Assembly: GCA_963845755.1 (NCBI GenBank) | Contig: CAWJTV010000036.1 | Location: forward strand, 256,001 to 320,000 | Direction of reading: 5' to 3' | Source of the DNA: an uncultured Planctomycetota bacterium | GTDB lineage: Bacteria > Planctomycetota > Planctomycetia > Isosphaerales > Isosphaeraceae | DNA: 64,000 bases | Shown here: piece after piece, positions 1-64,000 of the stretch | Position numbering within the stretch: the first letter of the stretch is position 1 | Layout: the number at the start of each line of letters is the position of its first letter | Notes under the pieces: model-generated | What the model was told of the DNA's origin: nothing | Database searches by the model: none | Seen by the model: only the letters and a program-made list of their open reading frames with translations | Translations under genes and position numbers: made by a program

Positions 1-204
1 GAAGACCGCGGCCGCGCGTGCCTCGGTCTTGCCCGAGCGGATCAGGTCGGCCGACGCCTTCTCCCCGAGGATCAAGCCCAACGCGGTCAGGAGCAGGCTC
101 TTCCCCGCGCCGGTCTCGCCCGTCCAGGCACAGTAACCGGCCTCCAGCTCGACATGCACGTCTTCGATCAGCGCCAGGTTCTGCACCGAGAGTTCACGCA
201 ACAC
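1..204 (-). CDS. recN: DNA repair protein RecN, N-terminal part (runs off window)
   Basis: Manual translation from GTG at 204: MLRELSVQNLALIEDVHVELEAGYCAWTGETGAGKSLLLTAL, the Walker A start typical of RecN; AGGAG just upstream. Not in the ORF track. Confidence 0.9.
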   Translation of the reverse strand, partial: MLRELSVQNLALIEDVHVELEAGYCAWTGETGAGKSLLLTALGLILGEKASADLIRSGKTEARAAAVF

Positions 205-218
205 GGCCGCCTCCTCGA

Positions 219-983
219 CTAGCCGCTGATCCGCTGGATCTTCAGGTTCCTGGTGTGGAAGGCAATCGCCTCCTGGATGTGTTTATCCCAGTAGCCCCAC
301 TCGTGCGCGCCGGGAAACTCCTGGTACTCGTGCGGGACATGAAGCGACTCCAGTTGGGCATGGAAGGCCCGGTTCTGGTCTAACAGGAAGTCGTCGGTGC
401 CGCAATCGATCCGCATCGCGGGGGTGCGGCCGTGATCGATGCGTTCGAGGATCGCGAACGGGTCCTCCGGGCCGCCGGCAGGCGACTTGCCGAAGACCCG
501 GTCGAACTCGGGATAGTGCTCCTTGGACCGCTTGAGGTCACCGCGCAGGAAGCCCACGGCGCCCGAATGCGAATTCACGCTGGCGAACAGGTCCGGGTGC
601 TTCAGCCCCAGCTTGATCGCCCCGTAGCCGCCCATGGAGAGCCCGCCGATGGCGCGGCCGGAACGATCGGGTTTGACGGGGAACGTCCGCTCCACCAGGC
701 CCATGACATCCTTGAGCAGGTCGTCCTCGAAAGCGTCGCCATCGATGGCGTTGGTATAGAACCCGCGGCCGCCATCGGGCATCACCACCACCAGGGGCCA
801 GCCGGCGACGTAGCGCTCGATACTCGTGCGCCGCTCCCAGATCGTGTTGTCATCGGACAGGCCGTGGAGGAGGTAGAAGGTCGACCAGGGCCGGGCTGCG
901 GCCGGCTCCTCGGGGAAAACGATGTTGAACGCGGAGGCCTTGCGGAGCGACCGGCTGAAATAGTGGATCGTGGCGAACGCCAT
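219..983 (-). CDS. Putative esterase (alpha/beta hydrolase, tributyrin esterase/FrmB-like)
   Basis: YLLHG, GLSMGG nucleophile elbow, DCGTDD and PGAHEWGYW motifs; start MAFATIHYF. Confidence 0.85.
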   Translation of the reverse strand: MAFATIHYFSRSLRKASAFNIVFPEEPAAARPWSTFYLLHGLSDDNTIWERRTSIERYVAGWPLVVVMPDGGRGFYTNAIDGDAFEDDLLKDVMGLVERTFPVKPDRSGRAIGGLSMGGYGAIKLGLKHPDLFASVNSHSGAVGFLRGDLKRSKEHYPEFDRVFGKSPAGGPEDPFAILERIDHGRTPAMRIDCGTDDFLLDQNRAFHAQLESLHVPHEYQEFPGAHEWGYWDKHIQEAIAFHTRNLKIQRISG

Positions 984-1018
984 CGTGTTGTCCTCTCCTG
1001 GGAACCGTGAAAAATGGG

Positions 1019-2624
1019 TCACTCGCGGTAGGCTTTGGCCGCGAGGAGCGGGTCATTCCGCAACATCTCGAGCGCGTCGTCGATCCGATCGAGGAGGTCC
1101 GGCAAGCGGCCGGCCGCGACGTCGGCCAGCTCGTCGGTCAACAGTTCCTCGGCGCGCGCCGGAGTCGCTGCGGGTCGGTTCGCTCGAGGATCGCCCGGAG
1201 GTCCAGGCGCTGGAGCAACGCCTTGGTGATCGGCCGCTTGGCATCCGGAAAGCTCGCCGAATGGATCAGCTCCAGCGCGATGGGGTCGTTACAGAGGGCC
1301 GCCATCGCGGCGGCCTCCGCGCCGGACGAACAGGGCAGGACGTAGCAGGTATCGTCCAGCATGACGGGCCGGCCGTTGACCGGTCCGAGGGCGCGGAAGA
1401 CCGGAGTCTTGTGCAGTCCGGAGATCGCCACCTTGTACGGTGCAAAGCTGTAGGGTCCGACGCCGAACAAGGCGAATGGGGGCCGGCCGCGGTAGATCGA
1501 CGACTTGCGTCGTTCGAACCGGCCGGCATTCGCCCGCAGGTAAGCCCAGAGCCTGGGCGCAGCTCGGCGAGCCAGGTCGTGTCGTCGCCGATCCGTTGCT
1601 GGGTGACGAGCACCGCCCGAGACGGCCGGTCGGCCCGCGGCCGCTTCAGGTCCGCCCCTTTGAGCAGCGGATAGACGAACTCGGCCTCGACGTCGACGGT
1701 CTGCCCCGTCCGGTCCTGGAGCTGTCCCGTGCCCGCGTCGATCGAGAGTTCCATCACGGCGGCGGCGTCGTGCTTGAGCCCCTGCCGCCACGTCACCGGG
1801 CAGTTGCCGTCGGCGAATGCACAGCGATGATGCGTCGCGCGATCGGCGATCAGCCAGCCGCGCGCGAAACCCATCACCGCGGCGGGTTCGCCCGATTCGA
1901 GCGCGGGATAGACCGGAATGGTCCTGTACCCGTCTCCTCCGCCCACCGTATCGGCCTTCGCCAGCGTGACGCGGAACCAGCAGGCGTCGACGGCCGCGCG
2001 GAACCAGCGCGGGGCGTCGATCCGATGAATGGTCGCGTCGGCGATGGGCAGGCCGGCGCGGTGGGCGAACTGGAGGATGCTCCGCGCCACCGAGGTCTTG
2101 CACAACATCGCGATCGTCGGCGCCTCGGCGGCGAGGTCGCGGGCCAGCTTGAGCCAGACCGCCTCTGCGACGTCAAAATTGGAGGCGCCGGTCCGGGCTT
2201 CGAGTCCGCTCAGGCCCTTGACGTTGGACTTCGGTGGCGTCTGGGCACCCGCCAAGCTTCCCAGCTCGGCATTCGTGACCCACGGCGGATTGCCGACGAC
2301 CAGCAAGGGACCGCCTCTTCGCCAGCGAAGGTCGCGCCCCAGGTCGAGCCGGAAGAGGTCCGCGCAGGTGATCGTCACCCCGCCGCCGCGGTCGCCGAAC
2401 CGCGCCACGCGCTCGCCCGCTGCCCGGCAGTGCGCCGGCTGGATCTCGATGGCCTGGATCTCGCAGGGCGGCGATGCGTGCTCGAGCAGCCCGGCCAGAA
2501 AGTGCCCCTGGCCACAGGTCGGCTCCAGCACCCGAGGCCAACGCGCACCGATCGGCCCCAGGGTGTCCAGCACCGCGGCGACAAGCTCGGGCGGAGTCTG
2601 GAAGTCACCAAGGTCCCGTCGCAC
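1019..2624 (-). CDS. Amino (N6-adenine type) DNA methyltransferase, frameshifted (~1560, ~1165)
   Basis: GDFQTP, EPTCGQGHF (motif I) and GNPPW (motif IV); the C-terminal part continues in another frame (FGVGPYSFAPYKVAISGLHK). Confidence 0.75.
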
Positions 2625-2691
2625 GCGTTTCGGTTCCCAGTGGTCAGTGGTCAGGAAGGAGACATCGATTTGCTGAACACTGAACCCGGCG

Positions 2692-3024
2692 TTATTTGAT
2701 CTTCGCCCCTACCACGCAGGTCGGATCGTCCAGCGTGAGCAGGATCACCTTCTCTTCCGAGGTCGCCGCCAGGAGCATCCCGTTGGAGGTCTCGCCGCGT
2801 AGCATGGCCGGCTCCAGGTTGTTGACCACCACGATCAACTTCCCCACGAGCTGTTCCGGTGTGTAGTGCTGCCGGATCCCCGCCACGATTTGTTTCTGCT
2901 GTTCACCCACGTCGATCTGTAAGAGCAGCAGCTTGTCCGCATTGGGGTGCGGCCGGGCCTCCAGGACCTTGGCCACCCGTAACTCCAGCTTGGCGAAATC
3001 TTCGTACTTGATCGGATCGGCCAT
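2692..3024 (-). CDS. tRNA-binding OB-fold protein (MetRS C-terminal/CsaA/Trbp111-like)
   Basis: FAKLELRVAKVL, HPNADKLL, QIVAGI, NLEPAMLRGETSNGMLL. Confidence 0.9.
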   Translation of the reverse strand: MADPIKYEDFAKLELRVAKVLEARPHPNADKLLLLQIDVGEQQKQIVAGIRQHYTPEQLVGKLIVVVNNLEPAMLRGETSNGMLLAATSEEKVILLTLDDPTCVVGAKIK

Positions 3025-3236
3025 CGCGATTTGGTCCTTGGTTCTTGGTCCTTGGTTGGATGACAAGCAGCCCCGCGATGTTGGGCGCGGGTCCCCTGAC
3101 CCTGCCCATGGTCCGACCGTAGGTCTCCCGGATTTGACCAGGAATCGCTGAGACCAAGGCGTGGGGACGATGGACCCAGGACCCGCTAGCCTAGCCGTTA
3201 GCTCGAAAGGCTGTCAAGTCTAATGTGTACAAAAGT

Positions 3237-3851
3237 TCAGTTAATCGCAACGGGGCCGAGCAATTCCGTGGGCCGGACTTCCAGGCCAGGCAGGAACACC
3301 GTCCGGTAGGTGCCGTTCTCGGGGACGATGGTCTCTTCCCAGGTATCGCCCTCGCGGCTGAGGACGATCATGCGACGGTTTTCGGCGTCGAGGATCCAGT
3401 ATTCGCGGACGCCAACGCGCAGGTATTCTTCGCGCTTGTCGATCAAGTCGCGATCCTCGCCGCCGGGGCTGACGACCTCGACGACGATGTGCGGGATCCA
3501 CTTCGTCCAGACCCTGGGTCCGGAGGGTTCGGGATCGAGGTAGATCGCCTGGTCCGGATGGCGGTCCGAGACCATGCCCGGCAATCTCATCCGGCATTCG
3601 CCACTGCCGGCGCGATACTTGATGAGGCCAGGATGCTGTTCATCATAGTGGATGAACATCCGCGCGAAACGATCGACGATCCGACCATGCCATGGGCCTG
3701 GAATCTCGGTCACTTCGACGACTCCTCTCGCCAGCTCGTAGAGCCAACCTTCTTGCAAATCGACTGCGATGAATTCGTCCAGCGTCATGCGGCGGCCGTG
3801 ATCCTGCGGGCCGATCCGCATGGTGGGGGCGGGAGCCGTCGCTGTCGCCAT
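3237..3851 (-). CDS. Uma2 family endonuclease
   Basis: YELARG, PD, VVEVVSPG..DLIDKREEY...GVREYWILD. Confidence 0.9.
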   Translation of the reverse strand: MATATAPAPTMRIGPQDHGRRMTLDEFIAVDLQEGWLYELARGVVEVTEIPGPWHGRIVDRFARMFIHYDEQHPGLIKYRAGSGECRMRLPGMVSDRHPDQAIYLDPEPSGPRVWTKWIPHIVVEVVSPGGEDRDLIDKREEYLRVGVREYWILDAENRRMIVLSREGDTWEETIVPENGTYRTVFLPGLEVRPTELLGPVAIN

Positions 3852-3892
3852 CGCTCGACCCTCATTCGGTACGGGGAGTCATCTCATCCAGT

Positions 3893-4216
3893 TTAACGGC
3901 CTCGCCGGGGCATCACCAGGCGGACCAGGCCACTCCAGAGCCCGCGGATGACCGACCAGGCGACGATGAAGGGCGTGCTTGGGTGTTTGAGGACCGTGGG
4001 GATGTTCCGCTCGAAGACGAAGTGGCCGAAGAACATGATCGCGTAGGCCGACACGAAGAGCGCAAGCGACCAGAGTGGACGAAACGGGACCAGCAGGACG
4101 GCGGCGGCGGCCATCGGCCAGCCCACGCCGACGTGGAGGATGTGATTGACCGGATTGCGGTGGTCCTGGCGGTACCGGGCGACCAGGCCGGCTGAGCGGG
4201 GAGCGGCTTCGCTCAT
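3893..4216 (-). CDS. DUF962/Mpo1-like small membrane protein
   Basis: YRQDHRNPVNHILHVGVG and FFGHFVFERNIP motifs. Confidence 0.8.
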   Translation of the reverse strand: MSEAAPRSAGLVARYRQDHRNPVNHILHVGVGWPMAAAAVLLVPFRPLWSLALFVSAYAIMFFGHFVFERNIPTVLKHPSTPFIVAWSVIRGLWSGLVRLVMPRRGR

Positions 4217-4242
4217 CGGGGACTCCTTTCCTCGGGTTCGAG

Positions 4243-5877
4243 TCAATGCTTGCTCTGGGGAACCTCGGGGACCGCGACGGCCGGGCTGGATCGGGCCAAT
4301 TTGGGGACGAAACCGCGATGGACCTTCGGGTCGGTGTAGGTATCGAGGCCCTTGTGGCTGATCTTACCGTAGTAGGTGGCGAAGTCGAAATGCGGCGAGT
4401 TATCCAGATCGTGGCAGCGGGCGCAGAGACCATTCTTGTCCGCCTGTTCGGCGGTCAGTGCCATGAGCTTGCGGAACTCTGGGGTTTCGGGTTCGGAGAC
4501 GTGCTTCGAGCCCGGCCCATGGCAGTTCTCGCACTGGTTGCCGGCCAGGTAGGGCGTCTCCACCTTGGAGTGCCAGCCCGAGTTGTATTCGAACCCGGTC
4601 GTGTGGCAGGTGATGCATTCCGCATCGTAGATCGTGTTCGGCTTGTGGTCCTTTTCCAGGGAGACGAAGGCCTGGGCGTGCTTGGTCGTCGACCACTTGA
4701 TATACGTGTTCGGGTGGCAGGACTTGCAGTTCTCGGCACCGACGAAGGTCGCGCCGGGCGCGCCGTTGACATAGTTGTGCCGGGTGAATTGCTCGACGAC
4801 CTGGACCTGGCGGAGCATGTCGCGGTATTCGTCCTCGATCAGGGCCTTCATGGCCTTCGCCGGGCCGTCAAATTTCTGGTTCAAGGTCACGCGCTGGTAG
4901 CGCAGGCGCTCGGATTCCTTGGGATAAAGCCCGAAGACCCCGACGTACTTCCCCCTCTGGCCGACGTCGATCAGCCAGGTCTTGCCGCCGTTGAGCCGGT
5001 CGGGCTCGGGGGTCAACGGGTCGGCCGTCTCGGCCGTCGCGACGACGATGTCGAAACCGGGATAGGCCGCCGCGAGCCGCCTGGCCAGCGCCGGCGGGCC
5101 CTGGACCATCAGTACCTGGTAGTCGCTCTTGGGCTCGAGGGCGGCCAGCACGTCGGGTAGGACCTCCTCGGGCCTCTTGACGGTCGGCAGCAGCAGTTCC
5201 TGGTCGGGATCGACGAGCTTGCGGAGCGACTCGGGATCGATCACGGCGGTGACGCCGAGCTTCACCGGGCCGGCGGTCACGACGAGGCTGGGCTGGAAGA
5301 TCGTCTCGTATCCGGCGGCCGGCTGCACGTTGGCGACGACGACCTTGGTGGTCCCGCCGAGGTAGTTGTCGAACCGGCTCAGGGCCTCGCCCACGCCGAT
5401 CTTCAGGTCCTCGGCGCCCAGTGCCATCGCGCTGTAGTTCAGCAGCTTCAGGGCCCGGAGGGAATAATCGAACTTGAGCTTCGCTTGCTCGAAGCCCCCG
5501 CGGGCGACGGCCGGGTTCTTGATCAGGCTCCCCAGGTCGATCTGGCAGGTCGGCCACTGGTTCTGCTCGTGCAGCCGCTCGAGTAAATCATAGCGGCGGA
5601 GCAGGCCGCCAACTTGCCCTTCGGTGCAACCGCACGGCTCCAGGTAGCCGAGTTGCTCGCCCGTGACGATCAGGACCGCCGCGGGATTGCCCAGGTTGGC
5701 CAGTGGTTTCTGCGTCGTCGCGCTGCTCCCGACCGGCGAACCGGTCGGTCCGCTCTTCGAGACGGTTGAGGGCGAGGCTGAGGGGCTGGTCGGGCTCGAT
5801 GACGAGCATCCCACATAGGCCAGGACCGCCACGAACAAGATAACACCGGCCCAGGGGCGGAAGTCGATTCGAGTCAT
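4243..5877 (-). CDS. Lipoprotein: 5'-nucleotidase-like domain plus tetraheme c-type cytochrome (c554-like)
   Basis: Lipobox-like AYVGC; GYLEPCGC...GGLLRR; four CxxCH (CKSCH, CITCH, CENCH, CARCH). Confidence 0.85.
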   Translation of the reverse strand: MTRIDFRPWAGVILFVAVLAYVGCSSSSPTSPSASPSTVSKSGPTGSPVGSSATTQKPLANLGNPAAVLIVTGEQLGYLEPCGCTEGQVGGLLRRYDLLERLHEQNQWPTCQIDLGSLIKNPAVARGGFEQAKLKFDYSLRALKLLNYSAMALGAEDLKIGVGEALSRFDNYLGGTTKVVVANVQPAAGYETIFQPSLVVTAGPVKLGVTAVIDPESLRKLVDPDQELLLPTVKRPEEVLPDVLAALEPKSDYQVLMVQGPPALARRLAAAYPGFDIVVATAETADPLTPEPDRLNGGKTWLIDVGQRGKYVGVFGLYPKESERLRYQRVTLNQKFDGPAKAMKALIEDEYRDMLRQVQVVEQFTRHNYVNGAPGATFVGAENCKSCHPNTYIKWSTTKHAQAFVSLEKDHKPNTIYDAECITCHTTGFEYNSGWHSKVETPYLAGNQCENCHGPGSKHVSEPETPEFRKLMALTAEQADKNGLCARCHDLDNSPHFDFATYYGKISHKGLDTYTDPKVHRGFVPKLARSSPAVAVPEVPQSKH

Positions 5878-6104
5878 CGTCTTATCTCCTTTGTCGTGGC
5901 GAGTGTACGGTCAACCCGCGATGGGCGGGTTGGAGTCCCGCCTTGAGACGGAGCCACTTCGGAATCGACCCCGCTCACCAGGTTTCCCCATCTTCACACA
6001 TTCACTCGCCACGCGCCGCTCACGACATCCTGAGGTTTTAGCCTCCTGGCAGATCGGCGAACAGATCAGATCGATCGGAAGGGCCAAGGCCGGCGTGGCT
6101 GGGC

Positions 6105-7247
6105 TCAGCCGGCGTTCGCTTGCGAGATGTAGATCGTCACCGGGATCTTCAGCTCGCCGACCTTGGGGTGGTCGGTCTTCAGGATGATCGGATCGTCCAG
6201 GAGGCCCGGGGGAGAGTCCGGGGGCACTGTGACCCTCATGCGATACCGTCCCGTCACGCCCGGCCTGTCATCCGGCGCGATGGCCACCTGGAGCTTCCCC
6301 GGCACATGGGCCACCTGGAATTGCGTCGCCTTCCCGCCGCGGACGATCAGCGTGAGGTCGCTCGAAGCCCCCTTCCGGCTGGAAACGCTGGGCATCCCGA
6401 GTTTGTCGGGGAAGACGCTGATCGGCCCGATCACCTTCCCGGCGACCGTCACTTTCAGCTCAGGTTGCTTCGGATGATCGGTCTGAAAGACCACTTCCTC
6501 CCGGAACTCACCCAGGGGCATGCCCGGCTTGACCTCCACAACGACATGGTAACCCGACGGGACTCGTCGCGTCTTGAGCTCTTCGGCCGTCATGGGCTTG
6601 ATGTCGGCGACAATCCGGTCCGGGTTCGAGCTCGTCACCTTCGTCACCTTCAGCCCAGCCCGGTCCGGCGAGAGGATCGTGAGCTCCGACCGATTGGTCT
6701 CTTCGTTGGAGATCTTGGGGAATGCCACCGTGTCCGAGGGCTCGACCTCCACCGGAAAGAGGACCTTTCCTCGGATCGTCAGGCTGAGGATGGGAGTGTC
6801 CAGGTCGTTGGTCCCCAGCGTCGCCGTCTGGTGGAATTTGACCCAATTCTTGGTTTCCCAGGTCACCTCGATCGATGTCGAGCCGCCCGGGGCGACCTTC
6901 ACCCGCTTCTTCTCCCCTTTCCCTTTGCCCTTGGTCTTATCGTTCTCGAGCGTGGCGACGGTACACGAACATGAGGTCTCCTCGAGCCAGATGTCGAGCT
7001 CGCCCTCGCCGACGTTCTGGATCTCCCACGAATGGACGCCATCGGACGTCTTGGGCATCGTGCCGAAGTCGAAGACCGGCTGGCCGACGAGCTTCACCTT
7101 CGGTTGGCCTCCTTCGTCTTCATGGAATGACACGGGCGGGGGCGCCTCCGTGTCCGTGTCCAACCCATACCAGAAGGCGAAAGTCCCGGCCACGGTCAGG
7201 ACCACCACCGCACACGCCAGGACGATCCAGCGAACCATCTCGGACAT
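6105..7247 (-). CDS. DUF1573 domain-containing protein
   Basis: N-terminal TM; FDFG, NVGEGEL, SCSCT, TND and repeated TDHP motifs. Confidence 0.8.
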   Translation of the reverse strand: MSEMVRWIVLACAVVVLTVAGTFAFWYGLDTDTEAPPPVSFHEDEGGQPKVKLVGQPVFDFGTMPKTSDGVHSWEIQNVGEGELDIWLEETSCSCTVATLENDKTKGKGKGEKKRVKVAPGGSTSIEVTWETKNWVKFHQTATLGTNDLDTPILSLTIRGKVLFPVEVEPSDTVAFPKISNEETNRSELTILSPDRAGLKVTKVTSSNPDRIVADIKPMTAEELKTRRVPSGYHVVVEVKPGMPLGEFREEVVFQTDHPKQPELKVTVAGKVIGPISVFPDKLGMPSVSSRKGASSDLTLIVRGGKATQFQVAHVPGKLQVAIAPDDRPGVTGRYRMRVTVPPDSPPGLLDDPIILKTDHPKVGELKIPVTIYISQANAG

Positions 7248-7399
7248 CCTCCCGTACGCAATACGCGGTGAAGTGAAGTACAGACGATCTCCCGCATCCC
7301 GGTCTTCGGGGGAAAGGCATCGTCGTCAGAAGGCTGAAGGCTGAATCAATCCGATCCTACTCAGCCTTCAGCCGTCATCCTTCAGCCTTTCAAGAGCCT

Positions 7400-8505
7400 T
7401 CAAGAAGGGCCCGATCGGGAGACCAGGATATCGACCGGGATCTTCAGCTCACCGACGAGGGGATGATCGGTTTTCAAGACGATCTCGCCCTCGATCGGCC
7501 CCGCGGCGGTGCCGGGGGGCACCTTGACCGCCAAGCGATAGCGGCCCTTCATGCCCGGCCGATCGTCCGGCAAGACGTCCACGTCCACGTGCTCCGGCTT
7601 GGACACGACCTGGAAATGCGTCTCCTTGCCGCCACGGACCATCAGGGTCAGGTCACGGGAAGTCGCCTTCCCGGCGGGTGACATCGCGCATCCGCAACCC
7701 CGGTGGGACGATGCTGATGGGTCCGATCACTTTCCCCCCGACGGAGACCCTCACCTCCGGCCGCTTGGGATGGTCGGTCTGGACGACCACCTCATCGAGG
7801 AATTGGCCCTGGGGCATGCCCGGCTTGACCTCGACGAGGATGCTAAAACCCTCCTCGACTTTGAGAGACTTGGCTTCATCGGGCGTCAACGGCCTGACCG
7901 TGGTGACGATCCGGTCCGGCTTCGAAGTCGTCACCTTCGTCACCTTCAGCTTGGGCCGGTCCAGCGAGTAAACCGCGAACATCCGCCCGTTCGTCTCTTC
8001 GTTGGAGATCGTCGGGAACTGGATCATCTCCGGGGGGTAGACGACCACCGGTGGGTGGACCTTCCCCTTGATCGTCAGATGGAAGGTGGGGTGGAGCGGG
8101 TCGTTGGTCCCGAATTCCGCCCCCTGCGAATATTCGTCATGGAACTCCTTGGTGTTCCATTCCAGGTCGATCGTGGTCGACTTGCCGGGCTCGACCACCG
8201 CCTTCTGGTTACCCTCGAGCTTGGCGATCGTGCAGGAGCATGTCGGCTTCCCGATCATCCACAACTCCAGGGTCGCCTCGCCGGTGTTCTTGATCCGCCA
8301 GGTGTGCATCCCCTTGTCATGCTGCGACATCTTGTCGAAATCGTAGATCGGATCCTGGTCGATCTCCACCTTGGGCTGGGGCCCCCGGCTTTCATTGACC
8401 GGGGTCTTGGGCGCAGGCCTCAGGATCCGGCAGGTACAGGGGCACTAAGGTCGCCGCCGCGGTCAGGAAGACCACGGCCACCGCCAAGATCACCCACCGT
8501 AACAT
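7400..8505 (-). CDS. DUF1573 domain-containing protein (paralog), frameshifted (~8390, ~7680)
   Basis: Three ORF pieces colinear with the neighbouring paralog (MLRWVILAV; NTGEATL..CSCT; LKTDHPLVGELKIPV). Confidence 0.75.
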
Positions 8506-8911
8506 TTTGGGAATTCTCCAGATAAGTCCATATGGATGAGGTCGGCGACGATCGCGGAACAGGCCCCTCTGGGGCGGTTGGCCGACGGAACGGCCCACGG
8601 CCGGATCCGGGCGGCGTCCCTCCTCGATTGGATCGCCGGTCACTCTCCTTCGATCTTAAAGGGACAGGCCGTCGGCGGGCAAGCCATCTCGCGATCGAAT
8701 GGTCGGGGGAAAACGGTTCAGTCGCCTCTTGTTTCCGATCGACCGCCGGGGCATCCTAAACTTTCTGACAGAGGGGTCGGTGGCCCAGGACGCGGTCAAG
8801 GAGGCCGGAAGGCCGCCGGAGGCTATCTCGGATCGTCCGCTTCTCTCCCGATGGCCACTCACCACCGGTCACGGACGGCAGACCATGGACCACTGGCGAC
8901 CGACCACCGAT

Positions 8912-9178
8912 ATGAACAAGCTCACGATCGAGGTCTGGGACGCGACGGGCAATAAGAAGCAGTTAGTTGAGCTGCCGTCGGACGCCCCGGTGAACCGGGT
9001 GATCGCCGTCCTCGTCGAGAAGATGAACCTGCCGCGATACAGCCCGGACGGGCAGTTGATGAGTTACAAGTTCCACCACAAGGCCAGCGGGCGGCAGTTG
9101 CTCGACGACCAGACCCTGGCCTCGGCCGACATCCACAGCGGCGACGTGCTGCGGCTCCAGCCGGAGATCACCGCCGGG
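8912..9178 (+). CDS. Ubiquitin-like beta-grasp protein (EsaB/YukD-like), reading through in frame into E1
   Basis: 89-aa unit ending LLDDQTLASADIHSGDVLRLQPEITAG, ubiquitin-like pattern; no stop after the Gly in this sequence. Confidence 0.75.
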
Positions 9179-9253
9179 CGCGAGCCGGCGACGGCCGGGT
9201 GTCACCCGTCGGCCCCGAGTGCCCACTCTGAGGAAACGGGGAGGGGCGCGACC

Positions 9254-10447
9254 TTGAGCGACGTGATCCGGATCGAGGACGCGGAGACCGCGGCGGGGCG
9301 GGAGGACCGGTTCGCTCGGTTCCGGCTGATCAGTTGGTGGGACCAGGAGCGGCTGGCCGGTGCGCGCGTCCTGGTCATCGGCGCGGGGGCGCTGGGCAAC
9401 GAGATCCTCAAGGACCTGGCCCTGCTGGGCGTGGGCCGGGTCTTCGTGGCCGATCGCGATCGCGTGGAGAACTCGAACCTGTCGCGCTCGATCCTTTTCC
9501 GGGAGCGCGACTGCGGCCGGCCCAAGGCCGAGGTCGCCGCCGAGCGGGCGGCCGAGATCTATGCCGGGATCCGCGTCCGGCCGTTTTCCGGCAACGTGGT
9601 CTACGACCTGGGGCTGGGGATCTATCGATGGGCCGACGTGATCCTCGGCGGCCTGGACAACCGCGAGGCCCGGGTCGCGATCAACCTGGCGGCGGCGTGC
9701 GCCGGCAAGGTCTGGATCGACGGGGCGATCGAACGGCTCGACGGCGTCGCACGGGTCTTCGACCCGGCCACCGGGCCCTGCTATGAGTGCACCATGGGCG
9801 AGAACGACTGGAAAATGCTCGAGGCCCGGCGCAGTTGTGCCCTGCTCTCCCGCGGCGAGATGGAGCAGGGCAAAGTGCCGACGACCCCCACGACTGCCTC
9901 GATCGTTGCCGGGGTGCAGGTCCAGGAGGCGGTGAAGTATCTCCACGGCCTGGATGTCATCGCCGGACAGGGCTTCGTCTTCGACGGCAGCCATCACCAG
10001 AGCTACCTCGTGAGCTACACTCGCAAGGAGGATTGCCCGGCGCACGAAGCCGATGAGCCGGTCGAGGTCCTCACCGCGCGGGCCGACGCGATCCGTGTCG
10101 GCGACCTTCTCGAGCGCGTTCGCTCCGACCTGGGCCCCGAGGCGGTGCTCGAGACCGGCCGGGACCTGCTCGCCTCGCTCCGCTGCGAAGACTGCGGCGA
10201 GGGCGAGCCGATCTTCGCGTCGCTGGGCAAGGTCACCGAGGCCCAGGGGCGGTGCCCGCGCTGCGGTCGCCCCCGCACGCCCGCGATGTTCCACACCATC
10301 GACGGTCGCCACCAGGACCTCCTCGACAGGACCCTCGCCGAGATCGGGATCCCGCCGTGGGACGTTCTCGGCGGCCGCGCGGGGATGTTGCAGCGGTTCT
10401 ACGAGTTCGGCGGCGATCGCGGCGATGTCCTCGGTCCACTGAACTGA
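9254..10447 (+). CDS. E1-like ThiF/MoeB family adenylyltransferase with C-terminal extension
   Basis: GAGALGNE, DRDRVENSNLSR, DN, CYEC, candidate catalytic Cys in RRSC; extra CEDC/CPRC; GGAGG-like SD before TTG 9254. Confidence 0.9.
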   Translation: MSDVIRIEDAETAAGREDRFARFRLISWWDQERLAGARVLVIGAGALGNEILKDLALLGVGRVFVADRDRVENSNLSRSILFRERDCGRPKAEVAAERAAEIYAGIRVRPFSGNVVYDLGLGIYRWADVILGGLDNREARVAINLAAACAGKVWIDGAIERLDGVARVFDPATGPCYECTMGENDWKMLEARRSCALLSRGEMEQGKVPTTPTTASIVAGVQVQEAVKYLHGLDVIAGQGFVFDGSHHQSYLVSYTRKEDCPAHEADEPVEVLTARADAIRVGDLLERVRSDLGPEAVLETGRDLLASLRCEDCGEGEPIFASLGKVTEAQGRCPRCGRPRTPAMFHTIDGRHQDLLDRTLAEIGIPPWDVLGGRAGMLQRFYEFGGDRGDVLGPLN

Positions 10448-10662
10448 GCTGAGAGAATGTGGATGAATTGGATAGAAGTTTTCAAATCCGAGATTTGATG
10501 AACATCATGCTCGGTACGGGGACGACCGGCATTTCATTTTGAATCGAGATCTTCGCGGGCTCCGAGAGTGAGCGACGTGGGGGAAAGCGACTCGAGAAGG
10601 CGACGCGGTCAGGGCAGTTTACGTACTGGAAACTGAAAACCGGACACTGAAAACTGGACAAC

Positions 10663-11778
10663 ATGGACGAGCTCGATATCCGGCTATTGAAGCGTGAGGA
10701 GCTGCCGCAGGAGGTCTTCCCCGGCGGGCGGAGCGAGCCGTTCCGCGTGTTCTTCACGCCCGAGGTCCACGCCGCGCTCTGGAAGCATGCCTGCGAGGAT
10801 ACCTCGGTCGAGATCTGCGGGGTGCTGGTCGGGAGCTGGCATCGCGACGAGGTCGGGCCATTCGTCAAGATCGTCGACTCGATCCGCGGCGAGGGGGCCA
10901 AGACCCAGTTTGCCGAGGTGACGTTCACCCACCAGACCTGGGCGAAGATCAACAGCGAGATGGATACGAAATTCGCCGCGCTCAAGATCGTGGGCTGGTA
11001 CCACACCCACCCGGACTTCGGGATCTTCCTCTCGGATCGCGACCGGTTCATCCAGGAAAACTTCTTCTCCGGGCCGGGCCAGATCGCCCATGTGATCGAT
11101 CCGATCCGCAAGATCGAGGGGGTCTTCGTCTGGCAGAAGAACCAGCCGAGCCTCACCGAACACTTCTGGGTCGGCGACCGCATCGTGACCGGCCTGCCCG
11201 CCGGCGCGGAAGGTTCGGGCGAATCGGCCGGCGATCGTCGCCGAGGCGGGCCGACGGGCGGAGGGACAGGGACCGCACGAGCGCCGGGGTCCGCCGCGCA
11301 AGGCCGCCCCGACGACCCGCTCCCGCCCATGGGGCGGCTCCTGATTTATGGTGGTGTCTTCCTCGTCGGCTACCTGCTGGCTACGCTGTATTCGGGGTGG
11401 GAGCGCCAGCGATTCGTCGAGAGCATGCTGGCGAGCAACGGCGTCGCGTCTCTCCTCCGCCTGGGCCTTTCCGATCAGCTCGATCGATTGCAGCGCGACC
11501 TGGTGGGGGTCGGCGGACCGCTCGATGCCGCGCAGGCCAAGGCCCAGCAGGCGGATTCGGCATTCGGAGAGATTCGCGACCAGTTGAGGGGCGCCTCACG
11601 GCGGATCGAGGACATCAAGGTCCGGTATGGAAATACCGCGACCGAGGACGAGTACCTCCGCCGATTCCTGCTCGAGAAGTATGCCGAGACCGCGCGGGGC
11701 CGGGAGTCGTCGGCCCCGCCGGTCGCCAAGGATCCGCCGCCGTCGCCGGCTGCACCCACCGAGGCCAAGAAGCCATGA
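10663..11778 (+). CDS. JAB/MPN+ (Mov34) metallopeptidase with TM segment and C-terminal helical region
   Basis: EICGVLVG...GWYHTHPDFGIFLSDRD complete JAMM motif; hydrophobic LLIYGGVFLVGYLLATLY. Confidence 0.9.
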   Translation: MDELDIRLLKREELPQEVFPGGRSEPFRVFFTPEVHAALWKHACEDTSVEICGVLVGSWHRDEVGPFVKIVDSIRGEGAKTQFAEVTFTHQTWAKINSEMDTKFAALKIVGWYHTHPDFGIFLSDRDRFIQENFFSGPGQIAHVIDPIRKIEGVFVWQKNQPSLTEHFWVGDRIVTGLPAGAEGSGESAGDRRRGGPTGGGTGTARAPGSAAQGRPDDPLPPMGRLLIYGGVFLVGYLLATLYSGWERQRFVESMLASNGVASLLRLGLSDQLDRLQRDLVGVGGPLDAAQAKAQQADSAFGEIRDQLRGASRRIEDIKVRYGNTATEDEYLRRFLLEKYAETARGRESSAPPVAKDPPPSPAAPTEAKKP

Positions 11779-11847
11779 CCACGATCCCCCGTCGAGAGAT
11801 CGAGAGCCTGTGGAAGAATCGATTCAAGATCGCAAATTCGAGGTAGA

Positions 11848-11888
11848 AATAAATGTAATTTCTTCTGATATAGCAGATTACATTTATT
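11848..11888. repeat. AT-rich perfect 12-bp inverted repeat with 17-bp spacer
   Basis: AATAAATGTAAT (11848-11859) / ATTACATTTATT (11877-11888). Confidence 0.7.
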
Positions 11889-11950
11889 GAATCTTGAATC
11901 TCGAATGTTCCATTCGATCCCTTCGCGGCTTCCCAGAGGAGACCCGGCCC

Positions 11951-13021
11951 ATGTCCGCGCCCATGTCACAGGAGCCGCTCCGACTGACCGAGGAGGACCT
12001 GTTCGCCCCCAAGGTGGACGCGTTCCTGGACGAGCAGTCCATGCTGAGCCGGGCGCTGCCCGAGATCGAAACGCAACCGTGGATCCTCCGCGTGGTCTAC
12101 TCGAGCTACTTCTACCTCAGCCTGGCCAGCGGGCTGGGTGCGTTCGTGGGGTGGATGATCTTCGAGCCGTTCATCAGCGACCGGGAGATCGGCGAGAACT
12201 TGATCGGACTCCTGCTCTTTCCGACGGTCGCGGGCTTCGTGGGGCTGTTCCTGGGCGCGGCGGAGGGGATCATGTGCCGCAACCTGCCGCGGGCCGCGAT
12301 CAGTGCCTTGGTCGGACTGGGAATCGGCTTCGTGGGCGGCTTGATCGTGATCATCCCCGCCGGCATCATCTTCGCGATCATGAAAGGGATCATGTTCCGA
12401 TTCTGGACGAACCCCCAGAAAGGTGAGATGCCGACGGGCATCGCCCTTCTGATCTTCATGATGGGCCGGGGCGCGGCCTGGAGCCTGGCGGCGATCCCCG
12501 CCGGGATCGGCCAGGGGATCGCGCTACGTGAGTCGAAAGTGATCCTCAACGGCCTGCTCGGCGCCGTGCTCGGCGGCCTGTTGGGCGGCCTGGTGTTCGA
12601 CCCGATCTCCATCATCATCCCCCCGACCGATGGCGAGGCCTGGCTCAGTCGCGCCATCGGACTGACCCTGATCGGGCTCATGGTCGGCCTGTTCGTCGGC
12701 ATCGTCGAGCAATGGACCAAGTCGGCCTGGCTCCTGATGCGGGCCGGCCCGCTGGCCGGCAAGCAGTTCGTCATCTTCCGCAACCCGACCGTGCTGGGCA
12801 GCTCGCCCAAGGCCGAGGTCTACCTGTTCAAGGACGAGGCGATCGAACCGCGCCACGCCCTGATCCACGACCGCGGCGGCCGCTTCGAAATCGAGGACCT
12901 CAAGACGGCCGACGGGACCTACGTCAACGGCATCCCCGTCCAGCGGCAGATCCTCAAGTCCGGCGATCGGATCGTCCTCGGCAAGACCGTACTGGAATTC
13001 GCCCTTCGGGATAGTAAGTAG
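11951..13021 (+). CDS. Multi-pass membrane protein with C-terminal FHA domain
   Basis: About 6 Gly-rich hydrophobic helices, then LGSS...RHALI...DLKTADGTYVNG...GDRIVLG. Confidence 0.85.
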   Translation: MSAPMSQEPLRLTEEDLFAPKVDAFLDEQSMLSRALPEIETQPWILRVVYSSYFYLSLASGLGAFVGWMIFEPFISDREIGENLIGLLLFPTVAGFVGLFLGAAEGIMCRNLPRAAISALVGLGIGFVGGLIVIIPAGIIFAIMKGIMFRFWTNPQKGEMPTGIALLIFMMGRGAAWSLAAIPAGIGQGIALRESKVILNGLLGAVLGGLLGGLVFDPISIIIPPTDGEAWLSRAIGLTLIGLMVGLFVGIVEQWTKSAWLLMRAGPLAGKQFVIFRNPTVLGSSPKAEVYLFKDEAIEPRHALIHDRGGRFEIEDLKTADGTYVNGIPVQRQILKSGDRIVLGKTVLEFALRDSK

Positions 13022-13025
13022 AGTT

Positions 13026-13106
13026 TTCCGTGTTCCGTGTTCCGTGTTCCGTGTTCCGTGTTCCGTCTTCCGTGTCCGGTGTTCATTGACTGACCACTGA
13101 CCACTG
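13026..13106. repeat. Heptamer tandem repeats (GTGTTCC)n and (CACTGAC)n
   Basis: About 6 copies of GTGTTCC followed by ACTGACC units, intergenic. Confidence 0.85.
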
Positions 13107-13122
13107 AAAAAAGGACCACCCC

Positions 13123-13689
13123 ATGCCGATCTCGTTCTCGTGTTCGAAATGCGGCAAGAAGCTCAAGGCGCCGGACAGTGCGGCGGGCAAATCCTCGAAG
13201 TGCCCGCAATGCGGATCCTCGGTGACGTGTCCGGAACCGGTCTACGACGCAGAACTCGTGGAACCGCCCGGCGGCGTGGACCCCTACGGCGATCTCGACT
13301 CGGACAAGCCCTATGCCGTGGCCACTCCCGCCTCGTCCGCGGCTCCAGCGTCGGAGACCGACGGCCGTCGCCCCTGTCCGATGTGCGGCGAGATGATCGT
13401 GGCCACGGCCGCCAAGTGCCGCTTCTGCGGCGAAGTCTTCGACGCGACGCTCAAGAAGGCGAAATCCAAGAAGAAGAAGAAATATAGTTCGGATGAGGCG
13501 GACCTATCGACGGGGGACATCGTCGTTGGCCTGCTCTGCTCCGTGATCGGCTGTATCGCCGGGCTCGTCTGGATGATCCAGGGGAAGCCCAAAGGGCTAA
13601 AGATGGTGGGTTTGTCGATCGTCGCCGATATCGTGAAGTCGGTGATCTGGGCGATCATCCAATCGAATCAACACGGAGGCGCGGGGTAA
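13123..13689 (+). CDS. Double zinc-ribbon protein with C-terminal TM hairpin
   Basis: CSKC..CPQC and CPMC..CRFC pairs; Lys stretch; two hydrophobic segments. Confidence 0.8.
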   Translation: MPISFSCSKCGKKLKAPDSAAGKSSKCPQCGSSVTCPEPVYDAELVEPPGGVDPYGDLDSDKPYAVATPASSAAPASETDGRRPCPMCGEMIVATAAKCRFCGEVFDATLKKAKSKKKKKYSSDEADLSTGDIVVGLLCSVIGCIAGLVWMIQGKPKGLKMVGLSIVADIVKSVIWAIIQSNQHGGAG

Positions 13690-13833
13690 TGAGGATGGTG
13701 AGGCACCCGTCATCCGCCGCGCATCCGATCACCGGCTACGGTCGCCGACGAACCGCGGCTTGAATTGCCCGGAGCCAGGGCGTTTCTCGCCGGGCGCCGA
13801 CTTGGTCGGACCCGTTCTCAACGGAGGTCGTTC

Positions 13834-14670
13834 ATGATCATTGGACTGGCGTCACCCTGTGTTGCCTCATCACTCGATGCGGGTCTGGACAAGATCAAGA
13901 CGTTCCTGTCCGAAGCGTCCTCCCAGGGCGCGGCGATCGTGTGTTTCCCGGAAGCCTATCTCCCCGGCTTGCGGGGAGTGGGTATTGACGTGTTACCCTT
14001 CGGTCAATCGGAGACACGCGCGGGTACTCGAGGTTGTGGCGCAGTCGGCGCGAGCGTATTCGGTCGCCGCGATCCTCGGGACGGAACGGCTCACGGGTGC
14101 GGGTCGGCAGATTGCCGCCTATGTCATCGACGCCCAGGGCCGGATTCAGGGATACCAAACCAAGAACCAACTGGACCCATCCGAAGATCCGTTCTATGTG
14201 CCGGGAAACACCCGGCAACTCTTTGAAATCGACGGGTTGAAGTTCGGCGTGGCGATCTGTCATGAGGGCTGGCGCTATCCCGAGACGGTGCGCTGGGCGG
14301 CGGCGCGGGGCGCCAGATCGTCTTTCATCCGCAGCACACGGGGAGCGATCAGGAAGGCGTCTGTCCCACGCAGTGGGGCGCGGCCGGCGGACCCTACTAC
14401 GAGAAGGCCATGATGTGTCGCGGCCTGGAAAACACGATCTACTTCGCCAGCGTCAATTATGCGTTGCGCTTCCAGGAATCGGCGACAAGTCTTATCGACC
14501 CGTCGGGCCAGTGTCAGGCGTACTTACCCTATGGGCAGGAAGGCGTCCTGGTGCAGGCCATCAACGTCGAGGAAGCAACCGGTTTGCTCGCCAAGCGGTA
14601 CGCACCCGAGCGTTATCAAACCTCCGAGGAAACGGCCCAGAAGCCCATGGCGGCGATGCAGAGGGAATGA
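13834..14670 (+). CDS. Carbon-nitrogen hydrolase (nitrilase superfamily), frameshifted twice
   Basis: VCFPE, QTK and AICHEGWRYPE (E-K-C triad) spread over three frames; ENTIYFASVN. Confidence 0.85.
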
Positions 14671-14747
14671 GTCGCCGAGGCCATGGTGCGGGAAATGATC
14701 GTCTTCCTCCGTAGGATCCCTCGCCGTGCGCGCATCTGGGGGAGCCT

Positions 14748-14841
14748 TGATTCCGAATTCCGGATTCCGGATTCCGAATTCCGGATTCCGGATTCCCGAA
14801 TCCTTCTTTATCCGGAATCCGGAATCGGGAATCCGGAATCC
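14748..14841. repeat. Heptamer repeats (TTCCGGA/TTCCGAA)n arranged as an inverted pair
   Basis: ttccgaattccggattccgg... followed by the complementary ggaatccggaatc...; lies between convergent genes. Confidence 0.8.
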
Positions 14842-14858
14842 CTCGTCCTATCCGAGAA

Positions 14859-15881
14859 TCACCGGCGGTTTTCGTTGACCGCGTGGGTCTTGGTGACGGG
14901 TGCGACGGTCGAGCTTCCGGCACTGGTCCGGCCGTTGAGGGATCGACCGCCGGATCGACCACTAAGGCGAGACTGTCGCAGTTCGGAGAGTGCGACGATG
15001 GTGTCCAGCCGGTGGTCGAGCAGGAGCTGACGGATGCTCTCGCGCGAGGCGAAGACGCCCATGCGGTGCCCGCGGACCAGTTCGGCGTGTCCCACGCACA
15101 CCCCGATCAGCTCGCCGTTGTCGAGGAAGAGGCCCCCGCCGGATCGGCCGTGCTCGGGGGCTTGGTTGGTGATGAAGAAGAGGCGTTCGTCGTGGCTTTC
15201 ATTGAGCTCGAACCAGAGGGATTCCACCAGTCGCGTGCTCCAGCTCGAGAGCTTGGTCCCCAGGTCGATCCCGATCGAGATTACCAGCGAATCGGCCGCC
15301 GGCTCCGGGTGGCTGGGGGCCAGCCGGGCCACATAGGGCAGCGCGGGGATCTTCTCGATGCGCAGGATGGCCAGGTCGGCGGCCGGGTCGGTGGCCGCCA
15401 CGAAGGCGTTGAGGGATCGCGGCCAGGGCTTCGGTGTGGGTCGCGATCGTTCCTGTCCGAGATTGTATCGGTGCAACTCGACGATGATCGGCCCGCGCTC
15501 CTGGACGACGTGGGCGGCGGTCAGGACGAGGGTCTCCCCATCGATCGAGGCGATGATGGTCCCGCTGCCCTGCGAGGTGCCCCGTCGCACCACCACGGTC
15601 GGACGGAAGGTCCAATCGTCGGAGGGGAGCACGCTCTTGGACGGATCCACCGGCGCGGCGGGCCGATCTGTACGAGTGGCCGGGCGCGCCGTCTGGGGCG
15701 AAAGGGGCGGCGCACTCGTCCGCGGCCTGGCCTCCGACCCGGTCCCCTGTGCCGCAATCGCTTGACCCCCGCTGCATGCCCAGAAAGCCATGCCGACCAC
15801 GGCCATGATCGGGATCACTGCCGCGACCTCAGCGGCCTGCGCGACCCCATGCCGAGCTCGCCGACGATTCCCAATCATCAT
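14859..15881 (-). CDS. Trypsin-like (S1) serine protease, secreted
   Basis: LTAAHV, DLAIL, GRSGGGLF; N-terminal hydrophobic segment. Confidence 0.85.
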   Translation of the reverse strand: MMIGNRRRARHGVAQAAEVAAVIPIMAVVGMAFWACSGGQAIAAQGTGSEARPRTSAPPLSPQTARPATRTDRPAAPVDPSKSVLPSDDWTFRPTVVVRRGTSQGSGTIIASIDGETLVLTAAHVVQERGPIIVELHRYNLGQERSRPTPKPWPRSLNAFVAATDPAADLAILRIEKIPALPYVARLAPSHPEPAADSLVISIGIDLGTKLSSWSTRLVESLWFELNESHDERLFFITNQAPEHGRSGGGLFLDNGELIGVCVGHAELVRGHRMGVFASRESIRQLLLDHRLDTIVALSELRQSRLSGRSGGRSLNGRTSAGSSTVAPVTKTHAVNENRR

Positions 15882-16244
15882 CGATCACGGCTCCTTTCTG
15901 CCCTCCTGTCCTGCCGAGCTGACAGACCGCCCACGCCCGGCGCGCATCGGATCAATGTTGACGATCTCCCGGCCTTCTTGCAAGCCCTCGCCCGCCGATC
16001 GCCCGCGCGCTCCCGCCCGGTTCGAGGCAGCCCCGCGGCCCACCGGCCGGACCGGCGGTCGCCTCGATGGGAAGTGGACAACCGGTGTTGAATAAATCCA
16101 CCGCTCGGCGAGAGACTCTTGCACCGTCATCTCCGAAATGATTCAATCCCGGAGTTAGCTCGACGGGCCGGGCTCGTCCAGTGAACGGGAGATCGGATTC
16201 GCAGGATGCCCCGATCCAGAACCGACGGCGGTACTTCTTGAGGG

Positions 16245-16745
16245 ATGTTGATCATGGTGTTATCGAATCGAATCGGCTCGCGTACGTCCGGGACCGGCCT
16301 GACCATCCTCCTGGTCGTGGCCCTCTGGGCGGGTTTCAGCCTGGGCGGGGGCGCTGTCCTCGCACTGGGTGATGACGACAAGTCTTCATCCGAGGTGCTC
16401 AAATCCTTGAAAGGCACCTGGGTCTCGGAGTCGGATGAGATTGATTCCAAATGGACCTTCGAAGGAGAGACGCTCAAGGCGAGCGTCAACGGGATCGACT
16501 ACACCTGCAAGGTCAAGGTCGACGCGAAGGCCAAGCCCCACGCGACCGTGGACTTCCTCATCAACGAGGGCCCCGAGGACGCCAAGGGGAAGACCTCGCA
16601 GTGCATCTACAAGCTCGACAAAGAGAAGCTCACGCTCTGTGTCTCCCTGCCCGGCAAGGACCGGCCCAAGGAATTCGAGCAGGCCGAAGGTGAAGCGTTC
16701 CTCTTCAAGCTGAAGAAAGAAAAGTCCGGCGAGAAGAAGGATTGA
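16245..16745 (+). CDS. TIGR03067-type planctomycete domain protein
   Basis: LKGTW...IYKLDKEKLTLCVSLPGKDRPKEF; signal peptide. Confidence 0.8.
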   Translation: MLIMVLSNRIGSRTSGTGLTILLVVALWAGFSLGGGAVLALGDDDKSSSEVLKSLKGTWVSESDEIDSKWTFEGETLKASVNGIDYTCKVKVDAKAKPHATVDFLINEGPEDAKGKTSQCIYKLDKEKLTLCVSLPGKDRPKEFEQAEGEAFLFKLKKEKSGEKKD

Positions 16746-16775
16746 ACGGCCAAGCCTGGACCATTGGGGTTCTGC

Positions 16776-16819
16776 GGGAGTGCGAGGCGGGTTCGATGAA
16801 CGGTTCGCCTCGCCCTCCC
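16776..16819. repeat. REP-like hairpin (GGGAG(T/G)GCGA..CTCGC(C/A)CTCCC family)
   Basis: Inverted arms; related copy at 19809-19873. Confidence 0.55.
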
Positions 16820-17322
16820 CGAGCGTTCCTTTCCCGTATTGTTGCGCCTTGCGGGCTACTGTAAGTTGACCTTTCCTGCGATTGCGCCGGCTGTCCTCTC
16901 ATCGCTCGACGTCACTCGACTCTCGTTGCGCAACCGACAATTCTCACGCTCTCGGCCAGACACTTCGAGTCCATCGCGTCCCGGCTGAGCCTGTGGCCCT
17001 GGAACCCGTCGGTCCGGACCGCCGAACCTCCGGCGATTCCGATCGCACACAGCCAATCCGTTCCTCGTGCAACGCTCCGGCGACTTGCGACACGCAGGGT
17101 AAGGGTTCGGTTTGTCCCTGTAAAGGGTGCACGAGATGCTCCCGTAGAAGCCCACCGGGTTCTCCGTCGAAGCCGTCGGGCGTCGCCTCGATGAATTGAG
17201 GCTCGAATGGATCAGACGGAAAACTCGAACCGAGACAGTTTTTGAGACACGGACTCCCAGCGAGGGCGTACTGGTAGCGGATCGACGACTCGCGATGCGC
17301 AAGCCTAGGAGGAGGGCGGCGA

Positions 17323-18050
17323 ATGAAGCTCCCCGGAACGATCACACGCATCATTCGCGACCTGGAGAGCACCGAGCAATTGCGACGCGATGCCGCCGTG
17401 CGAGAACTCTGGGAACGGTTCTTCGCCGACTTGACGGCCTATGCTCGAAAACGCTTGAAGGCGATGAATGCATCGCGAGGTCCGGCGGACGAGGAGGATG
17501 CCGCCTCGCGAGCCTTCATGAAGGTCTGCCGCGGAATCGAGCCGCGGTCAGCTCAAACTGGCCAACCGAGTGGACCTGACGAAGGTCCTGCGGTCGGCCA
17601 CCGCGCGAGAGGTGTTCACGCTGCTCAGCCGGTCAAAGGGATCGGGTGGGCGGCCCATCGACGACATCGCCCTGGGCCAGGTCGTCGACCCGGCCCTTCC
17701 GCCCGACCTCCTCCTCCTGGCCTTCGACGCCTGCCAGCGTCTGCTCGACCTGCTCGAGACCGACGATGTCCGACACGTCGCCATCTGGAAGCTGGCCGGT
17801 CACACCAACGAGGCGATCGCGGTCAAGCTCGACTGCTCGGCAGCCACGGTCGAGCGCACCTTGTCCCACATCCGAGAGACCTGGAGGCGGTCATGGGGCG
17901 ACGCCGTGCCCCGCGGGCCGGCGAAGCCCGGACCTCGACGCGGCTCGAGCGCGCGCGGCGAATCCCATCGCGTCCCCGCTTCCGGGCGTCGATGACATGG
18001 ACGCCGATGCTGCGGCCAGGCTCCTTCGCGACCTCGCCGGGCTGACGTGA
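17323..18050 (+). CDS. Planctomycete-type ECF sigma factor, frameshifted
   Basis: LWERFF..L..YARKRL..DEEDAA, then VAIWKLAGHTNEAIAVKLDCS..TVERTL (region 4) in the next frame. Confidence 0.8.
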
Positions 18051-18179
18051 TCGCGTGGCCAATCTCGCCTGTGGACCGACTCACCTCTTTCCTCATGATC
18101 CGCATCATGCGAGGCTAGCATCAGCCGCCAGCGGTGCAGGCCGGCGAGCGTCCGCATCGCGCGAGCGGTTCGTGCCCGA

Positions 18180-19773
18180 ATGGGCGTCCAGAAAGCGAGG
18201 CGGATCATGAGGTTGATGTCGCGGGCAGGCTGGCTTGGGGTTGTCGTGGGGCTCGCTGGACTCGTCCCGCGGGCCGGTGCCGCGGAGGGACCCGAGCCGA
18301 TCATCTACGCGATCCGATTCCCGGCGGCCGGCCAGCATATCGCCGAGGTCGAGGCCACGGTCCCGACTCAAGGGCGCCCGGAGATCGCCCTCATGATGGC
18401 GGTCTGGTCGCCGGGATTCTATCGCCTCGAGGACTACGCCCAGAAGATCCAGGGCCTCTCGGCACGGGCCACGAACGGGGCGGCGCTGGGGGTCGAACAT
18501 CCCCAGAAGAACCGCTGGACCATCACGAACACGGGTGGCGGTCCGAAGGTGGTCGTGACGTATCGGCTCACTTGCGATCGCCGGTCCGTCACCACGAACT
18601 GGGTCGGCGAGGACCTCGTCGTCTTGAACGGGGCGGCAACTTGCGTCACGCTGGTCGAGCCGGTCCGCCGTCCTCATGAAGTCCGGCTCGAGTTGCCGGC
18701 TCGTTGCAAGCGTTCGGCGACGGCGATGGATCCGGCCCCCGACGGCCTGCCGAACCACTATCGCGCCGAGGACTATGACACGCTGGTCGATTCGCCGATC
18801 GTCGCCGGAGACCTGTCGATCCACGAGTTCTCGGTCGATGGCAGTCAGCACATCCTCGCGGATGCCGGCGAGGTCGGCCAATGGGACGGCGAGCTCGCGG
18901 CGCGCAATCTGGAGAAGATGGTCGGCGAGGCGCGTCGCTTCTGGGGTTTCTTGCCGTTCCGGCGATACGTCTTCCTCAACGTGTTCCGCCCCGGCGGCGG
19001 CGGGCTGGAGCACAAGAATTCCACGCTGTTGACCGCGAGTCCCCGAGGCGGGAGGGAGCCGGGCTCCGTGCGCTGGCTCTCCTTCATCAGCCACGAGTAT
19101 TTTCATGCGTTCAACGTCAAGCGACTGCGGCCGATCGAGCTGGGACCGTTCGACTACGAGCACCCGCCGTTCAACCAAGAGCCTCTGGATCGCCGAGGGC
19201 CTCACCACCTATTTCGGCGACCTGATCATCAGCCGCGCCGGGCTCGCCAGGCCGAACGACCTCCTGGGCATGCTGTCCTCGCACATCGGGCAACTCCAGA
19301 ACTCGAAAGGACGGCTCGTCCAGACGCTCGAGCAGGCGTCCCTGGACGTCTGGGCCTCCGGGACTTCCGGAGTGGGACGGGACCCCGCCACCAAGCTCAG
19401 CTACTACGTCAAGGGGCCCGTCGTCGGCTTCCTGCTCGACGCCCGGATCCGTCGCGCGACCGGCGGCAAGAAGAGCCTGGATGATGTGATGAGGCACGCC
19501 TACAATCGCTATTCGGGCGACCGTGGTTTCACTCCGGAGCAGTTCCGCGCCGTAGCCGAGGAAGTTGCTGGTGTCGACCTCAAGGAGTGGTATCACAAGG
19601 CGATCGCCTCGACCGAGGAGCTGGATTACCAGGAGGCTCTCGACTGGTTCGGCCTGCGGTTCGCCCCCTCGGACGATCCGTCCAAGGGCTGGAAGCTCGA
19701 GATCCTCGCGGAGGCCACGGAGACGCAGAAAGCACATCTTCGGGCCTGGGCCGAGGCCGCTGGCGGATCTTAG
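18180..19773 (+). CDS. M61 family (glycyl) aminopeptidase, frameshifted ~19170
   Basis: WSPGFY, LVDSPI, GGLEH, SHEYFHAFNVKRLRP, LWIAEGLTTY, SYYVKG. Confidence 0.9.
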
Positions 19774-19808
19774 TATCCGCACTACAGAGAAACGGCCTGG
19801 AATTCCCT

Positions 19809-19873
19809 CGGGAGGGCGAACCTCCGTGCGAGCCGGCATTAACAAGAGGCTCGGACGAGCCTCGCACTCCCGA
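19809..19873. repeat. REP-like hairpin (same family as 16776)
   Basis: cgggagggcgaa ... ctcgcactcccg. Confidence 0.55.
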
Positions 19874-19955
19874 ATTCCGATCCCCATTTCCGTGGAGTGG
19901 TACTTATCGAAAACAAATTCTCAGATCGCTCTCTTTCTTTGGAAAGGCATCTCCG

Positions 19956-21308
19956 ATGAATATGAGTGACAGCTCCCAGGCGAGCCCGCAAACCCCGTCT
20001 GCCGGTGACGCATTCCCACAGCCCGGCCCGGCTGCCGACTCTTCTCTGGAGGCGAAACCATCGAGGCCCCGGCGCTCGATCCTCCGGAGGCTCTCCGGTC
20101 ACTGGTGGCGGATTCTCCTGCTCTGGCTGGTGGTGTCCACTCCCCTGGCCTATATGATCTACGTGGTCGTCGAGCCGACCTACGAGGCATTCAGCTTGCT
20201 CCAGGTTGAGCCAACGAAGACGATGCTCTTCTCGGTTGATGTGCAAGGCATCGCCGACCGCAGGGACGACGAGCCCTACCTCCAGACGCAAGTGCAACTG
20301 ATCACCAGCGATGTAGTGCTCGACCAGGCCCTCTCCCGTGACGCCCGGATCGCCAGGCTCCCGATGATCAAGGAGTCGGAGGACCCGAAGGCCGATCTTC
20401 GCAAGAAGATGGAGGTCGGGATCGTGAACAAGAACACCTACCTGATCCGGGTCGCCCTGGCCTCCGGGAATCCCGAAGAGGCGGCCATGATCGTCAACGC
20501 GGTGGTCAACGCCTACATGGATCAGCATACCGAGTATCACCGGTCCGCCAACAAGGCGCTCCACAAGAGCTTGGCCGAGGAGCTCGAGAAGCTGGCCAAG
20601 GAGATCCTTGAGAAGAAGAACGAGCTGAAGAACCTGGACCATGGGGCCGCCATCGCGAGCCATGTGATGACACGGCCGGTTGCCGCGAAGAAGGACGACC
20701 TGGGAATCCCGTCGCTCGATGTCATCTCGGAAGAGCAGTTTGCCAGGGTGGTCGACCGATTGTCCCAGGCCGACCTCGAACTGATCGATGCCCAGGCGAA
20801 GCTCGAGACGGCCAGGCTCGCCCGGAAAGCCCGCGAGGCCAGACCGGACGATCAACCCGCGATTGCCGAAGGCTCGAAGCAGGCGGCCGAGGAGAAGATC
20901 CAGGAGCAGGAGGCTGCCGTAGAGGAGATCAAGAGGAAACGGATCGGCTACTTGCAGTACCTCGAGAAGGCGAAGGTTCAAACCCGTTTCAAGAACAACG
21001 ACACCCTCGCCGCGGGGATGGTGAACCAGGAGCTGTCGAGCTTGCTGAAGATGCAGGAGATCATCAACCAGAAGCTCGAGCAACTGAATTTCGAGACCAA
21101 GCAGGACGTGTATCGCATCTCTCAGCACGACCGTGCGGGAGTGCCGAAGGTCCCTTCGAATAATATGCGACTCAGGTACATGGCCGCGGCGCCCGTGGGC
21201 GTCCTGTTCCTGATTCTCGGCTGGTTTCTGATCGTGGAGATCAAGGCAGGGCCGGTCGCCGATCCGAAGGAGCTGTCCTCGAGGAAGTACACGACCCGCG
21301 AACTTTGA
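19956..21308 (+). CDS. Wzz/GumC-like polysaccharide chain-length determinant protein
   Basis: TM-PTYEA..LQV, YLQTQVQLITS, long coiled coil, Pro motif and second TM. Confidence 0.75.
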   Translation: MNMSDSSQASPQTPSAGDAFPQPGPAADSSLEAKPSRPRRSILRRLSGHWWRILLLWLVVSTPLAYMIYVVVEPTYEAFSLLQVEPTKTMLFSVDVQGIADRRDDEPYLQTQVQLITSDVVLDQALSRDARIARLPMIKESEDPKADLRKKMEVGIVNKNTYLIRVALASGNPEEAAMIVNAVVNAYMDQHTEYHRSANKALHKSLAEELEKLAKEILEKKNELKNLDHGAAIASHVMTRPVAAKKDDLGIPSLDVISEEQFARVVDRLSQADLELIDAQAKLETARLARKAREARPDDQPAIAEGSKQAAEEKIQEQEAAVEEIKRKRIGYLQYLEKAKVQTRFKNNDTLAAGMVNQELSSLLKMQEIINQKLEQLNFETKQDVYRISQHDRAGVPKVPSNNMRLRYMAAAPVGVLFLILGWFLIVEIKAGPVADPKELSSRKYTTREL

Positions 21309-21450
21309 CAGTCCTTGGAACAACGAGGATGGCGCACGGAGCCGAAACTCCGACTCCGGCCACCTCGTGCAGTTGGGGCCGAGGAGACGAAAGAGGCGGG
21401 AACGCGTTCGATCAGTGCGCAGTCACGTTTGCGTTGCGAACCGGGCAGTC

Positions 21451-21512
21451 GGGTGCTCTGCGAACACCGATCCGTGTCGCCATCCCGTCCCGGTGCTCAC
21501 AACGCACCCTAC
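21451..21512. repeat. REP-like palindrome, GGGTGCTCTGTG family (copy 1 of 3)
   Basis: gggtgctctgcgaacaccg ... cggtgctcacaacgcaccctac; matches the 54533 and 60088 copies. Confidence 0.75.
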
Positions 21513-21879
21513 GGAACCGGCCAGGTGCGGGCGCGTGTGTGCCGCATCGAGGTGCAGGAAACGTCGAAGACGACACCTTCCGCCTGCACGGCGAAAAGGA
21601 AGGCTGCCAACCCGGCTTCGTGGTCTCCAACCCGTTCGTCGAAGGTGCGGGAACGGGTCCAGTTCGATGCCACGGTGGCATCAGCTTTCTGCCACGCCTA
21701 TCGCTCGACCTCTCCGGTCGCCAGAGACTGATCCCGGTCGATGATCGGGAGTCCGGCGAACGGAACTCGCCCGGACACCTCGCGGCTCGACACCTCCCCA
21801 AGACGATGACCGACCGACGAGCTCGTCGTGCGCGCTCCCAGCTCTCCCCATGAGGCGGCCAGCGAGATGCCGAGGGGAG

Positions 21880-21938
21880 GCCGAAATCGATTTCGGCGAT
21901 TCGCAAGCGGGAACCGCCGTCACGAAGCCGATTTCGGG
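21880..21938. promoter_or_regulatory. Candidate upstream activating sequences for a sigma-54 activator
   Basis: Perfect 18-bp palindrome GCCGAAATCGATTTCGGC (21880-21897) plus degenerate copy CGAAGCCGATTTCG (~21923-21936), 145-200 bp upstream of the -24 box. Confidence 0.5.
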
Positions 21939-22080
21939 TTCGGTCGCCGAGAGCGCCAGGAACGCCCTCGAGTCCTGGAGGGAAATCGGGAGAGCACGTC
22001 CCCATCCGAGCCGCGTTTCCAGGGCTCGAATGAAGGCTCGCCCCGCGGAAATCCTCTTGTTTCAGGGACCCGTATTGCAT

Positions 22081-22096
22081 TGGCACGAGGATTGCA
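22081..22096 (+). promoter_or_regulatory. Sigma-54 (-24/-12) promoter
   Basis: TGGCAC-GAGGA-TTGCA, exact consensus and spacing, 60 bp before ATG 22156 with GGAG SD. Confidence 0.85.
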
Positions 22097-22155
22097 ATTC
22101 CTACACATCAGTTCGCTGTTACCTAGGTCTCAACATGTTTTTGGAGTGTTCAATC

Positions 22156-23482
22156 ATGCACGACATCGACAGGACCCAACTCCAGTCCGGGGTACGGCTC
22201 GGCGAGCAAGAGGCCGGTTACCAGGAGTTTGAATCCGAGCTCTACGAGTCCGAGGGGGAAGGTGAAGCGGAATCCGAGATGTTCTACGAGGGCGAGGCCT
22301 ACGAGTCCGAGGGCGAGCAGTTCTACGAGGCCGAGGGCGAGCAGTTCTACGAGGCCGAGGGCGAGCAGTTCTACGAGGCCGAGGGCGAGGCCTACGAGGC
22401 CGAGGGCGAGGCCTACGAGGCCGAGGCCGAGCAGTTCTACGAGTCCGAGGCCTGGGAAATGGAGATGGCCGCCGAACTGCTGGCGGTCCGAGACGAGGCG
22501 GAACTCGAGCAGTTTCTCGGCGGCCTGGTGAGCGGGCTCTCGGGCCTTGCTAAGAAGGCCGCTCCGTTCCTCGGTTCTGCTCTGAAGACGGTTGCCAAGA
22601 AGGCTCTGCCTGTTGTCGGCGGGGCTTTGGGAGGGCTCGCCGGAGGCCCGATCGGTGCCCAACTCGGCAGCCAGCTCGCGAGCACTGCGGGCAATATGTT
22701 CGGGCTCGAGCTCGAAGGTCTCAGCTACGAAGACCAGGAGTTCGAAGCCGCGAAGGGGTTCGTTCGTTTCGCGAACGATGCGGCGAATATCCTGCAAGAG
22801 ACCGCCCATCACCACTCCACCCCGAAGAAAGCGGCGCATGCCGCTATGAGCGCGTCTGCCAAGAAGAATGCGCCGGACTTCACGGCTCGCCCTCGTCGCA
22901 CAAGGGCGGAGGAGCACCACGCCATAACGGAGCTCACGCGTCGCATCACGCGGGTCCGAAGCCGCCGCACCATGCGGGTCCGAAGCCGTCGCACCACCCG
23001 GGTGCACACCACCCCGGTTCGCCTCACCCGCACCACCCCGGTTCGCCTCACCCGCACCACCCGGGTGCGCGCACCACCCCGGTTCGCCTCACCCGCACCA
23101 CCCGGGTGCGCACCACCCCGGTTCGCCTCACCCGCACCACCCGGGTGCGCACCACCCCGGTTCGCCTCACCCGCACCACCCGGGTCACCGGCCGCGGCAT
23201 CCCCACGTTGGGGCGCCGGGCACAGGCGTTGCGACGGGGCCAGGTCCCGGATGGCGCGGGCCACACTTCGGGCCGTTCCCTGGCCTACCGGGGATCGACG
23301 TTCAGGGTCCAGGTGGATTGACCATAGACGGGATCTTCGGCTATCCGCCTGGCACCTCGGGTCCGGGTCCAGGCGCGGAGGGCACCGGCCAGGGTGGCCC
23401 GGCCGTGGGACGGGGTTGCGTGGGGAACGCGACGGGTCGGTGGTATCGCCGTGGTGACAAGATTGTCCTGGTCGGGGTCTAG
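22156..23482 (+). CDS. Uncharacterised acidic-repeat / His-Pro-repeat protein, two frameshifts (~22873, ~23070)
   Basis: (EGEQFYEA)n N-terminus; core EMAAELL..ELEQFLG..GLELEGLSYEDQEFEAA; stitched tail (HHPGSPHP/HHPGA)n, Gly-Pro region, GRWYRRGDKIVLVGV-TAG ending 3 nt before the next ATG. Confidence 0.75.
22282..22450 (+). repeat. Coding tandem repeat, 21-24 bp units (TTCTACGAGGCCGAGGGCGAGCAG)
   Basis: Direct inspection; encodes E/Y/F-rich repeat. Confidence 0.9.
22945..23185 (+). repeat. Coding tandem repeat encoding HHPGAHHPGSPHP units
   Basis: caccaccccggttcgcctcacccg occurs 5 times, with caccacccgggtgc(a/g) spacers. Confidence 0.9.
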
Positions 23483-23485
23483 CCA

Positions 23486-24820
23486 ATGGTCGATCACCCT
23501 ATCGCCAACCGGCTGCTGGCCGACGAGGCCCGCGCCCTCCTGACTCGCCTGGGACGCGTCAAGTCGTTCGCGCTGAACGAGACGATGGTCCCGGCGGCTG
23601 CGCTGTCGCTGCTGGCGCAAACGGCCATCGAGCATCAGCTCGCGGGAGGTCGGCGTGCCCTGCGGCGACGGGTGAACGACTACCTGTGCTGGCTCTGCGG
23701 GCCGGGCGGCCGTGCAGCCTCCCCCGCCGAGGCGCACCGACGGTTCAGCCTGCTCCGCATGCTGTTCAATGCCGGGCTCGCTCAATTCGACCTGTTCTCA
23801 CAGGTCGTCACACAACGCAGCGAGAATGAGATCGGGGTGTGGCTTTCCGGGCTCGACTACGTCGCCGAGGATGCGCTGGAGCTGCCCGGTTACTACGAGG
23901 CCCCACCCCTGGCTTGCTACCTCGATCGCGGCCCCGGGGCCGCCATCCGGCGGGCACGTACCCGGCTGCCCGGAGGAGGTGAGAACCCGGTCGCGATCAT
24001 CCGCGTCCCGCGCGAGCGGATGATCGGCAGTGCCATCGCCTCGTCGCTGGTCCACGAGGTCGGCCACCAGGCCGCGGCCCTGCTCGACCTGGTCCCGTCG
24101 CTCCGCTCCGCGCTTCGCCGCGTGGGCCGCCGCGCCGACAACAAGGACGTCTGGAACGTCTTCGATCGTTGGATCTCCGAGATCGTGGCGGATTTCTGGG
24201 CGATGGCCCGGCTTGGGATCGGCGCGACCCACGGGCTGATGGCTGTGGTCAGCCTCCCGCGCGCCTTCATGTTCCGCGTCAAGGCCAACGACCCGCACCC
24301 GTCCCCTTGGATCCGTGTCAAGCTGAGCTGTGCCCTGGGCCGGGCCCTCTTCCCCGACCCCCAGTGGGACCGACTGGCTGAACTTTGGGATTCGTACTAT
24401 CCGCTCGAAGGTCTGACGGGGACGGTCCGGGATCTCCATCGGCGGCTCGAAGGGGCATTACCCGAGTTTGTCGACCTGTTGATCCGGCACCGTCCGGCGT
24501 CGTTACACGGCCAGGCGCTGGGGGAGGTTATGCAGTCGGAGAAACTTCAGCCGCATCGGCTCATGGCTCTGTACCGGACCTGGAAGGCCGCACCCGCGAT
24601 GCTCCGCCGGGCCCCGCCGACACTGGTGTTCGCCGTCATCGGCCAGGCCCGGGCCGATGGTGAGATCAGCCCGGAACTGGAGTCCCGGGTCCTCTCCAGC
24701 CTGCTCACGTACTGGGCCCTGCGCAGCAACCTCGATACTTCCGAAATTTGTGCGACGCGGGGACCTCGCATTGCGCTCGTCCCCGCTCGTGAAACACTTG
24801 CAATCCAACACAGAAGGTGA
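23486..24820 (+). CDS. Putative gluzincin-type zinc metallopeptidase (HEXXH)
   Basis: LVHEVGHQ, downstream EIVADFWA, and DPHPSPWIR (M48-like HP..R); no signal peptide. Confidence 0.65.
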   Translation: MVDHPIANRLLADEARALLTRLGRVKSFALNETMVPAAALSLLAQTAIEHQLAGGRRALRRRVNDYLCWLCGPGGRAASPAEAHRRFSLLRMLFNAGLAQFDLFSQVVTQRSENEIGVWLSGLDYVAEDALELPGYYEAPPLACYLDRGPGAAIRRARTRLPGGGENPVAIIRVPRERMIGSAIASSLVHEVGHQAAALLDLVPSLRSALRRVGRRADNKDVWNVFDRWISEIVADFWAMARLGIGATHGLMAVVSLPRAFMFRVKANDPHPSPWIRVKLSCALGRALFPDPQWDRLAELWDSYYPLEGLTGTVRDLHRRLEGALPEFVDLLIRHRPASLHGQALGEVMQSEKLQPHRLMALYRTWKAAPAMLRRAPPTLVFAVIGQARADGEISPELESRVLSSLLTYWALRSNLDTSEICATRGPRIALVPARETLAIQHRR

Positions 24821-24824
24821 ACCC

Positions 24825-26585
24825 ATGGCACGACGTAGAAGAGATCGCCAGAACTTCGACCCCCTGAACCCGCAGCCGCCTTTCTCGTCGCCGGTGAGCC
24901 CGGAGTCGATCATCCCGCCGATCACGAACCCCGAGCCGATCATCCCGCCGGCAGAGGAGCTCGGGACGGGGCCGGAGGGTGACTTGACGGAGGACCTCGC
25001 GAGGTTTGTGCCCGTACGCCCCGAGGTCAACGTCCGGCTCGCCCAACCGGCGGGAATCAACCCGACGTTGGACCAGGGCCTCTGGATCGCGATCCGCAAC
25101 ACCGCCCAGAGGACCTCCTTCGAGCATTACCGCCTGTTCATCGACCGGGTCCTGTGCCAGCCGGACAGTCCCCGCATCGGTTCCGACGACGGCCCGGATG
25201 ATGAAATCGCGGGTCTGGTCCGCACGGCGCAGTGGCCCCATAGCAAAGGGGGCCTCGGCTTGCACGCCTACGGCGTCAACGCGTACAACATCCTCAGGCT
25301 TGCGACCGAGACGTTCCTGCTGATGCGGTGCGGCGTCGCGATCCGGGGCCACTACCGCCCGGATTGGGATGAAGCCCGGCTCTATCAGCGTTTCAGCGCC
25401 GAGGACGCCTGTGGCATGCTCCAGAGCTATCTGAGGGAGCCGGGGGCGATCCTGCCCTACCTCGAACAGGTCTTCAACGCCCTGGATGCCACAGACCGGC
25501 AGACGTTGACACCGGGAAGGGACGACGTCAACTCGCCCTTCTGCATCATGCCTCTCATCCAGAGGATCACAGCACCCTGCCTCGTCGAGCTGATCTGGTC
25601 GTACTGGCACGAGCAAGGCATGCTGGTGCAAACGATGAATGCGATCAGCATGCGATTCCAGAACAAGCGGTCCAGCCCCGGTGCCAAGGACCCGCTGGCA
25701 ACCATGGAGATCGACCCGCTCCGGCCGGTCAATAACCTGCTCTGGGGATTCGTCCAGGACGAGTTCAACCGGCTGAGCGTCCCGCGTCGATCCAGCGAGT
25801 ACGACCATCAGTACGGGCTCAAGCTCGTGGGTCGCGCCGTGCCCGGCGCACCCGCCGCGGACAGCCGCTCGAAATTCCTCGAAGCGTTCCACGACCTGAT
25901 GATGCGCACCAAGCTCTTCTACGATGAGGACGCGGATCGCACCATTGAGTCGAATGCGTTTCCGCTGCTCAACGGCCTCCGCGAGGTCCACCTCCTGCTG
26001 GCCGAGGGCGCGCACAACCAGTTCGGCGACCTGCCCTGGACCGCCCGCGTCGAGATGCTGATCCAGCAGTATTTGCTGGCACGGCCCGAGATGCGGGAAT
26101 TCCTCGGAGGACGCGTGATGGTGCCTTACCCCGAGCCCTGGATGGGCCGCGTGGACACCATGAAGGCCCTCCAGGGGTGGACCGACGTCCCCGTCCTGCA
26201 CTTCCGCAACCTCGGGGTCTACGCGGAACAGATCCTGCTCTCGATCCGCTACGGTGACTGGGTCGACGTCATCGACCACGACCGGGCGCGGAACTGGGCA
26301 CGGTTCTGGAGACCGGAGATCGAGGGATATGTCCACACCTACCGCGTCGTCACGGGCGTGGATTTGACGACGGCCACGACGGTCGACTCGACTCAGCCCG
26401 CGATCCTGGTGGGCCGCCGCCTCCAAGGCTACGGCCGTACGTCGCGAGCGGTGCGGGTCGTGGACGCCACACCCCGGCCCCAGTCGCTGCCCGGGGCGCC
26501 GGCGCCGACCCAGCGCACGATCGCGTCGCTGACGAAGCCTTCGCAGAACGGCATCCCCGATAGCCGCGTGAAGTCGAAGTCCTGA
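24825..26585 (+). CDS. Uncharacterised ~586-aa cytoplasmic protein
   Basis: Long clean ORF, strong GC3 bias, starts 4 nt after the previous stop; Trp/Tyr-rich globular C-terminal half; no recognised motif. Confidence 0.85.
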   Translation: MARRRRDRQNFDPLNPQPPFSSPVSPESIIPPITNPEPIIPPAEELGTGPEGDLTEDLARFVPVRPEVNVRLAQPAGINPTLDQGLWIAIRNTAQRTSFEHYRLFIDRVLCQPDSPRIGSDDGPDDEIAGLVRTAQWPHSKGGLGLHAYGVNAYNILRLATETFLLMRCGVAIRGHYRPDWDEARLYQRFSAEDACGMLQSYLREPGAILPYLEQVFNALDATDRQTLTPGRDDVNSPFCIMPLIQRITAPCLVELIWSYWHEQGMLVQTMNAISMRFQNKRSSPGAKDPLATMEIDPLRPVNNLLWGFVQDEFNRLSVPRRSSEYDHQYGLKLVGRAVPGAPAADSRSKFLEAFHDLMMRTKLFYDEDADRTIESNAFPLLNGLREVHLLLAEGAHNQFGDLPWTARVEMLIQQYLLARPEMREFLGGRVMVPYPEPWMGRVDTMKALQGWTDVPVLHFRNLGVYAEQILLSIRYGDWVDVIDHDRARNWARFWRPEIEGYVHTYRVVTGVDLTTATTVDSTQPAILVGRRLQGYGRTSRAVRVVDATPRPQSLPGAPAPTQRTIASLTKPSQNGIPDSRVKSKS

Positions 26586-26718
26586 GCCGGTCGGCGCGGT
26601 CGCCGGCCCGGGCCTGGCGTTCGGTCGCGACGACCGAACGCCAGGATGGGCCGAGCATACCGCGTCGTGGAGCGCGCCGGTCCGGGCCGATTGGATCTGT
26701 AACCTGGTGGTCACACGG

Positions 26719-27852
26719 ATGCTCGATTTCAGCTCGTCGCTCTACCTGGGCTTGCGGCACGCAAGCCGATCGCTGGCCGCGTGGGATCGATTGACGGAGG
26801 GAAAGCCGTCGGCCCTCGATGAGCCCCCAGGCGCCGCGGCCGTGGCCGCAGCAATGTCCGTCCTCACCGGCTGCGAGCGGGCGGTCCTCCTCCCCTCGAC
26901 GTTGCATCTATTCTGGGATCTGTTCGGCATGCGGGCTGGCGACGCCATCGCCATTTACGTCGACGCCGGCACCTACCCGATCGCCCGTTGGGGCGTCGAG
27001 CGGGCGGCGGCGCGGGGGACAACCGTGCGATACTTCGCCCATCACGACGCGCACGCTTTGGGGCGTCTCCTCTTGCACGAGACACGGAGGGGCGTCCGGC
27101 CTCTCGTCGTCGCCGACGGATTCTGCCCACGGTGCGGGCGCGCGGCGCCGGTGCCGGAATACCTCGAGGCGACCCGCACGTTCGGCGGCTCGCTGCTGAT
27201 CGATGATACACAGGCCCTCGGCATCTTCGGCCACTCGCCCGGCCCGGATTCGCCCTACGGCCACGGTGGCGGTGGGACGTCGCGGCGGTGGGACGTCGCG
27301 GGCCCCGATGTCTTGATCGGTGCCTCGATGGCCAAGGCCTTCGGCACGCCGGTCGCCGTCCTGTGCGGGGCCGCGGCCGAAGTCCGCCGCTTCATGACGC
27401 TCGGCGAAACCCGCGTGCATTGCAGCCCGCCCTCCGTGGCGAACATCCGCGCGGCGGCCCACGCCCTGGAGCTCAATCGTACCTGCGGCGACGCCTTACG
27501 GCTCCGCCTGGCCGGCCTCGTCGGCCGGTTCCGCGCCCGCCTTGCCGAGCGCGGACTCTCCGCGTCGGGTGGCCTCTTCCCCGTGCAGCGCGTCGCGGTC
27601 CCGCCGGGGCACGACGCATCCCTGCTGCACCGGCACTTGCTCCGGCTCGGCGTCCGGGCTGTCCTCGTGCGCGACGCCCCCCGCCGCAGCCCGGGACTTT
27701 GCTTCCTGATCAATGCGCGTCAACATCCTTGTGTGATCGACCGAGCGGCCGGTGCCCTCGCGTCTGCGTTGAGAAGATCCCCACTTGTTTCGAGGCCCAG
27801 TGACCATCCCGCCCCGCGTCCTTCGCCCGTGGGCGGCGGTTTCCAGTCGTAA
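26719..27852 (+). CDS. Divergent PLP-dependent alpha-oxoamine synthase-like enzyme (BioF/KBL fold)
   Basis: DFSSSLYLGL, FAHHD, DDTQALG, SMAKAFG (PLP Lys). Confidence 0.8.
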   Translation: MLDFSSSLYLGLRHASRSLAAWDRLTEGKPSALDEPPGAAAVAAAMSVLTGCERAVLLPSTLHLFWDLFGMRAGDAIAIYVDAGTYPIARWGVERAAARGTTVRYFAHHDAHALGRLLLHETRRGVRPLVVADGFCPRCGRAAPVPEYLEATRTFGGSLLIDDTQALGIFGHSPGPDSPYGHGGGGTSRRWDVAGPDVLIGASMAKAFGTPVAVLCGAAAEVRRFMTLGETRVHCSPPSVANIRAAAHALELNRTCGDALRLRLAGLVGRFRARLAERGLSASGGLFPVQRVAVPPGHDASLLHRHLLRLGVRAVLVRDAPRRSPGLCFLINARQHPCVIDRAAGALASALRRSPLVSRPSDHPAPRPSPVGGGFQS

Positions 27853-27882
27853 GACATGGCGAAGACCAAGAGGAGAATCATC

Positions 27883-29406
27883 ATGGGATGCGGCTGCAAA
27901 CACGGGCACGGTCCGAATGCTTTCGACCTGAGCCATCTCGAGGTTGGAGAGGGTGAGGTCGCCTTGCCCATCTCCGCCATGTTCGAGCTGGGAGAACTGG
28001 AACAAGAGCGGCGCGGGTTCGGGAGGGCCCCACGCCGGGCCTCCGTGGCGCGGCCGCGGATGAGGCGACGGGCACCATCGGCGCCGATGGCCCGCCCGAA
28101 GGGTCAAGCGTCGCTGTTGCGGCGCAAAACCCTGGGACATGCGGCCCAGGGGGCGGGAAAGCACCTGGCGACTAAGAGGCGCACACAACAACAAGCCAGG
28201 CCCGGCGGCTTTCCCGGCGCTCAGAGGAGGTTCCGTAGAGGCCGATCGCCCTTGGGCCCTGCCGCCCCCATCGGTGGACTGGCCATGGCCCCGAACCCGG
28301 TGATCTTGAACCGCCGTTATTCCGACCAGTTGGGATGGCGGGCCTATTACAACCAGATCCTCACACTGCTCGGACCCCTCGCCACGGGCGGCGAATCGGC
28401 ATTCGTCCAGGCCGTTGCGCAGTGGCAAGCGACCAAGGGCCTGCCCGCGAATGGGGTGCTCGATCCGACGAGCTGGGCTCAGATGCAGGGCGATCTGGCG
28501 GCCGGTCCGGCTGCCCCGCCACTCGCTCCGCTTCCCGCCGCGCTGGAGCCGCCCGACGCGGCGCTACCGCTTGGAGCCGAGCCGCCCCCATTGGCAGAGC
28601 CTGCTCCACTCGGCGGCGAGATGGAATGGGAGTCCGAATCGGGCTCTCGATACACCCGGCCGGCATCGCGGCGCTGGGCTCACTGCCCTCCTACGGCGGA
28701 AATGCCTCCAACCGAGCGCACCGTGCTGGCAGTGACGAGTCGACTCCAGACCGGTAAGCCTTTTGCCTGCACAGTCTCCGCTCACGACGGCATCTCGATG
28801 GGCCTGATCCGGTGGAATCTCCGGAATGGCACGCTCCAGCGACTGCTGGCGCGCTTCGAAAACCGGAGCGGTCGGCTCATCCGGTTCTTCCGTGCCGACT
28901 ACGACCGACTCATGGGACTGATCGCCCTGCGTCACTCGGCACCCCAGCGAGGTCGGGCCGTCGCGGTGGCATTCGCGGATCGGCTGGCCGATCGCTGGCG
29001 CGGTCCCCTGCTCTCCCTCTTCTCCGACACGACCTTCTACTCAATGCTGATGCAGGACGTTCGCGGCCGCCTCGCCGCGGCCAAGGGTGCTGCACGGCGA
29101 CTGGGCGTGTGGACCGTACGTGGCCTGGCCCTGTTGTTCGACATCGCCGCCTGCGAGGGCCTCGGCCGATCGAAGATCGCGCGACTCGCCGCCCGCCTCC
29201 GGCGTCTCGAGGCGACCAGGGGGCCACTCTCCGAGCAGGAGAAGCTCGTCGCCATCGTCGATGAATCCGTCCGTCGCCTGGCCCGTCATCGCGATGAGCG
29301 ACGCGCCCTTCGGATGGTGATCGCGACCGGCTCGGGACCGGCTCGGGGCCGGTGGTGGGACCTCGGCCGCGACTATGCCAACCTCGACGCCCCGTGGGAA
29401 TCGTGA
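27883..29406 (+). CDS. Peptidoglycan-binding domain protein with acidic motifs and a possible lysozyme-like C-terminal domain
   Basis: AGGAG SD before MGCGCKHGHG; AVAQWQATKGLPANGVLDPTSW (PG_binding_1-like); DGISMGLIRWN..GTLQRLL and RGLALLFDIA. Confidence 0.65.
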   Translation: MGCGCKHGHGPNAFDLSHLEVGEGEVALPISAMFELGELEQERRGFGRAPRRASVARPRMRRRAPSAPMARPKGQASLLRRKTLGHAAQGAGKHLATKRRTQQQARPGGFPGAQRRFRRGRSPLGPAAPIGGLAMAPNPVILNRRYSDQLGWRAYYNQILTLLGPLATGGESAFVQAVAQWQATKGLPANGVLDPTSWAQMQGDLAAGPAAPPLAPLPAALEPPDAALPLGAEPPPLAEPAPLGGEMEWESESGSRYTRPASRRWAHCPPTAEMPPTERTVLAVTSRLQTGKPFACTVSAHDGISMGLIRWNLRNGTLQRLLARFENRSGRLIRFFRADYDRLMGLIALRHSAPQRGRAVAVAFADRLADRWRGPLLSLFSDTTFYSMLMQDVRGRLAAAKGAARRLGVWTVRGLALLFDIAACEGLGRSKIARLAARLRRLEATRGPLSEQEKLVAIVDESVRRLARHRDERRALRMVIATGSGPARGRWWDLGRDYANLDAPWES

Positions 29407-29653
29407 GGTTCGCCGGCGGTGGCTCCGTCCCGATCATTGACGGTTATCGTCGCGCGGAAACGGGCGGGGACCCCCTGGGGGCATCGCCTTTCGGGCTCGA
29501 CCCCAGCTATCTCCGGTCTGGCTCCGAGAGCCGCGGGGTGGCTGGGGTCGAGCCGGCATTGCCGCGCTGCCCCCAGAATCGCCGCAGGCGTGAAGAGGTT
29601 CACCGCGGTGGTCGTCTGCGGAACCGGCGGGATCTCGATCACGAGAGACGCCC

Positions 29654-31054
29654 TCAGGCGTCGTGCCGGCCGTTGCCATTGCCATCGCCGTCCTGTTGAC
29701 GGCGGGAGGCCCGGCGGAGCTGGAGGGTTCGGTCGGTCACGCCGAGCCGCCGCGCCGCACGTTGCAAGTTCCCGTCCTCGGCCGCGACGGCGTTCCGCAC
29801 GGCCACGTCCTCGGCGACGCGGCCGATGTCCTTCAGGCCGACACCCCAGGCCAGGGCCTTGCGGATCGTCCTCTCGAACATCTCATCGCACCAATCGTCC
29901 GGCCGGTCGGACGGATCCGGTCGTTCGTCCTCGGGGACGTCGCCGACGGTGATCGGGGCCGGTCCCACGTGGCGGCAGGCGATCCGCGAGATTAATTGCC
30001 GGAGGTCACGCACGTTACCCGGATACGTCCGTCGCAGCAGGTACTGACGAACCGGCTCGTCCAGTTCGATGGCTCCCAGGTCGGGCCGGAACTGGGTGAG
30101 GAAGTGGCGTGTTAGCGGCAAGATGTCTTCCACTCGCTCGCGCAATGGAGGAAGCTTGCATGTGCATCCGGCGATTCGGTAGTAGAAATCGCGTCGGAAG
30201 CGGCCCTGGGCCTCTTCCTGGAGCAGGTCCCGGTTGGTGGCGCAGACCAGGCGGAAGTCGGTCTTTTCCCAGGAATTGCTCCCCACGCGCTTGTAAGTCC
30301 GCTCCTGCACGACGCGGAGCAAGTCGGCCTGGAGCATCAGGGGGAGCTCGCCGACCTCGTCGAGGAACAGCGTCCCGCCATGAGCCAGGGCGAAGGCGCC
30401 GTCGCGCGCGGCGACGGCGTTGGTGAACGCCCCGCGCTCGTGGCCGAAGAATTCGCTACCGGCCAGCTCGGGGACGATCGTCGTGCAGTCCAGGATGACG
30501 AGATCGCCCTTGTTGGACCGCCGGTCGAGCGTGTGGAGCAGGCGCGCCACCAACTCCTTCCCCGTCCCGCTCTCGCCGGTGATCATCACGGCGGCATCGG
30601 TGAATACGGCGACTTCGATGACCTGGCGCAGGGCCATCGTCCAGGCAGGGCTGCATCCGACCAGGTTGCCAGCAACCAGGGAGGAGCGTACCAGGTCGTC
30701 CACCGAGGCCCATCGCCGCAGCCGGCGCAGATCGCAGCGCCCGCATCGGCCCCGCCGTTCCAGGCGATGACGTCGGAGGCTCCCACCTTGAGCAGCGACC
30801 ACGACGAGCCGTCTGCCAGTGGCTCGGCCGAGATCGCGACGGCCAGCACTCTCCCCAGGCCATTTCGGCTGAGCTGGCGGACCTGATCGTAGACCGAAGG
30901 GCCGAGCCGATCGAAGACGACCAGCCCAGGGCCCGACGGTTCCTCGCTCTCCAGCGGTGAGGCCTCGATCCGCTCGCGCAAGCCGAGCGATGAGGTCCGA
31001 CCTCAGTGTGCCCTTTCCGTGCGTGTGAAAGTTGACCCAGATCTTGGTCGGCAT
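29654..31054 (-). CDS. Sigma-54-dependent transcriptional activator (bEBP); compensating frameshifts in the N-terminal part
   Basis: GESGTGKE, FFGHERGAFTNA, LFLDEVGE, ATNRDL, FRRDFYYR, PGNVRDL, C-terminal HTH. Confidence 0.92.
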   Translation of the reverse strand: MPTKIWVNFHTHGKGTLRSDLIARLARADRGLTAGERGTVGPWAGRLRSARPFGLRSGPPAQPKWPGESAGRRDLGRATGRRLVVVAAQGGSLRRHRLERRGRCGRCDLRRLRRWASVDDLVRSSLVAGNLVGCSPAWTMALRQVIEVAVFTDAAVMITGESGTGKELVARLLHTLDRRSNKGDLVILDCTTIVPELAGSEFFGHERGAFTNAVAARDGAFALAHGGTLFLDEVGELPLMLQADLLRVVQERTYKRVGSNSWEKTDFRLVCATNRDLLQEEAQGRFRRDFYYRIAGCTCKLPPLRERVEDILPLTRHFLTQFRPDLGAIELDEPVRQYLLRRTYPGNVRDLRQLISRIACRHVGPAPITVGDVPEDERPDPSDRPDDWCDEMFERTIRKALAWGVGLKDIGRVAEDVAVRNAVAAEDGNLQRAARRLGVTDRTLQLRRASRRQQDGDGNGNGRHDA

Positions 31055-31600
31055 GAACGTCAGTCGAACCCGCCGGCCGGAAGTTTAACCTCGAAGGCGA
31101 CGTCCCGCCCAGCACGATGTTCGAATCCCTTGCATTTTTCGGGACCTCGGGCAAGCGGAGAGAGAACCCGCAGTATAGTCGCAGGACTAATCAAGCTCAC
31201 GACGACCCGTGCGCAATCACTCGCGGGTTTTTTGCGGAATCATGCGGGCAACCGTGGGGCCCGTGATATTTGAAGGTGCCTGTGTCTTGAAGATCACTCA
31301 TAGATTATTTATTTGCAGATTTATTTCGATGGCCTGCCGGTGGGAAGATGAGCGATTCCCCTGGTGAGGCGAGGCCCGCTCGCCGACGCGCGGCGGGCGC
31401 GTATCCACCCAGGGCCTCGTGGCTTTCCAGGGCGGCCGGGGAGTCATCGCCACCCCTGCACGCGATCGGCCGTCTCTGTCGCCGGCCCGGGGACCAACGA
31501 TCGAGGTCATCTACCGGCTGGATTCACCGGCGCGACTTCGCATGAGTGCAAGAAAGACATGCTGTGTCGAGTAGCTCAGGCTCGCTTGTACGCTGGCGGC

Positions 31601-32647
31601 CTAACGGTTCAGGTACCGGTTCGCGAGCCACAGTTGCTGAACGGCCCACGCCAATTCGCGGCCGTCGATCGAGATCTCGCAACGACGTTCCAGCGGATCC
31701 TCCTCATGGCTCTGGGCCTTGGTGTCCCCGACCGCCTGGATCAGGTTCGTATCCATGTTGGGGACGCCCCTGCGCTTCAGCCAGTCCACCACCGCGGCCT
31801 TCCGCTTCTCGGAGAGTTTCTGATTGTATCGGATTCGGTCCGCCGCATTGCCCCGGTATGCCACGCTCGCCCTGGCCTCGCCGCGCACGGGCAGCAATCC
31901 GCTGTCAAGGGCGACGCGCACCTCGTAGGTGGATACCAGGCTTTCATGGATGAACCTGTCGAGGTTGTCTCCGTCGTCTCTGCGGTGGCCATTCCGGTCC
32001 TGGTCGATCTTGGCGGAATCGACGTCGAAGAGGACCCGGTACAGCAGGCCCTGCACCTTACTCACCGGCTGGACCAGCTCGATGATCAACGGACCGAGCA
32101 TGGCGGTACGCGGGCCCGTCGACCCGGGCCTGATGTCGTGCGGTACATCGCTGGCCTGGCCGTTCGTGACGGTCACGCATCGAGCACCTCGGCGATCGAG
32201 TCGATCGAGCCAGGCGACCGCCACGATGTGCATGACCCGGATGCTGGACGGAGCCGGGACGGTGCCCGGGGGCCAACCCAGGAGGTTGTCTTGCCAGGTG
32301 TAGATCTCCATCTCCAGGGACAGGGAGTAGCCCCAGTCCGCGCAGACCTTCCCTTTCCTCCTGATTTCAATGTTGCCGTCCTCGAGGCACGAGAATGGCA
32401 GCTCCACCTTGAAAGGAAACGTCACCTGATCAAATACATCCAACCGCGGTACCTGAAGATCGATGTCCAACGACAGGCTCACCGAGCCGCTGAGAGATAT
32501 CGGGACCAGGAGGGTCACCGGCTTGAAGAAATCGAGCGGGTAGGAGCCGCGCGGCATCAGCGTCCCTTTCTCGGGGTTCGCCGAGGCTGTCAGCCGAAGG
32601 TGGGACCCACCTCCCCAAGGGTTGACATCTACTTCTTGGACCGCCAT
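31601..32647 (-). CDS. Protein with OmpA-like C-terminal domain, no signal peptide
   Basis: VLFDVDSAKI, YNQKLSEKRKAAVVDWL, AVGDTKA, RRCEISI; GGAGG SD before ATG 32647. Confidence 0.7.
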   Translation of the reverse strand: MAVQEVDVNPWGGGSHLRLTASANPEKGTLMPRGSYPLDFFKPVTLLVPISLSGSVSLSLDIDLQVPRLDVFDQVTFPFKVELPFSCLEDGNIEIRRKGKVCADWGYSLSLEMEIYTWQDNLLGWPPGTVPAPSSIRVMHIVAVAWLDRLDRRGARCVTVTNGQASDVPHDIRPGSTGPRTAMLGPLIIELVQPVSKVQGLLYRVLFDVDSAKIDQDRNGHRRDDGDNLDRFIHESLVSTYEVRVALDSGLLPVRGEARASVAYRGNAADRIRYNQKLSEKRKAAVVDWLKRRGVPNMDTNLIQAVGDTKAQSHEEDPLERRCEISIDGRELAWAVQQLWLANRYLNR

Positions 32648-33035
32648 GTTCGGTACCTCCTTCGACCGTGGAAGCACACCCTCTGACAGCGCCCACCCCC
32701 CGTGCAGGGGCCTTCGCGGGCATCTGGCCTGCCCGGCTCACACTGCGATGAGCTGTGAAGTTAATCAGCAACCTTGTCTCGGAACCGATAGTACTCGGAG
32801 ACTTTTCACCGAGGGAGTATGAATGCCGATGTCAGATCCCCGTCCCCGTGATCGGGATGGGGCGACGTCTCTTCGTGTGTGACCTCGGTGGCGCTTCGAA
32901 GCGGCCACCCCACCCGCGGTCGCCACAGGTCGTCGAGATTCTTGATTGTGTCCGGCAGGAGGACCGTGGGGTCATCCGGCTGAAGGGCGCCACCGTCGCA
33001 TTAATGCAAGCTGATGTGGTACAGAAAGCTGCCGA

Positions 33036-33230
33036 TCATCCTACCAGGACATACTTCGTCTCGTGGTTCGCCGGGATCTTCAATCTGAAGAGCTGCTTGT
33101 CCCAAAATCCATACTCCTGACGCTTCATCGACTTGATCTTGGTGTTCGTTGCCTCCGTCGGGCCATTCGTGATCATCGCGTCGTAGTACGCCAAGCAGAG
33201 TCTACTGCCGTGCGCCACCAGTGTCTACGC
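33036..33230 (-). mobile_element. ISL3-family transposase C-terminal remnant
   Basis: LAYYDAMITNGPTEATNTKIKSMKRQEYGFWDKQLFRLKI matches the ISL3 C-terminal signature (TNG..E..N.KIK..KR..YG). Confidence 0.8.
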
Positions 33231-33290
33231 CGCCCGTTTCAGAATCTGTTCAGGCAAACGGCCGGACCATCGCCGCACTTCAGCAAAGCG

Positions 33291-34291
33291 TCACCGTCCC
33301 GGTGGCCTGCGGGGGATGGTCCACCAAATGGCGTCGAAGGCCGCGCGGGCGTCGTCGTCAAAGGACAGTTCGGCGCGGCCAGCGTCGCGTCGAGCTGATC
33401 GGGCCGGCTGGCGCCGACGATCGCCGAGGTGACCCCCGGCTGCTGGAGCACCCAGGCGACGCTGGCCGTGGCCAGGTCCCAACCGCGACGCTGGCAATAG
33501 TCTTTCAGCGTCGTCACGCCCTCGAACTGCGCGGTATGCCAGTACCGCTCGCGATAGAGCTCGCCCGAGGCGCCGAGGGTGAACCGCGTCCCGGGTGTGG
33601 GAGGTGCCTCGGCCGAGTGCTTGCCGGTGAGGAAGCCGCCGGCCAGCGGGTTGTACACGATCACGCCGACTCCCTGGTCGCGGCAGAGCGGCAGCAGTTC
33701 GGTCTCGATCTCGCGGTAGAGGACGTTGTAACGCGGCTGGACGCAGTCATATCGCGCCCAGCCGAACTGCCCGCTCGTCCCGATCGCCATCGCGAGCTGC
33801 CAGGCCGCGTAGTTGGAACAGCCGACGTAGCGGACCTTGCCCGATCGGACCAGGTCGTCGAAGGCGCGCAGGGTCTCGTCGATCGGAGTCTCCAGATCAT
33901 ACGAGTGCGATTGATAGAGGTCGATGGTATCGGTCCGCAGCCGGCGGAGGCTGGCCTCGCAGGCCGCGAGGATGTGCCGGCGCGACAAGCCCTGATCGTT
34001 GACTCCCGGCCCGACTCGAGCCCGGCACTTGGTCGCCAGCACGAGCCGGTCGCGACGTCCCGGCGCGGCGGCGAACCAACGGCCGATCACCTCTTCGGTC
34101 CGCCCGGCCGTCGACAGGTCGGGCGGGATCGGGTAGACGTCCGCCGTGTCGAAAAACGTCACGCCCCGCTCGACTGCGTCGTCCATGATCCGGAACGAGA
34201 TCGCCTCGTCGCACTGGCCGGCGAAGGTCATCGTCCCCAGGCAGATCTCCGACACCTTCAGGCCGGTGCGGCCCATCCGACGCTGCTGCAT
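33291..34291 (-). CDS. Aldo/keto reductase, frameshifted near the C-terminus
   Basis: LGTMTF, DTADVY, LATK, IDLYQSH, GCSNY, QPRYN, YNPLAGG. Confidence 0.92.
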
Positions 34292-34343
34292 GATCTTCTC
34301 CGTCGTCGATCGTCATTTAAATTTGATAATTATTATGTGGTCA

Positions 34344-37300
34344 TTATTGCGAAACGACGTCGGCCGCGCGGAATTCGACATGGGCCTTGTCGGTCTGACC
34401 GAGCTTCGCGTAGGCTTCGCCCCGGCGTTTGCAGAGCCAGGGATCGCCGGGCGCCGGCTTGCCGGTGATCAGCTCGATCGCCTCGCGTTTCAGCACGAGG
34501 AAGTCGCTGCGCTGGAACCAGTCCTGGATATCGGGCCATTTCTCGATGACCCGCCAATCGATGCGTCCGATCGCGTCGAGTCGGCGCCGGGACTCATCGG
34601 CCTGCCCCAGCCTGTTGTGGGCCATGGCCAGCACGGCTGCGTTGATCGCGACCAGCGGGCCATCATCGCCCTTCGGCAATTCCGCGAGCGATTCCTGTGC
34701 TCGTCGGATCGCCTCCCGAAAGCGCCCGGCTCGGTACTCGGCCAGGCCGAGGCGGAATCGGTTCTCCGGCCCACGGTGGCCCGCGGCCACGGCCGCCTCG
34801 GCCAGTGAGACCAGCCTGGTGGCGTCCGGTATGCTGCCTGGCACCAGGGCACACCATCGGGCCACGGCGCTGGCGTAGAGGGGCTCGAGGTTCCGGGGGT
34901 CGTCCTGCATCCCCGTGCAGACCGCCCTGAGACCGTCGCGATCGCCGGTGATGGCCAGGAGGCTCGCGCGATAGCCGGCCATCAGGATGTCCTTCGACCC
35001 GCGCCCGGCCGCCCGCGCCAGCGCCGTGTTGGCCTCGTCCCACAGGGCGGCCTCGGCGTAGGAGTGGCCGACGGTCGTCTCCAGCTCGATCAGGACCTCG
35101 GCGAGGACCGGGTCGTCCGGGCGCCCGTTGAGGTCGGATTCCAGGCCCTGACGAATCTCATCCCATGACCGGATCGCAGCATCCAATCGGTTGGTCCGCC
35201 ATTGGAGCCGGGCGATCGTGGTGCGAGTTGCGGCCAGGTCGGCGCGATAGCGGACGTCCTCGGGATGATCGCGGACCAGTGCCTCCCGCGTGGCCAGGAC
35301 CCGGCCGAGCGTGGACTTGGCCTCCTCGAAGCGCCCGAGCTCGAGCTGGGCGATCCCGATGGCGTGTTCGCCGGACGCCATCTCACTCCGCCGCGGATCT
35401 GGTCCACCGACGAACTGGTCCTCCGATCGGCCCTGTGCGACCGTCGGCGCTTCAGCGCGGGCGCGGGCTTCGCGTCGGGCGCGGGGGGCGTGGGGAACTG
35501 GGCGGTGGCCTGCCCCGAAGCGGCCGCCTCCGCCTGGGCCAGCAGCGGCCGGAAGTCGTCGCGGTCTCGCAACGCGGCGAACTCCTCGCCGATGCGGAGC
35601 ACTTCGACATTCTTGAACCCCGCCGCGATCGCACGGCGGAGCGCGGCGACGGCCGCGTCGGCATGGCGATGGCACTCGGCCCGCTCCGCCGCGCCGGGCG
35701 GCGACGGCCCGTCAACCGCCGGCCGGGCGCACAGGGCCAGCAGGCCGGCGAACTGGAACCAATCCTCCGCGCTCTCCCGGGGGAGGGACTCCTCCAGCTT
35801 GCGGGACGCTCGGTAGATGCGCACTGCCTCGGCCGTCCGACCCTGGTAGCGGAGCATGCCGCCGAGGTTGTGATGGTCCACGATCAGCTCACGTTTCAGG
35901 TTGGGGACCGCCGGGTTCTCGCGCGCAGGCGCTGGCTGACTGCCATCGCTTCGCGGCAAGCCCCCACCGCTTCATCCAGATGGCCGAGCTGGCGCTCGAC
36001 GACGGCGATGTTGCGCAGCGCGGTGGTGAGCCACTTGCCGTTCCGGATGTCCTGGGGGGCCCGCGTGTAGGCGATCCGGCTGTGCTCGGCCGATCGTCGG
36101 AAGATCCGCAATCGGACGAGGACGTCGAGGCTGGTCCGATGCAGCAGGGCGCCGAGGTTATTCAGGGTGGAGGCCAGTGCGATGTGGGTCGAGGGATCCT
36201 CGGGGTGTGCTTCTACCATCGCCTGACGGAGGGCGAAGGCCCGCTCCTGGTCCCGCAGGCTCTCCGCGAACCGATCGCCCCGGTCGTGCAGGAAGCTGAC
36301 GAGGTCATAAGCATTGGCCAACTCGCTCATATAGACGGTATTGGCCGGCTCGGCTCGTGCGAGCGTCTCCCAGAGAGAGATGGCCCGTTCGACGTGGGGG
36401 AGGGCCGCGTCGGAAGGCATCCGCGCGACGCCCAATTGGAAGCAAGACTGGGCCAGGCCATCCCGAAGGGCGCGATCGTCAGGCCGGTCGCGCGCGGCCG
36501 CCTCGTGGAGGGCCAGCGCCTGTTCCAGGGCCGCTCGGGACGGGGCGTCCTCGCCCAGGTCACGGAGGATCCGGCCCAGTCGGAGCTGGGCATCGGCCAG
36601 GCCGATCTTGAGGGCCGGGTCGTCCCCGCGCTGGCGGACGAAATCCTGGTAGTAGGCCAGCGCCGCGGTGAGCAGGTCGCGACGGAGCGGCTGGAGACCC
36701 GGCACGCTGGAGAGCTGGCTCTCACTGACCCGGGTCAGCAGCTCATCCACCGCCGCGCGGGCCTTGGTGAGATTGGTCTCCGCTCGACCGCGCTGGCGCT
36801 CGGCCTCCACCTGGTTCGATTCGGCATCGAGCCGCCGCCGTTCCGAGAGGACGCGCAGGTCGTCGGCGCGACGGCGCTGGACCTCGGCGCGTGCGCCACA
36901 ACAGGGTCATCCCGCCACAGCCGATCGCCAGGAACAGGAACAGCGCGGCGAGCGAGCCGGCCAGGGCCGGGTTGCGCCGGCTCCATCGCCAGAGGCGTTC
37001 CACGCCCCCGGTGCGCCGCGCCAGGATCGGCCGGTCGGACAGGAACCGCCTCAAGTCTTCGGCCATATGTTCCGCCGATCCGTACCGCTGCGCCGGCTCC
37101 TTGGCGATCGCCTTCAGCACGATCGTCTCCAGGTCGCGGGGGATGTCGGGATCGATCTTGTATGGGGCGATCGGCGACTCGTGCGCAACGACCTTGAGCA
37201 ACCTCGCCCGGTTCGGCTCGTCGAACAGCGGCCGGAGCGTGAGTAGCTCATAGAGGGTCGCTCCCAACGAGTAGACATCACTTCTCGGGTCGGACCAGCC

Positions 37301-38308
37301 CTCGAATCGCTCCGGCGCCATGTAGCGCAGGGTCCCCACCACGTCGCCCGAATCGGTCAGCGCATCGGCACCCTCGCCCTTGGCCAGGCCGAAGTCGGTC
37401 ACCCAGACCGTGCCGTCGGCGTCCAGCAGGAGGTTCGACGGCTTGATGTCGCGATGAAGGATCCCCTGCGAATGGGCATAGGCCAGCGCCTCGGCCACAT
37501 CCAGTCCGACGCGAGCTACCGAGCGATAATACGGGGCTCGCCTCGGGCTTTCCGTCGCCTGGAGTCCAGGCCCGGCCGGGAGGCTCTCGCCACCCAGACC
37601 GGCCACCCGATCCGCAATCACGCTGGCCTCGATCCGGGGGCCCTCCTCAGCACCGGCTTCCCCATGCCTCGTGACGTCGGGAAACGGCGCGGTGGCCACT
37701 CCGGCGGCGGCCTCCAAGGTGATCGTGACGGCCCCGGTTGCTTCGGCGCGGAGCTTCGAGAAGACCGCGTCCAGCCCGCGACCCTGAATGAACTGCATGG
37801 CATAATAGTGGACGCCGGCCTGCTCGCCGACGGCGAAGACCGGCACGATATGGGTATGGTGAAGCCGTGCCGCGGCGCGCGCCTCGAAGAGGAAGCGTTG
37901 CAGTTGGGGCGAGCCGGTCAGGCCCTGCCGGAGCAGGACCTTCAGCGCGACGTGCCGGCCGAGCGAGATCTGCTCGGCCTCGTAAACTACGCCCATCCCG
38001 CCTCGGCCCAGCTCGCGGATGATCCGGAAGTCCCCCAACTGAGCCGAAGACGGTGACTCTCCGGCCGGGCCCGGCGGTGCCGTAACGGTCCCAAGGTGGC
38101 TGGCCAGCGATTCGTCGGCTACAGCGATCTCCTCGATCATCGCCATGGCCGGGAAGACGTCGCGGATCTGATCGGCCAGCGCTGGATACCGCTCAAGGTA
38201 TTCGCGCAACGTCGGCCGCTCGCCGCGGCGATGCCGTTCGAGGAACTCCTCGGCCAGCGCGAGCACCCGCGCCGCTCGCGTTTCCGACCCTGATTCCGGT
38301 TCCAGCAT
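34344..38308 (-). CDS. Hanks-type Ser/Thr protein kinase with TM and TPR-like repeats, several frameshifts
   Basis: LGRGGMGVVY, VALK, HRDIKPSN, DFGLAK, GTLRYMAPE; helical repeat pieces in 35896-36810, 35090-35959 and 34344-35675. Confidence 0.9.
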
Positions 38309-38386
38309 GGGCCTGCTCTCCTCGACGACCCAACAACCCGATCGGTTGCGATCGGTCAGGGGCATTCACGATCGGGCGGACGGCCC

Positions 38387-39046
38387 TCAATTCTCGTGAG
38401 AGCCGGTATTCCACGGGAGGATCTCTCTCAGCCGCTTGACGGCCGTCAAGTAGCGCATGCCCACAGAGGTCTCCGAAAGCCCGAGCACCTGGGCGATCTC
38501 CCCGAAGCTGAGCCGCTCGAAATGCTTCAGGGCCAGGACTTCGCGGTCGATCGGCTCCATGCTGTTGAGCGCCTCTTGAAGATAGAGTCGCGTCTCGGCC
38601 CGATCGGCCGACCGGGATGCAACCTTCGTGCCCAGGAGCTGGGCCGCCAGCGTTCCGGCATCCGCGACGGGCAGACCGCCGCCGTGCAGCGTCAGCTCGC
38701 CCGCGCCCCCGGGTCCCTGGTCGTCCTGACCGAGGAAGCGGCGGTGCAGATCGACCAGCTTCTGACAGACCATCTGACGAAGCCAAAGGAATAACGGCAA
38801 AACCGGACCCTGGAGATACTCGTCCAGCCGCCGGGCCGCCTCGTCGAACACCTCTCGCACCACGTCGGATTCGTTCAACCGCCCCTGAAGCGGCCGGCTC
38901 AATCGCAGGCGCACCACCCTCTTGAGCCGCTCGCGATAAACCGCAAACAGCGCACTCGCCGCCTCCGGGTCGCCCCCCGCGGCACGCTCGATCAGCCCAT
39001 TGGCCTCCCTCGTCTCTTCGGTCTTCATATCTTCGTTATTATCCAT
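38387..39046 (-). CDS. ECF sigma factor of the planctomycete kinase-associated type
   Basis: YRERLKRVVRLRL..SDVV..FLWLR; DREVLALKHFERLS..EIAQVLG; directly upstream of the kinase. Confidence 0.9.
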   Translation of the reverse strand: MDNNEDMKTEETREANGLIERAAGGDPEAASALFAVYRERLKRVVRLRLSRPLQGRLNESDVVREVFDEAARRLDEYLQGPVLPLFLWLRQMVCQKLVDLHRRFLGQDDQGPGGAGELTLHGGGLPVADAGTLAAQLLGTKVASRSADRAETRLYLQEALNSMEPIDREVLALKHFERLSFGEIAQVLGLSETSVGMRYLTAVKRLREILPWNTGSHEN

Positions 39047-39656
39047 GCGGAACGTTCCGCGATCACCACCCTGGTCCTCGGTTCTTGCGTTTTCCCAGCG
39101 CGACGCTCGAACGTTCTCGCCGCTCATCACCCCTCGACCGGGAGCGGGCTGGCATACCGGCGATGGATCGCCCGGGCGCCTCGAAACGATCCGCAACGCC
39201 CCAACGGGGATTCGACCGATCCTCGGGGGGACGTCACCGCGCGACGATCCCGACAGGAGGTGGCATTTTCTGGCACCTTTTTGGCAGGGCGCCATCCTCG
39301 ATCTCTTGGATGGGAAACGGGTTGCGGCGAACCCGTGAATCGGTAGGAGCAGTCGGGTAGTCGTGGTTTTGAGTGATCTCGCGAGCCCCATATTCTTTAG
39401 GATGCCGCAACTTTTTAAAAATGTTAATGCACCTATCTCGGTTTTTGGGGTCCGATCCTCCCGAACTCTTGATGACATCAGCAGATAGGAAATTTCAAAA
39501 TTTTTTTGAGCCTGTGGATTAGCGGCTCGGATTTCCGGACTCGGGACTATCCTTTCGGGAAGGACTGGCGATAACGTGTTTTCGCGGACACGCATCTCCT
39601 TGGTTTGCCAGCAATCTTCCCCCTCGGGTGGGGCTCCGACTCTCAGGAATCGACCG

Positions 39657-42600
39657 ATGTACCGGATCTCTCTCGCCTTTGGCCTTTGCGGTTTGCTGTT
39701 TACAGGCCTGACAACGCGGCTTGGCGCCCAGCCAAACCCGACGGATGAGCTCGCCGCGTCTCGACAGGCCGGGCTCAACGGCGGCGATCCAGCACATGGG
39801 AAGATCCTGTTCGAGTCGGAAGCCGTGGGTTGCAAGAAGTGCCATCTCTTGAAGGGCGACGAGCGTCGCGCGGGACCCGACCTGGGGGTCATCGGCGACA
39901 AGTACGGGCGAGAGCAACTGATCCAGTCAGTGCTGGAACCGAATGCCACGATCCACCCCGATTACGGCACGATCGTCGCCACGACGAAGGACGGCAAGGT
40001 GCACACGGGTGTCCTGTGCAAACGGACCGACGGGGAACTTCAGTTACTCGACGCGGAGGGCAAACTGGTGCGATTGCCACGCGCTGAGATCGACCAGGAG
40101 CAGCGGATTGGCACGTCCTTGATGCCCGCTGGACTGCACAAGACCTTGAAGGCCGAGCAGTTCGCGGACCTGATCGCGTATCTCGAGACGTTGAAGCAAC
40201 CCGAAGGCGAGTTGCAGTTCGCCGGCATGCCGAGTGCGATTCCCTGGGTCGAAAAACCGATCCAGCTCGTGCCGATGCACAAGGACGAGCTGCGGTTCGA
40301 CCATCCGGTCTGGATCCTCGCGATACCGGGGAGCCGGAACGCGTTTCTCGTCGTCGAACAGAAGACGCGAAAGATCTGGCGTTTCGAGCTGGGCGAGCGC
40401 GAGCCGCGAAAGGAACTGTTCGCCGACTTCAGCAACGAAGCGAGTACCGGTGAATTCGAGGGCGTGGTGTGTATCGCGTTTCATCCGCGGTTCCTCGAAA
40501 ACCGTAAGTACTACGTGAACTACCACGTCCGCAATCAAGGCAGTTTCTTCTCGCCGGTGATCGTCGAGCGGCAGGCGACGTCCGACCTGAGGCGCGACGC
40601 GGGCGTCCCCTCCCGGCGATTGTTGCAGATCCCTCAGGACACGGATCTGCACTGGGGCGGCATGCTGGCGTTTGGCCCGGACGGGTTTCTGTACATTGGC
40701 GCCGGCGACGCCGGCCCGCAGGAAGACCCCGAAGGTCACAGCCAGGACCTGAGTCGGTTGACCGGAAACATCCTGCGGATCGACGTTGACCGCCAGGAGG
40801 GTGGCAAGCCGTACGCGATTCCCCAGTCGAATCCGTATCGAACGGCCGCCCCCCCTGCCCGTCCGGAGATCTGGGCATCCGGCTTTCGCATGCCGTGGCG
40901 CTTCAGCTTCGATCCGGTCACGGACGATCTGTGGGTCGGCGACGTCGGCCAGAACCTGTTCGAAGAAGTCGCGATCGCCCGCTGCGGCGAGAACCACGGC
41001 TGGAATGTCTACGAGGGCTTCACGAAGTTCTCGGATCGATACCGCGCGCGGGCGCGACGTACACGCCGCCCGTGATGACCTATCGCCGCAAGTACGGTGT
41101 TTCGGTGACGGGGGGTTACGTTTATCGGGGAAAGCGCAACGCGTCGTATTGTGGCACCTACATCTTCGGAGATTTCGAGTCGAAGCGGATCTGGGCGTTG
41201 ACGCAATCCGATCGCCAGTTGACCAAGGTTCGACAGATCGGCGAGTCTCCACAGAGAATCGCCTCGTTCGGCGTCGATTCCGATGGCGAGTTGTTAATGG
41301 TCGGCTACGAGGGGACGATCTTCCGGCTATTGCTCGAGGAATCCGACTTTAACGCGGATCGCCGATGGAAGGCTCACGTGAGGCTGCGTCGCAACAATGC
41401 CCCGGCCGCCGCTCGCGTCAGCATCGTCGGGAGCGACAACAAACCGTACGGGCCGGTTCACGCCGCGATCCGCAAGACGAAGCGTGACGAGTCGTACTTC
41501 TACGCGGAGGATTGCTTCGACGTGGAGCTGCCACCGGGACGAGTGCGGCTGAATGTCAGCGGCGGCATCGAGAGCATCCCGCAGACGGTCACCGTCGATT
41601 CCGAGACCACCACCGAGGTGACGGTGCCCCTGCAACACTGGATCGACATGGCGGCCCGCGGCTGGTACTCGGGCGATTCGCACGTGCACCTTCACACGGG
41701 CGGCCCGATCGCGGTGTCGGTTGCCAATGCGCTGGTCGCGGCCCGGGCGGAGGGCGTCAACTATGTCAACCTCTGCGTGTCGAACAGTGTCGGCGATGAC
41801 ATCCGCGATGCGGAGCTGATCACCGGCCGGCCGCACGCCGTTTCGACGGATCGGCACCTCCTCATCTTCGGCGAGGAGATGCGGAGCACGATCTACGGAC
41901 ACATGCAGTTCTTCGGCATTAACCGACTGGTCGAACCGCAGTATACGGGCTTCGACGGGACGCCGAACCACCTCGACTTCCCCGCGAACCACGTCATGGC
42001 CACGGAGGCAGTCCGCCAGGGAGGTATCGTGACGTACGGCCACCCCATCTTTCCCGGCCAGCCGTATCCGTTCGATAAGGACCCGGCGAAACCCACGGCC
42101 GCGGCGCGGGAGCTGCCGATCGATGCCGTACTCGGCGTGGTGCATGCTGTCGATCTGATGTCGTACAACTGCGATAAGGATCTCTCGGCCGGACTGTGGT
42201 ATCGCCTGCTGAATTGCGGGCTGAAGCTCTCGGCGTGTGTCGGCACCGACGCGCTGCTGGACCAATCGACTCAACCAATGGGCGGCGATCGGGTCTATGT
42301 GAAGACGGACGGTCCCCTGACGATGCAAAGCTGGCTCGACGGGCTAAAGGCCGGCCGGAGTTTCGTCACCAACGGCCCCATCCCGACTCTTGAAGTGAAT
42401 GGCAAAGGTCCCGGCGAGACGTGCGAACTGCCGGCCGCGGCCAACGTCCGCGTGGCCGTGACGGTGGACAGCTACGTGCCGTTCAATAAGGTCGACGTGA
42501 TCGTGAACGGCAAGGTGGCTGACTCACGACGACATCGCCGCGGGTGATCCGGCCGGGCTCCAGGTCCGACACCTCGTCATCGAGTTGCCGATCGAGGCGC

Positions 42601-42873
42601 AGTAGTTGGGTCGCCCTGCGGGTACGCGGTCCCGACCATCCCCTCGTCTTCGACGGGCCGGTCTGGGCTCACACGAGTCCGGTCTACGTCAAGGTCGCCG
42701 GCCAGAGCATCGCCAGTCGGCAGGATGCCGCGTTCTTCGTCGACTGGATCGAGCAGATGTTGCGAGTCGTCGCGGCCCGCAACCGATACGCCCGCCTCGA
42801 GGACCGGCGGCAGGTCGAGACGCTGTTTCGGAGGGCGCAGGACGAGTTCCGTAGGATGGTGGACGCAAACTAG
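39657..42873 (+). CDS. Fusion: heme c domain + PQQ/GSDH-type beta-propeller + CehA/McbA-like PHP metallohydrolase; frameshifts ~41050 and ~42540
   Basis: CKKCH..GPDL..SLMP; HWGGMLAFGPDG, GFRMPWRFSFD; GWYSGDSHVH, GTD, FVTNGP, WAHTSPVY. Confidence 0.8.
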
Positions 42874-43085
42874 CTGCGTCCCCGTTTCCCGTTCCCGAAG
42901 GCGTCTTCCACGAGCCGGTAAGCTCCCTCATTCCCCCTGGCGAACGAATGAAGCGGGATCATCATCCCGGCATTTACCAGTTCACGGTAGGCCGGGCGTG
43001 TTTCGTCGGTGACCTCCACCCACTCGCCGGACAAGCGGCAACGGAGTAAGCCCATGGCTGCCTCGGACAGGGCAATCGTTTGCAT
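42870..43085 (-). CDS. Small hypothetical protein
   Basis: 71-aa ORF with GGGAGG SD; the 3' end runs into a GTCCCC repeat. Confidence 0.5.
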   Translation of the reverse strand: MQTIALSEAAMGLLRCRLSGEWVEVTDETRPAYRELVNAGMMIPLHSFARGNEGAYRLVEDAFGNGKRGRS

Positions 43086-43172
43086 GGCGGTTCCCTCCCG
43101 TCGGCATTTTACCGACCCTCTAGGTCAGGCGGAATCCGAATCGTCCCACGCCCATCAGGTTAAAGCACGCTA

Positions 43173-43272
43173 CGTCCCCGCTTTTGCTTCAGTTAAGCCC
43201 GTCCCCGTTTTTGCGTTCGTCCCCGTTTTTGCTTCGTCCCCGTTTTTGCGTTTTTGCCGTCCCGTTTTTGCC
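43173..43272. repeat. Short direct-repeat cluster (CGTCCCCGTTTTTGC)
   Basis: About 5 degenerate copies. Confidence 0.8.
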
Positions 43273-43321
43273 GTCGTGGAGACCGACTCAATCCCGGGGC
43301 GGCGGAATTCGAGCGAATCCT

Positions 43322-43807
43322 TCATCGCCTGACGAGAATCATCCGATCATAATAGGCCGCATACCAGGATCGGACTCGCATGAGGATGGAATCGAGACCC
43401 GCCCTGGTCGCCTTCTCGCAGGCGAATCGTTCATTCAGGATCAGAATGGGTGCTCCTTCAGAGACATCCGGCTCCATCCTCCAGGAGAAGACCCCTTCGT
43501 CAGTCTGCATCGAGAAGAGCAGGATCAGGACGGGGAATGGGTATTTCTTGCCCGTCTTCAATACCCGGGAGTGCGTATTCAGCCACTTCTCCGCCCATCG
43601 CTCACCCGTGATGGGTTCCGAGACACCTCCACTGATCACACCAAAGACCATTTCGGCGTCATCTTCATCAGCCAGGATCCGGCAGATCGCACCGAGACCA
43701 CCCATCTCCTCGAGAGAGATGACGTCCACGTTGTTGCGACCTGTTAGGAAGACCGTCGCGAGCGCTTGGGTGCGATGCTCGATCATGAGTGATGATGTTC
43801 TGCTCAT
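43322..43807 (-). CDS. Hypothetical protein, possibly a degenerate restriction-endonuclease-like fold
   Basis: ATGA overlap with the upstream gene; FPVLILLF..DEGVFSW resembles DUF4365-type C-termini. Confidence 0.55.
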   Translation of the reverse strand: MSRTSSLMIEHRTQALATVFLTGRNNVDVISLEEMGGLGAICRILADEDDAEMVFGVISGGVSEPITGERWAEKWLNTHSRVLKTGKKYPFPVLILLFSMQTDEGVFSWRMEPDVSEGAPILILNERFACEKATRAGLDSILMRVRSWYAAYYDRMILVRR

Positions 43808-44301
43808 CGGCAAACCCTCAATCCGACGAATCTCGACTTCCGGGCCAGGATGGTCTTCGCCTGCCAATAATCATCGACCTCTTTCCAGAGGGCCCTCAGC
43901 GTGCGACAGTTCAGCGAGTGTCGCACGGGGATGCCGTGGATGCCTCCGGCGGACGCCTCCGTGATCGCGGCGATGTAACCGCAGACCCGTTCGATATCGA
44001 TACCGACCACATAAACGGGGGCATGGATCTGCTTCAGCTTCTCCACGTCCTTGCCGGTGATGGAGACTTCAAGTTTCCGATAGGCGCCCCGTCCTGTATA
44101 CCTGCTTCTCGTCGATTTCACCTGGACATATAACTGGGCATGGCCCGCAGTCGGTTCGATCAGCTCGACCATAAAATCGGTCGTATCGTGCTTCTCGCCG
44201 AGGAATGTCTCGATGAACCAGGGATGACCGTCGCACCACTTGGTGATGAGGACCGTGAAGATGCTCTCACCCCTCCTACCGATGTAATCCTTGAGGTTCA
44301 C
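43804..44301 (-). CDS. DUF4365-like PD-(D/E)XK nuclease-fold protein
   Basis: IGRRGE..F, DFMVE, YVQVKST, PVYVVGID. Confidence 0.75.
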   Translation of the reverse strand: MNLKDYIGRRGESIFTVLITKWCDGHPWFIETFLGEKHDTTDFMVELIEPTAGHAQLYVQVKSTRSRYTGRGAYRKLEVSITGKDVEKLKQIHAPVYVVGIDIERVCGYIAAITEASAGGIHGIPVRHSLNCRTLRALWKEVDDYWQAKTILARKSRFVGLRVCR

Positions 44302-44893
44302 CGTGCGTCCCCGAGCGATCTCTCTGGCCGGATTCGTACGAGACTTCGCTCATCATCATCCCATTCTAGCGGCCACGCCGGGACGCGGGAAGCTGAAACG
44401 ATGATCTGTATACCTGGTCAAAGATGGTCATCGGCAAGCCCGTCATCTCTGCGCCCTTGAGCCCCTGGAGTTGCTCCGGCGGGATCATCCGCGAATGCTC
44501 GCGGTCGGCCAGGACGCATCCGGTCTCTTGCTGGAGGCGGAGGCGCGAATTCCTCAGCGGTTCGGTTATGCCAGCCGCCGATGCGCCAGGGACAGAGGAG
44601 ATACCCCTCTCGGAATTCGACCTTCCCTCCCTCCAGTCTCGGATCGCCGTCCGGATCGAGGGTACCCAACTCGCCGAGCAGGCGATGGACGCCTTCCCTC
44701 TCCCAGGGCCGGAGGACAACGGGGTGCAATGGGGAAATTCCTGAATCTTGAGTCGGGCCTCGGTTTATTTGCTTTCTCACTTCTAACACGGAATAATCGC
44801 TCTGTCGCGATGCCTCTTGGCTGGCGGATTCCATCACCGGCGTTTTCTCAGGTCTCCGATCACATTTCCAATGAGGATGAGGACGAAAAAACC

Positions 44894-45571
44894 ATGAGCA
44901 ACCGCACCAATGTGCGCAAGACCGCACCGCGTTTCGACCTCCTGGAGCGTCGCGACTATCCTTCCTCGCCTGCTGGCGCAGTCGGACTGCTCCTGTTTCA
45001 CCCGGATCACGCGATCGCGATGGAACAGGTGACAACTCACAGGGGCGTCTCCAAGCACAACCCGCACGACCTGGTCTCGCATTCCATCCACGAGGCCAAG
45101 AAAAAGAAGAAGCCGCACCCGGTCGTCGGCCCTCAAGGCCCCGCGGGACCCCAGGGGCCGGCGGGTCTGCAAGGCCCGGCAGGTCCTCAAGGTCCGGCAG
45201 GTCCGTCCGGCGCGTCGTCACGTTCGATCTGGCCCCGGGCGCGTTCGTCGGCGCCCATCACCGTGAAGTCGGATGATCCGGTGTTCATCGTCGGGAACAC
45301 GACGACGGTGGGCTACCGCGGCACCGGATACATGAGCCTGGAACATGCGTCCGGAAGCTTCCTGGAGTGGACCGGCGTGAATGCGTCGCAAGGAACAACG
45401 CCAACCTTGGCGGGGGGATTCACGTCGACAGCCGGCACCAACATGATCACGATCGACTACAGCGGGAACGTTTCGCTCCAGGTCACCGATGCGGACCACT
45501 TCGTCGTCCACAATGCCTCGGGCGGTGAGCGGACGGGCAGCATCTGGATCCTCGAAGGCCCCATGCCGTGA
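44894..45571 (+). CDS. Collagen-like repeat protein, probably extracellular
   Basis: (GPQGPA)n, about 10 GXY triplets; N-terminal DLLERRDYPS like the LEPRxLL motif. Confidence 0.7.
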   Translation: MSNRTNVRKTAPRFDLLERRDYPSSPAGAVGLLLFHPDHAIAMEQVTTHRGVSKHNPHDLVSHSIHEAKKKKKPHPVVGPQGPAGPQGPAGLQGPAGPQGPAGPSGASSRSIWPRARSSAPITVKSDDPVFIVGNTTTVGYRGTGYMSLEHASGSFLEWTGVNASQGTTPTLAGGFTSTAGTNMITIDYSGNVSLQVTDADHFVVHNASGGERTGSIWILEGPMP

Positions 45572-45625
45572 TGCTCGGAACCTCCGCGGTTGGCCGCAGC
45601 CGACCGGTGATCGTCTCGGGAGGGG

Positions 45626-46243
45626 TCAATGGCCACGTAACAAATTTTGCGGGCCGACAGGCCACCCCTTGCTCACCAGCCATTCCTGCCACCAGCGGTC
45701 GTGCTCTCGGATTCTCTTCTGATCGTCCGCAGGCAGGTCGGGGCCGGGCTCCGGGATGGGACTCAGCTCGGGCAGGCCTACTCTGGCGCGAAGTTCGTTG
45801 ACACGATCCGAGTCGGCGAGCTTCCAGGGTCGAATCCGCCCGTCGCGGGGATCGTCCAACCACTGCGTACCGAATCGCTGCGGACGACCCTCGTACATCG
45901 CGATGCGATCTTCGAGATACGCCGCCTGCCATGCTGGGATACGGCCCTCGGCTGCACACTCGCGCATTCGCTGCAGCGCTCGACGCTGGAACTCTGGTTC
46001 CCCGATCGCATGCTGAGCGATGAGCCATGCCGCCTTCGCACCGTCTTCGCCGACGATGTCTTCGGCGGGCCAGCCCTGCTGCTCGACGATCTCCCTCAGA
46101 CGGGCGGCATTCTTGACGTGAACCGCCTCCATGCGCGGAACATAGGTCCCGCCGAGCTCGTTCGCGGCCAAAAGTTCGTCACGGACTCGCACGTCTTCGT
46201 CGCGCATCGCGATGAGTTCGCGCCGCAGTGTTTCATTCATCAT
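45626..46243 (-). CDS. DUF6624-like protein
   Basis: L..M..ED..VR, GWP..VG.DG..AAWLIAQHA, AYLEDR, PQRFGTQ. Confidence 0.8.
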   Translation of the reverse strand: MMNETLRRELIAMRDEDVRVRDELLAANELGGTYVPRMEAVHVKNAARLREIVEQQGWPAEDIVGEDGAKAAWLIAQHAIGEPEFQRRALQRMRECAAEGRIPAWQAAYLEDRIAMYEGRPQRFGTQWLDDPRDGRIRPWKLADSDRVNELRARVGLPELSPIPEPGPDLPADDQKRIREHDRWWQEWLVSKGWPVGPQNLLRGH

Positions 46244-46402
46244 GGACTCAAACCTGTTTGTGCTGTACGTGAAAGTCGGGACGGAGAAACAGATATAGAA
46301 GTGAGCAATTCATGGTCACTTTTTCAGAAATCGACAGGAGTGCAGCATTTCTATCTAGAGCGCATAACAGATGGGTTGCGCACACTCTGTCAGCCGATGT
46401 TC

Positions 46403-46552
46403 TGCGGCCTGACGGGCCGCGTGATCCCAGCCCAGGGTGAAACCCTGGGACTCGTGCTCCTGCGGCCCGTCAGGCCGCCAGAGTTGGGGGCTGGCTTGCC
46501 GCGGACTCCGGGTTTCACCCGGGGCTTTGCTCCTGCGGCCCTGTGGGCCGCC
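46403..46552. repeat. BIME/REP-like cluster of short palindromes
   Basis: GCGGCCTGACGGGCCGC, CCCAGGGTGAAACCCTGGG, GCGGCCCGTCAGGCCGC, CCGGGTTTCACCCGG. Confidence 0.7.
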
Positions 46553-46641
46553 GGCGGACGTCGTCCCTTCTGGGCTGCGGTGGGTTCGATCGCGCGCGCG
46601 GCGCGCGTGCGCAATGCAAACGTTACGCGCTCTACCCATCG

Positions 46642-47409
46642 TCACGCTGTCCCCCACGCTCCGCCGGCAATAGCGCCGTTGTTGGCACTCCCCGAGCTAT
46701 CGTTCGCGACGATCCCGCTCCCCTCGTCCAGCAGGAACTCGGCCACCAGGTCGTCCCTGGGCGTGGCCGCGTCGCTCTCGTACATCGCCCGGATCTCGTC
46801 GCCGCACAGGACGCGGCCCCATATCCGCACGCGGGCGATGCTCCCGAGGAAAAAGCTCTTCATGTCCTCGGTGCCGATCCGTAACGGCGAATTGCCCGCC
46901 TCCGGGTAGATGACGACCTGCGTCCCACTGTTGTCGAGCATCACCGGGCACGCCGCGTCGCCGACCCCGCGATAGCTGTCGCAGTCGGTCCTCTCGCCAT
47001 TGCGGTACAGGATCGTCCGCCGATCGTCAGCAACCCCAACGATCAGCCGCCACTCCGTTCCGATCCCTACCGGTCCCGGGACATAGCTGCCGACGCCCAG
47101 ACCTCCCCTGGGGTTGAAGAGGTAGAAGCTGGTCCTCTGAGGTCGGTCGGGAAACGACTGGTTGTACATCCGGCAGGCCCACTCGCGGTCGCCTTGGTCG
47201 CCGGATTGCCGCCCCTTTCCCATCCAGTGGACGTAGCCCTCCGGACTCACGGGGAAATCGTCGATGTCCGCCCGGATCCACGCCGAGACGGTCAGCGCGT
47301 GATTCCGGCTCACGCTGTATGCGGCGTGGTTCGGCACCTCGACATGGGTCGCATGCCCATCAAAGAGCAGGATCGGATCACCCGGTTGGGGCGACGCGTT
47401 GATGGCCAT
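46642..47409 (-). CDS. LamG-like jellyroll (concanavalin A-like) domain protein
   Basis: FDG, LTVSAWI, LYRNG, LRIG, FLGSIARVRIW, DEGSG..ANDSSG. Confidence 0.8.
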   Translation of the reverse strand: MAINASPQPGDPILLFDGHATHVEVPNHAAYSVSRNHALTVSAWIRADIDDFPVSPEGYVHWMGKGRQSGDQGDREWACRMYNQSFPDRPQRTSFYLFNPRGGLGVGSYVPGPVGIGTEWRLIVGVADDRRTILYRNGERTDCDSYRGVGDAACPVMLDNSGTQVVIYPEAGNSPLRIGTEDMKSFFLGSIARVRIWGRVLCGDEIRAMYESDAATPRDDLVAEFLLDEGSGIVANDSSGSANNGAIAGGAWGTA

Positions 47410-47530
47410 GGTCGGGTCCTCTCCGAGAAGATGGGAACGTCCATGCGTAACCCGTGCTCTCACGGGATTCCGCCGCCGTTTTCCTGACGCGGCCTTCGGC
47501 CGCAACGTCTCTTCCTGACGCCAGGGGAAT

Positions 47531-47635
47531 TCTCGTTCCCATGCTCTGCGTGGGAACGTCCGGGTGCGACGCTCCGCGTCGCCGGGGCCGCAGAGCGGCC
47601 AGGACGGCATTCCCACGCAGAGCATGGGAACGAGA
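47531..47635. repeat. REP-like inverted pair (TCTCGTTCCCATGCTCTGCGTGGGAA)
   Basis: 26-bp perfect inverted arms, each itself a small hairpin. Confidence 0.8.
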
Positions 47636-47657
47636 TAACCCGGTGTCGTAATAACAG

Positions 47658-48248
47658 TCACTTCTTGACCCGGATATTCCGATATTCGATCACGTGGGTC
47701 TCGGATTGCAGGGCGAGCGGGCCCTTGTCGGGGATCTCGAGGGCGGCCTCGAGAAGCTCGCCGTTGCATGTGCATCGGGCCTTCGCGCCGGTGACGACCA
47801 CTTCGATCGCGTTCCAGTCGCCATCCCGGTACTTCTTGAGCGTTTTGTACGGGCCGACCCGAAGATAGTCGCGGATCTGGAGTTGATGCGCAAAGGCCTT
47901 GTCGCGCAGGTGCAGCCCGCTATTCGCGTCCCGGGAGGCGCGGAATTCCAGGCGAAGGGTGAAATCGCCGTCATACGATTCCACCGTGTCGATCTCGGTC
48001 ATCTTCGGGGGCGTGTCCTTCGAGCCCGTAATCACGAGCACCCCGTCCCTGACCGCGAACCGGCCGTCGTCGGAGGCCGTCTTGCCGGCGAGGTCCGTAC
48101 TGCCTACGCGCCAGCCGGTCAGATCCTTGCCGTTGAAGATGGGCCGGAAACCAGGCTCATCCGCACCTGCGGCGGAGAAGAGGATTGCCGAGGCCAGGAT
48201 CGCGAAGGCATTCCACCGAAACGTTCGACGTCGATCAAACCGACTCAT
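47658..48248 (-). CDS. DUF1080 (3-keto-disaccharide hydrolase-like) protein
   Basis: IFNGKDLTGW, DFTLRLEF, NSG, WN, LQSE, YRNIRVK. Confidence 0.88.
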   Translation of the reverse strand: MSRFDRRRTFRWNAFAILASAILFSAAGADEPGFRPIFNGKDLTGWRVGSTDLAGKTASDDGRFAVRDGVLVITGSKDTPPKMTEIDTVESYDGDFTLRLEFRASRDANSGLHLRDKAFAHQLQIRDYLRVGPYKTLKKYRDGDWNAIEVVVTGAKARCTCNGELLEAALEIPDKGPLALQSETHVIEYRNIRVKK

Positions 48249-48377
48249 CAGGATGCTCCCGAGAAGGATCGGATTTCGAATGATTACTTTCCGAGGTCGG
48301 TCATTCGTTACGTCCCCTTTCGTCTCCCACACACCACCGGCGCCGATGGGACTGCTGAAGACGATCGTGGTGACCGA

Positions 48378-49562
48378 TCAGTTGCCGCGGTCGGGCTTGG
48401 CGGGCGCCGCTCCCGGTGCTGCGGGAGTTCCTCGCGCGGGCGACTGGCCTGCTCGGCCTGCGCCTCCACGTCCCTGTCCCATGGGACGGGGCGGCCTGGC
48501 GACGTAACCGGCTACGTCCTTCGCGGCCCTGGTTTCGATGCCAGGCTTCTGGAGGAAGCCGAGGTCTCGCATCCAGTCGATGAAGCGAAACTGCCAGGTC
48601 CCGAAGGGGATGTTATTGCGGTCGGCCAGGCCGGCGGACATGCGGCTCCCGTCCGGCATGGGGTCGCCGGGGTGGCGGCCGTTGCCGTAGAGGTGCATCT
48701 CCACATTGGGGACGCCGGCCATCAACATCGCCTGGTAATAGTCGAGAGCCCAGATGGTGTGGACCCGGTCACCGGCGCTGCCACAGACGAGAAACGCGGG
48801 CGGAACGTCTTTGGGGATGGGCGGCGCGGTGCGGTTGCGGGCGAAGGGCGTCGGGCCGGGGTAGATGAGACAGGCGAAATCCGGTCGCGAGGAGATGCCG
48901 GCGAACGGGTCGGAAGGATCGTGGTTTTTCTTGTCCCAGTCTTCGTAGAGAACGGCCGCCGGAGCGGCGAGTTCGGCGCCGGCAGAGAAGCCCATCACGC
49001 CGATCCTGTTGGTGTCGATGCCCCATTCGTTGGCGTAGGCGCGGACGACCCGGACGGCCTGTTGCACGTCGTGAACGGCGTCGACCTCGGCAACGTAGCC
49101 GTCGGCACGCAACCGGTTACGAAGGATGATGGTGTTGATGCCGTAGTTGTAGAAGAAGGGGACGAAGTCGGCACTCTCACCGCCTACGTTCAGGGTTCGG
49201 TGACCGCCGCCGGCGATGACGATGACGGCCGTGCCGGTGTTGATGGCCTTCTCCACCATGTGGACTTCGATCGAAGGGTTGTGGATGGAGACGATGCTGG
49301 CGATGCGGCCGTGGACGGTCTGGCTCATCCTGTAGACCTCAGGCACGTGGATCTTGTCGGCCTTGAGGTAGGGCGAGTTCGGCGGGAACAGCGGCACGAC
49401 GATCCCGCCGGGCAGGATGGCTTGGGGGGAATAGGGCTGGCCGGTATCGGCGGCCGGCTTGGGTACGGCCTGGGGGGCCGGGAGCGGGGGAAGCGGAGCC
49501 TTCGTCTGGGCGACCGCGGCGCCACCGATCAGGCCCATGACGATTGAGACGAGGATTTCCAC
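48378..49562 (-). CDS. Alpha/beta hydrolase (carbohydrate esterase-like)
   Basis: AGGG, IGVMGFSAG, RPDFACLIYP, EMHLYGNGRH. Confidence 0.85.
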   Translation of the reverse strand: MEILVSIVMGLIGGAAVAQTKAPLPPLPAPQAVPKPAADTGQPYSPQAILPGGIVVPLFPPNSPYLKADKIHVPEVYRMSQTVHGRIASIVSIHNPSIEVHMVEKAINTGTAVIVIAGGGHRTLNVGGESADFVPFFYNYGINTIILRNRLRADGYVAEVDAVHDVQQAVRVVRAYANEWGIDTNRIGVMGFSAGAELAAPAAVLYEDWDKKNHDPSDPFAGISSRPDFACLIYPGPTPFARNRTAPPIPKDVPPAFLVCGSAGDRVHTIWALDYYQAMLMAGVPNVEMHLYGNGRHPGDPMPDGSRMSAGLADRNNIPFGTWQFRFIDWMRDLGFLQKPGIETRAAKDVAGYVARPPRPMGQGRGGAGRAGQSPARGTPAAPGAAPAKPDRGN

Positions 49563-49867
49563 GGATTGGTCCTTCGAATGCTCGCATTCATAGAGCTAAG
49601 CAATGATCAGAAAAACATTCGATCCCGCGGCGAGCCTTTCTCAGGCCCACGATTCGGGACGGCCCAAATGGGTCCATTTCAGGCTGCCGGGCCCATCGTG
49701 GGAAGAATCAATCCACGCGTATTCGCGCGGATCGACGAGTGCCTGATCCAGAACGCGCTAGATCGTCGTGTCAGATGTTACTCGCTTTGCGTATCAAACG
49801 CCACCAGGTCAGCCGAGGGCGCCCGTCAGCATGGAGCTCCTGGGGCGCCTGGGCTGCAAGAGTTCCT

Positions 49868-50905
49868 TCAAGGCGCCTTCGGAACCACCAGTTTGTTCGG
49901 GTCAACCACCACATGACGGATCTTCTTGCGGTGCCAGGTATAGGTGATGTGCACCAGTCCGTCGGCCGACTGGATCACGGCGGGGTAGGAGTATTCGCCG
50001 GGCTGGTCTTCGAGCACCAAGGCGGTCTTCCAGGTCTTGCCATCGGGCGAGATCGCGACGGTGAGCGGGCTGCGGCCTCTGGTCGTCGGATTGTAGACCA
50101 GCAGATGGCGGCCGTCGGCGAGGGTGACGGCGTCGATGCCGGAGTCGGGGTTGGGGAGCGAGGTGGCGACGAGCTTCGACCAGGTCTTGCCGCCGTCGGC
50201 CGACCAGCATTCGACGACCTTCGATTGCTGGCTTCGCGAAAGGGCCTGGATGCGGCCGTCGGGGTGGGTGAGCAGGGTCGGCTGGATGGCCTCCCAGGTC
50301 TTGTCGTCGTCGACGGGCCCGACGGTCTGCCAGGTCTGGCCGAGGTCGGTGGTGCGTTCGAAATGGACGCGCCAGCCTCGGTCTTCGAAGCTCGTGGGGG
50401 CGAGGATCGAGCCGTCTTTTAGCGTGATCGGCTTGTTCTTGACCGGGCCGAGAAATCCGTCGGGGAGCCGTCTGGGGTTCGACCACGTCTTGCCGTCGTC
50501 GCTCGACGAGATCAACATGCCCCACCAGTTCGCGGGGGTTGGCCCGGCCTTATAGAACAGCCAGAGCGGTCCACCTCTGGGTTGAAAGAGGACAGGGTTC
50601 CAGCACGGGAGACGTTTTCCCCCCTCGTCCCACTTCGCCACCTCCACCGGCGGCATCCACCCTTTGCCGTCGTTCCGAGACAGCCAGATGCCGACGTCGG
50701 GAGACCCTTCATCCGACCCGCCGAACCAGGCGGCGATCAGTCCGGACCTGGTTTCGACGATCGTCGAGGCATGCGCGGAGGGGAAAGGCGCATTCTCGAA
50801 GATGAATTGGCTGGAGATCAAGCCGGGCTGCGAGGCAGGAGCGGCCATTGCGCCGACCGCGAGGGTCGTCGCGAGCAAAACCATCGGGAAACGTGCAGGC
50901 GACAT
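49868..50905 (-). CDS. BNR-repeat sialidase family protein
   Basis: HASTIVE, repeated Asp boxes (SSDDGKTW, SADGGKTW), YSYP. Confidence 0.88.
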   Translation of the reverse strand: MSPARFPMVLLATTLAVGAMAAPASQPGLISSQFIFENAPFPSAHASTIVETRSGLIAAWFGGSDEGSPDVGIWLSRNDGKGWMPPVEVAKWDEGGKRLPCWNPVLFQPRGGPLWLFYKAGPTPANWWGMLISSSDDGKTWSNPRRLPDGFLGPVKNKPITLKDGSILAPTSFEDRGWRVHFERTTDLGQTWQTVGPVDDDKTWEAIQPTLLTHPDGRIQALSRSQQSKVVECWSADGGKTWSKLVATSLPNPDSGIDAVTLADGRHLLVYNPTTRGRSPLTVAISPDGKTWKTALVLEDQPGEYSYPAVIQSADGLVHITYTWHRKKIRHVVVDPNKLVVPKAP

Positions 50906-51198
50906 GATCTATGGGCTCCGTTCGGCAGGAAAGTCGTATCGAGGTCAAAGGTCGGATTCTAACCCAGGGGCTGGCGGCATTCCAGGATCAACGGCTCGGA
51001 ACAGGCATCGCCCAACGCGCCCGATGGATCATCGCCCTCCCCTCCGATAGACTAGAACCCGCCAAGAACCCAGGCCCGTCGGACACCCGACGGGTCAGGA
51101 ATCATGGAGACGGGAAAAAATATGATATGGCGAACATCGGCGATGGCACGGCATCGGCTTCGATTCCAGGACATCTGTCTCAAGGAGAGATCGTGACC

Positions 51199-51817
51199 AT
51201 GATTTTCAATAAGCGGATGTGTCTGCTGGTCCTGGTCCTGACCGGCGGGTTCGCCCTGGAAGCGTTCCCGGGCGCCGCCCCGCAGGCGACGTCCACGATG
51301 CCGGAGTACGACCAGAAGGGGGAGCTACTTGCACCCCGAGGCTTCCGGGCCTGGGTTTTCGCCGGTGCCGACGAGTCACCGACGTACAGGGGCGATTTGC
51401 CCGAATCGACGCGTCCTGAACGCCTCCGGCATGACGAGGAGAAAGCCGGTAACTTCCACAATATCTACATCAATCCGGAGGCGTACCGCGCCTTCCTCGA
51501 GAAGGGAACATTCCCCGACCCGACGATCCTCGTCATGGAAGTCTTCCAGGCGGAGCGCCAAGGATTCGAAGGGCGTCCTCAAGGGTGGCGAGTTTGAGGG
51601 CAAGCGGATCGGGTTCGAAGTCGCGGTCAAGGATAAGAATCGTCCGGGCGGCGGCGTCCCCTGGGCGTATTACGCGTTCGACCTGGATGAGAAGTCCAAA
51701 CCGAGCCGACCCGCGCGGGCCAAGCCCGACGCCGCCTGTTATCAGTGCCACCTGAAACATGCCAGCGTGGACAACGTCTGGGTCCAGTTCTATCCGGCGC
51801 TTCGCGACCCGGAATAG
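51199..51817 (+). CDS. Cytochrome P460 / c'-beta family protein, frameshifted ~51558
   Basis: Signal peptide, P.GFRAW, FHNIYINP, FPDPTILVME, C-terminal CYQCH, WVQFYP. Confidence 0.8.
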
Positions 51818-51849
51818 AGTGCCTCTCGCGGCCTTTGGCCGCAACCCAA

Positions 51850-51961
51850 TCGCGATTCCGAATTCGCGATTCGCGATTCCCGAGGGGGGATGATTCGGAT
51901 TCGCGATTCTCGATTCCCGAGGGGGGATGATTCGGGAATCGGGAATGTCGAATCGGGAATC
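51850..51961. repeat. Heptamer repeats (ATTCGCG/GAATCGG) with a duplicated GATTCCCGAGGGGGGATGATTCGG
   Basis: Direct inspection; between convergent genes. Confidence 0.75.
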
Positions 51962-52051
51962 GCCAGGATGCGTGCACGGCGCAGGTGCGCGGCGGAGACG
52001 ACGAGTCCTGGCCTGTCCCCCAAAACCTGGTCCCGCCCTTGTCCGTGCGGG

Positions 52052-54346
52052 CTATCGGGCCGCGTCGGCCTTCGGATTGTCGTCGAGCCGTGTCGCCCTG
52101 GAGTCGCGTCCGTCACGGTGCAGGTCGATGTGGGTGACCTTCCCCTTGTCATTCTTGACGAAGGTGACCGTGGCGTCCTTGGCCGGCTCGAGGAAGAAGA
52201 CGGTTTCGGACTCCGGGAAGACTTCGAGCTTGCCGTCGTCGGTGGCCTGGGCCATCAGACGGTCCCCCTCGCGGGTGATCGTGACGATGGTTTCGTGTCC
52301 GATCGCGTAGCGGCCGACGTAGGCGTCGTACACCTTCGGGTCAACCTTGGCCACCTTGTGGGAAATGGGCTTGGTCAACTTCAGGCCCGATTTGCCGGCG
52401 ATCAGGTAGGCATTCAAGACGTTATCCATCTTGCTGGCATCATCATTATTGACAAGAAAGACGTATCCGATCCCTCGGTCCTTGTACAGGACGGAGTGGC
52501 TCGTGAACCCGGGATTCCTCCCCCCGTGCCCGTAATGGGTCCCCTGCGGCGTCTCCTCGATCGCGATGCCCAGGCCCCACGAGGTGCCCGGTTGATCCGG
52601 CACTTTCACCTGGGTGCGGAGCATGTCCCGCGAGGTGGCCTCGGACAGGCCCTTGCCCTGGAGGACGGCGATCAGGAACCTGGCGTAGTTCCGGGCGTCC
52701 ACATGCAGGCTGGCCGCGACGTTGGGCTCGCCGGGTTGCCGTTTCACCATCGGTAAGGTGCCGCCGTGGCCCGTGGCGGTCCGGTGCGCCACGTCCTCGT
52801 TCCAGACGAGGGAGGCGTTCTCGATGCCGAGGGGGGCGAAGACTTCTTCGCGGCACAGCTCGACCAGTTTTTTCCCGGTCAGCTTCTCGACGACCTTGCC
52901 GAGATAGACGAACCCTTCGCCGGAATACGAGACCTCGGTGCCCGGTGTGAATTTGATCTCGAGTTTCCCCGTCCGCCAGTTCGGGAACCCGGTCCGGTGG
53001 GTCAGCACCATCCGGGCCGTGATGAGCTTGTATCGGTCGTCATGGGCGATATCTTCGTAGGCGAGGTAGGTGTGGAGCGGGGTGTCGAGCTTGAGGACTC
53101 CTCGGTCCACGAGCCGGAGCACGGTATAGGCGAAGACGGGCTTCGTCATGGAGGCGGCTTCGAACACCGTGTCAACGGTCACCGGCTCTCGGGTCGCCGT
53201 GTTCGTGACGCCGAACCCACGCTGGTAGACAACCCGGGAGTCCTTGATGACGGCGATCGAGATCCCCGGGATCTTGTAGTAAGCCAGGTAGGCCCGCACG
53301 AAGCGGTCGAGCTCCTCGGGGTTCACGGGCCCGGAACTGAGGAGTACGCCCTCGCTGCCGATCAGCCCGGGCCAGGGGATGGCCGTGACGCGGAGGGGGT
53401 CGGCTTTCGCCGGACGATCGGCCTCGACGTGGACGTCGACGCTCGTCTTCTCGTCGACGCGGACGTCCGCCGAATCCACGGGTCGCACGGAGTACGGGCC
53501 GGCGGGGAGGGCCGTGGCCCGGTAAGCCCCCGTCGAATCGACGCGCACCTCGCGCCATAACTGTGCAGAGCGAGACGATTGAATCCGCACCCGCGCGGGA
53601 AGGGCCCATGGGGACGGGTCTTTCCAGGTCACGAGGCCGGAGACCTCGCCGAATCGGGTTTCGGGGGTGACCAGGAGGACTTCTCCGCACCGGTCCGGCA
53701 TGCTCACTTTCTGAGTCCCGCTGCCCCAGGCGGCCCACGAGAACGAGCCGTCCTTGTCTTTGTCCGCCACCGCGACGTCGAATCCGATCGCCCGCTCGGG
53801 ATCGAGCTCGGCGCCGACCTCGACGCGCCATTCGTAGACAATCCGGGAATCCGTCCGTACCACGGCCACCTTCACCGTCTTCTCCGAAGCTTCCCGCGGG
53901 CCGACGATCCGGTTCTGGTTTCCGTACCGGGCATACTGGACGATGGGAGATCCGCTCCCGGCGTGGGCCGCATCGATGAAGAGCTCACAGCCATCCTGGG
54001 CGTTCCACACGACTTCCCCGGGCCCGTCGAGGACCACGGAATCGTCCTGAACCTCGACGGCGACATAGAGGGCGCGTTCGCCCGGGTTGTAGGCGATGCG
54101 AAATTGAGCTTTCAGGTCATCATGGCCGCCGGGCTTGTCGCCGAACTCGATGCGTTCGATCGGGTACGTTTGCAAGGTCTTCGGCCAGTCGCTCAGGTCG
54201 CCATCGACGGTGATCCCCTTCTCCGGATAGGCAAAACCCACGGCGCCGTTCTGACCGTATGTCGGGCTCGACGCGATGAGCATCACCGCGGCGAAGAGCG
54301 CAACGAGCCCTCGGACGTTGGACGATGAGGTGCGACATACATTCAT
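52052..54346 (-). CDS. Serine hydrolase (beta-lactamase family) with CBM9-like N-terminal and DUF3471-like C-terminal domains
   Basis: ITVDGDLSDW; SMTK, YSGE, HGG; YVGRY. Confidence 0.88.
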   Translation of the reverse strand: MNVCRTSSSNVRGLVALFAAVMLIASSPTYGQNGAVGFAYPEKGITVDGDLSDWPKTLQTYPIERIEFGDKPGGHDDLKAQFRIAYNPGERALYVAVEVQDDSVVLDGPGEVVWNAQDGCELFIDAAHAGSGSPIVQYARYGNQNRIVGPREASEKTVKVAVVRTDSRIVYEWRVEVGAELDPERAIGFDVAVADKDKDGSFSWAAWGSGTQKVSMPDRCGEVLLVTPETRFGEVSGLVTWKDPSPWALPARVRIQSSRSAQLWREVRVDSTGAYRATALPAGPYSVRPVDSADVRVDEKTSVDVHVEADRPAKADPLRVTAIPWPGLIGSEGVLLSSGPVNPEELDRFVRAYLAYYKIPGISIAVIKDSRVVYQRGFGVTNTATREPVTVDTVFEAASMTKPVFAYTVLRLVDRGVLKLDTPLHTYLAYEDIAHDDRYKLITARMVLTHRTGFPNWRTGKLEIKFTPGTEVSYSGEGFVYLGKVVEKLTGKKLVELCREEVFAPLGIENASLVWNEDVAHRTATGHGGTLPMVKRQPGEPNVAASLHVDARNYARFLIAVLQGKGLSEATSRDMLRTQVKVPDQPGTSWGLGIAIEETPQGTHYGHGGRNPGFTSHSVLYKDRGIGYVFLVNNDDASKMDNVLNAYLIAGKSGLKLTKPISHKVAKVDPKVYDAYVGRYAIGHETIVTITREGDRLMAQATDDGKLEVFPESETVFFLEPAKDATVTFVKNDKGKVTHIDLHRDGRDSRATRLDDNPKADAAR

Positions 54347-54532
54347 AAACGAGTGCTCCTGCGTATCGTGGTGGATCGGGGCGGCACGCCTCGCGTGGGT
54401 TGGCTCGGTAATTCGGCCATCGATCCCCGAGAACCCGAACCACGTCAGCCGGTCGACCGGGACGCGTCGTGGGTACCTCGTGGATCAAAGCGGCCCGGAT
54501 CGTCTCACGGTCGGGTTGCACATGGGCGCGTC

Positions 54533-54592
54533 GGGTGCTCTGTGAACACCGATCCCCGCGCTGGGGCCTCTCCGGTGCTCACAGAGCACCCT
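54533..54592. repeat. REP-like palindrome, GGGTGCTCTGTG family (copy 2)
   Basis: gggtgctctgtgaacaccg ... cggtgctcacagagcaccc. Confidence 0.8.
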
Positions 54593-54813
54593 CCCCAGAG
54601 CCAGGGCGTATCTTCACATTGGCTCTGGGGCGTACCAACCCAATCGTTCGGCGCTCCGACTACTATACTCACAAGCCAGGCGCGGGACTTTGAATGCGGG
54701 TTTGAGGATTTGCCGACGCCGTTTCCGGAAGTTGTTTCAGCGACCTTGCCGTAACTCCCTATCGCTCAGAGGGGTGCGAAGTTGTATGCCACATCGAGGG
54801 CCGGAGGTCGGAG

Positions 54814-55230
54814 TCAGTAGTAGCCGCCGTATAGCCCCCCGCCGGTGGTTCCACCGCCGGTCGTCCCGCCGCCGGAAGTCCCACCACCAAGGGATCCACC
54901 GTCGATGAGACCGCCATCGCCAGATCCGGGAATGGTCGTGCCGTCGCCATTGGAACCGCTGGTGGTCCCGCCACCGGGGGATCCGCCGAGTGGATGAGTC
55001 ACATGCGGGCTGATGGGATGAGGTTTGGGATGAACCTTGGGGTGGACCTTATGATGGACCTCGGCGTGAGGCTTATGATGAACCTTGGCGTGAGAATGGG
55101 CCCTGGCATGCGGAACGTGGGCGTCAATCTGCGCCATGTGAGCAGCGGGCGCGAGGCCGACGGCGCTCGGGGTGACCCGCGCCTCCAGGCCGTCGCACCC
55201 GTTGGGGCGAAAGATGTTTTGTTTCCTCAT
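54814..55230 (-). CDS. Small His-rich / Gly-rich protein with LEPRxLL-like N-terminus
   Basis: FRP..DGLEARVTPS, HK(V/P)H repeats, Gly/Thr tail ending YGGYY. Confidence 0.65.
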   Translation of the reverse strand: MRKQNIFRPNGCDGLEARVTPSAVGLAPAAHMAQIDAHVPHARAHSHAKVHHKPHAEVHHKVHPKVHPKPHPISPHVTHPLGGSPGGGTTSGSNGDGTTIPGSGDGGLIDGGSLGGGTSGGGTTGGGTTGGGLYGGYY

Positions 55231-55690
55231 GGGTGCCGTACCTCTTCTCGCACTGAATGGATCGGACAGGGCCCATCCTTTCCCATCGACTGACGGGACG
55301 ATGGCCATCTTGGGTGGCGACGTCCCGACACCCGCATCGACAAGGTGGGCAAACTCCTGGACTGGGCGCGTAGGTGAAGGGTGGTCCGAACGTTGAATGG
55401 TCGGTGAGACTCGCCAGCAGTTCCCGAAGATCGGGGGGCGGCGTCTTCCTCACGAGCAACCGAAAAACCTGCTCGCGTAACCCCTCATAGACTAAGAACC
55501 ACCATGCGGCCCTGCGGTTACAGAAAGCTGGACGGATCGTCGAGCCCATCTGGCCAGGAGTCCGATAATCGCAGAGGTCTGTCGAAGAATCGGCGAGGTC
55601 GATCGTCTCCGGTTCGATCGATCCTCGCCGCTGTCCCGCATCGCCTCGGTCTGCTAGGCAACCAGGCACCCTTTATCGCAGAATGGCCCG

Positions 55691-56644
55691 ATGGAGACGC
55701 CATCGAATCCGTACCGCGAGAGCCGTCGAGCCGCGCTCTGGGGCATCGGCGTCAGCTTGGCCCTGGGCGGCGTGAAGCTGCTCGGCGGACTGTTCGGCCG
55801 TTCCCTGGCCCTGCTCTCCGATGCGGTGCATTCGCTGGTTGATGCGGCGGTCTCGGCGGCGTTGCTGGCGGCGTTGGTCCTGGCCGAGCGACCCGCCGAC
55901 CGCGAGCATCCTTACGGTCACGGACGGTTGGAGGCCGTGGCCGGTGCCGGCGTGGCCCTGGTCCTGATCGCCCTGGCCACGGCCATCGCTTACGAATCGC
56001 TGTCGACCGTCGCCGGGCGGCACGAAGCGCCGGCCGGCTTCACCTTGCTCATCGCGGGCGCCGGTGCGCTCTCCCAGGAACTGCTTTACCGGTATGTGAG
56101 CCGGGTCGCTCGCCGGACCGGCTCGGCCGCGTTGCTGGCGACCGCCTGGGATTACCGGCTCGATGCCTTGAGTGGCATCGGCGTCCTGATCGGCGTGGCG
56201 CTGGCGAAATGGGCCGGCTGGTCGTGGGCCGACCAGGTCGCGGCGGGCCTGGTCGCCGTGACCGTGTTCTGGATCGGTGGCCGGTTGCTCTGGGAGAATA
56301 TCCAATCGCTGATGGATCGTCAGGCGGAGCCGGAAATCCTCGAAGGCGTCCGGGCGGAAGCCCAGGCCGTGCCCGGCGTGCTGGCGGTGGAGAAGCTGAG
56401 GGTAAGGCGGATGGGGATCGAGTATATCGCCGAGATTCACGTCCAGGTCGATGGCCGCGAGAGCGTCGTCGGCGGTCATGCCATCGCACACTCCGTGAAG
56501 GATCGGATCATGGACCGTCTGGAATCGATCAGCGATGTGGTCGTGCACGTCGAGCCATTCGGCGGACCGGCATCGACGATTCCGCTTGCGGCATCGAATC
56601 CCGTGCCGGTTAACCGCGCGGAATCGCATGAGCTGATTCCCTGA
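55691..56644 (+). CDS. Cation diffusion facilitator (FieF-like) transporter
   Basis: SDAVHSLVD, PADREHPYGHGRLE, H..AH, VHVEP. Confidence 0.92.
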   Translation: METPSNPYRESRRAALWGIGVSLALGGVKLLGGLFGRSLALLSDAVHSLVDAAVSAALLAALVLAERPADREHPYGHGRLEAVAGAGVALVLIALATAIAYESLSTVAGRHEAPAGFTLLIAGAGALSQELLYRYVSRVARRTGSAALLATAWDYRLDALSGIGVLIGVALAKWAGWSWADQVAAGLVAVTVFWIGGRLLWENIQSLMDRQAEPEILEGVRAEAQAVPGVLAVEKLRVRRMGIEYIAEIHVQVDGRESVVGGHAIAHSVKDRIMDRLESISDVVVHVEPFGGPASTIPLAASNPVPVNRAESHELIP

Positions 56645-56846
56645 TGCGGGTCATGGCGGGGTAGGGCCGATCTTGTGCAAATTCGTCCCGTATTCTTTCG
56701 CGCCTCATTCTGTTGGTGGCATCAGCCTATTTCCTTTCGCGAGGACGCATGCTAGCATGGAGTCTGTGGGCGTGACCCGATTTGCGGGGCCGGTGGGCCA
56801 TGCAGGGAATCAAATCTTTAGAGGACGAAGTGACAGGAGCGCTCGC

Positions 56847-58825
56847 ATGGGGATCCGCTTGAGGAAGGCTCGCGCGAATGCCGGCGACAGCGGTACCGGT
56901 GGCGGTTCGCGGAAGCGATGCCGCAGAGTCCGGCAGCCCGTCCCGGAAGTTCTCGAAGACCGCCGGTTGTTGACGGCGTCTCTCCAGCCGATCTCCAATC
57001 TGAGCGTCCCGGCGCAGCAGGGTTACACCTTGCCGCTCGACGGCAGCGGCACGACCGATGACCAGACCTTCACCGTGACCATGGACTCGGGCAACCCGGA
57101 TATCACCGCGAGCATCCCCCAACAGAACTTCTGGACGATCGATGTCCAGTACACCGACCCCTCCAACCAGAACAACGACTTCACCGGGCCGCTCACCTTC
57201 CAGCTCTTCCAGACCCTGACGCCCAACACGGTCAGTGAGATCGAGAAGTTCACCACCGACGGATTCTACAGTGCTGCCGGTGATCCGAATAATGGTAATA
57301 AGAACGGGATCTCGATTCCCCGGATCGCGCCGGGCTTCGACGGTTTGACGGATTACATCATCCAGGGCGGAGCCATCAGTTCCACCAACACCGGCGGCCA
57401 GAGCGGGGAGCCGGGCACGCCGTTCCAGAACGAGAATGTCCAGCAGTTGGCCTTCACCGGCACCGACCAGTTGGCGATGGCCAACGCGGGGAATACCGAC
57501 AGCAACGACACCCAGTGGTTCATCACGACCGGCTCGCCCAACAGCGGGCTGGGGTACGGTTACACCATCTTCGGCCAGTTGGTGCCGAATCCCACGAACG
57601 AAACTCCGGCTCAGACCCTGCTGGCCAAACTCACCACGCTCAATCCCAACGGCTTCAATACCAATGTTCCAACGCCAACTCCTGTACCCACTTTCACGGC
57701 ATCGACGTCCTCGGCGAATCCCAGCGGGGTGTTGATCATCGACACCTCGCAGGCCCGTCCGGGCGACTCCGCCACGTTCACCGTGACCGCCCACGATGGC
57801 ACCTCCACCGTCAGCCGGACGTTCACCGTGACCGTCGGCGCCTACGGCGGCCCGACCGACCCGCCCATCCCTTTCAAGCCCCTCGCCAGTCCGGTCACCG
57901 CGTCCGTGGCCGAAGGCAAGTCGACGACGGTCACTCTGGTCGGCCAGGATGGTTATCCGGATCCCACCTACACCGGGTGGACGCTCAGCTATTCCCTGGT
58001 GTCGCAGCCCAGCGACGGCACGATCAGCGACTTCAATGCGTCGGCCGGCACGTTCGTCTACACGCCCAAGCCGGGTTTCACGGGTACCGATCCATTCCAG
58101 TACCAGGTCCAGGAGTCGTACGGACCGTCCTTAACGACCGAGAGCATGGCGACGAACGTGACGCTCACCGTCACACCGACCCCAACGCCCACACCGACTC
58201 CGACACCGACTCCAACGCCCACACGACTCCGACACCGACTCCAACGCCCACACCGACTCCGACACCGACTCCAACGCCCACACCGACTCCAACGCCCACG
58301 CCGACTCCGCTCGTGACGGTTACGGGGATCGCGTTGAAGACGAACAAGAAGCACCAGGTGTCCGAGGTTTTCGTGACATTCAGCGGGCCGGTAAACGTGA
58401 CCGAGGCGGATAACACGGCGACCTATCGCCTGGCCACGCCGGGGAAGCATGGGTCCTATACCGCCAGGAACGCCGGGATCATCAAGCTGAAGTCGGCGAC
58501 CTATGACCCGACGGACGATCAGGTCACGCTCGTGCCGAAGAAACCCTTTGTTATCAGCAAGAAGGTCCAGCTCGAGGTCATCGGTACTCCACCGTCGGGC
58601 TTGCAAGACGGCGCGGGGCGATACATCGACGGCGCGAACAACGGCCAGGCCGGCGGGAACGCCGTCGCGATCCTCTCGAAGGGTGGGGTAAGCATCGACG
58701 CAATGACTCTGGCAAACCCTTCCGCGGGACCGAACACCGCGACGAACGAGATCGACGTCCTGCTCGCCCAATCGGAACTGGACCGTCTCGTTCATTCCCG
58801 GTCGGCGAAGAAACATCCGGGTTGA
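56847..58825 (+). CDS. Extracellular cyclophilin-type PPIase with Ig-like domain and (PT)n linker, frameshift in the repeat
   Basis: LEDRRLL, TPNTV..F, IQGG, LAMANAG..SNDTQWFIT, YTIFGQ, YTPKPGFTGTDPF. Confidence 0.82.
58173..58310 (+). repeat. Coding (Pro-Thr)n repeat
   Basis: ACACCGACTCCAACGCCC-type units. Confidence 0.9.
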
Positions 58826-58898
58826 GCGGACCATCGCACGGCGAAAAAGCGGGTTGTGCCCCGTGTGTCCCCGGTTTGCCCCGTTACAGGACTTTGCC

Positions 58899-59858
58899 TC
58901 AATACGCGAGTCGAACCTTCCGTTCCTCGTCGCTCCTGACGCAGAGGTCAGGGACGGCCAGATGGCGGAAATGAGTCACGCGGTCTCGCCCCGTCTGTTT
59001 GCAGTGATACAGGGCGCGATCCGCTTCATCCAGGAACGTGGTGCAGCAGGATTCTTCATGCGGACCGGAGACCGTGGCCACACCAAAGCTGGCGGTGACC
59101 GGACGCCCTGGCCACGATTGGGTCGCGACGGCCTGCCTCAGGCGATTCGCCACGGCCAGCGCATCATCCGCCTCCATCCCCGGCAGCAAGACGACGAACT
59201 CTTCGCCACCGGTGCGTACCACGAGATCGCGGTGTCTCACGTTGCTTCGGAGTGTGCGTGCGACCATGCACAGCACGTCGTCGCCCGCCGCGTGTCCGAA
59301 GGTATCGTTGTACGACTTGAAATGGTCGATGTCGAGCACCACGACCGAATTGGATTGGTCCCCCCGTGCCTCGGACAGCGAGGTGACGAGCGATCTGTGC
59401 AATTGTCGGCGGTTGGCCAGGCCGGTCAAGGGATCGGTGTTGGCCATCTCGTCGAGACGGGCGTTCTTCTGTTCCAGTTCGGATTGAATGCCAAGGATGC
59501 GCCTGGCGATGGCCAGCCGGACCAGCAACTCGGCCTCGTCGACCGGCTTGTTGAGGAAGTCATCGGCGCCGGCTTCCAGGGCCTGCAAGCGGTTGTCGCG
59601 GCCGATCCGGCCGGTCAGCATGATGACATAGCTATAGGGTTTGCCCTGGCGGGAGCGAATACGGCGGCAAAGTTCTAAACCGTCCACGCCGGACATGATC
59701 CAATCGGTGATGACCAGCCGCCAATCCTCGCGCTCGATGAGATCCCAGGCCGCTTGCCCGGAGGTCACGAGCCGCGGCTCGTAGCCGTGCACCTGGAGCG
59801 TCCAGACAAGGGCCATGCCGACGGTTTTCTGGTCCTCGACGATCAGAATGTGATTCAT
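58899..59858 (-). CDS. Response regulator receiver + GGDEF diguanylate cyclase
   Basis: ILIVED, ITDWIM, KP; DPLTGLANRR, DIDHFK, GGEEF. Confidence 0.92.
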   Translation of the reverse strand: MNHILIVEDQKTVGMALVWTLQVHGYEPRLVTSGQAAWDLIEREDWRLVITDWIMSGVDGLELCRRIRSRQGKPYSYVIMLTGRIGRDNRLQALEAGADDFLNKPVDEAELLVRLAIARRILGIQSELEQKNARLDEMANTDPLTGLANRRQLHRSLVTSLSEARGDQSNSVVVLDIDHFKSYNDTFGHAAGDDVLCMVARTLRSNVRHRDLVVRTGGEEFVVLLPGMEADDALAVANRLRQAVATQSWPGRPVTASFGVATVSGPHEESCCTTFLDEADRALYHCKQTGRDRVTHFRHLAVPDLCVRSDEERKVRLAY

Positions 59859-60087
59859 CCTGCTCTCAGGTTGGATTGGCATCGATGATTGTCAGGCGAA
59901 GGTTGGGGCGCAGCGTCGGCCCGGTATGGCCTGAGATTATCGGAAGAGGCCTTATAGCGACTCTAGGTCGCCCTCGCCGTAAGGTCAACCGGGCCGGCCC
60001 CGGCCCTCGCCATCGGCAACGGCTGACATTGCCCGCCGATTCGACATTTCAGTTAGAGGCTGTCCCGGAAGCCTCATCGGCCGTCTT

Positions 60088-60153
60088 GTAGGGTGCTCTG
60101 TGAGCACCGAATTCGGCAAAGTACACCGTCTCGGTGCTCACAGAGCACCCTAC
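60088..60153. repeat. REP-like palindrome, GTAG-GGTGCTCTGTG family (copy 3)
   Basis: gtagggtgctctgtgagcaccga ... tcggtgctcacagagcaccctac, perfect arms with terminal GTAG. Confidence 0.85.
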
Positions 60154-60207
60154 AAACACCTTCCGAGACAGACTCTAAGATCAGCCTGAACACACGGCCC
60201 TGCGTGA

Positions 60208-60464
60208 TGACTTCGTCGTTGAGGCGGGACTTGTCGCGTCCGAATCGTTTCCGTCTGGAGCTGGGAACCGCCGATGATGCGGCGACGCTGGCCTCGCTGC
60301 ACACGGCGGTCGCCGAAGATTTGACCCGCCTTCACGGCCGCGGGGCGTGGTCGATGAAGACGTCGGAGAAAGGCGTCCTCTGCGCGATGCGTACGGCTGG
60401 CGTCTTCGTGGATGTGCGAGGTATATGCCTTCCTGTTTTGTACCCGTGTATCCGAGAAACTTAG
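60208..60464 (+). pseudogene. Truncated GNAT acetyltransferase-like fragment
   Basis: FRLELGTADDAATLASLH resembles a GNAT N-terminus; coding bias is lost after ~60420. Confidence 0.4.
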
Positions 60465-60624
60465 TCAGAATTGATCGACCCACCCGTTCCGGTCGATGCG
60501 AACCCGCTTGAGACTTGAAAGATCGTCAGCACTGCGAGCAAGATAGGGGAATTCTCAGCCCGAGGATCGATCTCTCTTTGCCCTCCCCGGAAGGCGCCGC
60601 GTTCGACGGGGGGCGGTCTGAATC

Positions 60625-63797
<3,173 letters not shown>

Positions 63798-64000
63798 ATC
63801 GGGCAAGCACCGGAAGCTGGTCTCCTGGCCAGGCCGAACCCTGGTGAGCGGGCCAGCCCGTGGCAGGACCCGACGTTCAGTCGATCGCGTATCGGTGTCT
63901 CAGGCCGAGGACCATCGCACCGTATCGATCGAGGGCTTCCTCCGGGGCGTCGTCCTCGATCGCCCGGACACAACCCTGCACGACCTCGAAGAGCCCGTCG

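What the first reader, a model, noticed from the sequence alone, without database searches (positions are those of the whole stretch)
8912..13689. Membrane-associated ubiquitin-like conjugation operon (Ubl, E1, JAB-TM, TM-FHA, Zn-ribbon-TM) with no E2 in the locus
Seen: five co-oriented units. The JAB has a full JAMM motif plus a TM; the other two partners are membrane proteins; there are no thiamine, molybdopterin or cysteine-synthesis genes and no E2 or RING gene. Known: bacterial Ubl-E1-E2-JAB systems exist, including in planctomycetes and in antiphage Bil/CBASS-type systems, and FHA domains read phospho-Thr. Inference: reversible Ubl tagging at the membrane linked to Ser/Thr kinase signalling rather than sulfur transfer; the Lys-rich stretch of the Zn-ribbon protein (KKAKSKKKKK) is a candidate acceptor or adaptor.
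Basis: partly seen in the sequence, partly recalled or inferred. Interest (0 to 1): 0.78.

Follow-up and report, generated by a model that had tools for sequence, protein, structure and literature searches.

The report
Front half of split ubiquitin-like operon
These genes encode the tag, activating enzyme, tag-cutting enzyme and two membrane partners of a predicted ubiquitin-style protein-tagging system of planctomycete bacteria; the carrier enzyme and likely ligases that seemed to be missing lie elsewhere in this genome and directly downstream in most relatives.

Summary
The genes are real, but 'no E2' holds only for the locus. The window has four reading frames, not five: the YukD-type Ubl runs without a stop into the E1, which keeps its own start. 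A canonical E2 and two Prok-RING genes lie on contig C11. In 48 of 56 related loci with enough flank the E2 sits in the same block; the other 8 genomes have it elsewhere. The same 7 of 36 family genomes carry both halves. The E1 ends in a domain whose top seven structural matches are eukaryotic E1 E2-binding domains, which argues against sulfur transfer. The Ubl has an invariant EITAG end followed by variable tails, so the JAB likely trims it. The kinase link is not supported: the FHA lacks the phospho-threonine Arg and Ser in 80 of 80 loci, and kinases are not enriched nearby. The Lys patch often turns to Arg. The kind was predicted in 2011 (paper not held; recalled), and this scan noted the C11 half earlier. 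Conjugation and targets are untested.

The parts
8912..9178 (+). YukD-type ubiquitin-like protein, 89 residues, predicted mature end ...EITAG (Gly89)
   Evidence: PF08817 above cut-off; EITAG end in all 63 Ubls read in related loci, 9 of them with a stop right after it
9179..9253 (+). 75-nt spacer without an in-frame stop; makes Ubl and E1 one frame and holds the E1's G-rich ribosome site. Recent read-through or assembly error
   Evidence: A TGA lies 50 nt after Gly89, out of frame; in relative L058 the spacer is 73 nt and the aligned TGA lies at 48 nt, in frame
9254..10447 (+). E1 enzyme: ThiF-type adenylation domain, predicted catalytic Cys309 (numbering of the 511-residue frame) and a C-terminal ubiquitin-fold (E2-binding-type) domain with a Zn-ribbon insert (10046-10444)
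   Evidence: PF00899; Cys309 kept in 39 of 40 aligned E1s; model pLDDT 92, top seven VIA-align hits are E1 UFDs, Z 7.5-9.2
10663..11778 (+). JAB/JAMM metallopeptidase with one predicted membrane helix and a helical C-terminal part
   Evidence: PF01398 and PF14464 above cut-off; complete JAMM motif; hydropathy
11951..13021 (+). Polytopic membrane protein (about six predicted helices) with a C-terminal FHA-fold domain that lacks the phospho-Thr-binding Arg and Ser
   Evidence: PF00498; model matches GarA/OdhI FHA at about 1 A rmsd; alignment to GarA and motif counts
13123..13689 (+). Double Zn-ribbon protein with a basic patch and two hydrophobic segments; same layout as the system's RING-TM protein but without the RING
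   Evidence: Zn-ribbon hits; similarity to the C11 ZnR-TM and RING-TM genes; core membrane part in 60 of 73 aligned loci, the window included

Best explanation
The locus is the front half of a membrane-bound Ubl-E1-E2-RING gene block whose back half (ZnR-TM, RING-TM, RING-protease, E2, DUF2752) lies on contig C11, and the two halves likely still work together to attach the Ubl to proteins at the inner membrane. Steps. (1) Inferred: the membrane-anchored JAB cuts the Ubl precursor after Gly89, whatever follows it (a short tail, a ZnR-TM protein or, here, the E1), and may also remove conjugates. (2) Inferred from conserved residues: the E1 adenylates Gly89 and forms a thioester at Cys309. (3) Predicted from fold: the E1's ubiquitin-fold domain recruits the C11 E2, which has an intact HPN...C site. 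(4) Inferred: the membrane Prok-RING proteins act as E3s. (5) Least certain: the RING-less ZnR-TM proteins and the TM-FHA are adaptors, sensors or substrates that bind without phosphorylation, and the RING-fused trypsin-like protease may cut tagged membrane proteins. Shown here: the genes, their residues, their linkage in relatives and their co-occurrence. Not shown: any reaction, target or biological role.
For: E2 and two RING genes on C11 next to a paralogue of the window's ZnR-TM. Gene order Ubl-E1-JAB-TMFHA-ZnR-RING-RING/protease-E2-DUF2752 recurs: E2 in 48 and RING in 50 of 56 loci with at least 8 kb downstream. All 8 E2-less loci have a 78-93% identical E2 elsewhere in the genome. The same 7 of 36 family genomes carry the TM-FHA and the C11-type E2. 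The three loci nearest to the window E1 are the three nearest to the C11 E2. Six close relatives have the same split and share flank genes with the window, so the split is inherited. E1 C-terminal domain matches Uba2/Uba3/SAE2 UFDs. E2 catalytic motif in 54 of 54. Invariant EITAG end with variable tails.
Against: No reaction was tested. The genome has a second Ubl-E2-E1-JAB operon on C34, so cross-use of that E2 is not excluded. The C11 RING-protease gene has one frameshift in this assembly. The Ubl ends Ala-Gly, not Gly-Gly. Foldseek gave no hit at E<=0.001 for the E1 domain (best 0.021, also a UFD) and only three VIA-align rows reach Z 8. The E1-E2 similarity correlation (rho 0.74) partly reflects shared ancestry. 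E3 activity of Prok-RING_1 domains is a prediction. The 80 loci were the best 80 of 217, so they lean to close relatives.
Confidence: 0.78

Rival explanations
1. The system is an anti-phage or other conflict system like Bil: it conjugates the Ubl to invader proteins, and the variable ZnR-membrane genes are sensors. This concerns the role and is compatible with the chemistry of the best explanation.
For: Patchy spread: cognate E2 type in 24 of 401 phylum genomes and 7 of 36 family genomes. ZnR-TM genes vary from 0 to 4 copies with swapped membrane parts. The characterised bacterial conjugation systems CBASS and Bil are anti-phage (PMC10557695, passages).
Against: Flanks are stable and ordinary in close relatives (DUF1573, cytochrome c554, zwf/opcA). 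Apart from generic E1 and protease-domain hits, no component matched a PADLOC model at 1e-5. Most parts are membrane-bound. No survey of defence islands was made.
Confidence: 0.3
2. One reading: reversible tagging coupled to Ser/Thr kinase signalling, with the FHA reading phospho-Thr and the Lys patch as acceptor.
For: The domain has a true FHA fold. The genome is kinase-rich (398 kinase-like HSPs). Kinases and E2s are both reported in planctomycetes (PMC5493775, passage citing Arcas 2013).
Against: G-S instead of G-R in 80 of 80 loci, no S-x-x-H, and Asp in place of the following Asn in most, while 8 of 14 FHA domain hits in this genome keep both G-R and S-x-x-H. Kinase in 6 of 47 loci against 35% of genome tiles. 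Lys and Arg interchange in the patch.
Confidence: 0.08
3. The front half is decaying or has been re-wired after the split: it works with the C34 E2, or not at all.
For: Lost Ubl stop; one frameshift in the C11 RING-protease gene; a complete second operon on C34.
Against: All catalytic residues are intact. The split is shared by six relatives, and each keeps its E2 at 90-93% identity. The C34 E2 is only about 33% identical to the C11 type and has its own Ubl and E1. Broken frames also occur in unrelated window genes, as expected of assembly errors.
Confidence: 0.1
4. Sulfur transfer: the Ubl is a ThiS/MoaD/CysO-type carrier and the JAB releases the product.
For: The E1 belongs to the ThiF family; a JAB with a sulfur carrier occurs in CysO-type pathways (recalled).
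Against: E1 scores far below the NCBIfam ThiF and MoeB cut-offs (131.9 against 275 bits), ends in a UFD-like domain and travels with E2 and RING genes. The genome has two separate MoeB/MoeZ-like E1s.
Confidence: 0.04

Closest known systems
Prokaryotic Ubl/E1/E2/JAB/RING operons predicted by Burroughs, Iyer and Aravind 2011 (Mol Biosyst 7:2261; Pfam Prok-RING_1, PF14446). Paper not held; content recalled and seen only as cited in PMC7159879 and PMC10557695
   Same: Ubl, E1, UBC-type E2, JAB and Prok-RING_1 genes in one block; by my recall planctomycetes were among its examples.
   Different: Here the block is split in two and the Ubl reads into the E1. I could not check whether the TM-FHA, the ZnR-TM array, the RING-protease or the E1's UFD were described there.
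Caldiarchaeum subterraneum ubiquitin operon (PMC5654768, PMC6043591; passages and one section read)
   Same: Pro-Ubl trimmed by an Rpn11-like JAMM, E1 with a C-terminal Ubl domain, Cys E2, RING E3; shown to conjugate.
   Different: True ubiquitin ending Gly-Gly and a small RING protein. Here a YukD-type Ubl ending Ala-Gly and membrane-anchored JAB and RINGs; the only proteasome-family match in this assembly is HslV.
Bil (BilABCD) anti-phage systems (PMC10557695, PMC11601603; passages and first part read)
   Same: Separate Ubl, E1, E2 and JAB; Cys-based relay; precursor trimming.
   Different: BilD has tandem adenylation domains and lacks a UFD; Bil operons encode no E3. Here one adenylation domain plus UFD, two RINGs and several membrane proteins.
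Bub systems (PMC11601596; passages read)
   Same: A Ubl fused to a pathway enzyme (BubAB) is released by the JAB.
   Different: Bub uses Tyr and Ser oxyesters and DUF6527; here E1 and E2 keep Cys.
Second operon of this genome (C34: Ubl-E2-E1-JAB-TM)
   Same: Paralogous Ubl (42%), E1 (44%) and JAB (38%).
   Different: E2 inside the core; E1 of that type in most family genomes, whereas the window type is in 7 of 36; no TM-FHA or ZnR-TM hit in the C34 stretch fetched.

Membership tests
Prokaryotic Ubl/E1/E2/JAB/RING operons (Burroughs 2011; features recalled) | Ubl with a conserved C-terminal Gly | tested here: met
   PF08817; EITAG end in all 63 Ubls read
Prokaryotic Ubl/E1/E2/JAB/RING operons (Burroughs 2011; features recalled) | E1 and JAB with intact catalytic residues | tested here: met
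   Cys309 in 39 of 40 E1s; complete JAMM motif here and in the eight commonest variants, 54 of 66 JABs
Prokaryotic Ubl/E1/E2/JAB/RING operons (Burroughs 2011; features recalled) | UBC-type E2 and Prok-RING_1 genes belonging to the system | tested here: met
   Met in trans here (C11) and in cis in 48 and 50 of 56 related loci; not in the window locus itself
Prokaryotic Ubl/E1/E2/JAB/RING operons (Burroughs 2011; features recalled) | Ubl conjugation to a protein through E1, E2 and RING | not testable with these tools
   Needs biochemistry
Bil (BilABCD) | E1 with tandem adenylation domains and no UFD; no E3 gene | tested here: not met
   Single ThiF domain plus UFD-like domain; RINGs linked; BilD model only 27.9 bits
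Bil (BilABCD) | Protection from phage | not testable with these tools
   Needs phage challenge
Bub | E1 and E2 without catalytic Cys; DUF6527 protease | tested here: not met
   Cys kept in E1 and E2; no DUF6527 hit among operon proteins scanned
Type II CBASS | E1-E2 fusion (Cap2) | tested here: not met
   E1 and E2 are separate; PADLOC E1-E2 hits cover only part of the ThiF domain, at most 51 bits
Type II CBASS | CD-NTase as the conjugated protein | not tested
   No CD-NTase search was run; the block has its own Ubl
ThiS/ThiF, MoaD/MoeB sulfur carriers | E1 above ThiF/MoeB family cut-off; Gly-Gly carrier; cofactor genes nearby | tested here: not met
Phospho-Thr-binding FHA domains | G-R and S-x-x-H binding residues (recalled; basic residues also per PMC9355967 passage) | tested here: not met
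   G-S in 80 of 80; E-P-R-H or variant, against G-R-H and S-R-R-H in GarA
Type VII secretion YukD/EsaB | Neighbourhood of FtsK ATPase and WXG100 genes (PMC1779556, passage) | tested here: inconclusive
   None recognised by eye in the frames of five loci; no family search was run

The most novel reading that the evidence does not exclude
A complete bacterial E1-E2-RING cascade that works at the membrane and is closer in design to eukaryotic Ubl pathways than Bil or CBASS (UFD-bearing E1, HPN-type E2, RING E3s). Its specificity is set by a swappable set of RING-less Zn-ribbon subunits fused to different membrane domains (a core two-helix part, RDD, CD225, DUF4190, TM2). A phosphorylation-independent FHA scaffolds them, and a RING-fused protease makes it a tag-and-cut pathway for membrane proteins without a proteasome.
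Probability: 0.3. Interest if true: 0.8.

Novelty: new member of a known kind. Interest (0 to 1): 0.48.

Why it matters
The papers I could read describe bacterial operons with RING E3s as predicted but uncharacterised (PMC10557695, passages), and my eight answered literature searches (one of them on FHA domains) listed no experimental study of one. This block gives a full parts list with testable residues: cut site Gly89, E1 Cys309, E2 Cys95, JAMM residues, and a built-in specificity control in the paralogous C34 system. A cultured relative has the block intact (Lacipirellula limnantheis, L070). A positive result would show three-enzyme, RING-dependent tagging at a bacterial membrane. The window's own oddity, no E2, is only a rearrangement.

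Tried and rejected
E2-independent tagging: rejected. Split as an assembly artefact: rejected, shared with relatives. A dedicated Ubl-E1 fusion as the novelty: real fusions exist (19 of 35 hits among proteins of 281-895 residues; 2 of 63 loci), but the one here looks recent or erroneous. Sequencing runs: two small-share holders, no RNA holder listed. Laid contigs did not cover the junction with an identical read; one contig about 85% alike lacks two bases there, which fits but does not settle the matter. Complex prediction of E1 with E2 was not available, so binding was not modelled. The protein atlas gave no answer. Promoter and terminator scan was at chance level. A translated comparison of flanks was too noisy and was replaced by protein queries. 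Foldseek on the TM-FHA model listed only FHA-domain proteins, so the membrane part stays unassigned. Burroughs 2009, 2011 and 2012 are not held; they and their supplements may already show this gene order. Look-up of earlier scan notes by the TM-FHA sequence was empty.
Full report
1. Observation. The stretch 8912-13689 holds four co-oriented frames. The first, 8912-10447, carries a YukD-type Ubl (residues 1-89) and a ThiF-family E1 in one frame. Then come a JAB with a complete JAMM motif and one hydrophobic segment, a polytopic membrane protein with a C-terminal FHA, and a double Zn-ribbon protein with two hydrophobic segments. The gaps between the frames are 215, 172 and 101 nt. Flanking frames scanned are DUF1573, cytochrome c554, nitrilase and trypsin-like.

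2. The missing E2. The genome (14.3 Mb, 49 contigs, 88% complete) has two UQ_con genes and three Prok-RING_1 genes above cut-off. One E2 sits in a separate Ubl-E2-E1-JAB operon on C34. The other sits on C11 behind a paralogue of the window's ZnR-TM, a RING-TM and a RING-trypsin gene, and before DUF2752. Of seven family orthologues of the window E1, five show both halves as one block and two end at a contig edge. A scan of GTDB with the TM-FHA alignment found 217 relatives and kept the best 80; the record titles name Planctomycetota. Of 56 with at least 8 kb downstream, 48 hold the E2, 50 a RING, 48 the protease, 45 DUF2752 and 56 a ZnR gene. The 8 without E2 all have a 78-93% identical E2 elsewhere in the genome.

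3. The halves belong together. Among 60 relatives, the TM-FHA (E<=1e-30) and the C11-type E2 (E<=1e-40) occur in the same 7 of 36 family genomes; one genome of another family has a 47% E2 without a TM-FHA hit. The one same-genus genome has neither. Across 39 intact loci, identity to the window E1 tracks identity to the C11 E2 (rho 0.74), and the three nearest loci are the same for both; kinship inflates this. Six close relatives have the same split and share flank genes with the window, so the rearrangement is inherited. The C11-type E2 is found in 24 of 401 phylum genomes.

4. E1. The Cys in RRSC (Cys309) is kept in 39 of 40 aligned E1s and both Zn sites are conserved. The last 133 residues fold with pLDDT 92. 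The top seven VIA-align matches are the ubiquitin-fold, E2-binding domains of SUMO and NEDD8 E1s (Z 7.5-9.2), above the next rows at Z 5.7 or less. Foldseek ranks the same domains first but only at E 0.02-0.05. The characterised bacterial BilD lacks this domain (PMC10557695, passage). The E1 is well below the ThiF and MoeB cut-offs, and the genome has two other MoeB-like E1s (label from my reading of the sequences). The E2 has H-P-N...C in 54 of 54.

5. Ubl. All 63 Ubls read end their conserved part in EITAG. After it come no residues (9), a short tail (45), longer tails (3), a Zn-ribbon (3, two with the membrane part) or an E1 (2); one was not classed by the script. A protein search limited to 281-895 residues gave 35 hits, of which 19 join Ubl and E1. 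An invariant Gly before free tails is the pattern of a precursor cut by the JAB, as shown for Caldiarchaeum Rpn11 (PMC6043591, PMC5654768, passages) and BubAB (PMC11601596, passages); for this system it is inference. The read-through here looks recent or erroneous: relative L058 has a 73-nt spacer with an in-frame TGA where the window has 75 nt and the TGA out of frame. The E1's own TTG start is conserved. Public runs could not settle it.

6. FHA and kinases. The domain has an FHA fold (about 1 A rmsd to GarA). Against GarA, G-R-H becomes G-S-S, S-R-R-H becomes E-P-R-H and S-L-N-G becomes T-A-D-G. G-S holds in 80 of 80 loci (75 parsed, 5 read by eye); none of them has S-x-x-H, whereas 8 of 14 FHA domain hits in this genome keep both motifs. 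FHA domains lacking the basic residues can bind partners without phosphate (PMC9355967, passages). A kinase lies in 6 of 47 loci of 20 kb or more, against 231 of 655 tiles of 21 kb in this genome (different genomes and a looser threshold for the tiles). The nearest kinase hit in the window is 23 kb away. The kinase link has no support.

7. ZnR-TM. The basic patch has at least four Lys+Arg in 70 of 76 first copies, at least four Lys in 45 and no Lys in 5, which points to selection for charge. A better-kept Lys lies in the second ribbon (Lys98; 107 of 110). In 66 loci with a downstream RING the copy number is 1 (40), 2 (17), 3 (5), 4 (1) or 0 (3). Of 110 aligned copies, 63 have the window's membrane part; Pfam assigns RDD to 10, CD225 to 4, DUF4190 to 2 and TM2 to 1. 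The RING-TM has the same two ribbons with the RING between them, and the E2 carries a C-terminal Cys-pair ribbon. I infer that the ribbons are a shared docking module and that the RING-less copies are swappable adaptors, sensors or substrates.

8. Mechanism. Most likely (0.78): the JAB exposes Gly89; the E1 activates it and hands it through its UFD to the C11 E2; membrane RINGs direct it to Lys residues of membrane-associated proteins; the JAB may reverse this. The only proteasome-family match is HslV beside HslU, so the outcome is more likely local regulation or cutting by the RING-fused protease than proteasomal turnover. Every chemical step is inferred. The role is open: patchy spread and variable subunits suit defence (0.3); stable ordinary flanks and a membrane build suit envelope quality control or signalling.

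9. Literature. Read: PMC10557695, PMC11601596, PMC7159879, PMC8195603, PMC5654768, PMC1779556, PMC11354881, PMC9355967, PMC5493775, PMC3969565 (passages); PMC6043591 (passages and section 6); PMC11601603 (first of six parts). No supplements were read. Burroughs 2011, the paper cited for bacterial RING-type E3 operons, is not held; what I say of its content is recalled, and it may already show this block. The literature searches listed no description of this gene order and no test of it. Earlier notes of this scan reached the same split reading from the C11 side; I had formed it before looking.

10. Verdict. A real, conserved, likely functional system of a predicted kind. The headline oddity is a rearrangement, and the kinase reading fails its tests. 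What adds value is the UFD-bearing E1, the non-canonical FHA, the variable ZnR-membrane array and a clear set of residues to test. New member of a known kind; interest 0.48.

Noticed in passing
G000:C34:594486-598620 (L035 9485-13620, minus strand): Second, paralogous Ubl-E2-E1-JAB-TM operon; its E1 type is found in most family genomes, and a third Prok-RING gene lies 23 kb away at C34:621874.
   Followed up: partly
L072:6049-6402, L087:12071-12427, L108:12829-13185, L134:12167-12523: Zn-ribbon proteins of the block fused to CD225 (interferon-induced transmembrane protein family) domains, E down to 3.5e-27.
   Followed up: partly
P0025, P0026, P0028-P0035, P0037, P0038: Twelve proteins of 404-408 residues in which the same Ubl with its EITAG end precedes what looks like a lipoprotein signal (hydrophobic run then Cys) and an unassigned domain; cutting after the Gly would expose the signal.
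   Followed up: no
L037:12090-12779 (-), L038:5244-5945, P0005: Ubl fused to a Zn-ribbon-DUF4190 membrane protein; in 15 of 63 loci such a ribbon gene lies between Ubl and E1, fused or separate.
   Followed up: partly
G000:C31:71206-72261 and C11:1389415-1391019: Two more FHA proteins that match the TM-FHA from its last membrane helix onward and also lack the G-R motif.
   Followed up: no
window 10625-10660, 13026-13107, 14749-14841: Intergenic arrays of 7-base repeats (for example TTCCGTG, 8.4 copies) between and after the genes.
   Followed up: no
window 7400-8500, 13841-14670, 18180-19773; L036 10297-10317: Genes that appear split by frameshifts (DUF1573, nitrilase, the gene at 18180-19773, RING-protease), which suggests indel errors in the assembly.
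   Followed up: partly
L036 6510-14178: The C11 half sits between opcA (opposite strand) and zwf; intact relatives read E2-DUF2752-zwf-opcA, so the half was inverted as well as moved.
   Followed up: partly

Follow-up and report, generated by a model that had tools for sequence, protein, structure and literature searches.

A widespread sigma-54-gated operon of uncharacterised proteins in an Isosphaeraceae genome

The window analysed here, a stretch of 64,000 nucleotides from an uncultured Planctomycetota bacterium of the Isosphaeraceae (assembly GCA_963845755.1, contig CAWJTV010000036.1, positions 256,001 to 320,000 of the forward strand), carries one copy of a widespread, horizontally spread operon that is gated by sigma-54 and a bEBP. 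The invariant core of this cassette consists of g1, in one to three paralogues, together with g2 and g3. This core is often accompanied by g4 and an Amidohydro_2 enzyme, and a slot for envelope enzymes is variable. The three core proteins match nothing known and recur nearly unchanged in very different bacteria, and the sigma-54 system, including its own rpoN, sometimes travels with them. In the window, the co-oriented open reading frames g1 to g5 span 22156-29406 on the forward strand behind a sigma-54 promoter, as reported in a preliminary description of this DNA. That description gave intergenic gaps of 3, 4, about 130 and about 30 nt. The first three stand, with 3 nt between g1 and g2, 4 nt between g2 and g3 and about 121-133 nt between g3 and g4, while the last is either 3 or 30 nt. 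It had also included in the set an 'OmpA-like' gene (31601-32677, reverse strand), but this gene is not a member of the cassette: its domain match is below threshold (17.1 versus a cut-off of 27.2), and it has no counterpart among 24 related loci. Overall, the earlier observation is partly confirmed and its interpretation partly supported.

The 24 related loci come from at least seven phyla, and g1, g2 and g3 are found together wherever the contig allows. Counted singly, g1 is present in 22 of these loci, g2 in 23, g4 in 17 and the bEBP gene in 18, with misses mostly at contig ends. Homologues of the gene set therefore co-occur in other genomes, in agreement with the remark in the preliminary description that similar sets exist in other phyla. 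The cassette was found in 4 of 301 Planctomycetota genomes and 1 of 401 Actinomycetota genomes, and the g2 protein of the window is 60-66% identical to Chloroflexota copies versus 48-50% identical to those from other Planctomycetota. This patchy distribution and the incongruent phylogeny are both in keeping with an accessory, transferable trait. Neither 50,697 phage records nor IMG/VR contain the cassette, and none of 100 flanking proteins has an integrase or transposase domain. Because the flanks consist of ordinary metabolic genes and only about 5 of the 100 flanking proteins have defence-type domains, a defence-island setting is not supported. Literature searches retrieved no description of the cassette, none of g1 to g5 has a PADLOC match, and the earlier statement that the set belongs to no named pathway or defence system held against Pfam, NCBIfam, PADLOC, PHROGs and the PDB.

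The promoter element TGGCACGAGGATTGC at 22081-22095 (forward strand), with TGGCAC at -24 and TTGC at -12, is the only perfect TGGCAC-N5-TTGC match within the 64 kb, as the preliminary description had recognised, and lies 60 nt from the g1 start codon (ATG at 22156). When a sigma-54 element was defined by at least 8 of 10 matches with GG and GC kept, one was found in the 300 nt preceding g1 in 22 of 23 cases, with 21 of the 23 at -60 to -93, against a background rate of 6.75% for an equivalent element in random 300-nt windows. Sigma-54 promoters require a bEBP, which is often encoded close by. Here, a bEBP gene (29654-31054, reverse strand) converges on g5, as previously noted, and encodes an AAA+ sigma-54 activator (Sigma54_activat, E 4e-55) with a GAFTNA loop, the Walker A motif GESGTGK and a Fis-type HTH at the C terminus. 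Its receiver-like, probably pseudo-receiver, N-domain (30586-30981, reverse strand) is in a separate frame, was aligned to 18 cassette bEBP N-domains and has no Pfam match. The bEBP gene adjoins the cassette in 18 of 24 loci, and a GAFTGA or GAFTNA loop is present in 15 of 19 bEBPs. An rpoN gene is carried by 11 of the 24 cassette loci and is the genome's only rpoN in the four of four genomes tested, Arthrobacter included; hosts with no cassette rpoN have rpoN elsewhere in the genome. The co-occurrence of the cassette genes and the recurrence of the promoter bear out the earlier view of a self-contained, uncharacterised sigma-54 system. A similarly self-contained unit of bEBP plus cargo is RtcR-RtcBA, a sigma-54-dependent RNA repair system controlled by a CARF-bEBP, and the best NCBIfam and PADLOC matches of the window's bEBP are RtcR-type, in the AAA+ and HTH regions (NF038308, E 8e-80; PDLC01995, E 1.9e-84). 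However, the cassette bEBP scores 269 bits, well short of the curated cut-off of 650, has a receiver-like instead of a CARF N-domain, and is not accompanied by RtcA or RtcB genes.

Published expression data are available for the orthologous operon of Paraburkholderia phymatum, for which we verified the mapping of the Bphy tags through the flanking IF2_assoc, FRG and EAL genes. The operon is down 5- to 33-fold in an rpoN mutant, with no single gene significant (PMC5979394); in rpoN-mutant nodules Bphy_6913, Bphy_6912, Bphy_6911 and Bphy_6910 change by log2 -5.05, -4.53, -3.86 and -2.21, respectively, with p 0.066-0.36 (Table S8, PMC5979394). It trends up in nodules (log2 +2.0 to +5.3, p 0.08-0.33) and shows no change on nitrogen starvation (Table S4, PMC5748707). 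None of these published fold changes reaches individual significance.

The architecture of g1 (22156-23482, forward strand) was derived from 22 related loci and an alignment. The protein begins with MHDIDRT and continues with acidic/aromatic repeats, an amphipathic helix, a Lys-rich segment with a 35-residue uncharged Gly-rich stretch, an ELEGLSxEDQEFE helix, His-rich repeats and the C-terminal tail GRWYRRGDKIVLVGV, with the stop at 23482. A 24-nt × 6.6 tandem array at 22299-22450 (forward strand) encodes the acidic EQFYEAEG repeats, and a 39-nt × 4.0 array with 98% matches at 23029-23185 (forward strand) encodes the His-rich HHPGSPHPHHPGA repeats. In the hydropathy and charge profile and the alignment, an acidic N-terminal half is followed by a basic segment and an uncharged Gly-rich segment of 23-35 residues. 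Across the family, g1 is 220-430 aa long, is conserved over most of its length, and occurs as one to three tandem paralogues, conserved at both ends and variable in between. Searches of Pfam and NCBIfam returned no family for g1, including no Pfam match for its C-terminal tail, PADLOC and the PDB gave no match and PHROGs none that is convincing, and Gly-zipper_Omp matches are weak. No classical transmembrane helix was found in g1 (maximum KD19 1.3-1.5), and because the core proteins lack such a helix g1 is not a canonical holin. Acidic/aromatic N termini followed by basic stretches are common to g1 and many accessory enzymes, a pattern that would fit the earlier idea of a peptidase and a second protein handling acidic-tagged proteins.

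In this assembly, g1 changes frame twice, from frame 0 to frame 2 near 22880 and then near 23066 to frame 1, which runs to the stop, with the acidic part in frame 0 and the His-rich repeats and conserved tail only in frames 2 then 1. One of these shifts is a 2-nt insertion within the 39-nt array. The bEBP gene also has two frame changes, in its N-terminal third, where a 1-nt loss in a C run restores one frame junction. If these were real mutations, the cassette would be decaying in this genome and the copy silent or non-functional. In the closest relative, L001, g1 likewise seems to go out of frame past the HAPG motif, and its called ORF lacks the C-terminal tail. We consider such decay unlikely. 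An M61 peptidase gene upstream, unrelated to the cassette, is likewise split here and intact in L001, which makes assembly indels the likelier cause. Domain matches are truncated in several other genes of the window too, one bEBP shift and one g1 shift fall at typical places for consensus errors (a single base in the C run of the bEBP gene and the 98%-identical tandem repeat of g1), and g2 to g5 are all intact and highly conserved. The frame changes are thus probably assembly indels. Fragments of the stretch are present in four public soil runs, with coverage that excludes 22800-23300 and 30560-31060.

The g2 gene (23486-24820, forward strand) encodes a mostly helical protein of 444 aa with a zincin-like HEVGH motif. 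In the alignment, H190, E191, H194, Q195 and E232 are invariant, as is an Arg-rich loop at 148-168. The protein has at least 5517 relatives, and among the best 120 listed most are 61-87% identical to the window's g2. Its earlier designation as a gluzincin agrees with the HExxH motif and the invariant Glu but not with any recognised fold or family: searches of Pfam, NCBIfam, PADLOC and PHROGs gave no family (none convincing in PHROGs), and the AF2 model (pLDDT 88.1, pTM 0.86) matched nothing in the PDB beyond a generic N-terminal three-helix bundle, with no match to a zincin fold. Peptidase activity of g2 is accordingly putative. The g3 protein (24825-26585, forward strand; 586 aa) is the most conserved uncharacterised member of the set, and is all-alpha apart from a disordered, Pro/Arg-rich N terminus; many homologues have N-terminal beta-sandwich domains. 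Its relatives number at least 4963 and form 1332 clusters at 50% identity, with 60 invariant columns that are largely polar or aromatic. The same four databases gave no family for g3 (again none convincing in PHROGs), and its AF2 model (pLDDT 74.5, pTM 0.76) had no match in the PDB and BFVD with Foldseek or among 48,161 chains with VIA-align, the best hit being a small helical lipid-binding protein at Z 6.0. The 4-nt spacing of g2 and g3, together with one natural g2-g3 fusion (P0250), suggests that the two are coupled.

The g4 gene (26707-27852, forward strand; start GTG 26707 or ATG 26719) encodes a divergent PLP enzyme (Aminotran_1_2, 28.6 bits) that shares the fold-type I PLP fold and Schiff-base lysine of the alpha-oxoamine synthases (BioF/AONS, KBL, SPT and CqsA) and aligns with residues 41-349 of Escherichia coli AONS (1BS0). 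In contrast to these enzymes, it scores 54 bits against a bioF cut-off of 426, lacks the N-terminal 40 residues, does not align in the region of the PLP-stacking His, and has DDTQ in place of DDAH, with Gln replacing the His, in 16 of 18 sequences. The PLP lysine is kept in all 18, and g4 forms a distinct conserved subfamily. Several loci that are otherwise complete, among them L002 and L019-L021, lack g4, and the Amidohydro_2 enzyme, found in 12 of 24 loci, is likewise absent from several. The last gene, g5 (27856-29406, forward strand), encodes an accessory protein. It combines a short Cys/His motif in the N-terminal part with a disordered stretch rich in Arg, a PG_binding_1 match at residues 182-210 and an uncharacterised C-terminal domain. 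Two proteins had been said to carry peptidoglycan-binding domains; this applies to g5 only, at a sub-threshold 19.5 versus the Pfam cut-off of 23 bits, and not to the g1 tail. Among the related loci only L001 has a g5 orthologue (63% identity), and elsewhere the position is taken by PG_binding_1, OmpA+PLD, DUF2272/CHAP or LT-like proteins. Accessory genes as a whole encode PG_binding_1/3, OmpA+PLDc, DUF2272/CHAP, LT-like and NlpC-like motifs, and 14 of 14 accessory proteins have no N-terminal hydrophobic segment or TM-like stretch. By the same hydropathy proxy no N-terminal hydrophobic segment was found in the window proteins, consistent with the earlier remark that Sec/Tat signals are not evident. 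From these domain matches, the variable downstream genes are predicted to encode signal-less cell-wall-binding hydrolases and phospholipases.

An unmatched core beside side genes that resemble wall-breaking enzymes may constitute a tightly locked envelope-breaching device. As the best reading we tentatively propose, with less than even confidence, that the cassette is a module for breaching the envelope, gated without leakage by sigma-54 and holin-endolysin-like in action. In this process, the bEBP encoded with the cassette would respond to a signal through its receiver-like domain and open the otherwise silent sigma-54 promoter. g1 would be made in a latent, membrane-active form with its acidic pro-region masking the Lys-rich amphipathic and Gly-rich segment; g2, with its zincin-like HExxH...E residues, and g3 could jointly process or release it, and g1 would then compromise the cytoplasmic membrane. 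This would give signal-less peptidoglycan-binding enzymes access to the wall or membrane, which they would cut; the enzyme would be g5 in the window, and elsewhere lytic-transglycosylase-like, CHAP/DUF2272, NlpC-like or OmpA-PLD proteins. The outcome would be a controlled envelope breach, either self-lysis (suicidal defence or content release) or export of the holin/endolysin type. In its action the cassette may resemble the lysis cassettes of phages, although its parts are unrelated to theirs and it is not phage-borne; we regard this as possible but somewhat doubtful. With phage holin-endolysin(-spanin/disruptin) and 'type 10' secretion systems it shares signal-less enzymes for binding and cutting peptidoglycan, beside a small membrane-active protein and under very strict control of transcription, and canonical endolysins have the same absence of an N-terminal hydrophobic segment as the 14 accessory proteins. 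Some accessory proteins, with PG_binding_1 at the N terminus and an LT-like part at the C terminus, appear to be laid out like modular endolysins. Unlike holin-endolysin systems, the cassette has a g1 with neither a transmembrane helix nor holin-family similarity, has no phage context, adds g2, g3, the PLP enzyme and the amidohydrolase, and is under sigma-54/bEBP control. Protease-activated pore formers (bacterial gasdermins with their protease), and the phage-exclusion peptidase Lit (U49), similarly combine a latent membrane-damaging protein with a dedicated protease, as proposed for g1 and g2, but g1 has no sequence or fold relation to gasdermins and g2 belongs to no peptidase family. In favour of the proposal is also a possible kinship of g2 with proteins of the conflict type: the genome that carries the cassette encodes a g2-like core fused to CHAT, and, as a lead only, the named Atlas clusters closest to g2 are those of Peptidase_U49 (Lit) and M48 (0.77). 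Against an envelope breach count g3, g4 and the amidohydrolase, which have no role of their own in it, and the window's g5, with its sub-threshold match and a C-terminal domain of no assigned identity. The presence of a PLP enzyme and an amidohydrolase is more suggestive of chemistry on small molecules or peptides, and the P. phymatum nodule is not obviously a lysis situation.

The nodule data bear on an alternative that we consider improbable, a non-lethal, Psp-like response to envelope stress in which g1 coats or stabilises a stressed membrane, g2 and g3 mature g1, and the hydrolases remodel peptidoglycan locally during differentiation, symbiosis or dormancy. The P. phymatum orthologues trend up in bacteroids, an envelope-stress setting, and stay flat on nitrogen starvation (PMC5748707), g1 is amphipathic and not a true transmembrane protein, and the flanks are housekeeping genes, not defence islands. 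The Psp system also has a dedicated bEBP, a sigma-54 promoter and envelope-directed cargo, and the cassette bEBP matches pspF (TIGR02974, E 9e-65) below its cut-off. However, no component resembles PspA/B/C or other known stress proteins, and the cassette differs in the receiver-like N-domain of its bEBP, its hydrolase cargo and its occasional own rpoN. The polymorphic slot with destructive PLD, CHAP, LT-like and NlpC-like enzymes is more typical of weapons or lysins, and the patchy distribution and incongruent phylogeny fit a transferable trait.

Maturation of a secreted, bacteriocin- or RiPP-like peptide or protein, to which we assign a low probability, would make g1 the precursor and g2 the leader peptidase, with g3, g4 and the amidohydrolase modifying g1 or making a small-molecule partner and the wall enzymes co-released as bacteriolysins against competitors. 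Many precursors of antimicrobial peptides consist of an acidic propiece and then a cationic amphipathic segment, a layout that g1 resembles. The tandem g1 paralogues with conserved ends and variable middle, the fully kept PLP lysine of the distinct g4 subfamily, the enzyme-like set of about 60 invariant residues in g3, and the polymorphic-toxin-like placement of variable enzymes after a common N-terminal module are in keeping with maturation. In contrast, no transporter, immunity gene or known RiPP enzyme is present at any of the loci, g4 and the amidohydrolase are dispensable, and g1 is long and conserved over most of its length, unlike typical precursors.

The earlier suggestion of a protein shell, coat or compartment, with g3 as shell protein and acidic-tagged proteins as cargo, is very unlikely. 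In its favour are the all-alpha make-up of g3, the disordered basic arm at its N terminus and the N-terminal beta-sandwich of many homologues, and a language-model search places g3 nearest to partitivirus/picobirnavirus capsid clusters (0.92; 173 of 256 features for the top hit), but the low Atlas recognition value (870) makes this score weak by the tool's own guide, and the three fold searches described above gave no capsid match, so that kinship with dsRNA-virus capsids is not supported.

The cassette lies behind a sigma-54 promoter element, TGGCACGAGGATTGC at 22081-22095 (+), which ends 60 nt before the ATG of g1 at 22156. A pattern scan of the whole 64-kb window for TGGCAC-N5-TTGC returned this one perfect match, and with one mismatch allowed there were 4 matches against 2.65 expected. 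Downstream are five reading frames in the same orientation: g1, encoding an acidic/His-repeat protein (22156-23482 (+)); g2, encoding a HEVGH protein (23486-24820 (+)), 3 nt after g1; g3 (24825-26585 (+)), 4 nt after g2; g4, encoding a PLP enzyme (26707-27852 (+)), about 121-133 nt after g3; and the accessory gene g5 (27856-29406 (+)), 3 (or 30) nt after g4. A gene for a bEBP, an AAA+ sigma-54 activator, converges on g5 (29654-31054 (-)). Its product matches Sigma54_activat (PF00158, E = 4e-55) and AAA_lid_14, and contains the Walker A sequence GESGTGK and the loop GHERGAFTNA, a one-residue variant of GAFTGA. The C-terminal HTH_8 (Fis-type) match scores 20.6 bits against a Pfam cut-off of 22. 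Pfam Response_reg matched neither the N-terminal domain (30586-30981) nor intact homologues, and the alignment of this domain, judged by eye, has a receiver-like pattern with no evident acceptor Asp. The preliminary description of five co-oriented genes behind a perfect sigma-54 promoter, with a bEBP gene converging on them, holds once corrected for the frame changes described below. An OmpA-like gene counted in that set drops out: the OmpA-family match of the 358-aa gene at 31601-32677 (-), confined to a weak C-terminal likeness, scores 17.1 bits against a Pfam cut-off of 27.2, and tblastn found no counterpart in 24 related loci. About 550 nt of lower-GC DNA separates it from the bEBP gene.

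The host genome (14.27 Mb in 49 contigs, 87.9% complete, with the window at C36:256001-320000) has, around the cassette, genes with DUF1549/DUF1553 and DUF1573 domains, which are typical of Planctomycetota. In this copy g1 is split over three frames, with the acidic half in the ATG frame, the His-rich repeats in a second, and the last 138 codons in a third that finishes with the tail GRWYRRGDKIVLVGV and a stop codon 3 nt before g2. Because members of the family characteristically end in this tail, g1 once spanned 22156-23482. One of the shifts is a 2-nt insertion within a tandem array of four 39-nt units that are 98% identical. The bEBP gene also leaves and then regains its frame, with the receiver-like N-terminal domain in the ORF at 30586-30981, and one of its junctions is a base missing in a C run. 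If these were real mutations the copy would be decaying, which we consider unlikely. An unrelated upstream M61 peptidase gene is split in the same way in the window (18180-19484 and 19105-19773 (+)), yet is intact in the closest related locus, and truncated domain matches occur in the CN_hydrolase, ECF sigma, and GSDH genes (13841-14413, 17570-17995, and 39576-41075). The assembly of the window therefore seems rich in small indels, and the frame changes probably come from consensus indels. Four public soil-metagenome runs yielded short low-depth contigs of the stretch that did not cover the frame-change sites.

A scan with g3 of one genome per species returned 24 loci in Planctomycetota, Myxococcota, Alphaproteobacteria (Palleronia, Paracoccaceae), Chloroflexota, Actinomycetota (Solirubrobacterales, Arthrobacter, Pseudarthrobacter), Rubricoccaceae, and Acidobacteriota, and the operon is present in at least seven phyla. 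The closest relative is in a Planctomycetota MAG (L001). With the window proteins as tblastn queries, g1 was found at 22 of the 24 loci, g2 at 23, g4 at 17, and the bEBP at 18, with missing cassette genes mostly at contig ends; g5 was found at one, L001. An Amidohydro_2 enzyme recurs at 12 loci (ORF clustering and Pfam scan), a complete rpoN with AID, core-binding, and DNA-binding domains adjoins the bEBP gene at 11, and g1 often forms tandem sets of two or three paralogues. In its compact form (L009) the cassette runs on one strand as bEBP-rpoN-g1a-g1b-g2-g3-g4-amidohydrolase. A Solirubrobacterales MAG (L008:1-11400) has two inverted copies of the whole cassette with their promoter ends meeting, and an identical sigma-54 element on both strands, at 6099 and 6294. 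A BTAD protein adjoins the cassette at three loci, which belong to two phyla (L005:4649-5644, L016:14929-15990, and L017:15002-15973).

The g2 family comprises at least 5517 clusters at 90% identity. The best 120 of these relatives are mostly 61-87% identical to the g2 of the window and all 'hypothetical', and the named examples among the relatives listed are from Chloroflexota and Pseudomonadota. For g3 there are at least 4963 clusters at 90% identity and 1332 at 50%, 676 of the latter with E ≤ 1e-30. Within Planctomycetota the g2 profile matched 4 of 301 genomes, including that of the window, and 3 of 190 high-quality ones; the g2 of the window is 60-66% identical to Chloroflexota copies versus 48-50% to those of three other Planctomycetota. 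Flanking genes vary among the 24 loci, with shared synteny in L001 alone. Among 100 flanking proteins from these loci, integrase and transposase domains are absent at E ≤ 1e-6 and defense-type domains are few. The patchy presence, the g2 identities, and the differing flanks indicate horizontal spread of the cassette, with no recognizable mobile-element genes. Two more distant arrangements were seen. In another Planctomycetota genome (G671), L044:4489-8828 (+) encodes a 309-aa g1-like protein with an extremely acidic N-terminal half, a Lys-rich histone-H1-like C-terminal half, and a beta-like tail, followed by a 429-aa protein that hhalign relates to g2 with 98% probability and then by one of 695 aa that has no relation to g3. 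On contig C11 of the window's own genome, L043:2836-5610 (-) encodes a 924-aa protein (E = 1.2e-14 to the g2 profile) in which a distant g2-like HExxH core is fused to a CHAT caspase-like domain, and a second CHAT protein adjoins it.

The promoter is conserved along with the genes. In the window and the 22 loci with a recognizable g1 start (n = 23), we searched the 300 nt ahead of the first g1 for a -24/-12 element, which had to keep GG and GC and to match the consensus at 8 or more of its 10 bases. An element was found in 22 of the 23 cases, starting 60-93 nt ahead of the start codon in 21 of them, against a background of 6.75% of random 300-nt windows from the same loci. In Arthrobacter and Pseudarthrobacter the element is TGGCACGAATTGTGC at -86. 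Among 19 full-length cassette bEBPs, a strict pattern recovered the GAFTGA loop in 15, two of them in the form GAFTNA. Sigma-54 control seems to be built into the cassette. Sigma-54 promoters are strictly silent without their activator, and such silence would suit dangerous cargo.

Some cassettes also carry the sigma factor itself. In all four whole genomes searched among rpoN-bearing carriers (Arthrobacter sp. Leaf137, a Solirubrobacteraceae MAG, Palleronia pelagia, and a Chloroflexi MAG), the cassette rpoN was the sole Sigma54_DBD match, while a Rubricoccaceae genome and the genome of the window, whose cassettes lack rpoN, each have the gene elsewhere. Therefore, the cassette seems to supply sigma-54 where the host has none. 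This bears on the standing view, expressed in a 2025 survey, that Actinomycetota effectively lack functional RpoN (PMC12316311). Genomes of Arthrobacter, Pseudarthrobacter, and Solirubrobacterales have, inside the cassette, an rpoN with all three RpoN domains, and neither of the two Actinomycetota genomes tested has a second rpoN. RpoN scored above cut-off in 12 of 401 Actinomycetota genomes sampled; the g3 profile matched the center genome alone among the 401, so the cassette is rare in this phylum. Two other Actinomycetota loci (L039 in genome G066 and L040 in G281) pair rpoN and a PAS-domain bEBP with different cargo, namely an acyl-CoA dehydrogenase, an aldehyde:ferredoxin oxidoreductase, an AMP-ligase, and a 2-hydroxyglutaryl-CoA-dehydratase-like protein. 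This other cargo, too, apparently moves together with a sigma-54 gene, in a phylum reputed to have none, and self-carried sigma-54 is thus not unique to the cargo described here. In a tree of 21 RpoN sequences (11 from cassettes and 10 others) the cassette copies need 2 changes and group by host phylum, among long branches.

The three core proteins, g1, g2, and g3, match no family in Pfam, NCBIfam, or PADLOC. PADLOC returned no family for any of g1-g5, its sole matches being of the bEBP to RtcR-type models. PHROGs gave no match for g2, g3, or g4, one weak unnamed match for g5, and for a g1 homologue weak matches of E = 5e-4 and above, the best of them tape-measure-like. From alignment A3, g1 begins with the motif MHDIDRT (type a) or MSTYEYETGE (type b), followed by a variable acidic/aromatic low-complexity region and a conserved helix, EELELAAELLEV..E.ELEQFLG. 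A Lys/Arg-rich stretch then leads into 23-35 uncharged Gly/Ala-rich residues with the pattern ..AKKALP.VGGALG..PG.G..IGS.LAS.AG..FGL, after which come an acidic helix, ELEGLS.EDQEFEVARRFVR.A, an Ala/Pro-rich part up to HAPGLL, a variable linker, and the extreme C-terminus GRWVRRGRKIVLLGV. The g1 homologues have no TM-like segment, with a maximum 19-residue hydropathy of 0.9-1.5, a proxy for a dedicated predictor. Of the g1 sequences, 3 of 18 matched Gly-zipper_Omp at E ≤ 1, none of them reaching the cut-off (best E = 8e-4).

The model of g2 (pLDDT 88.1, pTM 0.86) is mostly helical and places HEVGH, at residues 190-194, on a helix spanning 182-199. E232 is invariant in 67 sequences (alignment A2), as is an Arg-rich loop at 148-168 that is modeled as disordered. 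An HExxH helix with a downstream Glu is the pattern expected of a zincin, and the motif alone is no proof of zinc binding. The gluzincin assignment proposed for g2 has the helix and E232 in its favor. At the level of family and fold, no described peptidase family was matched in Pfam, NCBIfam, or PHROGs, Foldseek with the whole model found nothing at E ≤ 1e-3, and VIA-align matched the N-terminal three-helix bundle alone, at a Z of about 10 that it rates as common for helical bundles. Searches of the g2 and g3 profiles against all PDB sequences gave best E-values of 0.85 and 1.4, respectively. A predicted complex of g2 with g1 (the L005 pair) scored 0.00, which counts for neither side. The g3 model is all-alpha (pLDDT 74.5, pTM 0.76), and its fold has no match in PDB or BFVD (best Z 6.0). 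About 60 columns of the g3 alignment are invariant, many of them Trp, Tyr, His, Arg, Glu, Asn, or Gln. In many g3 homologues beta-sandwich domains replace the disordered N-terminus seen in the window, and signal peptides are absent; one natural g2-g3 fusion was found (P0250, 1107 aa). A suggestion from a language model (Atlas) that g3 is a dsRNA-virus-type helical capsid found no support, as searches of PDB, BFVD, and VIA-wide returned no capsid match. The three core genes are large, strongly conserved families in one operon, with no annotation, solved relative, or recognizable fold, and across at least seven phyla they represent a sizeable blind spot. For g4, Aminotran_1_2 was the sole model passed (28.6 bits against a cut-off of 19.7), and the BioF model TIGR00858 scored 54.3 bits against 426.45. 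The protein aligns to the E. coli alpha-oxoamine synthase AONS; all 18 sequences compared retain the PLP lysine, while the His of DDAH is Gln in 16 and Leu in 2. From these features g4 is probably a weakly alpha-oxoamine-synthase-like PLP enzyme.

Between g4 and the amidohydrolase or bEBP gene is a variable slot in which gene content differs by locus. The slot proteins include one or two PG_binding_1 (and PG_binding_3) domains in L007, L006, L021, and L013, PG_binding_1/OmpA fused to phospholipase D in L005 (735 aa) and L013 (670 aa), and DUF2272/CHAP proteins in L013 and L019. Reading by eye added lytic-transglycosylase-like motifs in L013, L019, and L002, an NlpC-like Cys...His pair in L002, and a C-terminal HExxH in L007. 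Many of the proteins open with an acidic/aromatic stretch or with CxCxxC and continue into disordered sequence rich in Arg and Pro. By hydropathy, all 14 slot proteins compared lack a signal-like N-terminus and a TM-like segment. Slot proteins of six other loci clearly passed PG_binding_1 (E = 1e-11 to 1e-32). In the window g5 has the same pattern, with a Cys/His N-terminus, an Arg-rich region, weak PG-binding, and an uncharacterized C-terminal domain; its PG_binding_1 score of 19.5 bits is under the Pfam gathering score of 23. The domain content points to a slot that probably targets the envelope.

Among cultured strains, Rhizobium sp. CCGE531/532, Ensifer adhaerens, and Paraburkholderia phymatum STM815 have g2 relatives on large replicons (pBPHY01 in P. 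phymatum). The P. phymatum locus has the order g1-g2-g3-(g5-like)-Amidohydro_2 with a convergent bEBP gene, and we matched it to Bphy_6913 through Bphy_6908 from the order in which the gene descriptions run and from the flanking genes (IF2_assoc/AAA protein 6914, FRG protein 6907, and EAL protein 6906). Its flanking IF2_N/IF2_assoc-AAA_15/AAA_21 ATPase and FRG-domain protein (L045:5747-7831 (-) and 16555-17451 (+)) were not seen at other loci; both domain types occur in defense islands. In Table S8 of PMC5979394, log2 changes in rpoN-mutant versus wild-type nodules were -5.05 for Bphy_6913 (g1; p = 0.066), -4.53 for Bphy_6912 (g2; p = 0.14), -3.86 for Bphy_6911 (g3; p = 0.094), -2.21 for Bphy_6910 (g5-like; p = 0.36), -0.77 for Bphy_6909 (amidohydrolase; p = 0.27), and +1.0 for Bphy_6908 (bEBP; p = 0.10). 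In bacteroids versus free-living cells, the corresponding values in Table S4 of PMC5748707 were +4.0 (p = 0.11), +5.3 (p = 0.08), +2.9 (p = 0.19), +2.0 (p = 0.33), -0.61 (p = 0.41), and -0.28 (p = 0.62), and in the same table nitrogen starvation left the cassette genes unchanged. None of the fold changes in these two tables is individually significant. The graded fall along the operon in the mutant is suggestive, as it is the pattern expected if the operon depends on sigma-54 at a promoter ahead of g1. We found no mention of the cassette's locus tags in the paper texts searched.

A small membrane-active protein encoded next to wall-binding hydrolases that lack signal peptides would follow the logic of a holin-endolysin cassette, and a sigma-54-gated envelope breach of this kind is our best-supported guess at function, one that we hold tentatively. 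The slot proteins of relatives (DUF2272/CHAP, lytic-transglycosylase-like, and NlpC-like) resemble the signal-less peptidoglycan hydrolase of such cassettes. However, a holin has at least one transmembrane domain, and g1, with no TM-like segment, is no canonical holin. The peptidase activity of g2 and its action on g1 are putative, and a breach leaves g3, g4, and the amidohydrolase unexplained. Also against lysis, phage association is lacking (g2 relatives in 0 of 50,697 phage records and 0 confirmed on IMG/VR viral contigs), integrase/transposase proteins are absent from the 100 flanking proteins and defense-type neighbors few, and the P. phymatum operon tends upward in nodules in the table cited. 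Because of these weak points we keep two substantial rivals, a non-lethal, Psp-like envelope response and a route for peptide or bacteriocin maturation, either of which we would judge improbable. A compartment or coat, as raised in the preliminary description, is highly implausible, the capsid lead having no backing from any fold search.

If the cargo is a gated device for lysis or killing, it would be a new route to programmed envelope breach and also a ready-made, leak-proof, portable expression switch. A broader proposal, possible and on the doubtful side, is that the cassette is a sigma-54 cartridge: a mobile operon with its own bEBP, and its own sigma-54 where the host lacks one, that stays silent and is then fired in almost any bacterium, with a new envelope-breaching machine (g1, g2, and g3) and swappable wall- and membrane-degrading effectors as cargo. 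Such a cartridge would account for at least some of the rare rpoN genes reported from phyla described as lacking sigma-54. The cassette fits no described system that we found; no published description of it was found in the literature searched, and the terms sought were absent from the main text of PMC7159879. The claim of a self-contained, uncharacterized sigma-54 system is thus supported, by the conserved cassette at 24 loci, the co-occurrence of its genes, and the promoter in 22 of 23 cases, and is extended by rpoN on board in some hosts, polymorphic envelope effectors, and cultured carriers with suggestive published data. Because P. phymatum STM815, E. adhaerens, Rhizobium sp. CCGE531/532, and Arthrobacter sp. 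Leaf137 are cultured carriers, function is directly testable.

Other features were seen elsewhere in the window. A second near-consensus sigma-54 element, TGGCACCTTTTTGGC at 39271-39285 (+), has 1 mismatch and lies about 290 nt 5' of the cytochrome c/glucose-sorbosone dehydrogenase gene at 39576-41075. A Uma2 endonuclease gene is found at 3237-3851. Three adjoining genes at 8699-13021 (+) encode a ThiF (E1-like)-YukD ubiquitin-like fusion, a JAB/MPN peptidase, and an FHA-domain protein, and form a prokaryotic ubiquitin-like conjugation module of the kind found in some defense systems.
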